Shown piece by piece: positions 1-64,000 of a DNA stretch of 64,000 nt. Source of the stretch: Massalongia carnosa (taxonomy: Eukaryota); assembly GCA_965645245.1 (NCBI GenBank), contig OZ287068.1, positions 3,472,001-3,536,000 on the forward strand, read 5' to 3'. A model generated the notes under the pieces. That model had not been told where the DNA came from and did not search any database. It saw nothing but the letters and a program-made list of their open reading frames with translations. Each line of letters opens with the position of its first letter. Positions within the stretch are counted from its first letter, which is position 1. The position numbers were made by a program, and so were the translations under genes.

Positions 1-745
1 CCCTCCCTGGACAACGATCGACGAGGTACAGAAGAGACAACGCACAGCGCAAGTAACGACGCAGAACCAACGAGACGGGATAATAAAGAAGTACTTTGAG
101 AATCAGTGGATCAACAAGTGGAAAGCATATCAAGCAAAACACATGTTATATCCCACGATCGCACAACAGGCGCCTATACACAGGAAAAGGCTTAACGCAC
201 ACAAGTTACTAGACAAAGCGCAAAGCTCACTAGCAACACAGATAAGAACGGAGAAAATCGGACTGGCCAACTTTCTATATCGGCGCAAGGTCCCAGGTGT
301 GAACTCGGCGGCATGTCCCTGCGGAAGCCTCTTACAAACAGCCAAACATGTAATCATGTTCTGCAGACTGCACGAACACAGAACGCACATGCTACGAACG
401 GCAGGCTCGTAAGACTACCGCAAGCTAATCACCGAACCCAAAGCTCTCAAAGTAGTAACCGCGTGGCTCATGCGCACAGGTATTTTAACACAGTATTCCA
501 TTGCCACGCAACTGCTTGAGCAACAGCCGGACAGTCTCTCTTCAGTTTGAAAAACAGGTATCGCAGATTAGATTTTCGAGATACAGGAATCAATTCGCGG
601 GAGTGGCGAACCCCCGATGAAGCGGATACGCAGGAGTAGATTTCCACCTTTGGGTTTTCTACTTATTACATAGCTTACATAGCATCTCCCGCATGGGCCG
701 GCCTTCGGCCGGTGACACAACGGCGTAAGAATAATCAAATCAAAT
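1..745 (+). mobile_element. 3' end of a Tad1-like LINE: ORF2 C-terminus (2..550, internal TAA at 410-412), 3' UTR and AATC/AAATC tail; inserted in an older Gypsy
   Basis: QIRTEKIGLANFL..CPCG...QTAKHVIMFC C-terminal knuckle motif typical of fungal LINE ORF2. Ends AATAATCAAATCAAAT, directly abutting Gypsy pol sequence. Confidence 0.85.
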
Positions 746-2634
746 TTCCCCGCGGTTTCCCTTCCAATGCCAGGGTATCTACCTGCGAGTGACTTTGGAC
801 ACCTTTGTTGACTTCCAGCGTTCCATACAAACTCTCCCTCTTGTGTTCCTCCCACTGTGCCGACGAGGCGGCAAGGGGCCGTCTCTGCTGCGCGAGTTGA
901 TCAGACTCTTGCAGTGCCAGAAGGACGGTGCGTAACTCGAGCGGTGGAGCAGTAAAGGCTGAGACCTTCTCTGAAACTTCCTTTGATTGTTCTAGAGAAA
1001 TTCGAGACTCCTTCTCGGATGTCTCCACGAGTTGGAACTCTGTAGGCTTCGAATCGGCCTTTCCCTCGTCCAGTTTAGGTGAAGACTTTCTCTTCTCCTT
1101 AACCCTTCTTACTGCTCCAAGAACCTCGAGAGTTTCATTCTCAGTCCCTTCAGTAGCCAGCAAGGAACGCGCGCTTGGACCATTTTCGGTCTCATCAACG
1201 GAAGAGTCCCCTGATTCATAATCAGTTCCGTTAACATATTCAGGTTCTATGAATCCATGCACAATTGTGCTATCAACAGTGGGCTCCCATTCCATAAAAT
1301 TTCCCCTAGGAGCAGTTACAGGGATACCGGTTATCGACGCAACCACTCACTTCTTCGTCTCGAACTTTTCTTCGAGATTCTCTGTCCCTTGAATGCCCAG
1401 CGACCTCCCTGCCTCTCTGGAAACTACTGCACCGGCTTGATGAGACAAGTTGGGTTCATTTTCAGCATAGTCTAGACGCCTAGAAGGCCCGTCTAGAAGG
1501 CCCGTCCGCAGGATTATAGCGCCCTGGTCGGTATTCAATTACCAAGTTGACTCTCCCACCATCGCCTCTTCGCGATAAATTCTTGGTGGTGAGAAACGTA
1601 CGAAGGTTGCAGTGATTGGTGATCACACGAATGGGATGCATTGCCCCTTCAAGATAGTGTCGCCATTTGCATGCTTCGACGATCGCTAACTTCTCAGTTT
1701 CGCCCACTCCATAATTGAGTTCAGCTGGGGCCATTTTCCTTGACCAAAAGGCGATAGATGCCAGCGTCCAGTTTCTTCGACTAACTGTGATATAATTGCA
1801 GAAATCGCGACTCCTGATGCGTCCGTTTCTAATTGGATTTTCCTCTTCGGGTCGAAGTGCAATAGCATGGGAGCAGTCGTGAAAACTAGTTTTAATTTTT
1901 AGAAGGATTCCTTGGCTTCCTTTGTGAACGAAAACTGGCCGTCGAATTTACTCCTTTTTCCTCCTTTGAGAAGTGTAGTAAGGGCAGTTACTATCCGCGA
2001 AAATCCGTCTATAAATCGTCTATAGAAGTTCGGAAAACCCAAGAAGACTTGTACGTCTCTATGATTTTTGGGTTCTGGCCAGTTTGTTATCGTCGTTATG
2101 CGAGAGGGGTCCACTCTTATGCCCGTTGGAGTCAAAATAAATCCTAAGTATTCAATCTCGGACTTATCGGAAAGGCATTTGGAGAGTTTCGCATGCAGAT
2201 TATATTTCAGAAGCTTCTCGAGTATCATTCGAAGGTGATTTGCATGCTCTTCGATTTTTTTAGAAAACACCAAAATATCGTCCAAATATACTACTACGAA
2301 TACGTCCAGGTATTCCCTTAGAGCTTCGTGAATATACGCCTGAAACGTGGCAGGTGCATTCGCTAACCCAAAAGGCATTACTAGATATTCGTAGTGACCG
2401 TACCTGCATCTGAACGCGGTCTTCTATTCGTCACTGGCTCTAATGCGTATAGAGTTGAAGGCGTCCCGAATGTCGAATTTGGTAAAGATCAGCGCTCCTA
2501 TCAACACTTCAATTAATCCTTGAATTAATGGGAGTGGATAACGGTTTTTGATCGTTACTGCATTAAGACCTCGATAATCGACGCATAGTCGCAGGCCACC
2601 ATCTTTTTTCTTCGCGAATAATATTGGTGCTCCA
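746..2634 (-). mobile_element. Degraded Ty3/Gypsy pol fragment (RT, RNase H, linker) with frameshifts and stops
   Basis: MPFGLANAPATFQ, YLDDIL, ETDAS, ELNYGVGETEKLAIVEA and YRPGRYNPAD motifs spread over broken frames. Confidence 0.9.
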
Positions 2635-3006
2635 TGTCACGGTGCGAGGTCAGGTAGAAATTCAGATGGTGCAAACGTATTACTTGATTGTCTAGCTAGG
2701 TGGACAAGACGTTCGACAAGGAGAAAAGAAACAGAAAATCCAACGTGGGCGAGTATAAGACTCTGGCGAACGGAACCAGTCCCAATCCAGCCGTTGATCC
2801 AATTTCCCAAGTCCCTGGCATGAAACTATCGCTATGACACTATTGACAGTCCGAACACTTACCTTCAGCCGGAACACTTACCTTTGCCCTGACTAAACCG
2901 GATTAAGCTTAGTTCCTTTCGGATCGGCTAGCCGGCTAGTGCTTCGTTCAAGCAGCTAAGGTTGGTTCAATGAACTAACTGGCAGGTGCCCAGTCACTCC
3001 ATGACA
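2635..3006 (-). repeat. 3' LTR (372 bp) of the second Gypsy
   Basis: TGTCA..TGACA termini. Minus-strand polypurine tract AAAAGGGGAGCTGG (3007-3020) lies between the pol stop and the LTR. It interrupts the RT of the older Gypsy at 2634. Confidence 0.85.
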
Positions 3007-3018
3007 CCAGCTCCCCTT

Positions 3019-6000
3019 TTAGGTCTGAGCTCCGCGAGGACCACCAGGCTTGGTAGGCCTCAATCGATGAAAGTCTTCCAATAGGTCTGAGCAGTGGGTG
3101 ACGTCCTTAGCTTCAGTCCAGTCGGGGGCGTCCCAACCAGTCCATTTAATCAGGTATTGTAATCGTCTTCGAAAGAAACGGGAGTCCAAAATTTCTTCGA
3201 CTTCCCACTCTGTTTCACCTTCAACTTCGACAGGGGGAGAAGGAGCGGGTATGTGGCCGACGTGGGGGTGTTGAGAGACAGGTTCTAGAAGAGAGACATG
3301 GAACACAGGATGAACTTTCATAGAGGCGGGAAGGTCTAACTCGTATGCGTACTTGCTAACAACCTTCTTTATAATGAACCTTCCAAGCTTTTTCCAATCC
3401 AACTTTCGTGATGGCCGTTTGGTCTTTATATGCCTAGCGTCCAACCATACCTCGTCACCGACATGAAACATGGGAGCCGGGGTCCTGTTTGCATTAGCAG
3501 ATGCTTCATAACGCGCTTGAGCTAGGCGCATTTCGTCGCCGAGGTGTTCACTGATACTTTGCATTTTGGAGGCGAATTCGTCGGCGCTAATGACCTGCGC
3601 ATTGGGGGAGTCGCGATGAACAGGTTCAAAACCAAGACGGGGGTGGAAACCATAGTTAGCAAGGAACGGGCTGACGGACGTTGTTTCGGAGTCGGAGTTA
3701 TTGCTAGCGAACTCAGCCATGGGCAACCAGTCGGTCCAGTCATCTTGTTGATAGGATACATAGCTTCTGAGGTATTGTTCCATGACCGCGTTATATCGTT
3801 CCGTTTGACCGTCGGTCTGCGGGTGAAACGATGTGGATAGCCGACTGTTGATCTTTAGTCGTTCACATAGTGCTTTCCAGAAGTCAGCGATGAACTGGCC
3901 TCCTCGGTCCGATACAATGGAGTCAGGTAGGCCATGAAGTTTCCAGACATGTTCCACGTATAGCCTAGCCAAGGCCTTAGCGTCGGTGGTTTCTCTGCAT
4001 GGAATAAAATGCTTCATCTGGGTTAGTCGACAAACAACGCTTAGTACGGCGTTTTTATCACTACTTTCGGGTAGGCCAGTGACGAAATCCATGGATATGT
4101 CCTTCCATCGTTGTTGAGGAACAGGCAAAGGTTTCAACACTCCGTACTTAGCATGATGAGTAGCTTTACTGCGAGAGCATGTGTGACAGTGCTGAACATA
4201 GCGGGCAATGAACTGATGATATCGGGGCCAGTAGTAGTCTCGCGCCATTAGACTAAATGTTTTAGATCTGCCTGGATGACCGGCGACTGGACTGTCGTGA
4301 TATTCCTTGCATAGTCTCATTTTTAATTCATGCCAATCAGGGACATATAGCCTTTCCTTGTAGTATAGTCTTCCATTCCTGTCTTCACATTCGGCTAGGG
4401 TGATGTCCTTGCTGTGTCGAGTACCGTTTCGGAGAAGTGTCAGGATTTTGTTAGGCATAGGGTCATGTTCATATCCTAGATCAATGAGTTCGTCTATAGA
4501 TTTGTCTTCCGAGTCGGAGGCGGGAGCAAGGTTCGATGGGTCAATGACGATGTCAGGTTCAGAGTCGGACACGTCAGTCACACGAGGCACGTTGTTAGCA
4601 TGAAGTTCAAAATTATGCGGTTTTAATACCACCTGATTCTGATGTTCCAGTCTCACGTCCCCTTCCTTAGGAAGATCTCCTGATCTTCTAGTCAAAGCAT
4701 CAGGTTTTCCACCTAATTTGCCGGGTCTATACGTGATTTTGAAGTCGAAACGTGAGAGATATTCTGCCCAGCGGGCCTGTCGTCTGCTTAGCTGCTTGGT
4801 GGTGGTGAAATACTCCAGGTTTTTATGATCGGTGATTACTTTAACCGGGTATGCGGCTCCTTGGAGTTCTGGTCTCCATTCCTCGAAGGCACGTATTATG
4901 GCTAGTAGTTCTTTATCATAAATCTCGTAATTGCACTCCGCCGGTGACAAACGTCGCGAGAAAAAGGCTACGGGGCGAAGGACTCCATTGTCATCATACT
5001 GTGAGAGAACTCCGGCATTGACATAATCAGAAGAGTCAGTTTCAACCACGCTTTCCTTATCGGGGTCAAAATGCAGCAGAACAACGTCACTGGTGAACAT
5101 AGCCTTCAGATCCTCGAAGGCCCTGGTGCAGTCAGCGGTCCATACGAATGATGTCTTCTTTTTTGACATAGCAGTCAATGGTCCGACTATACGAGAGAAA
5201 CCCTTGACAAATCGACGATAGAAATTCGCGAATCCTATGAAAGCCTGCACGTCTTTTAGATTCTCGGGGGTGTTCCAATTCTGAATTGTCTCAATTTTCT
5301 TAGGGTCCATTCTTATACCATCTTTGGATATTATCAACCCTAAATAAATGGTCTCCGTGACATGGAATTCACACTTTGAGATGTCGAGTTGTAGTCCGGC
5401 CTTCCGTAAGGCCGTTAGTACTTTTCTCACATGACCCTTGTGTTCGCTCATGGAATTGCTGTAAATCAATATGTCATCGATGTACGCGGTGCAGAAGATG
5501 TCTAGATATTCACGAAGCACATCATTAATGTACTCCTGAAACGAGGATGGCGCTCCACAGAGCCCAAATGGCATGACGAGATATTCGAATAATCCATAAC
5601 GTGTTCGAAAGGCAGTTTTCCATTCCTCTCCATGAGTTACACGGAGACGGTTGAAAGCCGCGACAATATCCAACTTAGTAAAGACAACTGCCTTACTCAA
5701 GCGGTCCAAGGTTTCTCTGATCAAAGGTAGGGGGTATCTGTTCTTGATCGTTATCGCATTTAATGCTCTGTAATCAACACAAAAACGCAGGCCTCCGCCT
5801 GGTTTCCTAACGAACAACACCGGGGACGCAGCGGGGGAAGAACTGGATCGAATAAAACCTTTCTTCAGGTTTCCGTGAGATACTTCTGTAGAACTAACAG
5901 TTCGTCTCGACTCATGCCGTATAACGGGCCATACGTGGGTTCCTTTCCTTCCATCAATGGAATTTTATGATCATAGTTACGTCGCTCAGGAAGTTTATCA

Positions 6001-6935
6001 GCTTCTTTCTTGGAAAATACATCAAGAAATTCATGATATTCCTGTGGCAACACTGTAGCAGGGTCAATTTCCGGTTTAGGGTTCAAGGCACGCTCGATAT
6101 CTCTCATGTTCACTGTAAAGAGTTCACACTCTTTTTTCTTTGCTAGACGGGTAAAGGGGGCGGCCCCTATCATACATATGCTCAATGGTGGACTCTGATT
6201 GGTCGGCGGCGGAACGAGCGGGGACGTAACGGGTAAGGTCGAAGACAAGATAGGCGAAGGGGCGGCGGACGCGACCGCATTGGAGTTGACGCGCAGATTT
6301 AACCGGCCGGGCCTGTTAAATCTAACCGCCTCGGGACTAGTGTTATGAGCGATGATTGGCGCAGTCGTGTCGGGACTAGCGCTACTTTCAACGACGAGGG
6401 GCTTTTCCGCGCGAAGTTCTGGAACGTTTGTTATACCTATCACCGTATTTGACTCGGAGTTGTCAAGACAGTGCTGACGGCAGTAAGGTGAGTTGAAAGT
6501 GAGAGAGTTCATGGCCCATCGTATGCTGACGTCGTGGACTTGTAGCCATTTAATGCCGAGAACGATAGGATAATGACCGAGACTGGTAACGAGAAGGTTG
6601 GCGGGTTTGGAGTGGGAGGCGATGTCAAGGTTCAGACGAGCAAGGTGGGTAAGTTTTCCAGACGATACGGGACGACCGTCTGCGAGTTCAAGAATACGAG
6701 GTTTCTTCATGGGGGCGAGGGGTATGCGATGGTAGTGCGCGAACGAAGAATCAACAAAGGCAAATCCAGATGCTCCACAATCAATCAATGCATAAGTCTT
6801 GATTCTGATTGTTCCTATGGAGACAACAAGAGACACAACCAAATGCCTACCATCTAGGTTTTCTTCAGACAGAGGCTCTTTGGACAAGGAAAATGCCGAA
6901 ATTGAAATAGCTCCTTTCGATAATTGTCTTCGGCC
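3019..6935 (-). CDS. Gypsy pol polyprotein (protease, RT, RNase H, integrase, chromodomain) with one 1-bp frameshift near 5870
   Basis: LIDCGASG protease, YIDDIL, ETDSSD, HHCC, SDRGGQF..QTDGQTE, WEVEEILDSR...YLIKWTGW. Adding one A to GGAAACCTG restores TENLKKGFI. Confidence 0.9.
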
Positions 6936-7135
6936 NNNNNNNNNNNNNNNNNNNNNNNNNNNNNNNNNNNNNNNNNNNNNNNNNNNNNNNNNNNNNNNNN
7001 NNNNNNNNNNNNNNNNNNNNNNNNNNNNNNNNNNNNNNNNNNNNNNNNNNNNNNNNNNNNNNNNNNNNNNNNNNNNNNNNNNNNNNNNNNNNNNNNNNNN
7101 NNNNNNNNNNNNNNNNNNNNNNNNNNNNNNNNNNN
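6936..7135. other. Assembly gap (200 N)
   Basis: Run of N. Confidence 1.
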
Positions 7136-8351
7136 GTTAAGAATGACACTAAGAATTTAGCGTAACGCCACCACCTTACGACGCCACCACACCACCTGTT
7201 TTGACCCCATCATTAACCTCATTTTCAACGAAAGACCTCATCAACCTACATCACTGTTATCAATGATGTGTTTACGATAGCGACTGCGACGATCTTCGGA
7301 ATTATATGGCCTAATCACACCGTTGTCTCGACCCTCTCTATACTCGTTTCCTCCGTCCAAAGCAATGATTTCGTGTATATGTCTTGGAATTCTTTCTATC
7401 CAATGCTGAATTTGTTCCTGTTTCAGACTTTTTGTCCAGCACTGTGGCCATGCTTTGATGGCCGTAATGCAATTTCGAGGTGCTCCTTTACGTGTGGTTT
7501 GTTTTTTCATCCAGTACCAACATTGCTCGATCATGTTCAAATCAGGAGAATTACCCGGCCACAAAAAACGCAGGACTCCTGCATCCATAAAGACAATGTT
7601 CTGATGTTTAGAAGCATGACAGAGAGCCTTGTCCTCCTGAACAATAGTACCGGGACGAGCTTTCATACATTCTTTGGCAAAGGGTAGAAGTTTGGGTAAA
7701 AGAATGACCTTCTGATAACGGTACCAGTCGATGCCCCCTTTGCCTTTTCGGACCACTTTTCCATGCGTTTCATTCCACCTCCAGGCTGGTTTTCGACCTC
7801 CTTTCATACGCAGTCACATTCGTTGCATGCCCGTTTCCAACTCCCAATTCTCTTTCGCTACGGGCTCCAATATCTCATTGATTTTGTCAATATCTCTCTG
7901 AGCGGCGTGTTTTTCTGCTGCTGTCTCCGGCTTCCATATATGAAAAGGTCCTTTCTTTTCATACGAAAAACAACCCCAAAACATGAACTCGGAACATCCT
8001 TTCCATCTACGTCGGACGCACGATTGAGCATATTTTTCGCTTGGAGTTCGCCATTGAAGTCTTCGTCCACGTCGAGAGTTCAACACGATACTGGTTTCAT
8101 CGCTCCATATAACATTCTCCCAATCATCGAGAGTCCAGTGTTGATGACGCGAACAAAATTGCGATCGAGCATCTTTCATCGCTGAATCAAGACCTGGTTT
8201 CATGGTAGATTTGCAGGGACGAAAGTTATTGCGTCGAAGAACATTAAGATGAGATGGTTCTATGTCACGTGAGGCCCCTGAGTCAAAGTAAATTAAGAAT
8301 CACCCTCTGAAAATTCTTTCCTCATTCACTTCTTCTCACTCGGCCTCATCC

Positions 8352-8474
8352 ATCTCACTGACTCGTCGTCGACCCCACGTTGTCTCGGTGCCCCTACCTC
8401 GCTGTCAGTGCTTGCTGCTTTTCCAATCTCACTGACTCGTCGTCGACCTCACGTTGTCTCGGTGCCCCTACCTC
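8352..8474 (+). repeat. Two ~48-bp direct repeats in the 5' leader of the YR element
   Basis: TCTCACTGACTCGTCGTCGACC(C/T)CACGTTGTCTCGGTGCCCCTACCTC at about 8352 and 8427. Confidence 0.9.
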
Positions 8475-8477
8475 CCA

Positions 8478-9491
8478 ATGACGAACATCCGTTCCCAAAG
8501 CACCTTGATGGACGACATAGTCCCCGACCCCCAGGAGATTGTCGGATTGACGCAGGCCCAATCCAATCAAATCTTCGCCCTACAAAAGAAGAAAGCCGAG
8601 GCGGAAGCGAAGGCGGCCGAGGCTGAGGCTAGAATTGCCGAGTCCAAGGCATTGGTCGCCGAGAAGGAGGTGGAAAAAATGCAGCTAGAAATCGACTGCA
8701 TGCGCCGAGAATCTGACGCCCGAATAGCGGCCGTCATTCCTGCTGGCAAGCCGAGTCGTGTCGTCGGCGATGACGACGAGGACCTAGGTGAGATCCCTCT
8801 CGAAGTAAGAAGCATAGCACCCCGTTTCGCGGGCCTACCACAGGACGAGATCATCAAGATCTTTTCAAATAAATTCAAAGCCATCAACCTCTCCCGCCTC
8901 CGACACATGCACGGCATGCAATACGAGTCATACAAGGATCAAGACCGCATCGGCATCGAAGACGGCGCCTTGAGGTTGAGAAAGGCATCCGGGACCTACA
9001 AAGATTTCGGAAAGACGGTTCATGACGTCTGGACCGAGAGCTTCATCAACTACACCTCGATCATGGTCAGTCTTTTCGGGAAATCGAGTCAACAGCTTCA
9101 CGCCACCATGTCGGCATTCCACGGAAAAATCCTCACGCTGGCCAAGGTGTACGAGTGGCAGGAAGCAGTCCTCCCCCTCGCCATCGAAACCCACACCCAC
9201 ATCATCGCGTCTCAGCCATCCGACGCATCCTAATGGAAAATGCTCGACGAATTCCAAGCTCGATTCTGCACCCCTCTCACAGTCCTACGCCGTCGCCGCT
9301 CACGATCCCCGCCGTCCCGACGACCGACCCCGAGAGGAGACAGGGCCGAGAGGGCCGAGAAGGCAGCGGGGGAAATCTGCGACAAGTACAACAGCGGCAC
9401 CTGCACCTGGCCGTCGTGCTACCGACAGCACAAATGCAAATCGTGCGGCGCGGCTGGGCATGGCCAGAAGACATGCCCAACGAAGAAATAG
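8478..9491 (+). pseudogene. gag-like ORF1 of the YR element (coiled coil, C-terminal Cys/His fingers); in-frame TAA at 9231-9233
   Basis: ORFs 8454..9233 and 9240..9491 share a frame. C-terminus CDKYNSGTCTWPSCYRQHKCKSCGAAGHGQKTC. Confidence 0.75.
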
Positions 9492-9536
9492 GGGGTTGGT
9501 GCAGGAGGCAGTAGAATAGCTTCAATAGCTGAATTC

Positions 9537-11240
9537 ATGACGTCCCATCCCTGCTTACCTGCACCAATCAGACCAAATACAATCCCTTCGTTTCAACTCG
9601 TAGACGCATCTCGTCAGCGTTTGAAAGACAGCCCATCTCCCCTCGTACCGTCCGCATGGGCAACCCTACTTCAAGAGTATCCGGGCCCCCTCCGAGTCCA
9701 TCTGCCCATGATCCTTCGTTTCGGAGTACAAATCTGATACGAAGGCCCCACAGACATTCTTCGGATCGAAAAAAATCTGACATCAGCGAATGAGGACCCG
9801 GAAACGATCGAGAATAAGCTTCAAGAGGACCTCAGGAAGGGCCGAGTCAGACGAATAGCCGCCCCGAGTCAGCCATTTGTGGCCTCCCCCCTCGGCTTGG
9901 TCCCGAAACATGACGGAGGATGGCGACGCATTCATCATCTGTCTCATCCCAATCAAACATCAGTCAACGACAACATTCCAGAAGAGGCATCCAAATTACA
10001 ATACGCCAGACTCGACGACATTATTCAATTGATTCTGTCAGAGGGCAAAGGTGCTGTCATAGTGAAAAGAGACGTCAAAGACGCCTTTCGAAACGTTCCC
10101 GTCGCACCTCATCATCAATGGCTTCTGGGTTTCGGATGGAATGACGAATTCTACACCGAGACATGCCTTTCGTTCGGACTGTCGACGGCCCCGTTCATCT
10201 TCAATCTTTTTGCGGAAGGCTTTCATTGGATTTTGGAATCCTTTCTACAATGGAGATTACATCACTATCTAGACGACTTCGTTGCAATTTGCCCATCCGA
10301 GACATCGTCAGAACGATTGCACCAAGAAACAAAAGCCTACAACATTCTCACCGACATTCTCGGCATCCCGAGAAACGACTCAAAAGACGCCGAGGGAACG
10401 ACAGCGACAGTCTTCGGACTCGAGGTCGACACCATCAACAGTCTTATTCGTCTGCCAGCGGACAAGCTGGAAAAAGCGAGAATCATCACTACAAAGGCAC
10501 TAAACGAGACGACAATCAGCCTCGGCGACATGCAGTCAATAGCGGGCTTCCTAAGCTTCTGCGCACAGGCAGTCAAATTGGGCCGAGTCTTCTTACGATT
10601 ATTCTAGAATTTTTTAGCCTCATTTCCCTCGGGCAGTCATCGTCGGGTCAAAAGAAGAACTCCCACATGGGTCAGACAGGATCTCATCTGGTGGAACAAA
10701 CTTTTAGTGGACTTCAACGGTATTGTCTTCTTCGAGACGTCAACACGAGACACGATCAAGGTGCATACGGATGCATGCCTCACGGGTCTCGGAGGCTATT
10801 TTCAACAAGACAACGAGCTCGTGAATCAAAAAAACGCATGTAGGGCCCGAGTCCTAGTCCTCAATCAGGAAGAATCACCGAGCATAAACGTCCGAGAAGT
10901 CGAGGCTATCCTTCTAATCCTTCAGAAATGGGCGCCGACATGGCGACATCGACAGATCCTTGTCTTTACCGACAGCGACACAGCATACACAGGATTCACG
11001 AATCTAAGCCTCAAGGGACCGGCCAACGCGCCTCTACGAGAAATACTGTCCATAGCTGCAAAGTGGGACAGCGTACTACGTTGTCAATGGATCAGTGGCA
11101 CTTCCAATGGACTAGCAGATGCCCTGTCACGTTTTGATGATGAAAGATTGGCTAACTTTTGCCCTCATTGGCAGAACCCATACAATTCGATGAACCTCCC
11201 TCCACCTACCTATCCTCCACACCAGGGTCAGCCCTGGTAA
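9537..11240 (+). pseudogene. DIRS/Ngaro-type RT-RNase H; in-frame stops at 9735-9737 and 10605-10607
   Basis: One frame: SPLGLVPKHDGGWRRIHHLS, KRDVKDAFR, LSFGLSTAP, HYLDDF, HTDACLTGLGG, TDS, NGLADALSR. Confidence 0.9.
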
Positions 11241-12322
11241 AACGCCTCGTCTGGCACGGACACTCGGCGGACACGAGAAAAGGGTACGGGACGGCGATCG
11301 ACTCATACGAGGCATTCTGCGCGACGACGGGACGCACGTCGTGGCCTGCAACAACCGAGTCCCTCGAGGAATGGCTAGCCGGTCGACTATACGGGGGCGG
11401 CACACCCAAGCAGGGAAAGATAAAACCAGAGACGGCAGCGAGCTACCTCGCCGGCCTCAGATCATACCATGTAGACCGAGGATACGGCCTCACCCCATTC
11501 GAGGGGCCGAGACTTCAATTGATGCTGAAAGGGGGAAAAAGGATCTTTTCTCAGACAAAAAGAAGACGCCTACCCATTTCAAAAGAATTACTGACAAAAA
11601 TCACCAGTATTCCCGCTCATTCGGCCGAAGACCTCAACATCGACGCGACATTCAAAGTTGCATGGGCAGGGTTCCTCAGACTCGGGGAAATCACCTACAC
11701 TGTCGCCGATCGTAAGAAGACATCTTTTCAGAGATTGAAACCTACACGAGGTGACATCTCATTCGCCGAGAACGATCAATACGCGACATTACGTCTCAAA
11801 AGAAGCAAAACAGACACAGATCACTCAGGAGTTCAGATAGTGCTGGCAGCGACCAATGAGAGCACTTGCCCCGTGACAGCACTACGGCGTCTTTTCAGAA
11901 ATGATCCTCAGCCATCTACATCCCCGCTTTTTCGTCTTGGCACCGCATTCACCAGAGCCTCCGTCATAGCATCCCTGAAAAAGAGACTGATAGCCGGCGG
12001 CATCAACGACTCGGCATACTCGGGACACAGCTTCAGAAAAGGAGTAGCACAACACGCCGCCGACCACGGGATGCTGGATGAGAGTATTCAGAGACTCGGA
12101 AGATGGTCATCAAACGCGTTTCAGCTATACTTTCAGACGTCCCAGGCCTCACTATTCAATTTGAACCTCAGTTTTCAAAAAGGCATCCCTCTGGCAGTCC
12201 CACGTGCTGTCGTCGCCGAGACGAATCCTACAAACTCCTACCCCTACTCAATTGGGCATTCCATTGGGCGTACAGGTCAACCAGGGCATCGATCCGGAGC
12301 GCCGCCGGGCACCTCCATCTAG
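11159..12322 (+). CDS. Tyrosine recombinase of the YR retrotransposon; open frame overlapping the RNase H end
   Basis: Catalytic motifs FLRLGE (R), LKRSKTD (K), GHSFRKG (HxxR), LGRWSSNAFQLY (W, Y). Confidence 0.93.
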   Translation: MPSLAEPIQFDEPPSTYLSSTPGSALVKRLVWHGHSADTRKGYGTAIDSYEAFCATTGRTSWPATTESLEEWLAGRLYGGGTPKQGKIKPETAASYLAGLRSYHVDRGYGLTPFEGPRLQLMLKGGKRIFSQTKRRRLPISKELLTKITSIPAHSAEDLNIDATFKVAWAGFLRLGEITYTVADRKKTSFQRLKPTRGDISFAENDQYATLRLKRSKTDTDHSGVQIVLAATNESTCPVTALRRLFRNDPQPSTSPLFRLGTAFTRASVIASLKKRLIAGGINDSAYSGHSFRKGVAQHAADHGMLDESIQRLGRWSSNAFQLYFQTSQASLFNLNLSFQKGIPLAVPRAVVAETNPTNSYPYSIGHSIGRTGQPGHRSGAPPGTSI

Positions 12323-13245
12323 ATCATCGCCGTCGGGCACTGCCGTCGGGCATCATCTATCGGATCGTTGAGCGTCAGCAGACGCCTCGGGCCTAGAAGA
12401 TGAGGTTCTCACCTCAGCACCGACCCCGAGTCACGTGCCTAGGCCTGCCCGGGCTGACCTGTGTCGTTCCCATGCCCAATCAAATTCAAGCTATCAAATC
12501 AATTCATCCAATTAAAAGCCCCCCCCAGCGCAAGCGAAGGTAACGGCACCGATAAGGGTCATAGAATGGTTGTAGATGAAACTCCGTGCTCATATCCCAA
12601 AACGGCTGAGGATTTTTCTCTACCATTTCGATCATGACGAACATTGTTTAAAATGACCTGTTCTCCCTCAGGCGTCACTTTGGTAGGACGTCCTGAACGA
12701 GGTGCATCTTGCACATATTCTCCCTTCAATATTCGTGAAATAGTGGGATCATATCCTCGATCTCGTGCCTTACGTTTGAGATAGCTGATAGATTGGGTGG
12801 AAACTCCGGTGACTGCTTGAACGACTTTGGCTGCTATGCCATATTCAATCAGGGATAATGCTTGTAACTTTTGTCCAATGGTGTCATGAAATAAAGTTTG
12901 AGTTAAAACCTAATTGATTACCCCGAACCGCCAAGCGGCGATCGAGGTAAAAGCCAGCTGAAAGCCTATTCAGATTCATCCTCGGTATGAGTCTGAATAA
13001 ACTCCTTACTCCACTCCACCAATCTCCTCACTCCACTATACCCTCTTATCGCTAGAACGATCACATCCACTGGCCCACTTATCGCTCCACCTTATCGCCG
13101 CCACCATCACCAAAATCTCTCATCTAGGGTGAAGGTAAAACATGAGAAAGAAGGGGCTGGCTCAGGTATAAAAAGAGGACATATCCAGTAGATAGCTGAC
13201 TCCTCGTCCGACGTCTTGTATAGCAAACCACCTCCTAGCTATAGC

Positions 13246-13458
13246 TGTCAGGACTCGGGTGTGGGAGCGCTAAATCCAACGGCTCTTTCCGACCGAAGCT
13301 TCGGAGATAAGCTTCTAGAGCCGGATGGAAACTTCGAGAAGAAGGGCAAACGGGCATATAGATTTCACATTCTTCTTTGTAGATAGATTTCTCTTCTTCA
13401 TGCTTAGTCTCTTAGGTAGCTGACTACTATTCGTCTTCCCTGGATAGTGGTTCTTACA
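13246..13458 (+). repeat. 5' LTR
   Basis: TGTCAGG...CTTACA, matching 18743-18955. Confidence 0.97.
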
Positions 13459-13460
13459 TT

Positions 13461-13471
13461 AGACTAAGCAT
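13461..13471 (+). promoter_or_regulatory. Self-priming primer-binding site (Tf1/sushi type)
   Basis: AGACTAAGCAT is the reverse complement of LTR 13400-13410 (ATGCTTAGTCT). No TGG tRNA-type PBS follows the LTR. Confidence 0.8.
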
Positions 13472-13726
13472 CTTCTTTAACCCTTGCTATCCTGAACACG
13501 ATATTAAACCGTTCAACCAGGAAAATTAGAAGAAGAACCCGGAACTTAGACTAGAACCAGATCATAGGACCTTAGAAGCAAGGATTTCTAGGCCACCAGA
13601 ATTACCAGAATCAAAAGAAGAACTCAGACCCAGAAGAACCAGAACCCAGGATCGTAGAAACCAGGATTTCTCGGCCATCGAATAGAAGATCACAAGATAA
13701 GAACACCCCCAAGAAAGAAAGAAGAA

Positions 13727-15022
13727 ATGCCCCGAGTAATCAGCGAGCCTCGAAGGAGTAGGCTCACTATGGACGAACCCATGGAGGGCCGACGTGAGTC
13801 CATTGTCCCTAATATTATCGATGATGACTCCCCATATAGCATCGACTCCGTGGATAGACTGAATGAATTTGTCCGCCAGGACCCCCAGCGGGTGGTGGAA
13901 ATGATAACTGAGTTGAAGACGGAGTCCCGAACGAAGACCCACCTATTGAACAAGGTGGCCGAAAGATTCAATGAAACGTTAGAGATAGCCCGGACCCTTC
14001 GCGATGAGCGGGACTCGGCCCAAGAGGAATTGGATAAAGTTAAGGTGATAATCCAATTTCTTCAAAACACCAACATATCGTCCGCAAGCACCGTATCGGC
14101 CGAGAATGTGCATACACACACGACCACTACCGCGTCAACACCTGCCCCCGAAGGAGTTGGCAAATCTTCCAAGCTTCCTGACCCACCCATTCTCGAAAAT
14201 AATAAAGACGACAACTTCGAGGACTGGCTATCTAGCATGCGAAATAAGCTAGAAGGCAATGCGGATTGGTACCCTACCGAGGCCATGAAAAAGGCATACG
14301 TACGGACTCGGGTTGGTGGTGAGGCAGTCAAGCATATAGCCTCTAGATTTAGAAAGGAGTCTACCAAACCATTTACCACTGCTGAAGAGATTTTCGATGA
14401 TTTAAACCGAGTATATGGTGACCCTCACAAGGAACAAACAGCACTGCGAGAATTCCGCGACCTTAAACAAGTGGGTAAATATCGAGAATTCCATGCCTTC
14501 TGGTCAGAATTCCAACGCTTAGCCAACGAACTTGAATATTCCGAAAAGACCCTACTGAATGAGCTCCGCAACAAGATGAACTTTGAGCTCCAGAAGATGC
14601 TAGCCGTCGAGGCCTACAAGGCCACCGATTTGTATGAATTCGCACGCCTATGCATGCATACTGATCAGACCATCCGCGAGGTTGAGACCAAGACGAAAGG
14701 CTATCGAAAGAACTTTGTTGGCCCCTCAATACCTATCGCAAGCACGGCCGGTGGGACCACCTCCATCGTAAAGGCCTCCACCCCCGCATTAACCCGTACT
14801 CCCGCAATGCCTTCCGCCACCAGCAGCCGATCTTCAACGCCCTTTATGGCCCGAGCCCCCCATCCCGATCCAATCATGGAGAAAAGAATGAAGGAAGGAA
14901 GATGTTTTAACTGCGATCTGACCGGGCATATGGCCAAAGACTGCCCTCAGCCTAGAAAGGGACGGGTTAGCGAGATGAGCGCAGAAGCAGAAGATTCGGG
15001 AAAAGACGCACCTCCGTCATAG
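13727..15022 (+). CDS. gag: Gypsy Gag (431 aa) with CCHC zinc knuckle
   Basis: KLPDPP..FEDW capsid region; CFNCDLTGHMAKDC. Confidence 0.93.
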   Translation: MPRVISEPRRSRLTMDEPMEGRRESIVPNIIDDDSPYSIDSVDRLNEFVRQDPQRVVEMITELKTESRTKTHLLNKVAERFNETLEIARTLRDERDSAQEELDKVKVIIQFLQNTNISSASTVSAENVHTHTTTTASTPAPEGVGKSSKLPDPPILENNKDDNFEDWLSSMRNKLEGNADWYPTEAMKKAYVRTRVGGEAVKHIASRFRKESTKPFTTAEEIFDDLNRVYGDPHKEQTALREFRDLKQVGKYREFHAFWSEFQRLANELEYSEKTLLNELRNKMNFELQKMLAVEAYKATDLYEFARLCMHTDQTIREVETKTKGYRKNFVGPSIPIASTAGGTTSIVKASTPALTRTPAMPSATSSRSSTPFMARAPHPDPIMEKRMKEGRCFNCDLTGHMAKDCPQPRKGRVSEMSAEAEDSGKDAPPS

Positions 15023-15036
15023 ACGCGGCGGGGGTA
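14998..15036 (+). promoter_or_regulatory. Programmed -1 ribosomal frameshift signal
   Basis: Slippery G GGA AAA in the gag frame, followed by a stem ACCTCCGTC/GGCGGGGGT. The pol frame is -1 and open from this site. Confidence 0.75.
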
Positions 15037-18000
15037 GATGAGTTGGTTATCACATCTTTCTTTATGGAGGATGATTTATTCGATGACCATCCAGTAATGG
15101 AAGATTGTATCGTAGGAAATAAATTTAATACGAGAGCGATGATTGATACTGGATCTACTGGTTATTGTTTTGTTGATAGACTAACTGCGCAGGAAATATG
15201 TGAAAAGGCTAATATCTCACCGGTGACGTTAAATAGACGGAAAGAGATAAAGGCATATGATGGAAGAAAAGGCAAGCCTATTACCCAGGCCATTTATCCA
15301 TCTCTGAAAATTGGAAATCATACCGAGAGCTCAACACCAATGTTGATCACCGAGCTGGGCCAACAAACGATTATTCTTGGCAAGCCTTGGATGCGAAAAC
15401 ATGGTGTTAGCTATCATGGGCATACGAATTCGATTTCTTTTCGTCCCGATCATTGCAATCATCTAGGTGCCCCTGAAAGGCCTTTCCCATCGTCGCCAAT
15501 CAGGAGAGAAGAACCGGGCTCAACAAAGGACACCACGCCTATATTCCAACCAAAGAAGATATTGAAAAGAGACGAACCCGATGAAAAGAATCATAGCAAC
15601 TCGAACCCGATTTCAGTTCGAAGATCAAGAAAGGAAGATATCTTGAAGCAAAAGTCTTGGAGAAAAGACGCCGAGAGCGAAGAAGCCCTGGATATAGCGA
15701 TGATAGGTGCAGACCCATTTAATGTATTAACGAAACAAAAGGATGTCGAGATATTTGCAGTCTCGCTGAGAGATATCAACTTTGAACTAGCCAAGGGAGA
15801 AAAGCCAATCACCGATCCTAAGACCATAGTCCCCCCCGAGTATCACGATTTTCTTGATGTTTTCTCTAAGGAAAAAGCTGATGAACTGCCCCCTCATAGA
15901 AAGCATGACCATACCATCGAATTGCTAGAAGGTAAAGGACCCGGGCATGCCCCGCTATATAATATGTCAGAGGGAGAACTCCTACTGGTCAAGAGATATT
16001 TGGAAGAAAATCTGAAGAAAGGATTTATTACAGCCAGCTCGGCCCCTTTTGCCTCGCCGATACTATTCGCCAAGAAACCGAGTGGTGGACTTCGGTTCTG
16101 CGTCGATTATCGAAAGCTAAACGAAATCACCAAAAAAAATCGATATCCCCTACCTCTGATATCTGAGATAATGTCTCGATTGGCCAGGGCTAGATTTTTG
16201 ACAAGAATAGATATTCGACATGCCTTTAACCGACTTAGGATGAAAACCGAAAAGGACGAAGATCTCACAACCTTCCGCACGCGATTTGGGTCATATAAAT
16301 CTCTAGTATTACCCTTCGGACTGACCAACGGCCCTGCTACGTTTCAGAACTTCATCAACGATACCTTCTTAGAATATCTAGACGAATTCCTAATAGCCTA
16401 TCTGGACGATCTCTTGGTTTATAGTGAAACCATGACTGACCACCGAAAACATGTTCGAAAAGTTCTACAAAAGCTTCGAGAAGCTGGTATTCAGGCTGAT
16501 GTGGATAAATGCGAATTCCATGTGACCGAAACAAAGTTCCTAGGAGTGGTAGTCGGGCGGAATGGGATCAAGATGGACCCTACCAAAATTGAGGCAGTCG
16601 TCGAATGGGCCATCCCTAGGCATCTTAAACAGGTGCAGGCCTTTCTAGGATTTATCAACTTTTATAGACGTTTTATCAAAGACTTCTCCAAAATAGCCAA
16701 ACCCCTCGTACATCTAACTCGAAAAGACGAACCATTCAATTGGACCCCAGCCTGCCAAGCAGCTTTTTCCGAATTGAAAAGACGGGTGACCGAGGCCCCG
16801 GTCCTCGCGCATTTCAGCCCAAGCCGAGAAACGTTCGTGGAATCGGATTCATCTGATTATGTGTCAGCCGGAGTATTATCGCAAAGAGGTGAAGATGGAC
16901 TTATCAGACCAGTAGCCTTCTTTTCAAAGAGCCTGTTGCCAGCCGAATGCAATTATGAAATATACGATAAAGAATTGCTTGCAATAATCAAATGTTTCGA
17001 ACAATGGAGGCCTGAGCTGCAATCCACCGAGCTCCCAATCAAAGTGTTGACCGACCACAAAAGCTTGGAATATTTCATGACAACCAAAAAGCTAAATAGG
17101 CGACAGGCCAGATGGGCTGAATTTCTGGCCGATTTCAATTTTGTCATCACATACCAAGCTGGAAAATTCCATACAAAGGCAGATGCACTAACTAGAAGAC
17201 CAGGAGACAGGCCCGAATCAGAGGAAGATGACAGGCAAAGGCATCAACATCAGATAATCTTACCTCTCGAAAGCCTAGACCCTCAAATCCAAAAGGAAAT
17301 GGGGTTTGAAATGAACGAGATCAACGCGGAAAAGTCGAAAGATCCGCTCGAGAATAATGCCAAACTATTTGTCCCCGAAGAAAAGAGAATGAAGCTGATA
17401 CAGGAAGTTCACGATCAACCAGCCGTTGGCCATCCGGGAATAAAGCGGACCTACGAGATGATGAAGAAATTCTTTTTTTGGCCAAAGATGAAAGGGACCA
17501 TAGAACAATACATTCGAAATTGTCATACATGCAAAAGAGCAAAAGCTCCAAGGGACGGTTATTCCGGACTATTAAATCCGCTACCTATACCAGACCGGCC
17601 CTGGACAGATATATCAATGGATTTCGTAACTGGCCTACCTGAAAGCAAAGGTCATAATGCAATATTAATGGTAGTAGACCGATTTTCCAAGATGCATCAT
17701 TACATTCCATGCACCACGGACGAAGAAGGGACAACTGCCGAAGAGACGGCCCGAATGCTAATAAAACATGTATGGAAATTGCATGGCCTACCGACCACGA
17801 TAATCTCAGATAGGGGACCTCAATTCGTATCGCTAGTATGGAAATCGCTATGCGTAATGCTGGGAATAAAAGCCAAGTTATCAACCGCATTCCATCCCGA
17901 GACCGACGGTCAAAGCGAAATATCCAATCAAGAAATGGAGCGATATCTGAGAACCTATGTCAATTATCAGCAAGATGACTGGACAGAGTGGCTATCGATG

Positions 18001-18705
18001 GCCGAGTTCGCATCAAATGCCTGTGTCTCAGCTTCAAGTGGATTATCTCCATTTCAGTTCAACTATGGGTTTGAACCGAGGATGAGCTTCTATCCGATTG
18101 ACGCATCTACCGGATCGGCCAGAGAAAGAATATTGAAAACTCGAGCAAAAAATATCGGCCAAGCAATGGAGAAAATCTGGGAATTCAGAAAAGAAAACCT
18201 AGTACGAAGCCAAGAAAGTCAGAAGAGATTCGCGGACAATCATCGGGAGGAGGCACCAATCTATAAAGAAGGAGATGAAGTTTGGCTATCAACCAAAAAT
18301 ATCAAAACGGAAAGGCCTTCGAAAAAGCTAGATCATAAGATGATCGGACCGTACAAGATATTAAAAGCTTTGGGGAATAGCTATAAGTTAGATCTTCCAG
18401 CATCGATGAAAATACACGATGTTTTCCATTCATCATTACTCCGACCAGCAAGTAAAGACCCATTGCCCGGACAAATACCCCCGCCTCCACCACCGGTAAT
18501 TATTGACAACGAGGAAGAATTTGAAATTGATGATATTTTGGATTCAAGAACTTTCAACAAGAAGCTACAATACAAGGTAAAATGGAGCAATTACCCACCG
18601 GATAACACATGGTATCCGGCCGAAGATTTTGCGAATTCAAAAGAAACTGTGGAAGAATATCATCGGAAATATCCAAAGAAGCCGCGACCGAAGCTAATCA
18701 CATGA
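14998..18705 (+). CDS. pol: Gypsy Pol (protease, RT, RNase H, integrase, chromodomain), uninterrupted
   Basis: MIDTGS, YLDDLL, ESDSSD, HHCC, SDRGPQF..ETDGQSE, FEIDDILDSR..YKVKW. Confidence 0.95.
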   Translation, partial: GKRRTSVIDAAGVDELVITSFFMEDDLFDDHPVMEDCIVGNKFNTRAMIDTGSTGYCFVDRLTAQEICEKANISPVTLNRRKEIKAYDGRKGKPITQAIYPSLKIGNHTESSTPMLITELGQQTIILGKPWMRKHGVSYHGHTNSISFRPDHCNHLGAPERPFPSSPIRREEPGSTKDTTPIFQPKKILKRDEPDEKNHSNSNPISVRRSRKEDILKQKSWRKDAESEEALDIAMIGADPFNVLTKQKDVEIFAVSLRDINFELAKGEKPITDPKTIVPPEYHDFLDVFSKEKADELPPHRKHDHTIELLEGKGPGHAPLYNMSEGELLLVKRYLEENLKKGFITASSAPFASPILFAKKPSGGLRFCVDYRKLNEITKKNRYPLPLISEIMSRLARARFLTRIDIRHAFNRLRMKTEKDEDLTTFRTRFGSYKSLVLPFGLTNGPATFQNFINDTFLEYLDEFLIAYLDDLLVYSETMTDHRKHVRKVLQKLREAGIQADVDKCEFHVTETKFLGVVVGRNGIKMDPTKIEAVVEWAIPRHLKQVQAFLGFINFYRRFIKDFSKIAKPLVHLTRKDEPFNWTPACQAAFSELKRRVTEAPVLAHFSPSRETFVESDSSDYVSAGVLSQRGEDGLIRPVAFFSKSLLPAECNYEIYDKELLAIIKCFEQWRPELQSTELPIKVLTDHKSLEYFMTTKKLNRRQARWAEFLADFNFVITYQAGKFHTKADALTRRPGDRPESEEDDRQRHQHQIILPLESLDPQIQKEMGFEMNEINAEKSKDPLENNAKLFVPEEKRMKLIQEVHDQPAVGHPGIKRTYEMMKKFFFWPKMKGTIEQYIRNCHTCKRAKAPRDGYSGLLNPLPIPDRPWTDISMDFVTGLPESKGHNAILMVVDRFSKMHHYIPCTTDEEGTTAEETARMLIKHVWKLHGLPTTIISDRGPQFVSLVWKSLCVMLGIKAKLSTAFHPETDGQSEISNQEMERYLRTYVNYQQDDWTEWLSMAEFASNACVSASSGLSPFQFNYGFEPRMSFYPIDASTGSARERILKTRAKNIGQAMEKIWEFRKENLVRSQESQKRFADNHREEAPIYKEGDEVWLSTKNIKTERPSKKLDHKMIGPYKILKALGNSYKLDLPASMKIHDVFHSSLLRPASKDPLPGQIPPPPPPVIIDNEEEFEIDDILDSRTFNKKLQYKVKWSNYPPDNTWYPAEDFANSKETVEEYHRKYPKKPRPKLIT

Positions 18706-18742
18706 CAGCGATCAGGAGCTCGCTAACCAAGAGGGGGGGTAG

Positions 18743-18955
18743 TGTCAGGACTCGGGTGTGGGAGCGCTAAATCCAACGGCTCTTTCCGACCGAAGCTTCG
18801 GAGATAAGCTTCTAGAGCCGGATGGAAACTTCGAGAAGAAGGGCAAACGGGCATATAGATTTCACATTCTTCTTTGTAGATAGATTTCTCTTCTTCATGC
18901 TTAGTCTCTTAGGTAGCTGACTACTATTCGTCTTCCCTGGATAGTGGTTCTTACA
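18743..18955 (+). repeat. 3' LTR
   Basis: Matches the 5' LTR and is preceded by the PPT. Confidence 0.97.
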
Positions 18956-19973
18956 ATAGCCTCATTAATAAAGACATCTTGATCATCCAATCCAATTCCT
19001 AGGAACATTAGTTCAATTCCCAACCCAGTCCTTGACAAATGGTCAGACTGTTGTTCTGAGTACGTGAGGTCATATTTGAAGCATACAAAAATCTATTTTA
19101 ATGATATTTGATGCTGAACAGGTCAAAATGTACAAAAAAACCCTTTTACTTACTAGCGTCATGCAGAAAGGACGCTAAATAGCATGTCATCCTCCGTAGA
19201 GATTCATATTATCAAGAATTCACCTCTATTCTTTTGCGTCATCTTCCCCCACAATCAAAGTTGAGCTAATACAAATATAGTTTAGCGGTTACTGATCAAG
19301 CGGTTTTGATAGGACGAGTTCCAAACGCATTAGTGTATACAAGGTACAGTGAAAGGCCGCATCGTATGTATCTAGCCAATAAGCTGAGCTCTTTATCATC
19401 AGAGTTTGCTGTCTGCCAACCACGGCAACTTCTGTCGCCGTCTTCGCGACACAACGCACCAGCGGTAATAAAGACGGGCTATCTCTCCTCTCATATCTGA
19501 TAGACATGTCCCCATCAACAGCAAAGTTAGACGTCAAGAAATACCGGCAGCAATCCTTAGCTCTAACATCGTTGAACAAGCAAGATAAGACAATCACCGC
19601 ACACTTTAAGCCCTCCTTCAGCTGACAGTAGCAGCACGTCCCCGGGGTATTGAGCGAAAGCTGTCGCTCACAAAACTTCGCAAGAGCGCACGCCTACAAG
19701 AGAAACTACGTCTTCATGTACAATTAGAGAGACAAGAGCAAGTATATAAAGAGGTATGTTTACTATCTCTTTTCCTACTTGGCTTTATTAGACTGACTGA
19801 AGCCGAAGCCCCCTTCAAATCCTGATCGAAAGCGAAAACGAAGTCACGAATCTAGTCAGAACTGCAAGACCCAAGCTGAAGAAGTTGGCCATTCCCATTT
19901 TCAAAAGGACAAGCCTCGAATTTCAGCCGAACCTCAACAAAAGCGATCACGTACTTCGCTCGCAAATCTCACT

Positions 19974-21446
19974 GTGAAGGACACATCAAGACAAGAAGTC
20001 GGGAATGACATTAGTGAGAACGAGACTAACCCCATTCGTTATTGGATTCGGAAAGGAACCTGGCCTCAAGAATATTTCAAACAAGATACTAAGTCTAGAA
20101 AATATTTTGAGCTAGAGAACAACATGAGCCACCTACTTGCAAGAACGAAGTCGACATCCTCTCTTCGCCGTAAACTTTCAGATTCTAGTGATGTTACATC
20201 CAGCGATCAATGGCCAAGAGAGGAGAAGAGCGGTCCATATAAAATCTTTCGCTATAAAATTGTGCTTGAAACTAAAGGTAGCTTTATGAACGAATCCGAT
20301 TTAGGAATCACGGACAAAAGCAAAAGCGATTATCAAAATCTGCTCATGAAAGAGCAGACAGTTCCAACAGATTCGTTATTTCGTGGCGATATGTTTAAAT
20401 CAACCTGCCAAAACATACAAGACAAAAACGAGACCAGAGTCATTCGAGATATTTCACTCTTGATCGTTCCTTCTGCAGAAACGCTAGCTACACAAGGTGC
20501 CATCAATCTTCTGTGCTTGACCGAAAGCACTAATGAAGGCTGGAACAATTCCATTCCTGTAACTACTACTCGTCCACAACCCGACTATTCTGTAGGATTC
20601 AGGCGATCTGCGTTCACAAACGATCAACTCAAAAAGCTCAGGCCTTTCGTTGGTGATCTTTATGATACTTCCTTTTTCATGGCTACCTATTACATGTACT
20701 TCCCATTTCTAACATGCGAAGTCAAGTGTGGTGCCGCGGCGCTGGACATCGCAGATCGACAGAATGCTCATAGTATGACTATTGCGATAAGAGGTATCGT
20801 CGAACTCTTCAAGTATGTGAAGTGTGAGAAAAAACTTGATCGAGAGATTCTTGCCTTTTCGATCTCGCATGATCATGAAAGTGTAAGAATTTACGGTCAT
20901 TACGCTTTGATCAATGGAAGCGATACAACCTTTTATCGTCATTCTATTCGTAAATTTGACTTCACAGAACAAGACGGAAAAGACAAATGGACGACCTACA
21001 AGTTCACAAGGAACGTTTACGATATTTGGATGCCGACTCACCTCGAAAGAATACGTTCGGCTATCGACAAAATCCCTGCTGATTCGTTCACATTTATTGC
21101 TAGCATCGAAAACGAATCCGAGCTACTTGACTCACAGGAAACGGTATCAAGCTCTGCTTCGTTCCATGATATCTTGAAGTTCAAGAAGCCAAAGCTAAGA
21201 CCGACAGTCATGCTACAGCAGGAGAATGATCGGCAAAAGGAGCAAATTGACGAGTTGAAGGAACAACTTAAAGATCAAAATGATAGATTTGATCAGGAGA
21301 GGAAGCAGAATAAGCAAGAAAGAATTCAAGAAAAAGAGGAGAGCAAGCTGGCAATGAATGAGCTTAAAGAACAACTCAAGCAGCGAGACGATAAACTCGA
21401 CCGACTCATGAACATGTTGGAACAGAGATTTATCACGGCGTTGTGA
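19974..21446 (+). CDS. Fungal PD-(D/E)XK-like protein (DUF7924-like by recall) with C-terminal coiled coil; true start probably in an upstream exon (candidate intron ~19754-19803)
   Basis: 490-aa open frame with RPQPDYSVGF, FPFLTCEVKCG, ADRQNAHS, AFSISHD..VRIYGHY. Confidence 0.7.
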   Translation: MKDTSRQEVGNDISENETNPIRYWIRKGTWPQEYFKQDTKSRKYFELENNMSHLLARTKSTSSLRRKLSDSSDVTSSDQWPREEKSGPYKIFRYKIVLETKGSFMNESDLGITDKSKSDYQNLLMKEQTVPTDSLFRGDMFKSTCQNIQDKNETRVIRDISLLIVPSAETLATQGAINLLCLTESTNEGWNNSIPVTTTRPQPDYSVGFRRSAFTNDQLKKLRPFVGDLYDTSFFMATYYMYFPFLTCEVKCGAAALDIADRQNAHSMTIAIRGIVELFKYVKCEKKLDREILAFSISHDHESVRIYGHYALINGSDTTFYRHSIRKFDFTEQDGKDKWTTYKFTRNVYDIWMPTHLERIRSAIDKIPADSFTFIASIENESELLDSQETVSSSASFHDILKFKKPKLRPTVMLQQENDRQKEQIDELKEQLKDQNDRFDQERKQNKQERIQEKEESKLAMNELKEQLKQRDDKLDRLMNMLEQRFITAL

Positions 21447-23094
21447 TTTTGTAATACGAGTTTCAGCGTTGGCAGTGGCGTGGATTGAGTGGATTGAACC
21501 TGGAGTATTGATCGTTGGATTTCTCATTGAGGATTAGGTAATTTATGGGTATATGCGAGCGGAAGATGTTATATCACCAAGCTTTTCTGATATCCCGGCT
21601 ATTGCAGGTCCTAGGCTCTGCGCAGCAGCTTCCTCTACTTGCAGAAGCGGAAGCCGCTTATCGAACCACTGCCTGTCCAGATTTTCCGTTCCGATTTGCG
21701 GAGGAACGATGAGGAGAGGTGATGTGACGCGAGGGGAATCGGACACTTTGTGAACCGTTGGGTAATTCGCGGGCTCCATCGTGTCGTCTGAATCATTATA
21801 TAATTACTATCTATGTTTGGGCAACTCCCGCTCGCTACTGCCCTACTGGCGCTCAGTTTTGCTGAGGGTCCCTCCTATAATGGCTTTGTTTTGGCAGCGG
21901 TGAGGGGAAAACTCCATCTAACTATGCGGCTGATTCAAGGAGTGGGTGAGTGGGCAAAAGATCTTTTGATGCTGAACTCCGAATGGTGACGATGAAGAAG
22001 AGTGCCTAAACGCTACCTATTTTTGCCCTTTTCTCCCCTTCCTGTCCAATTATTGGACATCGTCCCCCCTTCGACCTTCGGCCTTCGTCGGCTATCCACG
22101 ACCTGCCTTCACTCGGTCCCAGCATTACCTTTCGCCCTAGCCGAATTACTTTATTTAAGAAGAATCGGTAAGTATGAAAGCTGTGGACATTGAACGAAGA
22201 GAACGGGGCAAGGGGAGGAATGCTGCTTAATTGATCTTCTACGCAAAAGATTCATCACAATCCGGATACTCTAGCTTGGCAATGAATACATCATCACAGT
22301 CTGCTGCGTTCTTATTCGACATGATTCTGATCAGTCAACCTCTTTACAATGGAGAAGTGTCTCTCAAACACTATGCAATAGGATTGGCGCATCAACATGG
22401 GGGTAATGGATTAGTTATAAACGCCTTGATAATGAGAAGAGAGAAGAATATATATAGACTAAATGAACTGCAAAGACGTCTGGGGTGAGATCGATTAGAA
22501 AGGGGAAGATTGTTTTTGTATTGTGGTGAGGTGAAGGTGATGGAAAAGAGAGGCGGTGCGAGGGATTTACCTGCAGATAGGAGAGTTCATCCGACAAGCA
22601 GTCATCTCACAAGCATCAGTTTGTCTTTCATGTCAGTGTGAGGTCATTGAAACGAAGGAAAGGTGCTATCAGTTGATTCAGATGTTTCTTTGATCGTTAG
22701 CTTCGAATGTCGCTATTCGGAGACTACTTTCAAGGGCGTGCATCAGATATTCAAGAAAGAGTTGCCTTCGAGATGGGAAGGTGATGAGAAGATGCTGACT
22801 GGGATCGAAGGTGTTTCCGAAGCGAGTGAAGGATTCGATGATTGCACATGCTGAAGAGAATCGGCGCGTGAGAATTAATTGCTAACGATTCAATGAAGAG
22901 ATTCATACGCACAATGAATGATGAAGAACCCTCCTTGAAGAAACATTGACTTCGTCGCTTTATGAAGAAGAAATCATCCTTTCCAAGCTTCTAATATGCT
23001 GGGTCAATACTGCAGAATATCTTAAGGTCGTTTATTTATCGTCGTAAGCTGCAGCTAGGCACCACATCATCAGAACGTTAGCCATCACACCACT

Positions 23095-23720
23095 TCAGTA
23101 AGATAAGTGCCTGCATACCTTGCTCCTGAAACTGCCGATCTCCATCCTTGTGCGTCCTACCGTATACGAGAATGATCACATCAGTCATGACGTTAATCCA
23201 GCAGGATAGATGTCTGCATATCTTGATTCTGCAATCAAGCGCACATCGCCGATCTCCATCCTCGAGAATAATCATGACAGCCATCGCGCTCCTCGAAAGA
23301 TAGATGCCCTCATCATCACCGATCTTCCTCCTCTTTGGCTGTATCCTGCCGTATACGAGAGTAACCAGGCCAGTCATCGCGCCACCTCGATAGGATAAGT
23401 GCGTGTTTATCTTGCTTCTGCAACTGCCGATATCCAACCCTGTGCGCCCTATTGTACGAGAATGACCACGTCAGCCATGACGCTGGCCCAGCAGGATAGA
23501 TGTCTGCATATCTTGATTCTGCAATCAAGCGCACATCGCCGATCTCCATCCTCGAGAATAATCATGACAGTCATCGCGCTCCTCGAAAGATAGATGCCCT
23601 CATCATCATCGATCTTCCTCCTCGTTGGCTGCACTCTGCCATATACGAGTTATCAGGTCAATTATGGCGCCGTCCTAGAAAGATAGATGCCTGCATGCCT
23701 CAATCAGCGCCAATCTTTAT
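23095..23720. repeat. Degenerate ~90-102-bp tandem units (about 7) with a near-identical ~140-bp segment duplicated 290 bp apart
   Basis: GATAGATG/GATAAGTG anchors near 23102, 23204, 23298, 23393, 23494, 23589, 23680. About 23198-23333 matches 23488-23623. Confidence 0.8.
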
Positions 23721-24802
23721 TTAGTGTTGAATGTGTGCATGTCGATCATCACCGCTCTTGGGTGAAATAATAATGCTGCCCAATCTTTATTTTCAGGTTA
23801 TCGTTAGCAAGATCTAGACCCAAGCAAGCTGAAAAGATGACATGGCGCCGTATGGACGATAACAAAAAGAAGACCTGAACATATGATTGGAAGAATAGGA
23901 TTTTTGGCCGGGCTTTATCCCAGGTGTTGAGGGTCACACGAGTTGATAATTGCCAATCAGAATGGCTGAGCAAGGGGAGTTGGCAGCTCAAGGTAAGTCA
24001 AAGAAAAATGAAATGTTTGAAAACAGCGAGGGAATGGATCAAATTAAATATTTCAAGGTGAGGTTAGGATGCCTGTGGTTTAGCCGACTCTCTTGGCACA
24101 TTATTCCTATTCGAGCGGAGTTAAACTCAAAACGGCAAGTCTTGGGTATGTGTAGGTGAAAAGTTTTGAGACTCCTTTAGTTGATCCGACTTGGATTGAG
24201 GAACCGCTGCTTGATGGTCTTCGACGCGTCTCCGCTTCCTATATCGTATGATTTCCCCTTACTTAGGCTGGAAGGGTTGTTGATTCCTGCTCGCTGCTTA
24301 GTATTGGAATTTGCCGAGATACCTGAATATTTGCGACCGAGGTTCTTTTGCCTCCTGCTTACTAATTTCCAGATTAGGCAATCATATGCTATATGCGAAA
24401 AGCTTCAGATATCGGCACGACTTCGGCAACTACGAGGAGGCAAAGGTATGCAGCAAAAATGCTACATTTCGGAGGCAATTCAGCTTTTCATGATCACCGA
24501 GTGTCTCGGTGTCTCCGGTCAGCAATAAGGTGTATTTTGCCCAGCTGAAAAGTGTTGGAATACTCGCTTAGCCCCATTAGTTCTAGCTCAGCCCTGCAGG
24601 CTGCCATGACTGCTATAAGCAGTCACCTCCGTAGTAATTTCAACATTATGCCGTCAACTGTTTATTTAACAATCTACAGAGAAGCGATGTGCAAAATCGC
24701 TTGCGCCATTAGTTCCAAGTGGATATAGTATCAAGATAGAGCTCTTCGTGTTCTTACCCCAGCAGAAGGAGACCGCCCATCGAATCCTAATCTGTCTATA
24801 CA

Positions 24803-27800
24803 ATGAGTTTTGGCATCAGCGTGGGCGACTTTATCAAGGTACTGGAGCTTGCGAATGGGATCCGGACGCGGTTCGTTGATGCTCCAGACCAATTTAAGGC
24901 AATACATGATGAGTGAGTCTCCCTAATAGTTACACAGCAGATGCTTACTGTTTGATTCCCAGGGTCAGGAGCCTCTCAATTATCCTTCAGGATGTCCACA
25001 TCATTTCACAGCAGCGGGATCTTACCTACAAGCAAGAGAAGGAGTTGCGTTGCATTGCAGCGGGATGCCATAATGTCCTTAGTACACTGGATAAAACCTT
25101 GGAGTAGTACCAAGAACTAGGTTCTGAGCCCAACGATGGCGACCTTCGGGGCTTCCCCTTCAAAGTCCGAAGAAGGTTGAAGAGACTGAAATGGGAGCCG
25201 GAGGATATAAAGGAGCTTCGAAGCCGTGTTATCACAAATATATCTCTGTTAACGTCGACAGGAAGGAACAGGATGATGGCTATTGGATTCAGACGAGTTT
25301 CAGAGATGGTCGAGTGAAAGCAAGCAGATATTGTTCTGTCCAGGCATTCCAGGAGCGGGCAAGACGATAATAACAGCCATTGTTGTCGAGCATCTCTGCA
25401 CTAAATTCCGGAAATACCCCAATATAGGCATAGCATACCTATATTGCAACTTTCGACGACACCAGGAGCAGAAGCCCATAGATCTTCTCGCAGGTCTACT
25501 GAAACAGCTAATCCAACGACGACCTTCTCTGCCCGAGAAGGTTATAAGACTTCACGAGAAGCACAACAAGGATCGGACAAGCCCATCATCTGACGAAATC
25601 TCGAAAGTATTGCAGTCAACTGTCGCTGAATATTCAAGGACTTTTATTATCATCGATGCGCTAGACGAATGTCAATTTTCCGAGGGAAGTCGCAGGAAGT
25701 TCCTGCTGGAGATTTTTAGCCTTCAGGCCAAGACTGGAGCAAATGTTTTTGCGACTTCACGGTTTATCCCAGAGATCATTAGAGAGTTTGAAGAAGGTAT
25801 ATCATTAGAGATCCAGGCCAGTAATGAAGATGTGCGGAGATATCTAGAGGGTCGTATGTCACAGCTACCATCGTGTGTTCTTAAAAGTCGTGACTTGCAG
25901 GAGAAAATTGTGACCGAAATTATCCAAGCAGCTGATAAAATGCACGTACCTCCTCCTGGTGCTAAAATTGAAAGAGCTGTTTAACACTTGCTCAGGTTTC
26001 TCCTTGCGCAGCTTCATCTGGATTCACTAATTGATAAAACAACAAAAAAGGAGATCATAAATGCGTTGAAAGGGCTCCCAAAAGGATCAGAAGAACTTGA
26101 TCGTGCTTATAAGGAAACTATGGAAAGGATTGAAGGCCAGAAAAAGGGCTTTCAAACCCTTGCAAAGCGTGTTCTCTCATGGGTCACCTGCGCCAAGAGA
26201 CCCCTGACCATCTTTGAGCTCCAGCATGCCCTTGCTGTAGAGGTTGGTGAGTTGGAACTTGATGAAGAGAATTTCCCAGAAATCGAGGACATGGTTTCTG
26301 TATGTGCTGCTTTAATCACTGTTGATGAGAAGAACAACATTATCCGCTTGATTCACTATACGACACAGGAATACTTTGAGCGGACGCACATATCTTGGTT
26401 TCCCAATGCGCAGACAAATATCGCAATGGCCTGCGTTACCTATCTATCATTCGATGCTTTTGAAACTGGTTGCTGTCAAACAGATGAAGAGTTCGAGGTA
26501 CGACTAAATGTGAATGTATTTTATGACTACGCCGCACGGAATTGGGGACATCATGCTCATGAAGCTTCAACTGAGCTGAGACAGTCAATTCTGGATCTTC
26601 TTAAAAATGAGGCCAAGGTCTCTAGCTTCAGCCAGGCTATGATGGCCTCTAAAGACGTCATTAACTACAGTCAAATAGTAGTAAGGCAAATTAAAGGAGT
26701 ACACGTTGCGGCATACTTCGGACTAAAGGAAGTGATGATAGCTCTCCATGATCATAGATATAATCTAAGTTTGAAGGATATTTATGGTCAGACGCCCCTG
26801 TTATACGCTGCACGGAATGGGCACGAAGCAGTGGTGAAGCTGCTGCTTGCAACGGAGGGTGTTGACCCTGACTCCAAGGATATGCTCAGGCAGACGCCAC
26901 TGTCATACGCTGCACGGAACGGGCATGAAGCAGTGATGAAGCTGCTGCTTGCAAAGGAGGGTGTTGACCCTGACTCCAAGGACGACGACAATCAGACTCC
27001 ACTGTTATGGGCTGCTAGGAGTGGGCATGAAGCAGTGATGAAGCTGCTGCTTGCAAAAGAGGGTGTTGACCCTGACTCCAAGAACGAAAGAAATCGGACG
27101 CCACTGTCAGTGGCTGCAGAGAATGGGCACGAGGCAGTGGTGAAGCTGCTGCTTGCAAAAGAGGGTGTTGACCCTGACTCCAAGGACGACGACAATCAGA
27201 CTCCACTGTTATGGGCTGCTATGTTTGGGTATGAAGCAGTGGTGAAGCTGCTGCTTGCAACGGAGGGTGTTGACCCTGACTCCAAGGATATGCTCAGTCA
27301 GACGCCACTGTCATACGCTGCACGGAACGGGCATGAAGCAGTGATGAAGCTGCTGCTTGCAAAGGAGGGTGTTGACCCTGACTTCAAGAATTATTTCAGT
27401 CAGACGCCACTGTTTGTAGCTGCTATGTTTGGGTATGAAGCAGTGGTGAAGCTGCTGCTTGCAAAAGAGGGTGTTGACCCTGATTCTAAGGACAAAGACA
27501 ATCAGACCCCACTATTATGGGCTGCTAGGAGTGGGCACGATTGGTGAAGTTGCTGCTTGCAAAAGAGGGTGTTGACCCTGACTCCAAGGACAAAGACAAT
27601 CAGACTCCACTGTTATGGGCTGCTAGGAGTGGGCACGAAGCAGTGGTGAAGTTGCTGCTTGTAAAGGAGGGTGTTGACCCTAACTCTAAGGGTGAGGAAA
27701 AGCGGACTCTACTGTTATAGGCTGCTAGGATTGGGCATGAAGCAGTGATGAAGCTGCTGCTTGCAAAAGAGGGTGTTGACCCTGACTCCAAGGACGAATA

Positions 27801-28536
27801 CAATCGGACTCCACTGTTATGGGCTGCTAGGAGTGGGCACGAAGCAGTGGTGAAGCTGCTGCTTACAAATGAGGATATTGACCCTGACTTCAAGGACAAA
27901 GACAATCGGACTCCACTGTTATGGGCTGCTAGAAGTGGGCACGAGGCAGTGGTGAAGCTGCTGCTTACAAAGGAGGGTGTTGACCCTGACTTCAAGGACA
28001 AAGACAATCAGACTCCACTGTTATGGGCTGCTAGGAGTGGGCACGAAGCAGTGGTGAAGCTACTGCTTACAAAGAAGGGTGTTGACCCTGACTTCAAGGA
28101 CAAAGACAATCAGACTCCACTGTTATGGGCTGCTAGGAGTGGGCACGAAGCAGTGGTGAAGCTACTGCTTACAAAGGAGGGTGTTGACCCTGACTTCAAG
28201 GACAAAGACAATCAGACCCCACTGTTATGGGCTGCTAGGAGAGGGCACGAAGCAGTGGTGAAGCTGCTGCTTGCAAAGGAGGGTGTTGACCCTGACTCCA
28301 AGGATATTTTCAGTGAGACGCCACTGTTATCCGCTGCTAGATTTGGGCACGAAGCAGTGATGAAGCTACTGCTTACAAAGGAGGGTGTTGACCTTTACTC
28401 CAAGGACAAACGTAATCACACTCCACTGTTATGGGCTGCTAAGTCTAGGAACAAAGCAGTGTTGAAGCTACTGCTTGCAAAGGAGGGTTTTGACCCTGAC
28501 TCCAAGGACGAAGAAAACCGGGCTATACTGTTATGA
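24803..28536 (+). pseudogene. NLR-like gene: helical (SesA/HeLo-like) N-terminus, NACHT, ~18 ankyrin repeats; disrupted
   Basis: MSFGISVGDFI, LFCPGIPGAGKT, IIIDALDEC, MFLLAQLH. Introns 24913-24962 and 25942-25995. Lesions: TAG 25105, apparent deletion ~25250, 4-bp net deletion ~27540, TAG 27718. Confidence 0.88.
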
Positions 28537-28585
28537 GCTGCTAGGAATGGGCTGCTAGGAATGCGCACGAGGCAGTGGTGAGGCT
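26789..28585 (+). repeat. 102-bp (34-aa) ankyrin repeat array, about 18 units
   Basis: QTPLxxAAxxGHEAVVKLLLAKEGVDPDSKDxxx starts every 102 bp (one spacing of 98 bp). Confidence 0.95.
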
Positions 28586-29464
28586 ATATATGCCTCTACT
28601 AGTCTGCACGTTGACAAGGATACGCGAGGCACGCAGCTCGAACACTTAAAATCATCTTTGTTGATGAAGAAGCATGTCCGTGTGTTCAACTGCGATTAAT
28701 ATCTTGATTTGCCTTTCATTGACAATACCACCAATTTTCGGGGTATGTCGTAGAAAAGAGAACGAGAATGAGAGTGGAATTGAGAATAATTGAAAAAGTC
28801 ATTTCTTTGATTGCGGCTGCACAATATTTGTTCGAAATACACCATGACAACCCATTGTTGCGCAATCTCGTCCTTGCTCTTCGCCCATGAAAAGTATCCG
28901 TGACCGTTGATTCGTTATCATTATCAATTTGTTGATCCCGTTGAAAATTTGGGAAAGAGTCTCGGTGCAACGGTAGCTCCGTATTCCATGGCAAGAGTGT
29001 CACGGTGGATTGTATAAATATTTTATGCAACCAGTATAGAACAAAACAAGAAACCGGGTATATACCTCCACTGACTCTTTTCCCCTACTTAATGCTCTCC
29101 CAGCTCGTGTTTCTATATTTGAGGTTTCGGTTAGGTAATATTTTTGGTAGCTGTATCGTTCAATTCAGTCATAGCTGTAAGTACATGTACCGTCGCGCAG
29201 TTCAGCACATATCTTTGACTTCTTTCGACCTGCTTACTCTCGCGTTTTCCTTTCCCTTGGCCTTATTCATAGTCATTGGCTTCCGTAATGGATCTGTTAT
29301 TCATCTCATTCAATTCTGGGAAGAGTACATTCGATCCGATGGACCCCAAATGCCAGAAACTCGGATTTTGACCAGAACTAGAAAGGCGTGGTGAGACTCG
29401 CTCGAGCTGAGAGATAAATGATGCTTGAAAGGGGGTCTCCTTTTCATTTTTCTCTTGTCCTCCT

Positions 29465-32240
29465 TCACGATTGTTCACTGTTTCCTCTTGTTACTCCTCG
29501 TCGTCCTCTTTCCTCCCCCTCGTCGTTCTCGTCCTCCTGCTCGTCGTCGTCGTCGTCGTCATCATCGTCGTCCCCCTGGTCATCGTCGTCGTCGTCGTCC
29601 TTCGCCGCCTCCTCCTCCACCTCATCCTCGTCTCCTGACTCCGCCTCCGCCTCCGTCCCTATCTTTACCTTTAGTTCTACCTTCTTGCTTTCCTCTTCTC
29701 GGTTTGCTATCTTTTTCTTATCGTTAGAGTCAAATAATATCAGAGGCTGCGTTGATCCTTCTATGATATCGTAAGACTTGTCACGATGATCATTGATTGC
29801 TTGGATCAATTGAATCTTTTGTTTTGAATTTAGGTTTAGATGCTTGGAAAGCATCAAACCCTCTTCATAGTTCATATAAGTTCCTTGTGACTTAATACCC
29901 TTAATAATTTGAGTGTGATCAATGTTGTATTTTTAAGATAAAATTGCAATTGGGTACGTGTTAGACCAGCAGCTTTCAGCAAGTTTGACGCATTGAGAAC
30001 TTCTTGCGACGGTTCAAGCCACAATTTTTGGCCATCAAGAAGTCTGCAATGATATTGCCTATACTGCTCATTGCAATACTGCTCGTCGGTCGCGTGAAAG
30101 CTAAGAAGAAATCAGCCGCATGAAAACTTTATAAGAACAAACCAACCTCATTATCGTTTTCTCGAAAGATGATTCTTTGATGTCATCATTGATCATATGA
30201 CGCAATCGTTTGTGCTTGAATATGTCAAATTCTTTGAAATACGATAATGCCATGTGAAGATCAACCAGAGTGCCTTGTCGATGGACAAAAATGATAATAT
30301 GTCTCCTTCGACTTCTTCTGCTCCTTCTGATCTCTCTTGCGTATCCTTTCAAGTTTGTCCCTAATCTATCCTAAAGTTTGACCGAATGCCAACGCTAAAT
30401 GAGTAAAGCATATCCACTTGTCTAAGATGCGCATTCGAATAGCTTGATTATTCAACGTACACTCTCGGAATTTTTGTCCTTTACAAGTGTACTCAGTATA
30501 CCAAGCCTCTAATAATTCGTCTTCGGGTTTTGACTCGGTAGTCTCGTCTTGGGCCGGGGCTGATATTTCAAGGCCTGAACCTAGATTTGAACAAACACTT
30601 CGTGTCTGTAGTTTCTTCTTCAAAGGTTGTTCGGCTGCCTTAAGGCAACGTTTACCGAGAGAAACTTGTGCATCATCTTGTGAACTTTCTCGAAGAGCTT
30701 CCATCAGGATGGATGGCGAATTAGTGTGATCCGTGAAATACTCTTGAGGAACAGTGATCCCTTTCGACGTCATACTTTTATCTTCGATTATTTCCATGTT
30801 GAGAAATCCTAGACGATCCGCCTTTTTCAAGCAATCGCTCGTCGATAGTCTATCTTGATGTTTCATCTTCAGCATATCGGTTGAGAGAAAATCTATCAGA
30901 GCATCTCCCTCTCCTTCGCAATCATTGGCCGCATCACATATATCTTGACACCAACGAATGCCCTTACGCTCTCGTGTTGGCTTAGGAAGACCGTACCCGT
31001 ATTCAAGTACGATCACTGCCAATGACCATATGTCCACGGCCGAAGTGTAAGTACTGCGTTTCCAAATCTCTGGTGCCACGTATGGATCTGTTCCACAGAA
31101 GGTTTTCAAGATGGAACCGTTTCTTGCAAATCCAAAATCGACGAGCTTGAGGAGGAAAGGTCTTCGAGACTTGATGAGAATGTTTTCCGGCTTGATATCT
31201 CTATGCACTATACGTTGAGAATGCAAATGCTTAAGAGCTTGAAGCCCTTGACAGAGAATTCCGATGCTCTCCTCTTCAGTGATACAACTTTTTCGATCTT
31301 GGAAAGCTAGATTTCCTAGTGGTAGATATTCCATCACCAGCAAAGGCTTCTGTTCCATGGTAAAATCCACAAACTGTACAATATACTTCTTTGCGATCGA
31401 TCAGATAAAGAATTCATCGTCAACGATAACTGTGCTTACATGTGAAATCAATCTCAAGATCTCAACCTCTCTCTTCCAATCGAATCCGTGAAACTCTTTG
31501 GCCGCATATTGATAACCGGTGCTCACATCAATGGTCTTGTACACGATCCCGGAAGTACCACTTCCAAGTTCTTTCTCCAGAAGATAGATGGGCTGCTGCC
31601 GAGGAGAGTGTTGTTGAGTCACCTGCGCGGTGATTTGCTGACTTTGCACGTCCAGCTGATCGAACCAAGGCATCGCGTCGTGGGTCTCCTCGAGATACCT
31701 GTTGCGGTGTGCTTTATATATATCCTTGTACTCTTGATTCCTTTTGTCGGGCCAAACGATCTTGAACTTGAGGTTTCCTTTCGCCATCGTGACGATGATG
31801 TTTTTGTATGTGCCGAAGAGGATCCAAGTGAAGTGGTTCCGTTTAGGAGCGTCTTCGCCCTTGTAGCTGACACTTGCTACTCTGTTGGACATGTTTTTCA
31901 ATGTGACTTCTCCTCTCTCGTTGAAAGCAATGCAGAAGTGTCGACCACTGAATCCATCAGCCTTCCCCCCCAGTAAGACATCACAGATCCGTGGATCACT
32001 TCCGAACACAAATCCGTGCTTGATGTCCTTCGGTCTCTTGTCGAAGGTCAACTGTAAGCGAGACCCGGATGATGCAGATGGAGAGCGTGTAGGTTCTCGA
32101 CTTGAATATTCGGTAAATTCGCCTTCAAGACTGTCTCCAGGCAGATATCGATCGAGATTGTGAGATCGTCCCAAGGCTCTCTCGGCTGTCACATCGGCTG
32201 CCTCTAGTGTCACAATGAGCCTTGGATTATTGTTCTCCAT
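29465..32240 (-). pseudogene. FHA-like + Ser/Thr kinase + two KilA-N/APSES-like domains + acidic tail; kinase part open, C-terminal part has a stop and frameshifts
   Basis: GFVFGSDPRICDVLL..FSGRHF (FHA). LGSGTSGIV, AAK, HRDIKPEN, DFG, CGTDPYVAPE. Intron 31439-31389. IRMRILDKWICFTHL..QGTLVD and LNASNLLKAAGL..QGTYMNYEEG. Confidence 0.78.
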
Positions 32241-32565
32241 TTTGGGCTTTTTCGATGAATGAAACAAAATGATAGAATTATGACAGAACGTTGAGGCGAG
32301 GGAAGATTATTGGACTTTGGAGGAAACGTTACATATGTCCCAATCATTATTTTTGATAACTTCCTTATGGAGTAGCGACACATGTACAGTGCCTTTAGAT
32401 GTAAACAAACGCCAGGCGGTTATGAGTCACACGAAGTACGTACTACGCCGCCCATTTCGTCACGTGCATCAACTGCTTTGTCGATATTTTCCCAATTGTT
32501 CAACCATCTGTCCTTGACTTTATGTCACATATCGAGTACACATAAAATTATCGACTTTCAAGATC

Positions 32566-34906
32566 ATGGATTCTCCCTCGGAAGAAGTATGGGTCAGGGA
32601 TTTGAGCAATCCGAGCGTGATGGAAGAAATTGTGAAACGAAGGTAGCAGATTACATCTGAACCAAAGAAGAAAACTTGCTCATACTACATTACCGTGCTA
32701 CAGATGGTTTAAGTTGAAGGATCCGACCAATATGACTGCGGAGATTCGCGAGAAACTGAGGTGAGAGAGTTCGATTTGAGTAAATCTGTCTTGCAAACAT
32801 CCAGATCATCATGCTAAGCACGTTGATATTATCAGAGATATGATTCAGGATATGAATCACTCTCGTCCGGTGGATCCCAAAGATCTTGAAGAGAAACTGA
32901 GGTAAGAACGTTTGCGATTTGCATCACAAATCAATCCTTTCGACTTGAACATTGATGCTGATGTTTTAAGGAATATTAGGGACTGTTCTCGAAGATCGAC
33001 CCCAACTCTAAGCCCCGAGGAGTTGACGGAGCGAGATAAGGCTGACGCCAAACAAGCCTATGACACTCTGATAAAGATGGGCGGGAGGCCTACTCATCCT
33101 CTTCGATCCCAGCCCATCTGGAAGACCACCTTGATTAATGGGTTTCTCTATTGGCGGGACGAGGAACTAGAAGTGGATCGCTGCGAGTTGGAATGGAATT
33201 ACATTGGCTCTCATTGGGAAGACGAACGCGCCCGATTTCAGGAAGAATTACGGCAATGGCAGCGATTTCGCGATTTCCAACAACGGGCCCGTGACGACCA
33301 GCAGGAAAAAGGTGCGGAGGACAACCCAGAGCTGCAACAGCAAGTGCAAGACCAGCATCTGGCAGTATGTCTAACGCGATTGGAAGACTGGAGGGAATAC
33401 CGTGCCTATCAACAGGAAAAGATTGACCACCGTAAGAAGTGGATTGAAAGATACCGGCGAGCGGTGGAAGCCATAGAGCAAAGAGCTTCTGAAGTGGACT
33501 TGGATAAACTAACATTCAAAGGTTTATCCCAACTTGATTGTTTACGCAAGTTGCACGATCGTTTAGAGTGGCTGGAAGCCGAAGAGAAACGACTAAAATG
33601 GATTCAACAGCAGCTTCCACTAATTCTCTCGGAATGCGCTGGTTCTTTGATTGGAACGCCGACCTCTTGTCGTCAGATGAAAGAGAAAATGGAGGCCGAT
33701 ACCAGACAAGTTTACACAAGTCTGATAAATACGAGCGGGAGGCCGACTCGGCCGATTCGACCGATATCTGATATCGAAGAAAGCGATCAAGCAGATTTCC
33801 TACTTGTGCTTTGTCATTGGGAGGATGGGTATTCTCAGTTTGAGGACCAGTTGACAGAATGGAAGCAATTTCAAGAATATCTGTCAAAGAAAGAGGTTGA
33901 CGAGAATAAGGAATCTCAACCGCAAGAGCAACAATCTACAGAAAGCTTGACTAAATTAAACCACTGGAAGGAATATCAGGCGTATCAACAAATGAAGGTC
34001 GACAACGCTAAGAAATGGGTAGAGTTCTGGCGGCGACAAGCGAAATGGTTTCAACAAAAAGAGAAGTACTGGGCACAGCCTGAGATGATTGGAGGAGGTG
34101 AAGCTCAGAGATATCGTTCTCAAGCGGAGGAAGCGCGATCACATGCCGAAGACGCGCAACAGCAAATCAGACCTGTAGAATTGCGACTGGAATGGATAGA
34201 GCAACAGATACAAGGAATTCTTTCGGAACAAAGCGTCTCATCATATAAAACGCTGACATCTGATCAACTGCACGCTCAAGTCGAATCGCAGAAAGCAACA
34301 TCGAAGTCAGATCAAAGCACACCCAGGAATCTCAGGTCCAAACGAGCTGACAAACCGACCGTGCGAAGTCATCGAGGCTTGTCCAGCAAAAATAAAGTAG
34401 ACTCAGTATTAAGCTCTGTTCATTCATCAAAAGTGTCTAGAGTTTGCAAAACAACAACACCTCGACATTGGCCGCAGCCAAAAAATTCCGCAGAGCGTAT
34501 CGCTTGTCAAGAACAAGGCCCTTGCGCCACAATATCGCCAATTCCATCCGCTAGTGTTATGCCGCGCAGAAGCAGCCGCCTAGCCCATTACAAGCAAAAT
34601 TTGAGTGCACAGCAATCCGAGTTAACCGTCAATGCGAACATAACTGCACAATCCTTGTCTATCAAGGCCGCTCCGCGTAGAAGCGAGCGGGTATCTCAAC
34701 AGAAAGAGGAGATGAGCGGATCAATGTTGAACTCGATCATGGCTCCACAAACAGATCTATTCAAAAGGGTGACCCGGCCGAAACCGAAGCGGCGTGCTGC
34801 CAGCAATGAATCAGGCACGAAATTGGCAAGACCCAGCGGGGTATCCAAGAGGCAATATAAGAAGTGCTTTCGGAACAGGACGAAGAAGGTCTCACTCAAT
34901 TCGTGA
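32566..34906 (+). CDS. Hypothetical protein with a duplicated W/Q-rich helical domain and basic disordered tail; three predicted 5' introns
   Basis: Introns 32643-32703, 32761-32835 and 32902-32970 join in frame to the 664-aa ORF. Repeat GGRPTHP..HWEDE..WREYRAYQQ / SGRPTRP..HWEDG..WKEYQAYQQ. Confidence 0.72.
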
Positions 34907-35110
34907 TAGTCGCTTCAAATCACAGGCATGACATACGAATCTATCCGGGCATCATGGGAAGTGGTGTCCGGATCTCAAGCCTCAATATGAGCTGGGTGGT
35001 TTTATTTGATGTGCGAGTTTCATTCTCATCCTCCCTTTACTTGATGGTCGCTTAGATTTCACTCTGATTTAGGTGGCGTAAGGAAGTGGAAAACCCCTTG
35101 ATTACGATTT

Positions 35111-35775
35111 TGTCACAGTGCAGTCATTAGTCTGCGAGACTGTCTTTCTTTGCTGTTGCAGGTCTTTTGTACACCTTCCGGTTGCACTATGCTGACCCGA
35201 TGTGAGGACTGTCGTCTCACATTCTTCGTTCTTCTGACTCTTGCGACGCTGGCAGGTGCCGCTCGGAGTGAGGCTTCATTAAAATGAGACTTTGTATCAG
35301 GTTGGTGAGCTGCTCTGATCAAAGGACCTCCTATTGCCCCGCATATGCATGATAGCCTGAACCGCGTTTCATTTGAGATTCTTCTTTGCCAGATGACGGA
35401 CGGAGTATTCACGACCCCGCGATATGCTACGCCATAAGTGTGGCTGAATTTTCAGCGAATGAGGTAATTGTATCTGAACCGCGTTTCATCGTAGATTCTT
35501 CTTTGCCAATCATTCTCCTTCCGTAAGCTAATGTGACGGTGTGCAATGAATAATGCAATGATATGATTGGTGTCTAAAAGGATCAGGCGCCTGTGATTAC
35601 TACGCCATGCTCGGTGAGCGATCATCCTGTCGGCACCCTTGCTCACCCTCCCGTCACCCTGGCTCACCTTCGCTAGCGCGGGCTCAGGGCGGCGAGGCTC
35701 ACCCGCTAGATCGGGACGGGACGGTTGGCACGATCCCTTCGCCCCCCATCGTGACGAGTCTCCCCCCCTTTTCTC
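35111..35775 (-). mobile_element. Probable degraded 3' LTR with PPT
   Basis: TGTCAC at 35111 and GTGACG (one mismatch) near 35751-35756. Adjacent minus-strand AAAAGGGGGGGAG. Internal ~35-bp direct repeat. No TSD seen. Confidence 0.45.
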
Positions 35776-36146
35776 AAAGAATCGAATCCTCCTGCTGAAT
35801 CAAGGAATAATCAAATAAAGGGTGGACCGGGGGATTGTACTGAGTGAGATGCATGGATCATGTTTTCATGGTAGCCAATTCATGGGGTTTTCGATTAATT
35901 TTGATTCTGTTTTTGGGCCGGAGGGAGAGGTAATAAATAATACGCGGATGAAATGGAAAAAAACTAATTGATGATGCAAAGATGAATTCCATGTGACGAG
36001 AGTTAAAATCGTCCTCACGATTACATGGAAATATCCACGTGTCCTATCTCGGACATTGGGGTATGAATAATACGGAACCCGGTTCAAAAGAATGCCATGA
36101 ACCGCTCCCTTCTCGCAAAGGAAAAAAGGGTCTCAAGCTACCTTAC

Positions 36147-37450
36147 CTATCCCCATTTCCCCAGCAAGCAAATCAACACCATGCCCAGGATCAGCGATGC
36201 CATGGCCACGACGGTCTTGACAACGCCGGTGTGCGCCAGCTCGCCGTGTAGCCAGTCATGGCTCCACATGTTCACGAAGGCGACCCACGCCAGGACCCTC
36301 GCGGACACGGCGCCCAGGGTGCTGATGACGACGATGAAGAGCAAGATGAAGCCTAAGTCACCGGCGACGACGAGGGTGACGCCAATGCCTGCGTGGACAA
36401 GTGAGATAGGTGGTTCGATGAAAAGAGAATGACGAATGACTTGCTAATGGAGCGGCTGATGATGCCGCCTTTCATGACCGCGACGCTGAGCTTGATATCA
36501 GGTTGCGTTAGTCCATGGTGTCCCACCGCGGCGAGATTGTGAGAGGCTCTGTTCTGTAATGATGCTCCATCGATTGTCGCTCCGATCTCGCCAGGCTCCA
36601 TGGCATCATACTTGATTTGGACGCTCTTTCGATTGTGTCGAGAGACGAACCTGTTTCCAAGATATTCGATCAGAAACGATAGGAAAGCCCCGGCCATGAC
36701 GAGCGCCGTGATCGTTGTCTGATACGAGAGCACGCCGAGACAAGAGTTGGCAAATATCAGTTGCGCATGAGTCATCAACTGCGTACCACCCATCTCAGCA
36801 TATTCGATCCCTTGGAGGCAGGCAAGCTACCTACATGAATGAAAGCTGTAGTAAAGTTGTAGCAAAAATCACCCGGGTCCCGAACTGCTTGATTATCATG
36901 GAGATGATGCCAGTTCTTTGCAGCTTCAGAAATCGATTCAGGGGAATTGGGCCAAAGACGGCTGGAAAGATAACCGTCGCTCGAATCGATGGATGAGAGT
37001 TTTTCTCTATCGATCGAGCTGGTGGCCAGAATGACGAACAGAGTGTCGATGCGTAGACCTACGTTGTAACTGCGCCGCCAAAGCTCACGGCGTGGAGTGT
37101 CCCCCGCTTGGCTCTCCGAAACGCCGACTCCAATACAATGTCTAAGATGCTTAGAAACGAGTCTCGCAGACGTGACGATGAGATCATACCTAATATTGAA
37201 GTGGAAATGACAGGTTTCTTCACGGGTTTCTGAGAGCCTCGATGGGGGGGCTCGCTTCCCGAGCAGCTCTCATGACGATTATCAACACATCTTCGCCTTC
37301 GGAATTGACGCAAAACATGAGCTGAGCCGAGCCGTCAGTTTGAAGAGTCCGCTTGGTGCCGAGCTCGAGAGCAGGCGAGGACAGCGACTGACCGGTCGGC
37401 GTCATGGCCATGGCAGTCGGTCTATTGGGCTGGCGGCTCCCCAGTCTGCA
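36147..37450 (-). pseudogene. ZIP-family zinc transporter pseudogene (Zrt1/ZrfC-like) with frameshifts and an internal deletion
   Basis: KQFGTRVIFAT, THAQLIFANSCLG.L.Y..T.TALVMAG.FLSFLIEY, LSVAVMKGGIISRSI (decayed EAGIIFHS), MWSHDWLHGEL..LLGKW. Confidence 0.8.
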
Positions 37451-38746
37451 TGACGATGGTTGAGATGATGACTTCCTCTTTGTCCCTCCACAGAGGACGG
37501 AATGAGAAGTGATTGATCTTCGATGGAGACGATTTCTCGGGAAGATCCTGTAGCTCGAGATAAAGGAGCAATCCTGCAATATTATGCTTATGTCCGCGGT
37601 AGTCGTTCTGGCTCCTACTTTGAAGCAGATTCCATTTAGAGATAGCACGCGAGAAGCCTTCTTTGCTGCAGGGAATTCGATATCCGAATCCTCGGTGTTT
37701 TCGTGGTCAAGAACATCTTCATTTCAACGAAAACATCACATAGGGTGGTGGATTGGTTTCGTGAGGGGAAAAGGGAGACGGTGGGGTTGAATCTTCTTCA
37801 TGCCAGCGTTGAAAGTGGTAAGATGATGATCCACTTGACGGAAATTTCGTGGTGTGAAGATCACTCTCGAGATTGTCCGTACGGTTTGCTTGGGCAGGAT
37901 ACATAGGTAGGAGTCCATCTGTCGGCCTGTCGCAGAGTCGTGTTCAATCACATCGAATTGTTGTCGAGGGTAAATTAAAGCTGAAACATGAAGGCGAAAG
38001 GCTTGATGCATTTGGGATCGAGAGGCGCACGATGCTCGATCGCGCACGCAAAGTTCGATCGTCGACGAGACTCGACCTAGAGTAATCGACATGGCTGGGC
38101 CTCAGAGGTTGGCTGGACCCGGTGACGATCGTACGGTCGCGGTGATTGGAGAATCGTGAAGCCGTAGGAAATGAGACGGGGCGAGTTGCGTTGAATGGCC
38201 GAAAATGCTGGAGACTGTCGAAGGAAAAACGGGCCGCTATAAGTAGTGGAGAAGATGAGAAAATATTCAAGCGGCGACGTGGTCGCCGTGCGATTTAACC
38301 GTCAATCTTAACACGCCATGCCCGTTCCGGTTAGATGGGTCCCGATGGGGCAATTCGCCAACACGAAGTTTACCTATGTCTCGCCTTCAATCTTTAGACG
38401 GTGTGCAATTGCTGGAGAGAATAGAGCTGAGCGATATCAACAAAAAACCTCACATAAATCTTCAACAGGCGAGAAAAGAACTTGAAATCTTTTCCGATAA
38501 CACCTTGACTTCTTGGACTCTTCGGTTTAATGCGAGACGCCAGAATGCTTGTTTTACTCCCAGGTTCAATTAAAGGTTGAAGGTTCATGGATCTATCAAA
38601 ATAGCATCTGCGATTGCCCTAGATGAATCATTGAGATTAGGCTAAAGACTTATCGCATTGAGCCTAGGGTTTGATTCATTAATTAGCGATGTTGAGTTTC
38701 ACCGTTCCATCCTAGCCGCTTTTACTCTAGTGGCGATCTTAATCCA

Positions 38747-40992
38747 TCTATATAGTACTGAATTACCGTTTAATGCGGAGAGGACGTCGTGCGGACAGGA
38801 CCAAAAACTCCCCTCTTGCCTCCACCGTACCGGACCGTTTCACTTCGTCAAACTTGGTAGATCAACTGATCCTGTGGATATCAATCCGTATCGCGAAAAC
38901 TACGTTCTTTTACGCCCGTTGTGGGCCGTGAGAGGTGGTCGTTATTTGAGGTTTTCATGTTTTGATGTTCCCGAAAACCGCGCTATATCCGTCCGTCTAA
39001 CGAACTTGCAAAAAACCTCGATTCGGTTTAACGTTGACTCGATGTAGTTTAGTGTCGATTATGTCAACATTATTATTGTTTTGTTAACGCGTTGCTATTT
39101 CATCATTTACTTCATCATATGCTTTATCTATTTCATAATTTATTTCAATTATCATTAATTACTGCCTACTCAATGATTTTAGTGGTGGACACAAGGTGGT
39201 CTGGCAGGTGGACAAAAGGTGGTCTGGGTGATAGACAAAAAGAGGTCTGGGTAATAGACAAAAGATGGTCTGGCAGGTGGACAATAGGTGGTCTGGGTGA
39301 TAGACAAAAGGTTGTCTGGGTGCTAGACAAAAGATGGTCTAGGTGATAGACAAAAGGTAGTCTGGGTGGCTGGGTGATAGACAAAAGGTGGTCGGGCAGG
39401 TGGTCTGGCAGGTAGACAAAAGGTGTTCTGGGTGATAGACAAAAGGAGGTCTGGGTAATAGACAAAAGATGGTCTAGCAGGTGGACAAAAGTTGGTCTGG
39501 GTGATAGACAAAAGGTTGTCTGGGTGCTAGACAAAAGATGGTCTGGGTAATAGACAAAAGGTGGTCTGGGTGGCTGGGTAACAGAGAAAAGGTGGTCGGG
39601 CAGGTGGTCTGGCAGGTTGTCTGGAGGATTATCAAAAGGTGATATAAGTGATGGACAAAAGTTGGTCTTGCTGGTGGACAAAAGGTGATATTAGCGGTGG
39701 ACAAAAGGTGATCTGGCAGGTAGAAAAAAGGTGGTCTGGGTGATAGACCGAAGGTAGTCTGGCAGGTGGTCTGGATTATTATCAAAAGTTGATATGAGGG
39801 ATTGATAAAAGGTGGTCTGACTGGTGGACAAAAGGTTGTCTGGCAGGAGGACAAAAGATTGTCTGGCAGGTGGACAAAAGGTGGTCTGGCAGGTGGTCTG
39901 GACGATGATCAAAAGGTGATATGAGGGGTGGACAAAAGGTGTTCTGGCAGGTAGACAAAATGTGGCCTGACAGGTGGACAACGGGTTATATTAGTAGTGG
40001 ACAAAAGGTGGTCTAGATGATGGACAAAAGGTGGTCAAAAGGTAGTCAAAAGGTTTTCTGGACGATGGACAAAAGGTGATCTGGGTGATGAACAAAGGAT
40101 GGCCTGACAGGTGAAAAAAGGTTATTAGTGGTGGACAGAATAGGTCTGGGTGATAATCAGAAGTTGGTCAAGACGATGAACAAAAGATGATATGGATGAT
40201 GGACAAAAGATGATATGGACGATTGACAAAAGATGATCTGACAGGTGGACAAAAGATGATATAGGAGGTGGAAAAAGGGGGTTTGAATATTGATCAAAAG
40301 GTGGTCTGAGTGATGGTCAAAAGGTGGTCTTGCAGGTGGACAAAAGATGATATAAACGTTGGTAAATAGATGATATGAGTGATGGACAAAAGATAATATG
40401 AATAGTAGTCAAAGAGGGTCTGAATTATGGACAAAAGGTGATCTGGGTGATGATTAAAAGGTGGTCTGGACGATGATCTGTCAGTTGATCTGGACGATGG
40501 ACAGAAGATAGTCTGGAGGGGGGACAAAAAGTAATACGGGTGACGATCAAAGTGTGATCGGGGTAGTGGTCAAAAGGTGGTCAGGACGGTGATCAAGAGA
40601 TGGTTTGGATGGTTCACATAAGGTGGTCTAGATGGTAGATAAACGGTGTTCTGGGTAGCAGACAAAAAAATATCGAGGTGGAATTTTCAGGGAAAAAAGG
40701 GAGGCTATTTGAAAAGCGGCAGAGACTATTTGAAGGCTATTTAGGAGCTAGATGTGGGGCCTTATTACAATCAGCGGAGGCTATCTAGGAGACTATTTGA
40801 AAGATGCTTTGACAGATGCTTTGGCGGGTGTCAAGGAGGAGATTGCGCAGGGCCGTTGCGGAGCGAAGCGGAGCAGGTCCGGAGCAGAAATCCGAGATAT
40901 TTTGAGATTCGCATGAAAAAATAGCAAGCCAAATAGGAAGCAAATGAAAAGTAGTAGCAAATTAATCTCAGGTCTGAGATGGCACAGTCTCG
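38747..40992 (+). mobile_element. Non-autonomous Helitron containing a minisatellite
   Basis: Starts A|TCTATATAGTACT. First ~360 bp homologous to 40993-41350. Ends with hairpin ATCTCAG-GT-CTGAGAT (40965-40980) plus GGCACAGTCTCG. Confidence 0.82.
39182..40670 (+). repeat. G-rich minisatellite of ~23-bp units (GGTGGTCTGGGTGATAGACAAAA / GGTGGTCTGGCAGGTGGACAAAA and variants)
   Basis: Dozens of GACAAAAG-anchored units, more degenerate toward the 3' side. Confidence 0.93.
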
Positions 40993-43900
40993 TCTATATA
41001 GTACTGAAGTAGTAATAATGCGGAGAGGACGTCGTGCGGATAGGACCAAAAATTCCCCTCTTGCCTCCACCGTATTACATCGTTTTACTTCGTAAAACTT
41101 GGTAAATCAATTGATCCCATAGATATAAGTCCGTATCGCGAAAACTACGTTCTTTTACGTTCGTTGTGGTCTGCGAGAGGTGGTCGTTGTTCGCGTTTTT
41201 CATGTTTTAATGTTCCGGAAAACCACGCTAAATCCGTCCGTTCAATGAACCTGCGAAAACCCTCGATTCGGTTTAACGTAGTCTTAATTGGGTTAACGAT
41301 AATCTTTACGGAGTACACCAACGCGTTATTTCATTTCGTGTTTGTATTCATTTACAATTATCTGATCTCTTCAAACCAACAGCAACGACTACCGCTATGT
41401 CTTTGCAGCCTAGCTCTTCTCCGCGAGAAATCGTTTCTCGACTTCCCATTCCGTTACGTCAATCGTGTTCTCCCCGTAGACCCCATAATGAAGTGAGTTC
41501 TCCGGAAAATCCTCCCGCAAAACGCGTTCGTCTTATCTTACGACCACCGAAACGTTCTGTTCGTCTTTTCCTGCGTCCGCCTGCTCCTCTAAGAAGTTCG
41601 ATTGTATCTCCTGTCACTTCTCCGTCTTTGCAGAGTTCGCCTGATAGTTCAATGACGAATTCCGTTTCTCCCGTATCATCGGCTTTCCATTCGCCAAGTC
41701 CGCCAAATCGAAATGATTTGGAGTTGGAAAATCCGAACATTTGGGAAGAAATGCTGCTCAACGAAGCAGAAGCGGGTCAGGACAATCACAACCGAGCTCG
41801 CGGTTCCGAAAGGTCGAGTTTCGGACATATTTCTCCATCCGTTGTGAGTTCCAGGCCTGTTTCTCTACCTGCTAATCTATGTGAATCACGAGGTAACCGT
41901 CGAACACGTCGTCGCGAGCGGACTATTGCAGCCCGTGATCGTGCGGCTGCAAATCGTGACTTTCCTGCCGCATTTAAATGTCAGTACACCTTGGAATCCG
42001 CGATACAACGAGTTCAACATATGACAGATTATTGCAGACACTGCGGTGCGTGGCATTGGGAAACGGAAGCTGTTCAGAGTGACAGAAGACGAGATCGAGT
42101 ATACGAATCCTGTTGCAAGCGAGGTGATGTGGTGCTACCACCGTTTCGGCCTCCTCCTGATTTTTTGCGGCAACTGTTAATCGGAGAAAATTCTCGAGGT
42201 CGTGCATTTCGCAAAAATCTGCGGAAATACAACTCCGCGTTGACATTTACCTCCGTAAATTATAAGCCTGATCGTCGACTCCCTCGCAATCGGCGTAGTC
42301 CGATATGTTTTCAAATTCATGGAGAATTATATCATTTGCAAAGTCCTTTTGACCCCGTTGATGATTCACCTCGCTTTGCTCAATTTTTTTTTTACGATCG
42401 CGCCGAAGCAACTGCATTTCGTACTCGACAACACGCAGAATGGGATCCAGATATTGTGCGACGATTGACAGATATGTTGCATGATTTGAGCCCCTTTATC
42501 GGACTCTACAAGACCGCCAGCGAGGCCTTACGAGAGAATGCGGCCACTACCGATGATTTGCGAATTGTTCTCAATCCGCAAATGCGATTGATCATGGAAG
42601 CGGGGGCGGATCGACGACGCAGTAATCTTCCCACCAGCGACGAGATTGCCGGTATTATTCCTGATGAATACGGAGAAACTCGCAAACGCGATATAATTTT
42701 AACGGAACGTGTTGCAGGAGTTACGGGAACTTCTTTGAAGCGGATTGATCAAAATCATGCGGCTTATATGCCTTTACATTACGTTCTTTTATTTCCGCAT
42801 GGCGAACATGGCTGGGATTGGAGTATGCGGCTTCGGTCCAATGCTAGAGAAAGAGAACGAGATCGTTTATGTCAACGGGCCTTTTACAGATATCGTTTGC
42901 ACACCCATCGAAATGAATTCTCTATAATGCATCATTGTCAGCGATTGTTTCAACAATATTTAGTTGATGCGTGGGCCAGTTGCGATCTTAATAAACTGCA
43001 ATGGTTACGTGAAAATCAAAAAACGATTAGAGCGGAGCTGTATAACGGACTCGCGGACAGTTTGCGGCGGGATGAAGTCGATTCTGCAGCGACGTTAAGA
43101 AAGCGATTTATTCTTCCTTCCACATATACGGGCGGAGATCGGTTCATGCAGCAATTGTTTCAGGACAGTATGGCCTTGGTTCGTCATTTTGGGCGGCCGG
43201 ATTTGTTTATTACGTTTACCGCAAATCCTAACTGGCCGGAAATCAAGGAAGCATTAAAGGACTTTCCTAGACAAACCACAACGGATCGACCGGACATGTG
43301 GCACGCGCTTTTCGACTGCGACAGAGCAGTTTGTTGAAGGAATTGAAAAAGGACAACATTTTCGGTCGATTTCGCGGATATGTATGGAACATCGAATATC
43401 AAAAACGAGGATCACCGCATATGCATTTGCTGTTATTTCTACATCCGCATGATCGTTTTATGGATGCGGATCCTATTGATCAAATAATTTCCGCCGAACT
43501 GCCAGATCCTGCTCTTGATACGGATGGAAGTTTAAGACAGATCATCATTAAACAAATGGTTTACGGTCCTTGCGGAGCTGCAATGCCTACCGCGTCCTGT
43601 ATGCAAACCGAATCCGGATCTCCCACCTGTCCCAAGCGTTATCCTCGCCAGTTTCAGGAAACAACTGTTGTTGAAGAGGACGGTTATCCGATATATCGTC
43701 GCCGCAATGATGGTCGTACCTGGGAGGTTCCGATGAGTGGTGGTCGGGTTTTTCGTCGCGACAATCGCTGGGTGGTTCCGTATAATCCGTATCTTTCTCG
43801 CAAATATGAAGCTCATATTAATGTCGAGGTCTACGCGACCGTCAAAGCGGTTAAATATATTCATAAATATATTTACAAAGGCGAAGATCGAGCTACTGTG

Positions 43901-46431
43901 TAGATTGACGGATTTGACGACGAAATCGCGAGACATTTAAACGGTCGTTATATCGGTCCCACTCAAGCCGCATAGCAGTTGTGGGAGTATCCTTCGCACG
44001 AGGAGTTTCCTGCGGTTTATCATCTTCCGATTCATTTGCCGGATCAACAGTCCGTATATTTCAATGCGGATGCGGATCTTATTGATCTGCATAACACTTT
44101 AAACAGATTCGTTTCAAAATTAATGGTATTTTTCGAGTATAACAGACTTCATGACGACGGTCGCGACTTGTTGTATCAAGATTTTCCGAATCATTTCGTT
44201 TGGGAACCCAAGAAAAAATGTTGGCAATCTGGACAACGTGGGTTCGCGGTTGGTCGTATTTATGCCTGCAGTCCTATGGCGGGCGAGAAATATTATTCAC
44301 GGATGCTGTTGACTGTTGTGCCTGGACCGCAATCATTTGAGAATCTTCGCACTGTTGACGGAGTGATTTATGCAAGTTTTCAAGCCGCTTGCAGTGCCCG
44401 AGGTTTGTTGGAAGATAATCAGGAATGGTTCAGTTGTTCTGCGGAAGCTGTGCGATTTTCTTCTGGACATTCATTGCGGGCGTTATTTGGAACAGCTTTA
44501 GTTCACGGACGTGTTACGGATCCCACGGCCTTAAGGAATCGATACGCGAACGATATATGTGACGATTTGCCTCATCGATTACGATCTATGATTGATATCC
44601 CTGACGATTTAACGACTCCGCATTTGGATTACGGACTGTATTTATTAAATAAAGTTCTTTCGGATTTGGGGAAATTTCTGCAGGATTTTAATATGCCTTT
44701 GTTTGTACATGTTTGGGGTCGGAGTACTGGAAATCCATTAATTGCGGGTGAAATGACTTACGATTTCAATGAAGAACCGACGTTACGAAATGAACGATAT
44801 ACTCAACTGAATGCGGATCAGAAATACTGTTTTGATACCATTGTTGCGGGAGTTAGAGATTATTCTAGAACAGCGCATTTTTTTGTTCATGGACCTGCAG
44901 GAACAGGTAAGACTTTTTTATATAAGACTCTTTGCAATCATTTTCGGGCGGAGAATAAAATCGTTCTTCGCGTTGCGTCTTCCGGCATTGCGGCTTTACT
45001 TCTTCCTGGCGGATAGACTTCACATTCCCGTTTTAAAATTCCTTTGATTTTAAATGAGGACAGCATGTGTAATATCACCCGCAACATGCATTTACACGGT
45101 CTTTTGCAACGCATAACATTAATCATTTGGGATGAGGTGCCAATGCAATACGGACCTATTAGGCAATGACGATCTTTTCGGAGGTATTCCGATGGTGTTA
45201 GGCGGAGATTTCGCTTAAATCTTGCCTGTTGTTCTCCGTGGAAATCGGCAAGCCATCGTTGCGGCGAACATTCAAAAAACTTTTCTGAGGCCACGATTTC
45301 AAAAACTGTTTTTGCGTCAAAACATGCGAATTCATAACGGAGTCGCCAATGATGCGTTTGCGGACTGGATCGGGAAAACGTCTTATGATCCTGCTTTTTA
45401 CGGTCGTGTTGAGCTACCGGAACAAGTCAATCAATTGAACAACTTAGACAGTTTCATAGACACCGTTTTTCCTTCGGATCGCATGCGGCAAACTCATCTG
45501 GATGCGGATTTTTTCGCAAGTCGAGCAATTTTGACTTTGCGAAACGATATCGTCGCGGAGTTAAACGGTGCAATACTGAATAAATTGCAGGGCGATTCGC
45601 ACACCTTAAATTCCGTTGATCAAATAGAAAACGATACGGCGCAGGAACGAGGAGACTTTCTTCCTCCCGAGTTTTTACGGACCTTGCAAAAATCGTCTTT
45701 ACCACCTTCACAATTGCAACTGAAACTTAGAGCTCCGATTATTTTGTTGCGGAATTTATATCCCAAACTTGGTCTCTGTAACGGCACCCGATTACGTCTT
45801 ACTCACATTTCGCGGACCTGTCTAGAGGGAAAGATTTTGGGAGGAGAATTCAACGGTGAAACGCGATTAATTCCCCGGATTCTTCTTAATACCACGGAAG
45901 GCGAGTTGCCCTGGATCATAAGTCGCAAACAATTTCCTATACGATTCTGCTTTGCTATGACTGTCAACAAGTCGCAAGGTCGATCATTGGACACGGTAGG
46001 AGTCGATTTGCGAGCTCCTCCTTTTACTCATGGTCAGTTATATGTGGCATTATTTCGAGTTACGGATGTGTCTCGATTGTGTATGTTGTTTTCGGAACGA
46101 AATGACGGAAAAACGGATAACATTGTATATCCGGAAGTAATTCTGCGATCGCAACATGACATGATAACTCATGTTCCTACGAATTCTACTGTAAGTTTAT
46201 GATGATATACGGTATCTATGTCACTTAGAAATTGTAATCAATTGCAAAATAGACAGCAACTTTATTGTGTTATAAAAAATATACCGTTCGGGTAATCAAG
46301 TGTGACAGCTGCGAGTATTAAATTAAATAGATAATACTGTAGTTTTGACTTTACGACCTTTTTCAAATTGTATCGATCGTAAAAACTTGAAAACGGTTCC
46401 AAAATCTCAGTTCTGTAATGGCATAGTCTCG
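40993..46431 (+). mobile_element. Autonomous-type Helitron, decayed
   Basis: 5' TCTATATAGTACT; Rep-helicase; 3' ATCTCAGTTCTGTAATGGCATAGTCTCG|T matching the end of the upstream unit. Confidence 0.9.
41397..46202 (+). pseudogene. Helitron Rep/PIF1 helicase with frameshifts and stops
   Basis: Zn finger CRHC..ESCC; Rep motifs LFITFTANP, EYQKRGSPHMH, YIHKYIYKG; helicase GPAGTGKT, WDEVPM, GGDF, AMTVNKSQG, HGQLYVAL. Lesions near 43295, 43901, 43973, 45014, 45150-45218. Confidence 0.93.
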
Positions 46432-46484
46432 TCATGAGTACTCCGTACTATCACACTAAACCTTACCTGGTCACGCAGGTGACG

Positions 46485-46702
46485 AAATTAAATTTACACC
46501 AAAATTTTCCCCCCCACCAAAATCATCGTGATTTAATGCCTAAAAGTTTGCAAGCAGTGATTGATGATGAAGGCAGAATGGCAGATTATTGATTTAATGA
46601 TTGAAGTTCAAAAAATCATGAAATTAACTAAAAAAACGCTAAGGTTTATAATAGAAAATCCGGTAATTTTGGTGAGGAAAAGTTTCTGTGTAAATCTAAT
46701 TT
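46485..46702 (+). mobile_element. MITE-like Tc1/mariner deletion derivative
   Basis: Imperfect ~37-bp inverted repeats (AAATTAAATTTACAC...CACCAAAAT / ATTTTGGTG...GTGTAAATCTAATTT) around a Tc1 C-terminal remnant MPKSLQAVIDDEGRMADY*. Confidence 0.7.
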
Positions 46703-47503
46703 TGTGCTGGTCCACCTAGGGAAACCGTAGGTGCTATGATCCACGAACCTCTACGTGTCCTGGTCATAACATGACACGAATTTTATCTTCTTATCTAGCT
46801 TGTCTAAATCAGACTGGCAGCTGGCTGATTCAGTAAATAATGTACGTAATTCGGTACATTTCAAGTCCTAATACCGAGACCGAGCGAAGACTGACCAAGG
46901 ATAGCCCATGAAGGCCGGAGAAAAGGGGGGATAATGTTCTTTGACAGTCTTGAGATTTTGGCACCAACCCGCTTCTTGATATCAGGCGTATAGCTAGGTG
47001 GAATCTTCTCCTCATTACAGGTGGGAACCCCAGCGAAATCAGATGTCAGCAGGGGCAGCGACGGGAAGTGAGTTGCCTTATCAAAGATATCAAATGTATA
47101 TTTTCAGTCGTAACGATAGAGCTCACTAATCTCCCTTTTATTAGACTTGATGCATCGAAAGCACTTCCTTTGCGTAGATCTAGAGTTCTTGTCTAGCGTG
47201 CCCTCGCCTGAGCTAAGCAAGAACCTGCTGATTAAATAAATGATGAACATGTTGGATCAATAGATCCAAAATTCTTCTCTAGCCTACGCTCACCTGAACT
47301 AAACAATAGCCTGCTGATCAAGCAAGTAATGAGCGTGGTTTGATCGACTTTTATTCAGCCTTCGACCCCATCCCCTACTTCGCTTTTTACTCTCTCATCT
47401 CCCTTGAGTTTAGATAATTAAATAGACACTGTATTTACTTCTTTATTATTACTTCTAATCAATATCAATTAAATCAAGTTATCTCAGCACAATTCTTGGC
47501 AAA

Positions 47504-48439
47504 ATGTTACATCGAGGAAATCGTAACAAAATGAGGGTCAGAGAGTGTTCACCTTCTACTGAGATATCTTCCCCCCCTCCAGATGTCACACCTCCGCCAG
47601 TATCTACTCCGAAGTCGTCTTCAGAGCACACGGATATACCAGATTCTCCCAAAACACACACGAATTTCAAAGAGTCCTCTTTTCCACTAGATGCCACATC
47701 ATCGTCAGATTCGACTCTGAAGCCGTGTTTGGATCACCCAGATATACCAGACTCTTTCAACATGAACCTGGTTTCCCAAGAGCCAAAAACAAACGAATGG
47801 GGGTCCATTCTCAAGACTTCGCCTAATCTGCTTGCGAACTTAGATTGGGAAAGGACCTACTGGCATCCACTCAATTCGGCAAAAACTATGCAAGTATTCG
47901 GCATCCTGAAGACGGATGAAGCGAAGAGTGTAGCTCAATTCTGGGTGATTGGTTCTATTTTGTATGCCAACCTGGTACAGACCTCTTATCCCACATGGAG
48001 TGTCAAGATCTTGTTAAATGATATCGATCAACAACTCCTCATCGATAAGCTACAGGCTCACTGTATGCTGGGGAAATCTTGGTCGGGAGAGTCGATAGCT
48101 GATTATCTACAAGTCTCGTCCAATAAAGAGCGGGTGAACACGCGAATCGGAATTTTGAAATATGAGGATATTCGTGATAAGATGCGAAGGCTTTGCTAGT
48201 CCGATCGCTTTCCTTTTACCTACGACGGCATGGACGATGAGGATCCAAACCCGGGCCACGAAATAGAAGATTTTATGGCCGGCCAGACTGTAGCGGTTGA
48301 ATTTCAGGTGCACTTTCGGAATTTCCGAACACCCAAAAGACCTGAAGGTGCGGTAGATTACTCGTTCCGTCTTCAGAGCATTTACCTTGTTCGGTGTCTT
48401 CATGGCCCCGATGAGGGTTTGCTTTTGACAAGATTTTAA
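47504..48439 (+). pseudogene. Hypothetical protein with one in-frame TAG (48197-48199); C-terminus possibly OB-fold/SSB-like
   Basis: ORFs 47504..48199 and 48230..48439 are in the same frame: RRLC*SDRFPFTYDG...GQTVAVEFQV...YSFRLQSIYLV. Confidence 0.55.
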
Positions 48440-48899
48440 TCGGTCAATGTTGGTGTTTAACGCTGGAAGTTCGTTGTTTTATATTTGTCTTTTTATTCTT
48501 ATCAGGTATTCCTATAAGTGCCCAGCAAGCGCCCGTGGGACTTACAATAAGCTTACAGATGATAGTCTAGTCTTCTAACAACTGCAAAGTTTCGTACGCT
48601 CCTTCCCTCTTTCCCTCCATGGGTCCGCAGCGACTCTAGCAGTTAGACTAGTCATTGAACTCGCAATCGAATTAGCCATAGGTCAGTTAGTTCAATCTTA
48701 CCTAGGTGCAAATGAATTAGCGAGCAGATCTGTCATCTGCTTTTCTCAATCATCAAATTTCTGAAGCAAGCGCGTGAATATAATATGATCGAACCCAGGC
48801 CACTGCGTGACAGTCTCAATGTCAGCATCCGCTGACACGCTTACCATTGGGCCACAGCTCCGTCTCTGGTTTCTGACCTTATTTGCCATCAAATATCAA

Positions 48900-51290
48900 A
48901 TATGCTACAAGGCCGGAATAGCTTCAAGGGATTTTGAGTACGTAATTATATAGAGGGCTGAATTATGTGATCATCAACGAAGGAATAAACCTCGATGCTG
49001 ATCCATATTACACATGGGTCTCGAGGCAAAATTCTGCAAAGCAACCGAAGTCTAGAAAAGCCCATCGATTCAAGTTCTTAAAAAGCCGTGCTCAGACTGA
49101 CAAACTTTCCGATGGCGCTCAAACGATATCCGTCACTGCTGAAGTCATGTGGCTTCGAGACTTGCTGCCGAACTTCGCTTCAAATGCTCGAGTTGCGACA
49201 TACAGCTACGAGTCAGATTCTCGAAAAGCAGACATCAAAACAAGTCTCCGCAAATGTGGAGAGCAGTTTCTTAATGTTCTTTATCAGAATCGGTCATGTG
49301 AAAAAGTTAGTAAAGCTATCACGGGAATTCTTCGTTTGTCCTTACTAATAGTCTATATAGCAACGTCGTCGACCATTAGTTTTTATTGGACATAGTCTTA
49401 GAGGTTTAGTTATTAAGCAGGTCGGTCTGGCTTGACTTTAAATTTTTTAATTACTAACGTCCTCTTCATAGGCTCTATATTAGCCAATCATGGTGAATAT
49501 TTTAGAGATATTAAACTGTCCACGACTGGGATTATCTTTCTTGGAACGCTACATCAAGGAAGTGACGTTGCAGTATCCGGTGCATGGCTTGCTCAAGCAG
49601 TAGGACATGATAAGACGTTACTAGATCTTTGAAAACAAACAGCCCTACCCTTCATGATGAAGCGCAGGACTTTGAAACAAGTTACGTCAATGTTGATATC
49701 GTTTGTTTTTATGAAGACAAGAAAGGGTCATATGGTCTTGGCAGACTCAGGTCTGATACTCTCTGTTTTCACGCTCAACTGGGATGAAAGTTTATGACTT
49801 ATAGCTCGTTGATTATCAATCAGCTTCTCTACTTAGCAAAAGGATCATATACCTCACTACGGATCACTCGGGGTTGAACAAATTCAATGGCCCTGAAGAT
49901 GAAAATTTTCTCTTGATAAAGCCAGAGGTTCAGAGAATGATTCAGAATGCGTCTCAAAGAGCGGAGGTGTAACGGTTCGACCATGCGTGGTGCGGACGGC
50001 AGGACCTACAGCGAACATAGCATGAGTCCCAGTTATAGTAGAATAGAGTTTGGTCTGCGGACTAAGTATTGTGCCTTTTGGTCGGGAAGGACAGGTGGCG
50101 CAATGGTAGAAATCTATTCACTTTCTCGCTTCGTCACAGGAGGAACAGTATCACTGTATGATTCAATTTTCTTACTCTAGACTTCACGTTTTTTAAGGCT
50201 TCTCTGACTTTTTGTCAGCACGTGTTGAAATCAGCAAAAAAAAACCGTTCCACGTTGAATTCAGTCTTCAGGGCATTCTTGTGATGAATCATTATGTAGC
50301 CCGAGACGCAGAGATGACTCGATTGACTCAGATTTTACTTCCCACCACCACAGATTCAATGCGTCGTAAAGTATTCATCCTCCATGGACTTGGCGGGATT
50401 GGAATGACTCAGCTCTCCGTTGAATTCGCTCGACAGCATCACAAGAACTATACCGCAGTCTTCTGGGTCGACGGCTCGACTAAGGAGAGACTAAAGCGAA
50501 GCATTGCTGACCTTGCCGGTCGACTACCTCAGCATCAGATATCTGAAAATAGCAGAAATTATTCACAGGAGAAAAGCACGAAGAAGAACACGGATGTGAA
50601 TGAAATCGTTAAAGATGTGCTTAATTGGTTATCACAGTCATCAAATGATCAATGGCTGCTAATTTTTAACAACGTGGATCAAGAGTTTTCCGTGTCAATT
50701 GGAGATCCGGAAGCCTTCAATGTTCAAGATTTTTTCCCAACGGCAGATCAAGGATCTATCCTTATCACTTCTCGACTGGCCAGTTTATGGCATTTGGGTA
50801 CGGATATGAAAGTGAAACCGATCAATCAATTGCAAGGAGAAAGTATTCTTAGAATTGTCTCGGGCATTATATGCACGGTCAGTGCAATGAGAAGCATACT
50901 TGCCAGGCGTTATCTGACACCTGAGACTTATTAGGTTTCTTCGAGATTGTCAATCTACTTCATGGCCTTCCTCTAGCGATTAATCAAGCCGGCTCATACA
51001 TGCGGAAAACAGGCACAAACGTGTCTGAGTATATTAAATCATATAATCACACATGGGCAAAATTAATGAAAAAGCAGAATCGCTCCACAATTCAAGCATG
51101 TACATATCGTAGTGTTTTGACAACATGGATGTTATCTTTCAATTATCTTCAGCAAATTAAGAACGCAGCGAACATTTTAATGTTGTGGGCGTTTCTCGAC
51201 AATCAAGAACTCTGGTACGAGCTCTTTGCGTCTGCGCTAGATCATGATATTGTCGACATGATGCCTGATTGGTATATCAGATGTGCAGAT
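48900..51290 (+). pseudogene. NLR-like pseudogene: SesB-like alpha/beta hydrolase + NB-ARC, truncated at a LINE
   Basis: WLRDLLP..ARVATYSY, FIGHSLRGL, GIIFLGTLHQGS, LHGLGGIGMTQL (P-loop K replaced by M), WLLIFNNVD, GSILITSR, GLPLAINQAG. Start coordinate approximate. Confidence 0.85.
49968..50138. mobile_element. 171-bp solo LTR inside the SesB-NB-ARC gene
   Basis: TGTAAC...GTCACA termini with TSD GGAGG at 49963-49967 and 50139-50143. Confidence 0.85.
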
Positions 51291-51647
51291 TGATTGATTG
51301 ATTGATTCATACACCGATCCAAGGGCCGAAGGCCCTTATGCGGGAGTGCTAAACTACATCGGGGGGTGTCCCAGGGGATGGGTATCTAAGTCTGCTGAGG
51401 GCAGAATTGCTGCACTAAGCGCTGAAAGTACAAAAAATACAAAAACTCTTTTAGCTGTACAAGGGGTTGCGAATGCAAGGAAGAGGGAAAAGAAGACACG
51501 AACAGAGGGACACACCGCTTGAGACAAATCGATAAATAGAACTCCAACGCCACCGTCCTGGGCCCCTGTGCTTGGTGTTGATACATGCAAGCCCTACCAT
51601 AGTAGAGACTATTCTGTGAGCGGGATAAAACAAGAGCCGGCCTGCCG

Positions 51648-54600
51648 TTAACTCGTGGATTGTTCGGTTGCTATCCTCACGTCTCCAAATTGGCCGAGGA
51701 GACGTGAGGATAGCATGAATCTAGATGCTGCCTTGGCCAGTCTGGGGGTGCTAAAAATTTCTTGGAGATCGAACACCTTCCGGCCTATCCAGATAGTCTC
51801 CATGCGCAATCGATGGTGCCTGACGCACTCCAGAAGCACATGGTGAACTATTTGATAACCGAAGCCGCATGGACATTCGCCCGTTTCGGTGCGGCCTATA
51901 TCTGAGAGATACTTGCGTAAACCAATCTTACCTGTTCTCATCTGCACCAGGATGGAACTCATTGACTTTTGAAACCTCTGGTAGAGCTGCAAGACCTTGT
52001 TAGTGTGCTGGGGGAGGAGCTTTTTCGTCATCTGTCCGCGTTTTTCTGCCTCCCAATCCCCAGCCCATTATTTGCTGATCATTGTCCTCATGTTGCGTTT
52101 TATCGCCGACTTCACTGTGTGTCCGAGGAAGTCGAAGTGGGTGATGGAGGGACTCTGGCCAGGTTCTAACCAGCCTGATGCTTCTTTTGCTGCTTGGTCT
52201 GCTATCTCGTTGCCTTCTACTCCCATATGCCCAGGTATCCAGCAGAGTCTGACTCTGGCCTGCATCTCCCGGCATGCGTGGAGTTTTCCAATGATCTCGC
52301 GTAGTATGAACTGACCTGATTGAGTTCCGGGGTCGACTACTGATTTGATGGCTGATTGATTATCTGCAAAAACCGTTATTATCTCCCCTTGCCATCGTGC
52401 AATAGCCGCCGCCAGTCCCAGGTCGATGCCCACTAGTTCCGCGAGGTAAACTGTGGCTTCTTTGTTCGTTCCAAGGCGGGTTCCTACCCGTGTGTTGTCG
52501 CTGGGGATGACCGCTGCCGCACCAACTCCGAAGGGGTTATCACTCCCATCCGTGTATATGACTATTTGGTTCGGCTCTGATGTCATCTTATCATGCTCTT
52601 GATTGCTTCCTCTTTACCGGAAGCAATGTGCGTTTCGGGGGGAGACCACCATGGTTCCACTATGAATGGAAGAATGACCTCTAACCGCCAGGGTTGAGGG
52701 CATTTCCCCAAAGTCATTAAGCGGGACTCTAGCTTAGCTAGAGGGCTCCAGTATCGATAGTGGGAGTCCGCTTGGCTTGTCCAGGCGCGGATCTCACGTA
52801 TTATGGCGTAAAGGGGGCTTGAACGTATGCGCAGTAGTGACTCGTTCACTGGCTGCTCCATGCGTTGCCGGCCAGGCAGGAGGTGAAGTTCCATATCCAA
52901 GGCCGGGCCCGAGGTTGTTCTAAATACCCCTGAAATGATCAGTGCCGCCCGTCGCTGAATAGATCTGACGGCTTTGAGCACGGCGGTTGCTTGCGTGATA
53001 GTCCCGTATCCGCCCTCGGGAACATACCATGCAGAGCATCCAAAGGTGAGTTGCGGTAGTATGGTGGCTTGATAGATCCTTCGAAGGCTCGCAAGATTGG
53101 TGCCCCATGTGGAGCCCGCAAGGCTGCCTAGGGCCCCCAGTCTCTTTGAGGTTTTGGCTTCCAGTTTCCTTAAAGAGGCGTGCCATTTGAGCTTGTCGTC
53201 GAATGTGGCGCCCAGGTAGGTGGCGGTATGCTGTGGCTTGATGGTTTTGCCCGCTAGGGAGATAGCTCTCTCCGGGGGGTTCAAATCCCTCTCTGAGGGT
53301 CCTTTGATAAAGTGCAAGAGCTGGAATTTGGCCGGGGCAAATTTGGAGGCGTATGTGTCCGCCCATTTCTGCTCCCTCGTCATGAACGATGCTTCGAGAT
53401 TTCTACAGTTCTGTTCTGCTGAAGTTCCAATAATTAATTTGGATATGTCATCGACATAGCCCAAGTTCATCTTTTTGGGCCCTTCCTCTTCCATAAGGTC
53501 GGCGTTGTAGAAGAGATAAAGAACAGGAGATATAGGGGATCCCTGAGGGACTCGAAAGTTCGTGGTGAATGGTTGCGAGGTGTATTCGGGCATGGCGATG
53601 GTCGTTTTCCTTTCCTGAAGGAAGCTTTCGATCCATTTAGCTATGTTACCGCCTATTCTTCTCTTCCGTAGGTTATGCAGTAGTCTTTCGTGGGATACGT
53701 TATCGTAAGCACCCGAGATGTCCAGCATGAGCACTGTGGCCACTTCGTTGTTAAGCCAGGCTGCGTGGATGGCCTCTAGGAGCAGATGGAGGGCGTGTTC
53801 GGGTGATCTAGCTCGCCTGCCGCCTATATGGAGTCTGGGGAGTAGGCTCTCGGTCTCCACCGCGTGATTGATTCTGGTTGCAATGATCTTCTCCATAGTC
53901 TTACCTAAAGTGTTGAGCAAGGCTATGGGTCTGTATGAATTCGGCAAACTGTAGTCGGCCTTAGCTGGTTTACTGAGAACCACCGTGGTGGATTCTCTAA
54001 AAGCATTGGGGTGATGACCCAGTTCCCAGCTGGCGTTATACAGAGCTACAAGTGTGGGCATGATGAGCGGTGACACATCTCTGAGGATTCTATTAGGCAG
54101 TCCGTCGGGGCCTGGGGCCGAGAGTGGTGCTGCCTTTGTGATGGCTTTAGTTATTTCCCGAGCTGAGATGGGAGCAAATTGGATTGGCTCTGGATAGTGA
54201 TAATCGGTGATGTCTTCAAGATTGGTGGCGTCCGGGATAGGAAAAAACTGTCTGCGAAGCAGTTCAGCCTTGCCTGAGGCCTCCGTCACTTTGGAGCCAT
54301 CGCTTTTCATTAGGGTTGGGGTGAAGGCTTGGAATGGGGTCGACATGTTCTTAGCCCATTTCGCAAGCTTCCAGAGACCATCTGGAGTGCTGGTGGCCTC
54401 CTCTACCATGTGCCTATGTGTTTTCTTGAGAGCTTTTTGTACGATTTTGTTTTTGCTGTTTCTCGCCTCTCGGTAGGCTTCCCAGTCTTCCAGAGAGCGC
54501 GTTTCCTTATGCTTGCGCCTGAGACGTCTGCATAGGGTGACTGCCTCTTTGCATTCCGGGGTAAAGCCAGGTTTTGAATGATTGCACCCTCTAGAAAGTG

Positions 54601-55498
54601 GGACTGCTGTCTCCTCTGCGTGCTGGATAGCTTCAACTAACTCATGGGCCAAGTTGTCGAGTTCTTGAACTGTGCTCACGCTCCTAGGTGCCGGGAGCTT
54701 GTCTGTCATCGTGTTTAGTAGCTTTTTCCCATCAGTCTTAGACCACATACGAGAGGACCTTATGGCCCTCTTAACTGTGGTGATATCGAATGCTGTGCCA
54801 ATGGGTTAGTGATCTGAGTCACTATCCAACTCTCTTCTCACATCGCACATGAGTACGGCTGAAGCCACTGCGGGGGTTGCGAACGTTAAGTCTATCGTCC
54901 TCTATGCTAATCTATGATCGTATGTTATGGTGCCAGGGGGGAGCAGAAGTTCTAGCTCGCTTTGATCGAGAATCTCCAGTAGTTGTTTGCCTCCGGATGT
55001 TGATGATGGTAGTCTTCGCCAGTCCATAGGGGATGGTGAAGATTGAAGTCCCCTACCACTATGTGTTCTCTCCCCACCTCTAGCGCCTTATTAGGTCTGA
55101 CAAGGTGCTGTAGTTTCCCTGAGAGGGGGAGGGATTGTAGATGTTATGGATATTGATGACTCGCTGGGTTCGCCAGGAAATTCCAAGTGCAAAGTCATCA
55201 GATCGGGAGAGTGGAAGGTTACCTTCCAAGAGGCGCTTGCTATGTCTTTGTTGACGAACATGCATACTCTCGGAGGGAGCTCTTGTTCTCCTGTTTCGGG
55301 GGGATAGAGAAGGTGAAAAACATTTTTGACCGGATTGTGCGTGGTGTGTTGATAGGGGTTCCCCGCCCAGGGTTCCTGGATGGCCAGGATGCCGTATTTC
55401 ATGGTTTCCTCCCTGCGAAGGAAGTCCGCCATGACAGTGTTCTTGGATTTGTTGCAGTTGTACTGAAGTATGGACAGATAGTGGGTGTATTCACTCAT
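51648..55498 (-). pseudogene. LINE ORF2 (APE endonuclease, RT, RNase H, C-terminal knuckle), frameshifted
   Basis: ILQYNCNKS, AIQEPW, SDH, YRPIALLNTLGK, VPQGSPISP, YVDD, IYTDGS, WIPGHMGVEGNEIAD, CPCG..IVHHVLLEC. Confidence 0.92.
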
Positions 55499-57183
55499 AG
55501 TTCCTCTTCTGTCTGAGTACTGGGCTGCAAGCGACGGGTTGCCGATCTGGTGGTCATTGAAGAACTATCGTCGTTCTCCTTATCGCTCAAGACCTCCACA
55601 GCCTTCGAGGAGGGTTTCTTCTTTCCCTTCTTAGAAGCTGCTTGTGCCATGCTCCTGTTGGTAGAGCTGGGGTTGTCTGCCAGGGTCTCTACCTCCCCAT
55701 CCGCCCGCTTCTTCCGCTTGCGGAGAGTTGGCACGGTTTGCCAATCTTTCTCTCGTATAGAGCCCGTTCGAGGGCCCTGTTCCACCTGGGTTGAGGCTGG
55801 GGTCACCTCACTGCTTGTCGTGACCGTCGGCGTGGTCGATGCCAGCGGACTGCTCCGTTCTTGTTCCTGACCATTTAGGGTCTCCCTTGAGGAGGCCCTG
55901 AGAGGCCAGAAGGGTAGAGCTTCTTCTTTGGCCCGCTTCATTCGGGCCTTTTCCTTCTTTCGCTCCGGGCAAGACTCTGCGCTTGCCCCGTGGCCCTCCT
56001 TGCCACAAGCATTGCATTTGAGAGTGACCGATTTGCAATCGGTCATGTAGTGACTTTCGGAACATTTGAAGCATGTTTGATGCTTCTGTCGGCAAGCATG
56101 GCTCGTGTGACCATACTTACCGCACCGGAAACATTGCCTAAGCCTGGCCTCCGGAACATGTCTTTCCACCGCGAAAGATCTCCCATCCAAATATAGCTGC
56201 GAGGCCAAAATGGCGTTGCAGTCTAATTCGTTCTCAAAGTATACCACCATGGATCTAGTTGTGGCTCCTACCTTACTCGTGCGGGACAACCATTCTACTC
56301 CTGTTACCTTATTCCTAACGGGCATATGTGACTTATTTTCCTCCCAGAGGCGTTCCTTGATATCTGTCATGCTTAGATTAGCCGGTACAAAGTGCGCGAT
56401 TAAGCCGAAGCTTGGCTGTATTATAGTAGCTTTGCTCGATAGCCTGATGGCCCATCGGGTGTCTTTTCTTAGGCGTTCCGTGTCTGAGGCGTTGTTGGCT
56501 ATTACCTGTAGGTCTCCGCTAGGGAGGACCCTTGCTGCTATTGCTACGGCTGCTGCCGTGGCTGTGCCATTGGAAATAGGGGGGGCGGGAGCGTTTTGAT
56601 TGGTCGGAATTCTCGTGTTGTTATGATCCTTTAACGCGTTAGATATTGCCGCGTTGATTCTGTCTTTGAGCGCTGAGGAGGCCAGTTTGGCCAGATCCTT
56701 TGCTATGGCTTCGTTGTTCAGTTTGACGACGATTTCACGAGCTTTCTCTTCTAGTATAGGAGCGGGGATGGACGTCCCCGAAAGCGTAGAGATCGTTGGG
56801 GCCGAGGCAGCAAAGGCTGCCCGTTCTGCCCAGGTCATCGTCCTCTTGTAGCCAGTAGTGGCTGCGGAGGAGGTAGTGGGTGTTGTGCGGGCGGTGTCTT
56901 GCTTGCGCTCGACATAGGTGACTTTAGTGAGCGTTTGCTCTGTAGTGTTCTTTATTTGGTTGATGGTAGCTTGGAGCTGATCCATCGTGGGCTGGTTGCG
57001 CATCTTCTCCAGTAGGCTGAGCATACTAGAGAGTAACAGGGTGTAAGACTGAACCTTCATAGGTCTTTGCTTCTGATATGCCTCGCAGTTAGTTAAGTTA
57101 ATAAGCACATTGGTGAGGAAGTGACCTAGTGAATCGGGGGGGGCGGCGTTGGGCACGACAAAAGAGCTCCCCATGGTTGCCAC
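55495..57183 (-). CDS. LINE ORF1 (gag-like, three Cys/His knuckles)
   Basis: CFRCGKYGHTSHAC, CFKCSESHYMTDC, CNACGKEGHGASAESC. Its stop overlaps the ORF2 start (ATGA). Confidence 0.9.
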   Translation of the reverse strand: MATMGSSFVVPNAAPPDSLGHFLTNVLINLTNCEAYQKQRPMKVQSYTLLLSSMLSLLEKMRNQPTMDQLQATINQIKNTTEQTLTKVTYVERKQDTARTTPTTSSAATTGYKRTMTWAERAAFAASAPTISTLSGTSIPAPILEEKAREIVVKLNNEAIAKDLAKLASSALKDRINAAISNALKDHNNTRIPTNQNAPAPPISNGTATAAAVAIAARVLPSGDLQVIANNASDTERLRKDTRWAIRLSSKATIIQPSFGLIAHFVPANLSMTDIKERLWEENKSHMPVRNKVTGVEWLSRTSKVGATTRSMVVYFENELDCNAILASQLYLDGRSFAVERHVPEARLRQCFRCGKYGHTSHACRQKHQTCFKCSESHYMTDCKSVTLKCNACGKEGHGASAESCPERKKEKARMKRAKEEALPFWPLRASSRETLNGQEQERSSPLASTTPTVTTSSEVTPASTQVEQGPRTGSIREKDWQTVPTLRKRKKRADGEVETLADNPSSTNRSMAQAASKKGKKKPSSKAVEVLSDKENDDSSSMTTRSATRRLQPSTQTEEEL

Positions 57184-57407
57184 AATGCAGCCACAACAGA
57201 AGGGACAATATAACTTTCGGCCAAGATAGCTACAGAGTCGGGGAGCAATTCTACGTGATCACAATGACTATTGGGGGCTTGTATGGGTAACGAATGCAAT
57301 TTCTAGTGTTAGCTAAAAAGTGCGAAAGTTTTGAGGATGGATTTACCATGTTTAATCATGTATCCATGCCCGCTAGGTCGGCTAAGCGAGGCCAACCGAG
57401 CGAAAGT

Positions 57408-57517
57408 GTGGGGGCACGGATAAGGTAAAATAATCGTGCCGAGTCAGGGTCTAGACTCGGTTGGGGTTTAGTGTTTTGGCACGATTACTAATAATTTATT
57501 ACCTCCGTGCCTCCGTA
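57408..57517. mobile_element. Possible ~110-bp MITE with imperfect inverted repeats
   Basis: GGCACGGA..GGTAA..TAATCGTGCC mirrored by GGCACGATTA..TTACC.TCCGTGCC; right end CCTCCGTA. Confidence 0.4.
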
Positions 57518-58069
57518 CCTCCGTTACTTTAAAGCAGTCGACACTAACCCAAATCTCGAAGTAACTATCAGCGACTTTCAAGTGCTTGCGAGAGAAGGGC
57601 TAGCGAAAGACTAATGTGACAACCATTCTCAAAGCTACGTGTTCCTTTACATGCTAAATTTGGCAGGATCCTTTCATTTTCAAGAATAGGAAATATAATT
57701 AACCCACAATCGATCTGTGGAAAGTTTAGCCAAAACATTACCCTTACTTCAGATGATAAGAGTTTGCTATCATCAATTTGCTGCCTTCCCAAGAAGCCGG
57801 TGTAGAAGCTTGTCTATCTCCTCCTCGTGCTCCATCGCAATATTGGGCCGAGTTTGGGGAATATACTTCCAGTTCATCAAGACTTCGAAGTTTCCGTAAT
57901 CATAAGTCGATTGATTGACTTCCCAGACTATGTTGTCTGCCTTACCGAAGCATATCAGCTGAACTTGCGCCACGTTATCATATATCAAACTCAAGTCAAC
58001 GCTTTCTTTCTCACTTGGTGCTTTTGACAACTAGTTATCCCCAGTAAGTTTGTACGACCGGCAATACAT

Positions 58070-61000
58070 ATGACATCAACACAGGTCGCACGGCCGACCA
58101 CGTAAGTACACCTAACCCTCGTTTGCGACAAGGCTCTGCTGACTTTGCGCCTTTGCTGAAGAAATGACCTTTGGGCAAGTGCGAAGGCTGAGATGAGTAA
58201 GGAAGACCAAAAAAACATAGACTTTGACCGCTCCGACAAGCTTGATATCTTGTCTGATCTACACCAAGTTACCGATAAGGCAAGGCAAGAGTGTATCAAG
58301 AGAAAATGGCGATACACGAGAACGAGTGGAGAGACGGTCATCTTCGTGGACCTATTTGGCAAGATCTTCAAGTGGATTAATCTTTTTAAGCAATTCGGGG
58401 ACATGGCTGTTCAGTATGATCCGGTTCATGCTGCGCTTCCATGGGCTGGTATTCGATTTCTCCTGCAGGTTTGTGATGTTGAAAATAGCGAAAGATATTA
58501 CTAAAACCTCTATAGATTGCCGTCAATGATTCCGATAAATTTGATTTCGTGGTCGAAAGTGCGGCTTCGATTGGGGAAATCATTTGTCGATATGCTGTAT
58601 TCGAGGACGTCTACCTACAGTACCCATCCACTACTGCTAATGAACTTCGGAGAGCTCTAGTTAGATTTTATGCAGCGATTATGATCTATTTATCGAAGGT
58701 TAAGAGCTACTTTGAACAGAACTCTGCAGGTTAGTTTGGCATTTCAATAACAGAATATATATTGATGACATTTACAGTGCGTATATTGAAGAGCGGACTT
58801 CTGGGAAAGTCAGACATTGAGTCATTCTTTGATGCCATTGCTACCGCCCAAAAGACCGTTGATCGTTGTTCCTGTGTGGTTGGAATGCAAGGTAAGCTTG
58901 CTCGATAGGACTTATACTTTCTGAATTCTTTACTAATGAACCTAGAACAAATAAATCAACGCTTGGACTTGAAAAGACTTCTCGAGTGTATCGATGGCCC
59001 AATAGAACGAATGAGTGCGGATTTAGTAAACATTAAAGATGATTTTGAGTGTAAGTTGTTAAAATCAACATCAGAGCCTCAACTCATGAGCCTTAGCATC
59101 AAAGAGAAATAAGATTCTAGACTGGATGTCCCCCGAACCATATAGACAACATCATAATCAGACCAAGGAAGAAGTGTTACAGGGTACTGGACAATGGCTG
59201 CTTTCGAATCCAGTTTTCAAAACGTGGAAGAAAGAAAGTGTATCTTCTATCTTGTGGCTTCATGGGATTCCAGGTTCTGGGAAGAGCAAGCTGGTGTGAG
59301 TACTGTACAGCTATTTCGGAAAGATAAATGCTTACGGTTAACATAGATCTATTGTGATTGAAGATGCCAAAAAAGCCTTCGATAATGGCCAAAGCCCAGC
59401 TCCAGTCTTTTTCTACTGTTCACGAAACACCGCTGAACCTGCGCGTTCAAACCCTGATGCAATCGTAGCGACTATCGCACGGCAATTGTCTAGCCTTCAA
59501 CCGGGACACCCTCTACTCCCTCCAACGGTGGCAGCCTACAAGAAACGAGATATGGAGGGATCCGCCTCGGAATCATTAGGTATAAATGAGAGTCGTCTAC
59601 TAATCCTCCAGCTTGTCGAGCATTATCAATTAACAACCATTGTGATCGATGCGCTTGACGAGTGCGACCCAGAGAAACGGACAGTTCTTTTGGAAACCTT
59701 ACAATCAATTCTTCAAGATTCCTCAAGCTTGGTGAAGATCTTTGTGTCGAGTCGAGATGATCAAGATATTGTTTTGTCTTTACGAGACTACCCTAATCTT
59801 GAGCTCTCATCTGAAATCAACAAGGATGATATCTCGTCGTTTATTACCGCTGAGACCGACAACCTTATCAAGAGGAAGAGGCTACTAGCTTTAAGCACCA
59901 ACAAGGAGAAGTTGAAGATCGAGATTATTGAACAGGTCACAAAAAACGCTGATGGGATGTCAGTACTGTCCAGCAATGCGAGCCATGTTTATGCCCCACT
60001 AATGTGATCACCAGGTTCCGGTGGGCTAGCCTCCAACTGCAAAGCTTATGCAGCGCGCGGACTGATGAAGCTATTCGGGAAAGGTTCGGGCAACTGCCAC
60101 CAAAGCTGGAAGACCTTTATCTTGAGCTATACGAGAAGTTGACCAAAACCTCAGCAAACGCCGATCGCGAAGTGACTATCAACGCTTTCAGCTGGCTCCT
60201 CTGCGCCCAGAGAAAGCTGACATCTAGAGAATTTCTCGCGGCAATGTCAACGACCCCACGGCGACAGTTCAGCCAGCTGACGAAAGAGCATATTTTGGAG
60301 ATGTGCTCTAACATGGTTGTTTTCGATTCAACACTCGATACGTTTCGATTTGCCCATCTGTCGGTGAGAGAATTTTTGGAGAAGCGGCCAGAATATACTA
60401 GAGAAGCGACAAACGCCCTGGCTGCTGAGACATGTCTCTTAGACGTACTAAGTGCTGCCAACAACCCAGCAACAAAAAGACTTCTTTCTAAATACGGACA
60501 AGATTCATTAAACTCAACTCTTTCACATGACCTTAGACACTACTCGAATGTCTACTGGGCTCCGCATTGTCAGCTAGCTGCTAAACAAAGGACTGCTGAT
60601 GTGCTTAACGACCTCCTTTGTCATTTTCTCTCCAACGAATCGGACTCAGGATCCGCTGTTGCTGTATGGGCTAGCCTGATTAAAGAATGGCTTGACGATT
60701 ACTCGATTAAATGGGAACTAAGGCATAAGTTTGAAGATACTAGCGCTAAAGATGGCAGAGCTCTCTTTGTTGCCTCCTGCTTTGATTTGCAGGAAATTGC
60801 TGGAATCTGGGCAAATTTCGGAGACAACATAGTGAACACTCAGGGTCGGACACCTTTGGAAATTGCTCTTAAATATGGTAGTTGTGATGTAGTTTCGATC
60901 TTGCTGAAAAATAAGCTTACTATAATATCAGAAGAGGTGGTGAAGGCAGCGGCGAGAAATTTCAGGGATGGGAAAGAGGTGATGACGCTCTTGCTTGAGC

Positions 61001-62634
61001 AGCGCGGGGCAGATGTGATGATTACGGAAGAGGTGGTGAAGGCAGCGGCGGGATTCGGAGGGAAAGAGGTGATGACCCTCTTGCTTGAGCAGCGCGGGGC
61101 AGATGTGATGATTACGGAAGAGGTGGTGAAGGCAGCGGCGGGAAATTTCTGGAATGGGAAAGAGGTGATGACGCTCTTGCTTGAGCAGCGCGGGGCAGAT
61201 GTGATGATTACGGAAGAGGTGGTGAAGGCAGCGGCGGGAAGGTTCGGGAATGGGAAAGAGGTGATGACGCTCTTGCTTGAGCAGCGCGGGGCAGATGTGA
61301 TGATTACGGAAGAGGTGGTGAAGGAAGCGGCGGGAAATTCCTGGAATGGGAAAGAGGTGATGACGCTCTTGCTTGAGCAGCGCGGGGCAGATGTGATGAT
61401 TACGGAAGAGGTGGTGAAGGCAGCGGCGGGAAATGAGGAAAATGGGAAAGAGGTGATGACGCTCTTGCTTGAGCAGCGCGGGGCAGATGTGATGATTACG
61501 GAAGAGGTGGTGAAGGCAGCGGCGGGAAATTCCAGGAATGGGAAAGAGGTGATGACGCTCTTGCTTGAGCAGCGCGGGGCAGATGTGATGATTACGGAAG
61601 AGGTGGTGAAGGCAGCGGCGGGAAATGAGGAAAATGGGAAAGGGGTGATGACGCTCTTGCTTGAGCAGCGCGGGGCAGATGTGATGATTACGGAAGAGGT
61701 GGTGAAGGCAGCGGCGGGAAATGAGGAAAATGGGAAAGAGGTGATGACCCTCTTGCTTGAGCAGCGCGGGGCAGATGTGATGATTACGGAAGAGGTGGTG
61801 AAGGCAGCGGCGGGATTCGGAGGGAAAGAGGTGATGACGCTCTTGCTTGAGCAGCGCGGGGCAGATGTGATGATTACGGAAGAGGTGGTGAAAGCAGCGG
61901 CGGGAAGGTTCGGGAATGGGAAAGAGGTGATGACGCTCTTGCTTGAGCAGCGCGGGGCAGATGTGATGATTACTGAAGAGGTGGTGAAGGCAGCGGCGGG
62001 AAATGAGGAAAATGGGAAAGGGGTGATGACGCTCTTGCTTGAGAAGCGCGGGGCAGATGTGATGATTACGGAAGAGGTGGTGAAGGCAGCGGCGGGAAAT
62101 GAGGAAAATGGGAAAGAGGTGATGACGCTCTTGCTTGAGCAGCGCGGGGCAGATGTGATGATTACGGAAGAGGTGGTGAAGGCAGCTGCGACATGCGGGC
62201 AAGATGGGGTCTTAAAAATAATCGAAGAAAAGTTTAAGATCTCCCCTTCTAAAGAAGAATGGTCGATCGCCCAGTTTTATAACGCAGCAAAATTTGGAAA
62301 GGCGGATACAATCCAGAAACTACTAGCAGAAGGGGTCAAACCTGATCTAAAAAATTCTCGGCATGTGTCTCCACTTTGGATTTCCGCAGCAAATGGCCAC
62401 CTTAGAGTAGTTCAACTACTACTTCGTACTAAAATTGTCGACGTCAATGCGAAGAGTATATATGGGCGGCCTCCTATCTTTTGGGCAGCAGCAGAAGGTA
62501 ACGAAAATATCGTGAGACTATTGCTGACAGCAGGGGCAGATCGTACTCTCGAAGATATAGATGGAAAAACTCCGCTGTCGGTGGCCAAGAAAAATGGACA
62601 TGACAAGATTGCAAAAATGTTGTCTGGTGGGTAA
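58070..62634 (+). CDS. Apparently intact NLR-like protein: helical N-terminal domain, NACHT, 13 near-identical 30-32-aa repeats, C-terminal ankyrin repeats
   Basis: Seven GT-AG introns (58102-58161, 58469-58515, 58730-58777, 58892-58945, 59051-59096, 59296-59346, 59959-60014) give one frame. AALPWAGIRFLL, LWLHGIPGSGKS, VIDALDEC, GMFRWASLQL. Confidence 0.88.
60931..62190 (+). repeat. 96-bp (two 90-bp) tandem coding repeats EEVVKAAA[loop]GKEVMTLLLEQRGADVMIT
   Basis: 13 full units plus a terminal partial unit, almost invariant outside a short loop. Confidence 0.96.
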
Positions 62635-64000
62635 AAATGCAATGGCCCAGTTGAGAGAAGCTTCTTCATTGTTTATCGGGTTTCGGTGACGATCTCCTTC
62701 ATAATGATACGTCGTCTTGAGAAGCGACAGAGTATCTAGAGATCCTGTTAGAAAAGTTCAATTATGCTTGATCTGTCTCATTTGCTCGCACCGTGATGGC
62801 TGAACTTCTGACACTTATTGATGCTTGTACAACAGAAAATGTCTATCGCCCTTCAAACTGATGACAAGCCTTGTGACCGGCTCAGGCCGATGACATGAAG
62901 AGAGAGATGGAAAACAGTCCATATTCAGTTATACGCAACGAATGCGGCTCTGAGATGAAGTAAGACAATAAGACTTTAGATTGAAAGACAATCGATTTCA
63001 ATATCAGACGCAAATGCGCATTTGACCTTGATCATATCACGTCAGAGAGTTCGATGTGAAGGAAAGCTATCCTTCATTTCGACAATTCAACTAAACGATT
63101 ATTTGTCGTTGAGGTTCATATTATGCATGACACGAATTCCTTCTTGATCGTCAGTCGACGAGCTTCACATCTGATTGAAACATGGCAAGAGAAGGCAGCT
63201 ATTTCAGAAGATGAGCGAAAGGTCTTGTTAACCGATTAGACCACACTAATTGGTAGGTGGCCTGCCAATATCACCACTAATAGAAGTGTCACTCGGTTAG
63301 CAAGTGTTGCACTTAGTGAATGGCTGGCTACCGAGTACGCACAAAAGGTGATGGGATAAGATAAAATAGATATTTAGCTAGAGATGATTTCTATCATCAA
63401 CAACCATCCTAGATAAACCAGATCAATTTATTAAATCCAAAACGAGTCTCCTTTAGAACGTAAACCTACCTAACAAATAAGCTGGAAAGCTTACGCATAT
63501 CTAAGCGATAACCAGCTTGATAGGTCTAGACTCTGTCGTTGACAGTCCTGTTTCTCCTGTTGATCAGCTATGTGTGACGAGTGCTTTCAGCTCCTGAATC
63601 AGGAGCTGGAAAAGTTAAGCAGGTCCCGATATGGGAGATGAAGAACTTCTTCGCTCTTTACGCCTTTCTGCCTGGCTTCAACGCCTACCAAGCTAACAAG
63701 CAGGTTGCACTACTTTTTGAATCACATTCAATACTGCCCCACACACATTGCTTCCTCATGAAAGAAAGATCCCATAAGATACCTTGTGTATAAATATTCT
63801 CATACTAACGTTGGTACAGTGTGTCTCATCGTGAACATACTAGAAACTTCAGCTGTCTCATTCGCAGCAACTGCACCTTTCCAGTCATCTTATGAATTCG
63901 TCTCATTCGCCCCGACACGCTCTCTCATAGGCTGCTCAGCCTAGCTCACCTATCTCTCCTGCGATTTCAATTGTTCAGTCTGCGTCATCTGCTCCGTCCG

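Follow-up and report, generated by a model that had tools for sequence, protein, structure and literature searches.

We analysed a window of 64 kb on the forward strand of the Massalongia carnosa genome (GCA_965645245.1, contig OZ287068.1, 3,472,001-3,536,000). Positions 8247-12565 of this window are occupied by a single plus-strand insertion of 4,319 bp, which interrupts a Tc1-like transposase gene (Table 1). The two halves of this gene flanking the element match the Pfam families HTH_Tnp_Tc3_2 (3.1e-4) and DDE_3 (5.3e-9). When the flanks are joined with one AGA between them, they give the reading of the two closest uninterrupted paralogs (P0140, 94% identity, and P0141, 86% identity), and joining them without the AGA makes a gap necessary against all 16 of the 16 aligned homologs. 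Because the empty site in the uninterrupted paralogs holds exactly one three-base unit, the AGA at both element ends is real, and the interrupted gene fixes the ends to the base. A preliminary description had proposed both the boundaries set by the broken gene, with AGA at either junction, and the single AGA in the target; the paralog joins bear these proposals out.

The locus is a nest of repeats, with a neighbouring gypsy element that has LTRs and an rve domain. A 200-N scaffold gap lies at 6936-7135, 1.1 kb to the left of the element. The target site was also considered as a palindrome, and this was rejected, 2901 of 5000 random 33-mers being equally palindromic.

Table 1. Features of the insertion and of the gene that it interrupts (window positions)
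Feature	Position	Strand	Details and basis
Tc1-like transposase gene, C-terminal part (insertion host)	7241-8246	-	One internal stop; ORFs, Pfam, paralog joins
Left AGA, core trinucleotide of left junction	8247-8249	+	Read directly; empty site with one such unit
5' UTR, 231 nt	8247-8477	+	Includes left-end motifs AGATGAG and GTCACGTG (8264-8271), plus 49-nt direct pair
gag-like ORF, 251 aa	8478-9233	+	N-terminal part coiled-coil-like; TAA at 9231; gag by position only
Zinc-finger segment, gag frame	9234-9491	+	CX2CX4HX4C knuckle; TAG at 9489; sequence; zf-CCHC_6 0.0034, under Pfam cut-off
In-frame stops of gag-pol frame	9231, 9489, 9735 (TGA, 9735-9737), 10605 (TAG, 10605-10607)	+	ORF list
pol, gag frame	9492-11240	+	Terminal TAA at 11238; ORF list, Pfam
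RT match (RVT_1)	9900-10334	+	Pfam 1.2e-13
RNase H match	10749-11132	+	Pfam RT_RNaseH 1.6e-5; RVT_3 7.8e-4
Tyrosine recombinase (YR) ORF, 388 codons stop to stop	11156-12322	+	-1 frame; 85-nt pol overlap; first ATG not before 11522
YR catalytic codons	R175 11678, K218 11807, H291 12026, R294 12035, W317 12104, Y325 12128	+	Alignment with relatives
3' UTR, 243 nt	12323-12565	+	Closes with AGA; repeats neither 5' UTR nor itself
Echo of left end	12397-12437	+	AAGATGAG (12397), GGTTCT, GTCACGTG (12430); left-end order kept, spacing differs
Right AGA, element's last bases	12563-12565	+	Read directly
Tc1-like transposase gene, N-terminal part, same gene	12566-12909	-	ORFs, paralog joins

Coding content and class of the element

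The gag-like ORF matched no Pfam family, and none of its Atlas matches exceeded 0.87. The TAG at 9489 is probably the natural gag stop, because the pol ORF of a relative (P0260) has its start no more than about 8 residues away. Across six pieces of the element Pfam recognised only RT, RNase H and a weak zinc knuckle, and it recognised no family in the 11 other-frame ORFs; methyltransferase, hydrolase, protease and DDE integrase (rve) domains were found in neither set. Since the end of pol and RNase H (11240) lies beyond the start of the YR ORF (11156), there is no space for an extra domain. In an alignment with 29 relatives, R175, K218, R294, W317 and Y325 of the YR are invariant and H291 is nearly so; Phage_integrase was detected in 25 of these relatives (best E 7.4e-5). 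The AlphaFold model of the YR (pLDDT 84) gave Cre/Tre as the top Foldseek matches (E 7e-10). Alignment and predicted fold together support a Cre-like tyrosine recombinase in the place of the DDE integrase.

The preliminary description of a YR retrotransposon devoid of methyltransferase and hydrolase is upheld by the gag-RT-RH-YR order, the RVT_1 match, the catalytic set and the Pfam searches. It had also called the element complete, which holds for the parts, every one of which is present, but not for the reading frame, with its four in-frame stops. Two of these stops, at 9735 and 10605, are sense codons in other copies (P0349, P0270), and the copy, whose RT carries at least two nonsense codons of its own, is dead. 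It is also young, since its YR has just three private residues of 388 in comparison with 16-17 sister copies (at positions 222, 281 and 297, respectively, 16/16, 17/17 and 16/17 sister sequences are unlike the element), and such an age is too short for long repeats to have decayed. The family has many copies: a 90% cluster comprises 54 YR sequences, and one identical ORF is found on 11 contigs. Some members must therefore be functional and possess a means of restoring their ends.

Gene content and relatives, the latter bearing no family names, place the element, as far as sequence goes, among fungal retrotransposons of the Ngaro type. Ngaro elements, reportedly defined by Goodwin and Poulter in 2004, likewise have gag, RT-RNase H and YR on one strand without a methyltransferase, and about 4.3 kb is a typical size for them. 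Among the 28 longest of the top 150 pol relatives, none has a methyltransferase and two have Phage_integrase. As expected of fungal Ngaro members, the element has no hydrolase ORF, and its YR ORF is frameshifted relative to pol, an arrangement that the relevant section of Muszewska et al. 2013 (PMC3783388) gives for all four fungal Ngaro groups. The A1...B1-A2-B2 split direct repeats (SDRs; A1=A2, B1=B2) of Ngaro-like elements, however, are absent from this copy. Compared with DIRS1-like elements (DIRS-1 of Dictyostelium), as treated in part of Piednoel et al. 2011 (PMC3266345), the element lacks the methyltransferase, the inverted terminal repeats (ITRs) and the internal complementary region (ICR), and its YR is downstream of pol instead of overlapping pol upstream. 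It differs from PAT-like elements in the absence of both a methyltransferase and SDRs, and from LTR retrotransposons in the absence of long terminal direct repeats and a DDE integrase, whereas the neighbouring gypsy element has 220-nt LTRs and rve. YR-mediated insertion is shared with Cryptons, whose short flanking direct repeats are, in the pertinent passage of PMC13465315, element/target identity and not a duplication; RT, RNase H and gag, all three present in the element, are missing from Cryptons.

Integration core and search for terminal repeats

AGA is present at both ends, and the empty site holds one three-base unit, a pattern that a 3-bp duplication would reproduce identically. According to parts of PMC3266345 and PMC7192593, the circle of DIRS1-like elements integrates across a 3-bp identity with the target, so that one and the same trinucleotide flanks the insert on either side without having been duplicated. 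Integration of this kind is thus already published for DIRS1-like elements and is not new here. The AGA...AGA ends fit this 3-bp circular-junction model, and a start/end trinucleotide that occurs once in the target is shared with DIRS1-like elements. By analogy, a circular cDNA with AGA at its closed junction would be recombined by the element's YR with the target AGA, and AGA would come to stand on either side with no true duplication.

On the current view, transcription of a YR retrotransposon omits sequence that has to be rebuilt from a second, internal version of the joined ends, the SDR or ICR; a copy with base-exact ends and no such internal version is a clean test case. A blastn comparison of the element with the window (word 7, E<=10) returned the self match, one direct pair of 49 nt in the 5' UTR (8352-8400 and 8426-8474, 98% identical) and chance matches of at most 27 nt. 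A separate repeat search of the element had the same outcome, with no long direct or inverted repeats on either strand; the longest inverted pair in the element (25 nt, 76%) is non-terminal. As a positive control, the same tool recovers the LTRs of the adjacent gypsy element, which are 220 nt long and 99% identical. On neither strand did alignment of the 5' UTR with the 3' UTR rise above null level. A score of 14.5, matched by 749 of 1000 nulls, was obtained for the 5' UTR with the reverse complement of the 3' UTR, and the candidate B1 and B2 scored 10 against each other, which 976 of 1405 nulls matched. Also rejected were an inverted match of the 3' end (12511-12552) to the 49-nt unit of the 5' UTR, which was at null level, and a 17-nt inverted pair (12272-12288 and 12446-12462), since 167 of 1405 nulls were as good. 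These searches show that SDRs, ITR and ICR are all absent from this copy, and the earlier impression that it has no long repeats of DIRS or Ngaro type thus stands on both strands. Because the ends are pinned by a gene with uninterrupted paralogs, simple truncation is excluded, which leaves internal loss or a genuine absence of repeats.

One artificial cause would be an assembly in which a genomic B1-A2-B2 collapsed at its two B repeats, removing A2. The assembly is scaffolded, with the gap noted above close by, and the locus is a repeat nest, but sister copies lie on contigs of 1.2-3.8 Mb, suggesting reads long enough to bridge a structure of 0.5 kb, and neither the 220-nt LTR pair of gypsy nor the 49-nt pair, whose units are separated by 74 nt, was collapsed. 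We consider such a collapse very improbable.

A short echo of the left end

The 3' UTR contains a short echo of the left end, and two of the three occurrences of GTCACGTG in 64 kb are those of the left end and the echo. The A side of the echo is about 70-75% alike to the left end, with indels. Its support varies with the statistic, from about 4% to about 0.3%. In gapped alignment of the joined ends with the 3' UTR, 83 of 2000 pseudo-junctions score equally (about 4%), and the echo's score of 15 is rivalled within the element on the minus strand at ~8332 (17) and on the plus strand at ~9782 (15.5). The exact-block chain of the echo is reached by 13 of 5000 random 30-mers (about 0.3%) and by 0/5000 and 0/188 in two further nulls, this statistic being post hoc, picked once the pattern was known. 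When the joined ends (80+80 nt) were compared with the whole interior under strict gap costs, the echo went undetected, the best score of 23 belonging to unrelated sites and being reached by 112 of 300 shuffles (mean 22.1). The echo is present where the preliminary description located it, but its significance is 4% by gapped alignment as against 0.3% by post hoc blocks.

The segment 12389-12437 could be read as a miniature B1-A2 template of about 50 nt, similar to an ICR, that rejoins the ends as in Ngaro and DIRS-1. The alignment of the junction to the 3' UTR does cross the join (positions 34-79 of 80) and contains an AGA, and the halves of DIRS1-like ICRs measure just 36-67 nt in the part of PMC3266345 that describes them. 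The B side, however, is nearly missing (about 6 of 10 bases match), and the significance is weak not only against the pseudo-junctions but also against shuffles, 39, 123 and 8 of 1000 of which reach the score with arms of 20, 30 and 40 nt, respectively. Moreover, the replication model, as presented in a passage of PMC6681497, demands near identity at insertion, and a likeness of about 70-75% with indels in a copy with three private YR residues means that the echo is not a near-identical Ngaro junction template. A functional junction copy of this kind is very improbable.

Loss from one copy or a trait of the lineage

We lean slightly towards the repeats being missing from this copy and not from the family, and give this somewhat less than an even chance, ahead of a lineage with minimal ends. 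A canonical A1-ORFs-B1-A2-B2 element would have lost A2 plus one B, either because the two closely spaced B repeats recombined or slipped against each other or because the RT switched template from one to the other. The product, A-ORFs-B, would keep its outer ends and flanks intact and would match the 231-nt 5' UTR, the ORFs and the 243-nt 3' UTR. With the internal junction copy gone, the ends could not be rebuilt in the next round, and the nonsense mutations would have been acquired since. The UTR sizes are near those of the Xenopus Ngaro repeats, for which a section of PMC9210276 gives 236 bp (A) and 152 bp (B). In the portion of PMC7192593 that surveys them, all characterised YR retrotransposon groups have SDRs or ITR plus ICR, and deletion of the ICR, which is experimentally essential, abolishes DIRS-1 retrotransposition.

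Passages of PMC9210276, PMC6681497 and PMC3783388 report SDR-less copies or consensus sequences in other Ngaro and VIPER families: in Xenopus Ngaro copies the SDRs are often incomplete or wholly missing (PMC9210276), and the VIPER consensus was long considered repeat-less until better copies turned up (PMC6681497). Like the element, Xenopus DIRS-54_XT and the early VIPER consensus have Ngaro-type coding with SDRs undetected; these cases are blamed, in the same passages, on degenerate copies or an incomplete consensus, with better copies having SDRs, whereas the ends of the element are pinned to the base. When the literature was searched for Ngaro elements said to be without terminal repeats, it yielded, in the text retrieved, only one truncated Neosartorya element (PMC3783388) and unrelated papers. 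Against a loss from this copy, deletion marks are absent from it and the longer parent form is hypothetical. The echo, furthermore, lies near the expected start of A2, where a clean B1/B2 deletion predicts none, and the distribution of GTCACGTG speaks against such a loss as well.

Less probable, and put forward tentatively, is the minimal-ends lineage that the preliminary description had inferred, a reading in which the whole family is without long SDRs. Transcription would run from the first base, or very near it, to the last, the cDNA circle would be closed without a long internal template, and AGATGAG...GTCACGTG, which stands at the left end and recurs 128 nt short of the right end, would be an A2 vestige or a shared protein-binding site and not a copied repeat. 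Consistent with this reading are a repeat-free insertion with base-exact boundaries and an echo that lies at the expected place of A2 and is supported by the block-chain statistic. Each UTR is more stably folded than any of its shuffles (5' UTR: z -3.2, 0/200 as stable; 12260-12565: z -2.9, 0/100); the 5' terminus pairs with ~8348-8358, so that the extreme 5' end is paired within a 112-nt hairpin, which fits cis-acting RNA ends. On the other hand, this reading has a single dead copy as its basis, from which a lineage trait and the loss of a B1-A2 block look the same; the known groups use SDRs or ITR plus ICR, and DIRS-1 needs its ICR (PMC7192593, in part). The echo is also unexceptional by gapped alignment, with other element sites scoring as high, and the block statistic was selected after the pattern had been seen.

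The sole partial relative from a genome-contig scan, L001, has a YR of 43% identity, the same RT-RH-YR order and the same -1 overlap; it is a contig of 3,150 nt without the 5' end, filed under an actinobacterial MAG. The 435 nt 3' of its YR contain no direct repeats of at least 14 nt and hence no B1/B2 pair, which argues for minimal ends and against a loss from one copy, although the contig may end too early. This post-YR region aligned with the element's 5' UTR at a score of 23 (8/500 shuffles, 2/500 window segments; 3/4 scoring schemes). The match is not counted as evidence for an A2 in L001, as one scheme places it only 4th among 3168 windows and another outside the top 12; the windows that outrank it are gappy chance alignments. 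The right ends of other copies were sought through an ORF crossing the right junction, with zero candidates.

The element may be no more than an ordinary deletion derivative, or it may point to a lineage that restores its ends differently. If intact sisters share its structure, the Ngaro-type replication model requires an alternative means of end restoration. It is rather unlikely that an active fungal Ngaro lineage has abandoned SDRs entirely, copying itself end to end, closing its circle at AGA with no internal template and keeping just a diverged AGATGAG...GTCACGTG module, at the left end and close to the right one, as a recognition site; if true, this would contradict the idea that an internal junction copy is indispensable, which the ICR deletion in DIRS-1 supports. 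If the sisters are longer, the copy records a decay route in which B1-A2 is lost and the ends are preserved, one that would account for the many "repeat-less" Ngaro elements in fungal and other surveys and for their being missed by consensus libraries. With either outcome, AGA...AGA and its paralog-verified empty site neatly exemplify the insertion of a Ngaro-type element at a trinucleotide core. Relatives of its YR are most frequent in Basidiomycota (Atlas row).

Coding content and state of the copy

The element is a single 4,319-bp insertion at positions 8247-12565 of the plus strand, with AGA at its start and end. Its coding regions are listed in the table.

Coding regions and domains of the retrotransposon copy (window positions)
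Feature	Position	Strand	Remarks
Gag-like ORF	8478-9233	+	251 codons; same frame as the zinc-finger segment and pol
Zinc-finger segment	9234-9491	+	CX2CX4HX4C knuckle
Pol	9492-11240	+	reverse transcriptase, then RNase H
Reverse transcriptase	9900-10334	+	RVT_1 1.2e-13 (Pfam)
RNase H	10749-11132	+	RT_RNaseH 1.6e-5, RVT_3 7.8e-4 (Pfam)
Tyrosine recombinase (YR) ORF	11156-12322	+	388 codons; -1 frame; 85-nt overlap with pol

The YR ORF alone matches the Pfam Phage_integrase model marginally (E 0.018). Stronger evidence comes from comparison and structure. The same model is matched by 25 of 29 aligned YR relatives (best E 7.4e-5), all of which share R175, K218, R294, W317 and Y325 without exception, with H291 nearly invariant. 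A profile of the 29 relatives aligns with the HxxR...W block of Cre, weakly (E 0.36). With an AlphaFold model of the YR (pLDDT 84.1), Foldseek returned 54 matches at E<=0.001, including Xer, phage and Flp recombinases, with Cre and Tre as the best (E 6.8e-10). No methyltransferase, hydrolase, protease or DDE integrase was found in the six element pieces and eleven other-frame or minus-strand ORFs searched, bearing out the preliminary description for the first two. Because the RNase H and YR reading frames overlap, there is no space between them for any of these domains.

The YR ORF opens directly after a TAA in the -1 frame, and no ATG occurs in its first 122 codons. Its N-terminal peptide xLAxPxxFxxPP is kept in most of the 29 relatives, and the same -1 overlap is present in a DNA relative, L001 (43% identical; window 11150-11240 against L001 1650-1760), including a 27-nt stretch with three differing bases. 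No canonical slippery heptamer is visible near the pol/YR overlap. The arrangement points to YR expression via frameshifting or a non-AUG start. Gag and pol share one frame, divided by a single TAG at 9489-9491 where a relative's pol ORF also begins, which would fit stop-codon read-through. Gag probably terminates naturally at this TAG, since the pol ORF of the relative P0260 begins within about 8 residues of it. The other in-frame stops lie at 9231 (TAA), 9735 (TGA) and 10605 (TAG); the latter two are private nonsense mutations, because the other copies P0349 and P0270 carry sense codons there. The element was initially described as complete, which holds for its list of parts and not for its coding capacity. 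Private residues in the YR are limited to positions 222, 281 and 297 (differing from 16 of 16, 17 of 17 and 16 of 17 sisters, respectively), and judged by this comparison the copy is young.

Insertion ends and terminal repeats

Each flank is one half of a minus-strand gene for a Tc1-like transposase (HTH_Tnp_Tc3_2 and DDE_3 in Pfam). A homolog search with the left half, tuned to longer proteins, gave 196 relatives, 16 of which were aligned with computed flank joins. The two nearest, P0140 and P0141 (94% and 86% identity), are uninterrupted paralogs on megabase contigs. A join with one AGA reads across the site exactly like both paralogs, whereas a join without AGA requires a one-residue gap against all 16 homologs. 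Both limits of the insertion are thus fixed to the exact base, and a 3-base unit present once in the target now flanks the element on either side, in agreement with the earlier reading of the ends from the interrupted gene. This pattern would be equally compatible with a 3-bp duplication and with a crossover inside a shared AGA. Under the family model a circular cDNA would insert at AGA through the element's own YR, which fits the data. The 3-bp core of the integration mechanism proposed previously is a textbook feature and not a new one: crossover across a shared 3-bp sequence is the DIRS1-like model described in PMC3266345 and PMC7192593. The motif ATGGTT opens the right flank (12566-12571) and also occurs 7 nt inside the left end (8254-8259), so that target and circle junction share more than AGA, possibly by chance.

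A blastn search of the element against the whole 64-kb window (word 7, E<=10) returned the self match, a 49-nt direct pair in the 5' UTR and chance matches of at most 27 nt, with no second copy of the element. The longest inverted pair in a seeded repeat search (seed 7) was internal and 25 nt long (76%), and TRF reported a 9-nt microrepeat only. When the 231-nt 5' UTR was compared with the 243-nt 3' UTR, the direct score was reached by 337 and the inverted score by 749 of 1000 random-segment nulls, a null-level result repeated in three of four scoring schemes. As a positive control, the same tool recovered the 220-nt LTRs (13246-13465 and 18743-18962, 99% identical) of a neighbouring gypsy element. 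Long repeats of DIRS or Ngaro type are absent, as first noted, and this copy lacks the split direct repeats (SDRs) that define Ngaro. Collapse in the assembly as the origin of their absence is, of the explanations weighed here, the one we regard as least probable.

The 49-nt pair (8352-8400 and 8426-8474; 98% identical, 74 nt apart) lies directly upstream of the gag ATG and may be a promoter or leader module that was duplicated. In the predicted RNA fold, the element's leading 11 nt base-pair with 8348-8358, closing a 112-nt hairpin (8247-8358).

Classification and origin of the missing repeats

The element resembles Ngaro-like elements in gene content and order, the missing methyltransferase and the frameshifted YR, but differs in the missing SDRs; it is for this reason classed as Ngaro-type by coding architecture only. 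The arrangement A1-[ORFs]-B1A2B2 is described for a Cafeteria element of Ngaro type (PMC8547959), and the A (236 bp) and B (152 bp) repeats of a Xenopus Ngaro family are given as 100% identical (PMC9210276). Repeat-less Ngaro-type sequences are not rare in surveys. According to PMC9210276, the DIRS-54_XT consensus lacks SDRs, yet two of its copies have them; according to PMC6681497, VIPER passed for an element with no terminal repeats before better copies were read.

Our tentative preference is for loss of the SDR block from a canonical element at the level of this copy. The two B repeats would lie a few hundred bases apart, and recombination, slippage or a reverse transcriptase template switch between them would delete A2 and one B, giving A-[ORFs]-B with intact outer ends and flanks. 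Such a loss would explain why the ends are exact, how large the UTRs are and why the family is multicopy; it leaves unexplained the echo, the recurrence of left-end motifs in the 3' UTR.

The motifs AAGATGAG, GGTTCT and GTCACGTG, located at 8246-8271, recur as originally quoted at 12397-12437, with spacings that differ by 3 nt and about 17 nt. The weight of the echo depends on the test used. Gapped local alignment of the joined ends with the 3' UTR gave a score that is equalled or exceeded in 39 (20-nt arms), 123 (30-nt arms) and 8 (40-nt arms) of 1000 shuffles and in 83 of 2000 pseudo-junctions taken from the element, in which two further sites score as high as the echo. When exact blocks are chained instead (AGATGAG and GTCACGTG, 15 nt together), a post hoc statistic picked once the pattern was known, 13 of 5000 random 30-mers do as well on the real 3' UTR, and none of 5000 random targets or 188 element segments does. 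GTCACGTG occurs three times in 64 kb (1.17 expected; at least three in 12 of 100 shuffles), two of these being the left end and the echo. Both the echo and the stop codon of the YR fall between the arms of a long predicted stem (12263-12288 paired to 12446-12478).

A functional mini junction copy at this place appears very improbable. Its B side is nearly absent, and its A side is about 70-75% alike. The would-be B1 and B2 (128 nt before and after the echo) are unrelated (score reached by 976 of 1405 nulls). The Ngaro model in PMC6681497 has A2 near-identical at insertion; as the copy is young, the echo is not such an A2.

In the other serious reading, minimal ends would characterize the whole lineage, with the echo as a putative vestige or binding module. 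This would explain both the echo and the strong structure of the UTRs, each of which folds better than all shuffles (z -3.2 for the 5' and -2.9 for the 3' UTR), but it goes against present knowledge of every other YR retrotransposon and against the ICR (internal complementary region) deletion experiment reported for DIRS-1 in PMC7192593, and we rate it somewhat less probable than loss in this copy. A YR element without repeats is confirmed as an observation, and its initial interpretation is partly supported.

Relatives and genomic surroundings

Among 5955 candidates, 272 YR relatives were found at E<=1e-3. The best, 98% identical, heads a cluster of at least 54 sequences at >=90% identity on contigs of 0.6-3.8 Mb. 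One 266-aa YR form is present on 11 contigs, as either paralogs or one locus in several assemblies. With pol as the query, read with X at its two internal stops, 17,010 representative relatives were obtained at E<=1e-3 and 1,049 at E<=1e-30; among the 28 longest of the top 150, RVT_1 was matched by all, Phage_integrase by two and a methyltransferase by none. L001 (JAWWPC010000316.1) is a contig of 3,150 nt catalogued with an actinobacterial MAG (Kribbellaceae). It carries a retrotransposon fragment of eukaryote type, with RT, RNase H and YR ordered as in the element, and is most simply read as fungal DNA binned with a bacterium. No direct repeats of >=14 nt were found in the 435 nt after its YR, on a contig that lacks the 5' end and may stop early.

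The nearest YR cluster in the Atlas is named DNA breaking-rejoining enzyme and is commonest in Basidiomycota, where Ngaro-like elements are reported mainly from rusts and Agaricomycotina (PMC3783388). All named relatives of the Tc1 transposase come from Pezizomycotina (55-58% identity). A multicopy Ngaro family in an ascomycete, if that is the source phylum, would be unusual, because the survey in PMC3783388 records one Ngaro remnant in ascomycetes.

The neighbouring Ty3/gypsy chromovirus (13246-18962; RT, RNase H, integrase, chromodomain) is separated by about 340 nt from the point where the interrupted transposase gene starts, and is young by its LTR identity. A second gypsy pol (3019-7136, minus strand; 981-codon ORF) abuts a 200-N scaffold gap (6936-7135), and the Tc1 element is cut at its far end by this gap as well. 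The remainder of the window is a transposon nest (41277-46202; 52583-54805, minus strand; 25985-27547; 59953-62634) with Helitron-like and PIF1 helicase ORFs, an RT of LINE type and two NLR-like proteins. These two proteins have ankyrin repeats and a GPI inositol-deacylase winged-helix domain, and 14 DUF7104 repeats are present in one of them.

What the first reader, a model, noticed from the sequence alone, without database searches (positions are those of the whole stretch)
58070..62634. Intact NLR whose sensor is a 32-aa repeat scaffold with one hypervariable loop
Seen: 13 units nearly invariant at DNA level except a loop reading RNFRD, GFG, GNFWN, GRFGN, GNSWN, GNEEN, GNSRN, GNEEN, GNEEN, GFG, GRFGN, GNEEN, GNEEN. 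Loop length also varies by two codons, and pairs recur (units 8-9 and 12-13). The repeat lacks the TPLH ankyrin signature, while classical ankyrins flank the array. All seven introns splice in frame. Inference: a modular, recombination-diversified receptor using a less studied repeat class (DUF7104-like by recall), with one variable loop per repeat setting specificity.
Basis: partly seen in the sequence, partly recalled or inferred. Interest (0 to 1): 0.75.

Follow-up and report, generated by a model that had tools for sequence, protein, structure and literature searches.

The report
Fungal immune receptor with shuffled loops
An intact fungal immune-type receptor gene builds its sensor from stripped-down ankyrin repeats that differ mainly at two loop residues each, and near-identical copies near chromosome ends carry the same loops in different orders and numbers, which makes a simple recognition code testable.

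Summary
Observation confirmed. The eight-exon model gives an unbroken 1,400-aa NLR: Goodbye-like/DUF7708 head, NACHT, winged helix, ankyrin cap, 13 DUF7104 units, C-terminal ankyrins. The scaffold differs at 8 of 1,053 nt; variation sits at codons 13-14 of the helix1-helix2 loop. The repeat is not a separate fold: its model matches ankyrin domains end to end (Z 17) but lacks the beta-hairpin. The gene is one of 16 copies (94-97% identical; one may be an assembly duplicate) with 1-47 units, all within 230 kb of contig ends; three copies replace the head with an amyloid-like motif facing a hydrolase gene. The same two positions are the most variable in 60 homologues from other fungi, and alleles differ in loop order. 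It works like published high-internal-conservation fungal NLRs; no searched paper names DUF7104, and the scan had not noted it before. Against: ligand, expression and specificity are untested; non-repeat exons show omega about 1; 7 of 16 copies are broken; shared loops need not imply exchange between loci. New variant of a known kind; interest 0.55.

The parts
58070..62634 (+). NLR gene, 8 exons (58070-58101, 58162-58468, 58516-58729, 58778-58891, 58946-59050, 59097-59295, 59347-59958, 60015-62634), 1,400 aa
   Evidence: homology across all junctions
58162..58891 (+). Goodbye-like / NACHT_N / DUF7708 helical N-terminal domain (exons 2-4)
   Evidence: weak Pfam hits on single exons (NACHT_N E 9e-4, DUF7708 E 0.01); the 76% identical homologue P0016 passes the DUF7708 cut-off; Atlas features give DUF7708/Goodbye/NACHT_N clusters at 0.95
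59264..59287 (+). Walker A (GIPGSGKS) of the NACHT domain
   Evidence: NPHP3_N match
59639..59662 (+). Walker B (IVIDALDE)
60157..60384 (+). winged-helix domain (PF22939)
   Evidence: E 1.6e-6
60844..60915 (+). canonical-type ankyrin repeat capping the array on the N side
   Evidence: Ank_3, Ank_5
60925..62190 (+). DUF7104 array: 13 full units (11 of 32 aa, 2 of 30 aa) plus a last first-helix; variable loop at codons 11-15 of each unit, hypervariable codons 13-14
62281..62631 (+). C-terminal canonical ankyrin repeats
   Evidence: rmsd 1.0-1.5 A to DARPins and natural ankyrins for model residues 507-631
51288..57340 (-). LINE retrotransposon head-to-head with the NLR; the same insertion precedes 8 of the 15 other copies, so it was duplicated with the gene
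63226..63522 (.). about 300-bp insertion downstream of the gene, absent from the 14 paralogues that share this flank

Best explanation
An intracellular non-self sensor of the fungal NLR class with high internal repeat conservation. Shown: tripartite architecture with intact Walker A/B; a sensor made of ankyrin-fold helix pairs that have lost the beta-hairpin and carry an enlarged helix1-helix2 loop; nearly all amino-acid variation sits in two loop residues; arrays gain, lose and reorder units; the genome holds 16 copies near chromosome ends. Inferred: because the units stack in register, the variable residues line up along one edge and form the ligand-reading strip that the hairpin and first helix form in ordinary ankyrins; binding of a foreign or allelic protein releases the NACHT module, which oligomerises and activates the Goodbye-like head (or, in three paralogues, templates an amyloid motif onto a neighbouring hydrolase), ending in defence or regulated cell death. 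Unequal crossing-over and conversion among near-identical units keep the scaffold uniform and deal out loop variants; duplication of large chromosome-end blocks, some with a Starship captain, multiplied the gene.
For: Architecture and intactness. Fold: repeats-only model pLDDT 96.6, pTM 0.90, loop at residues 11-15 of each unit, no strand; all 50 listed VIA-align rows are ankyrin-repeat proteins or DARPin fusions, best Z 17.0, rmsd 3.0 A over 186 of 224 residues; Foldseek PDB and viral hits likewise. Focused variation: among 70 distinct internal 96-nt units, about 2.0 bits at codons 13 and 14, 0.9-1.0 at 11 and 15, at most 0.8 elsewhere; pN 0.47 at codons 13-14 against scaffold pN 0.022 and pS 0.074. 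Family-wide: in 60 of 113 homologues that had at least 6 scorable units, mean within-protein entropy peaks at 13 (1.77) and 14 (1.86); 13 and 14 are the top two in 31 of 60, and one of them is in the top two in 56 of 60. Shuffling: duplicated multi-unit blocks; 114 of 210 site pairs fail the four-gamete test; 5' and 3' flank trees disagree; eight records of one homologue with 100% identical flanks show eight loop strings; Botrytis alleles differ in number and order. Immune wiring: 17 of the 120 listed homologues carry HET, 9 NACHT_N, 4 an alpha/beta hydrolase, 3 PNP_UDP (hand count); three own paralogues have an amyloid-like N-terminus facing a hydrolase gene. Nonsense changes are fewer than chance among copies: 4 of 356 segregating changes, about 13 expected (my arithmetic).
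Against: No ligand, no expression data, no functional test. Non-repeat coding sequence between paralogues shows omega about 1 (0.93-0.99 pairwise; 0.93-1.33 by segregating sites), so amino-acid purifying selection on NACHT is not visible since duplication. 7 of 16 copies carry a stop, frameshift or lost C-terminus. pS at codons 13-14 (0.57) exceeds pN (0.47), so the codon-internal ratio does not show positive selection. Scaffold pS between loci (0.053) equals that within loci (0.049) and is not below flank pS (0.026-0.035), so shared loops can be inherited from the ancestral array without exchange between loci. Cell-death activity of Goodbye-like domains is described as unproven (PMC9815663, passages).
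Confidence: 0.68

Rival explanations
1. Passenger expansion: one ancestral receptor was copied along with transposon-rich chromosome-end blocks; today most copies drift, and array length and order change only because near-identical tandem units are unstable. The loops once mattered but the present diversity is not selected.
For: omega about 1 outside the array; 7 of 16 copies broken; shared blocks of 10 to over 60 kb that include the same LINE insertion; many 98-100% identical transposons.
Against: Scaffold is under purifying selection (pN/pS about 0.25-0.3); nonsense changes depleted; all array length changes in intact copies keep the frame; the same two positions vary across distant fungi. 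Exon sites segregate about twice as densely as intron sites (0.122 against 0.060), which drift alone does not predict.
Confidence: 0.15
2. The array is mainly a spacer or auto-inhibitory arm; recognition is done by the canonical C-terminal ankyrins, and loop residues tune curvature or contacts with the NACHT module.
For: Canonical ankyrins with hairpins cap the array; unit number ranges from 1 to 47; short units change the turn geometry.
Against: The C-terminal ankyrins are about 98% identical among copies while the loops swap between large aromatic, charged and small residues, the pattern expected of a binding surface; some homologues and one paralogue lack the C-terminal ankyrins.
Confidence: 0.08
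3. A nucleic-acid reader with a one-repeat-one-base code, by analogy with TAL effector repeats (analogy recalled from memory: two helices and a variable residue pair in the connecting loop).
For: One variable residue pair per helix-loop-helix unit, small vocabulary, free reordering.
Against: The fold matches ankyrins throughout; the array is acidic (77 D+E against 46 K+R in 422 aa); no TAL profile among Pfam hits at E up to 0.1.
Confidence: 0.04
4. Loop order and unit number in this window are assembly artefacts.
For: No listed contig of four short-read runs spans the array; one paralogue (C16) is 99.9% identical to another over 18 kb at a contig start without telomere repeat in its first 2 kb and may be a duplicate; matching ENA proteins are letter-identical to the loci and so probably not independent.
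Against: The contig has telomere repeats near both ends in a 25-contig, 52-Mb assembly, which points to long reads; the array is only 1.27 kb, frame-perfect, and has private variants (9 of 13 units are found in no other locus).
Confidence: 0.03

Closest known systems
High-internal-conservation (HIC) fungal NLRs: Podospora anserina het-d/het-e/NWD (WD40) and the ANK genes Pa_3_8560, Pa_2_8180, Pa_7_10370 (Dyrka et al. 2014, PMC4986451, sections 13 and 17 read; Ament-Velasquez and Saupe 2026, PMC13449251, abstract, part of section 6, section 12 and passages read)
   Same: NACHT NLR; near-identical repeats; repeat-number polymorphism; a few variable positions per repeat; identical units in different genes; association with transposons.
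   Different: Those papers give HIC ANK repeats as 33-36 aa with variable sites on the inner helix and beta-hairpin; here units are 32 or 30 aa, have no hairpin, and vary in the helix1-helix2 loop. Dyrka et al. state that Goodbye domains are very seldom joined to HIC repeats; here they are. P. anserina has no highly similar intact duplicates (attributed to RIP); this genome has 9 intact-looking copies at 94-97% identity.
Ankyrin repeat fold and designed ankyrin binders (ANK-N5C, PDB 4o60; PMC4308713, passages read)
   Same: Helix-pair stack superposes at rmsd 2.6-3.0 A over about 190 residues; weak sequence match, E 4e-7. The variable loop starts at the position that library randomised at the end of helix 1 (position 13; mapping read from the alignments).
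   Different: No TPLH motif, no hairpin between units; two extra residues in the inter-helix turn carry the variation.
Amyloid-signalling NLR/effector gene pairs (PP, sigma, HRAM motifs; Wojciechowski et al. 2022, PMC9815663, passages read)
   Same: Three paralogues have a short Gly/Asn/Val-rich N-terminus and a divergently oriented alpha/beta-hydrolase-like gene ending in a similar motif.
   Different: The window gene itself has the Goodbye-like head; the motif matched no Pfam family and the hydrolase has a frame break before its tail, unresolved.
Starship elements with NLR cargo (PMC13486527, passages read; bioRxiv 10.1101/2021.12.13.472469, search listing only)
   Same: Three paralogues lie 36-51 kb from a DUF3435 captain in a collinear 98-99% identical block that also holds a patatin-like/NB-ARC/TPR gene.
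   Different: No captain near the window copy; element ends and target repeats were not established.

Membership tests
Fungal NACHT NLR | central NACHT with Walker A GxxxxGK[ST] and Walker B aspartate | tested here: met
Fungal NACHT NLR | N-terminal effector-type domain | tested here: met
   Goodbye-like/DUF7708: weak on single exons, over cut-off in the 76% identical homologue, Atlas 0.95
Fungal NACHT NLR | C-terminal superstructure-forming repeats | tested here: met
Fungal NACHT NLR | ligand-triggered oligomerisation and cell death or defence output | not testable with these tools
   needs experiment
HIC NLR | repeats over 85% identical across at least 100 aa | tested here: met
   93% nt matches over 13.3 copies; scaffold 8 differences in 1,053 nt
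HIC NLR | repeat number and order polymorphism among isolates at this locus | tested here: inconclusive
   short-read contigs do not span the array; shown for paralogues and for homologues in other species
HIC NLR | positive selection at a few codons per repeat | tested here: inconclusive
   pN at codons 13-14 is about 20 times scaffold pN and 6 times scaffold pS, but below its own saturated pS; no site-model test run
HIC NLR | repeat exchange between genes | tested here: inconclusive
   9 of 87 distinct internal units are identical in 2-8 loci and flank trees disagree, but scaffold pS between loci is not below flank pS
DUF7104 (PF23397) | match over Pfam cut-off | tested here: met
   667.9 bits against 26.1, 14 stretches
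Ankyrin fold | stacked antiparallel helix pairs with ankyrin geometry | tested here: met
   predicted model, Z 17.0, rmsd 3.0 A, 186 of 224 aligned
Canonical ankyrin repeat | 33-34 aa unit with TPLH motif and beta-hairpin | tested here: not met
   units are 32 or 30 aa, 4-residue linker between units, no strand in the model
TAL-effector-like repeat | TAL profile or superhelical TAL fold | tested here: inconclusive
   not among listed Pfam or fold matches; no direct comparison made
Starship cargo | captain at the element's 5' end, defined ends, empty site | tested here: inconclusive
   captain shared by three paralogue blocks; none near the window copy; no ends or empty site shown

The most novel reading that the evidence does not exclude
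A genome-wide combinatorial receptor repertoire: a hairpin-less ankyrin scaffold in which each repeat contributes one residue pair to a modular, readable code for an extended ligand, with 15-16 chromosome-end copies (broken ones included) trading loop cassettes and swapping between a direct Goodbye-like output and amyloid signalling, and with Starship-type elements moving the copies. It would be a fungal counterpart of shuffled-repeat anticipatory receptors and a natural minimal binder scaffold.
Probability: 0.15. Interest if true: 0.9.

Novelty: new variant of a known kind. Interest (0 to 1): 0.55.

Why it matters
Ligands and specificity rules of fungal NLRs are almost all unknown. Here the sensor has an unusually simple variable part (two residues per 32-aa unit, about eight common loop types) and nature supplies many arrays on one scaffold, so loop-swap experiments could tie sequence to recognition directly. 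It also assigns a fold and a likely role to DUF7104, a repeat found with HET, NACHT, hydrolase and PNP_UDP domains across many ascomycetes and named in none of the papers searched, which suggests NLR surveys have filed it as ankyrin or left it unannotated. The head swap among near-identical paralogues is a recent, clean case of NLR domain shuffling.

Tried and rejected
Separate or TAL-like fold: the first fold search was dominated by the C-terminal ankyrins, so the array was folded alone; all listed matches were ankyrins and no TAL protein was listed. Discrete mobile unit around the NLR: the sharp 3' break at extended position 64657 is an insertion in the window copy; other copies continue in homology. 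Inter-locus conversion from synonymous distances: not supported. Expression: no RNA holder listed; laid contigs showed no intron-skipping joint and none spanned the array. ENA proteins P0001-P0003, P0008, P0015, P0018, P0078 are identical to own loci and were left out of cross-species counts. C16 was left out of the statistics as a possible duplicate of C10c; 53 of 113 homologues had fewer than 6 scorable 32-aa units and were dropped; the filter fixed Asn at position 12. Literature: no paper holds DUF7104, PF23397, an InterPro number recalled from memory, or the unit's opening motif; further searches found no description of this repeat; 12 of 17 supplementary files of PMC12258605 were searched without a hit, 5 were not searched, and the supplement of PMC13449251 could not be read, so a mention there is not excluded. 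Botrytis Bcvic1 is described with ordinary ankyrin matches and its paper does not name the two DUF7104 loci found here (passages). Earlier scan notes: none by sequence, place or the word DUF7104. No complex prediction was run, as no partner is known.
Full report
Observation. Seven GT-AG introns join eight exons from ATG 58070 to the stop at 62634 into a 1,400-aa frame with no internal stop. The first 835 residues align with annotated fungal proteins across every junction, at 76% identity with two gap positions for P0016 and 68% with none for P0076. The array at 60925-62190 has 13 full units, 11 of 96 nt and 2 of 90 nt; the 81-nt scaffold departs from consensus at 8 of 1,053 positions and the loops read as listed. 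Units 8-9 and 12-13 differ at 3 of 192 nt. Splicing is inferred from homology only: no RNA run was listed.

What the gene is. Pfam places a NACHT (NPHP3_N type), a winged helix, an ankyrin, 14 DUF7104 stretches and further ankyrins along the protein. Walker A and B are intact. The head matches NACHT_N and DUF7708 weakly exon by exon; the 76% identical homologue passes the DUF7708 cut-off, and its first 250 residues fall among DUF7708/Goodbye/NACHT_N clusters in the Atlas. It is a Goodbye-like NACHT NLR.

What the repeat is. A model of cap, array and C-terminal ankyrins has mean pLDDT 95.7 (alignment of 66 sequences); its fold searches were filled by the canonical ankyrins. Seven units folded alone give pLDDT 96.6 and pTM 0.90: helix 1 at residues 3-10, a loop at 11-15, helix 2 at 16-30, a four-residue linker, no strand. 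Against 48,161 representative chains, all 50 listed rows are ankyrin-repeat proteins or DARPin fusions, best Z 17.0 with rmsd 3.0 A over 186 of 224 residues; Foldseek agrees more weakly (best E 1e-3, TM 0.66), and the named viral matches are nearly all ankyrin proteins. Sequence search finds designed ankyrins first, E 4e-7, and Atlas features give DUF7104 then ankyrin clusters, with a low recognition score that makes this weak evidence. So DUF7104 is an ankyrin-fold unit that has lost the hairpin and TPLH motif. In the alignments the 30-aa unit keeps ankyrin turn spacing, and the 32-aa unit inserts two residues there. That turn follows position 13, one of the positions randomised in a designed ankyrin library (PMC4308713, passages).

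A 16-copy family. The own genome (52 Mb, 25 contigs) holds 16 matches to the unique part of exon 8 at 94-97% identity besides self at 100% (15 plus the window), and DUF7104 arrays only at those places. They carry 218 units, 1 to 47 per copy. All lie within 230 kb of a contig end, a zone of about 22% of the genome; the window's contig has telomere repeats near both ends. Nine copies look intact and seven carry a stop, frameshift or replaced C-terminus. One copy, C16, is 99.9% identical to C10c over 18 kb and may be an assembly duplicate; it was left out of the statistics. The copies share blocks of 10 kb to over 60 kb, eight of the other 15 with the same upstream LINE. Three lie 36-51 kb from a DUF3435 captain in a collinear 98-99% identical block that also holds a patatin-like/NB-ARC/TPR gene, a layout like Starships described in PMC13486527 (passages); no captain is near the window copy and no element ends were established.

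Two heads on one sensor. Three copies (C12, C20, and the neighbour at C2:3557k) diverge upstream of about window position 59028-59045 and instead have a short Gly/Asn/Val-rich frame. Facing it is an alpha/beta-hydrolase-like gene (Pfam only weak, E 0.02) whose tail has a similar motif. This resembles amyloid-signalling NLR/effector pairs (PMC9815663, passages); the motif matched no Pfam family, and a frame break before the tail is unresolved. Among the 120 listed homologues, all with DUF7104, 17 have HET, 9 NACHT_N, 4 a hydrolase and 3 PNP_UDP (hand count). The repeat therefore travels with known or suspected cell-death outputs.

Where the variation is. Among 70 distinct internal 96-nt units, entropy is about 2.0 bits at codons 13 and 14, 0.9-1.0 at 11 and 15 and at most 0.8 elsewhere; pN is 0.47 at codons 13-14 against 0.022 in the scaffold, whose pS is 0.074. 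In other fungi the pattern repeats: for 60 of 113 homologues with at least six scorable units, mean entropy peaks at 13 and 14, and one of the two is in the top two positions in 56 of 60. Eight records of one homologue with 100% identical flanks have eight different loop strings of 4-6 units; these come from metagenome assemblies and order could be mis-assembled, though one has a private loop. Botrytis alleles also differ in number and order. Within the genome, multi-unit blocks are duplicated, 114 of 210 informative site pairs fail the four-gamete test, 9 of 87 distinct internal units are identical in two to eight loci, and the 5' and 3' flank trees place C19b differently with full support.

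Results against. pS at codons 13-14 (0.57) exceeds pN, so the codon-internal ratio gives no proof of positive selection; the sites are saturated. Scaffold pS between loci (0.053) matches that within loci (0.049) and is not below flank pS (0.026-0.035), so the shared vocabulary can be inherited from the ancestral array without exchange between loci. Outside the array, omega among copies is about 1, which fits relaxed selection as well as a mix of positive and negative selection; yet nonsense changes are 4 of 356 against about 13 expected, and exons segregate twice as densely as introns. No short-read contig spans the array (one of the four laid runs is labelled lichen metagenome). The ENA proteins that match are letter-identical to the loci and are not independent.

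Mechanism. Most likely (0.68) an intracellular non-self sensor: a strip of variable loop residues binds a foreign or allelic protein, NACHT oligomerises, and the head or the amyloid-linked hydrolase executes defence or death. The steps from binding onward follow the general NLR model (PMC12258605, passages) and are not shown here; death activity of Goodbye-like domains is itself open. Rivals are passenger expansion with neutral shuffling (0.15), a spacer role (0.08), nucleic-acid reading (0.04; the array is acidic, 77 D+E against 46 K+R) and assembly artefact (0.03).

Comparison and novelty. It works like HIC NLRs of Podospora and meets their sequence definition. Dyrka et al. (PMC4986451, sections 13 and 17) report repeat-number polymorphism and selected sites in ANK and TPR arrays, 33-34 aa ANK units, and rare pairing of Goodbye with HIC repeats. 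Ament-Velasquez and Saupe (PMC13449251, abstract, sections 6 part 1 and 12, passages) report repeat exchange for WD40 and TPR, none seen among three ANK genes, and no highly similar intact duplicates. The principle is thus known. New here are the hairpin-less unit with loop-focused variation, its breadth across ascomycetes, the large near-identical family and the head swap. No paper in the library holds DUF7104 or PF23397; unread supplements may mention it. Earlier scan notes hold nothing on this sequence, genome or family. Verdict: real, new variant of a known kind, interest 0.55.

Noticed in passing
window 25277-28552 (+): A second NACHT NLR with a 102-nt (34-aa) canonical ankyrin HIC array of 17 copies; the frame stops at 27547 inside the array and resumes at 27721.
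   Followed up: partly
window 39188-40499: A long degenerate 23-bp tandem array with strong G skew; nature not examined.
   Followed up: no
window 41277-46202 (+): Helitron-like element, many copies in the genome.
   Followed up: partly
window 50197-50934 (+): NB-ARC-like fragment just before the LINE; the same context is found at C10c and C16.
   Followed up: partly
window 51288-57340 (-) and genome-wide: LINE family with many 97-98% identical copies and a 4.9-kb element at 100% identity; together with the substitution spectrum among NLR copies this suggests little or no RIP in this genome.
   Followed up: partly
window 61501-61545 and 61303-61347 (units 7 and 5): The SR, SW and SG loops differ only at the centre base of an 11-nt palindrome, so SR and SW are inversions of each other; template switching is a possible but untested source (read).
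   Followed up: no
L039:6643-8352 (G000 C12), also L031 and L035 regions: Amyloid-like NLR N-terminus facing a hydrolase-like gene with a similar tail; a remnant of the hydrolase also lies upstream of the Goodbye-type copy C2a.
   Followed up: partly
L079:2576-7560 (G000 C19:1484k-1489k): Patatin-like/NB-ARC/TPR gene with a 126-nt HIC array right behind the DUF3435 captain, present with different repeat counts on C11, C12, C13 and C19.
   Followed up: partly
L049:8670-10000 (G000 C2 right end): About 1.3 kb of unrelated-looking GC-rich sequence lies beyond the telomere repeat; similar overhang at the left end.
   Followed up: no
proteins P0011, P0029, P0135 and others: DUF7104 arrays also occur in HET-domain proteins with no NACHT match listed, for example Botrytis BCIN_04g00930, with allelic length variation.
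   Followed up: partly
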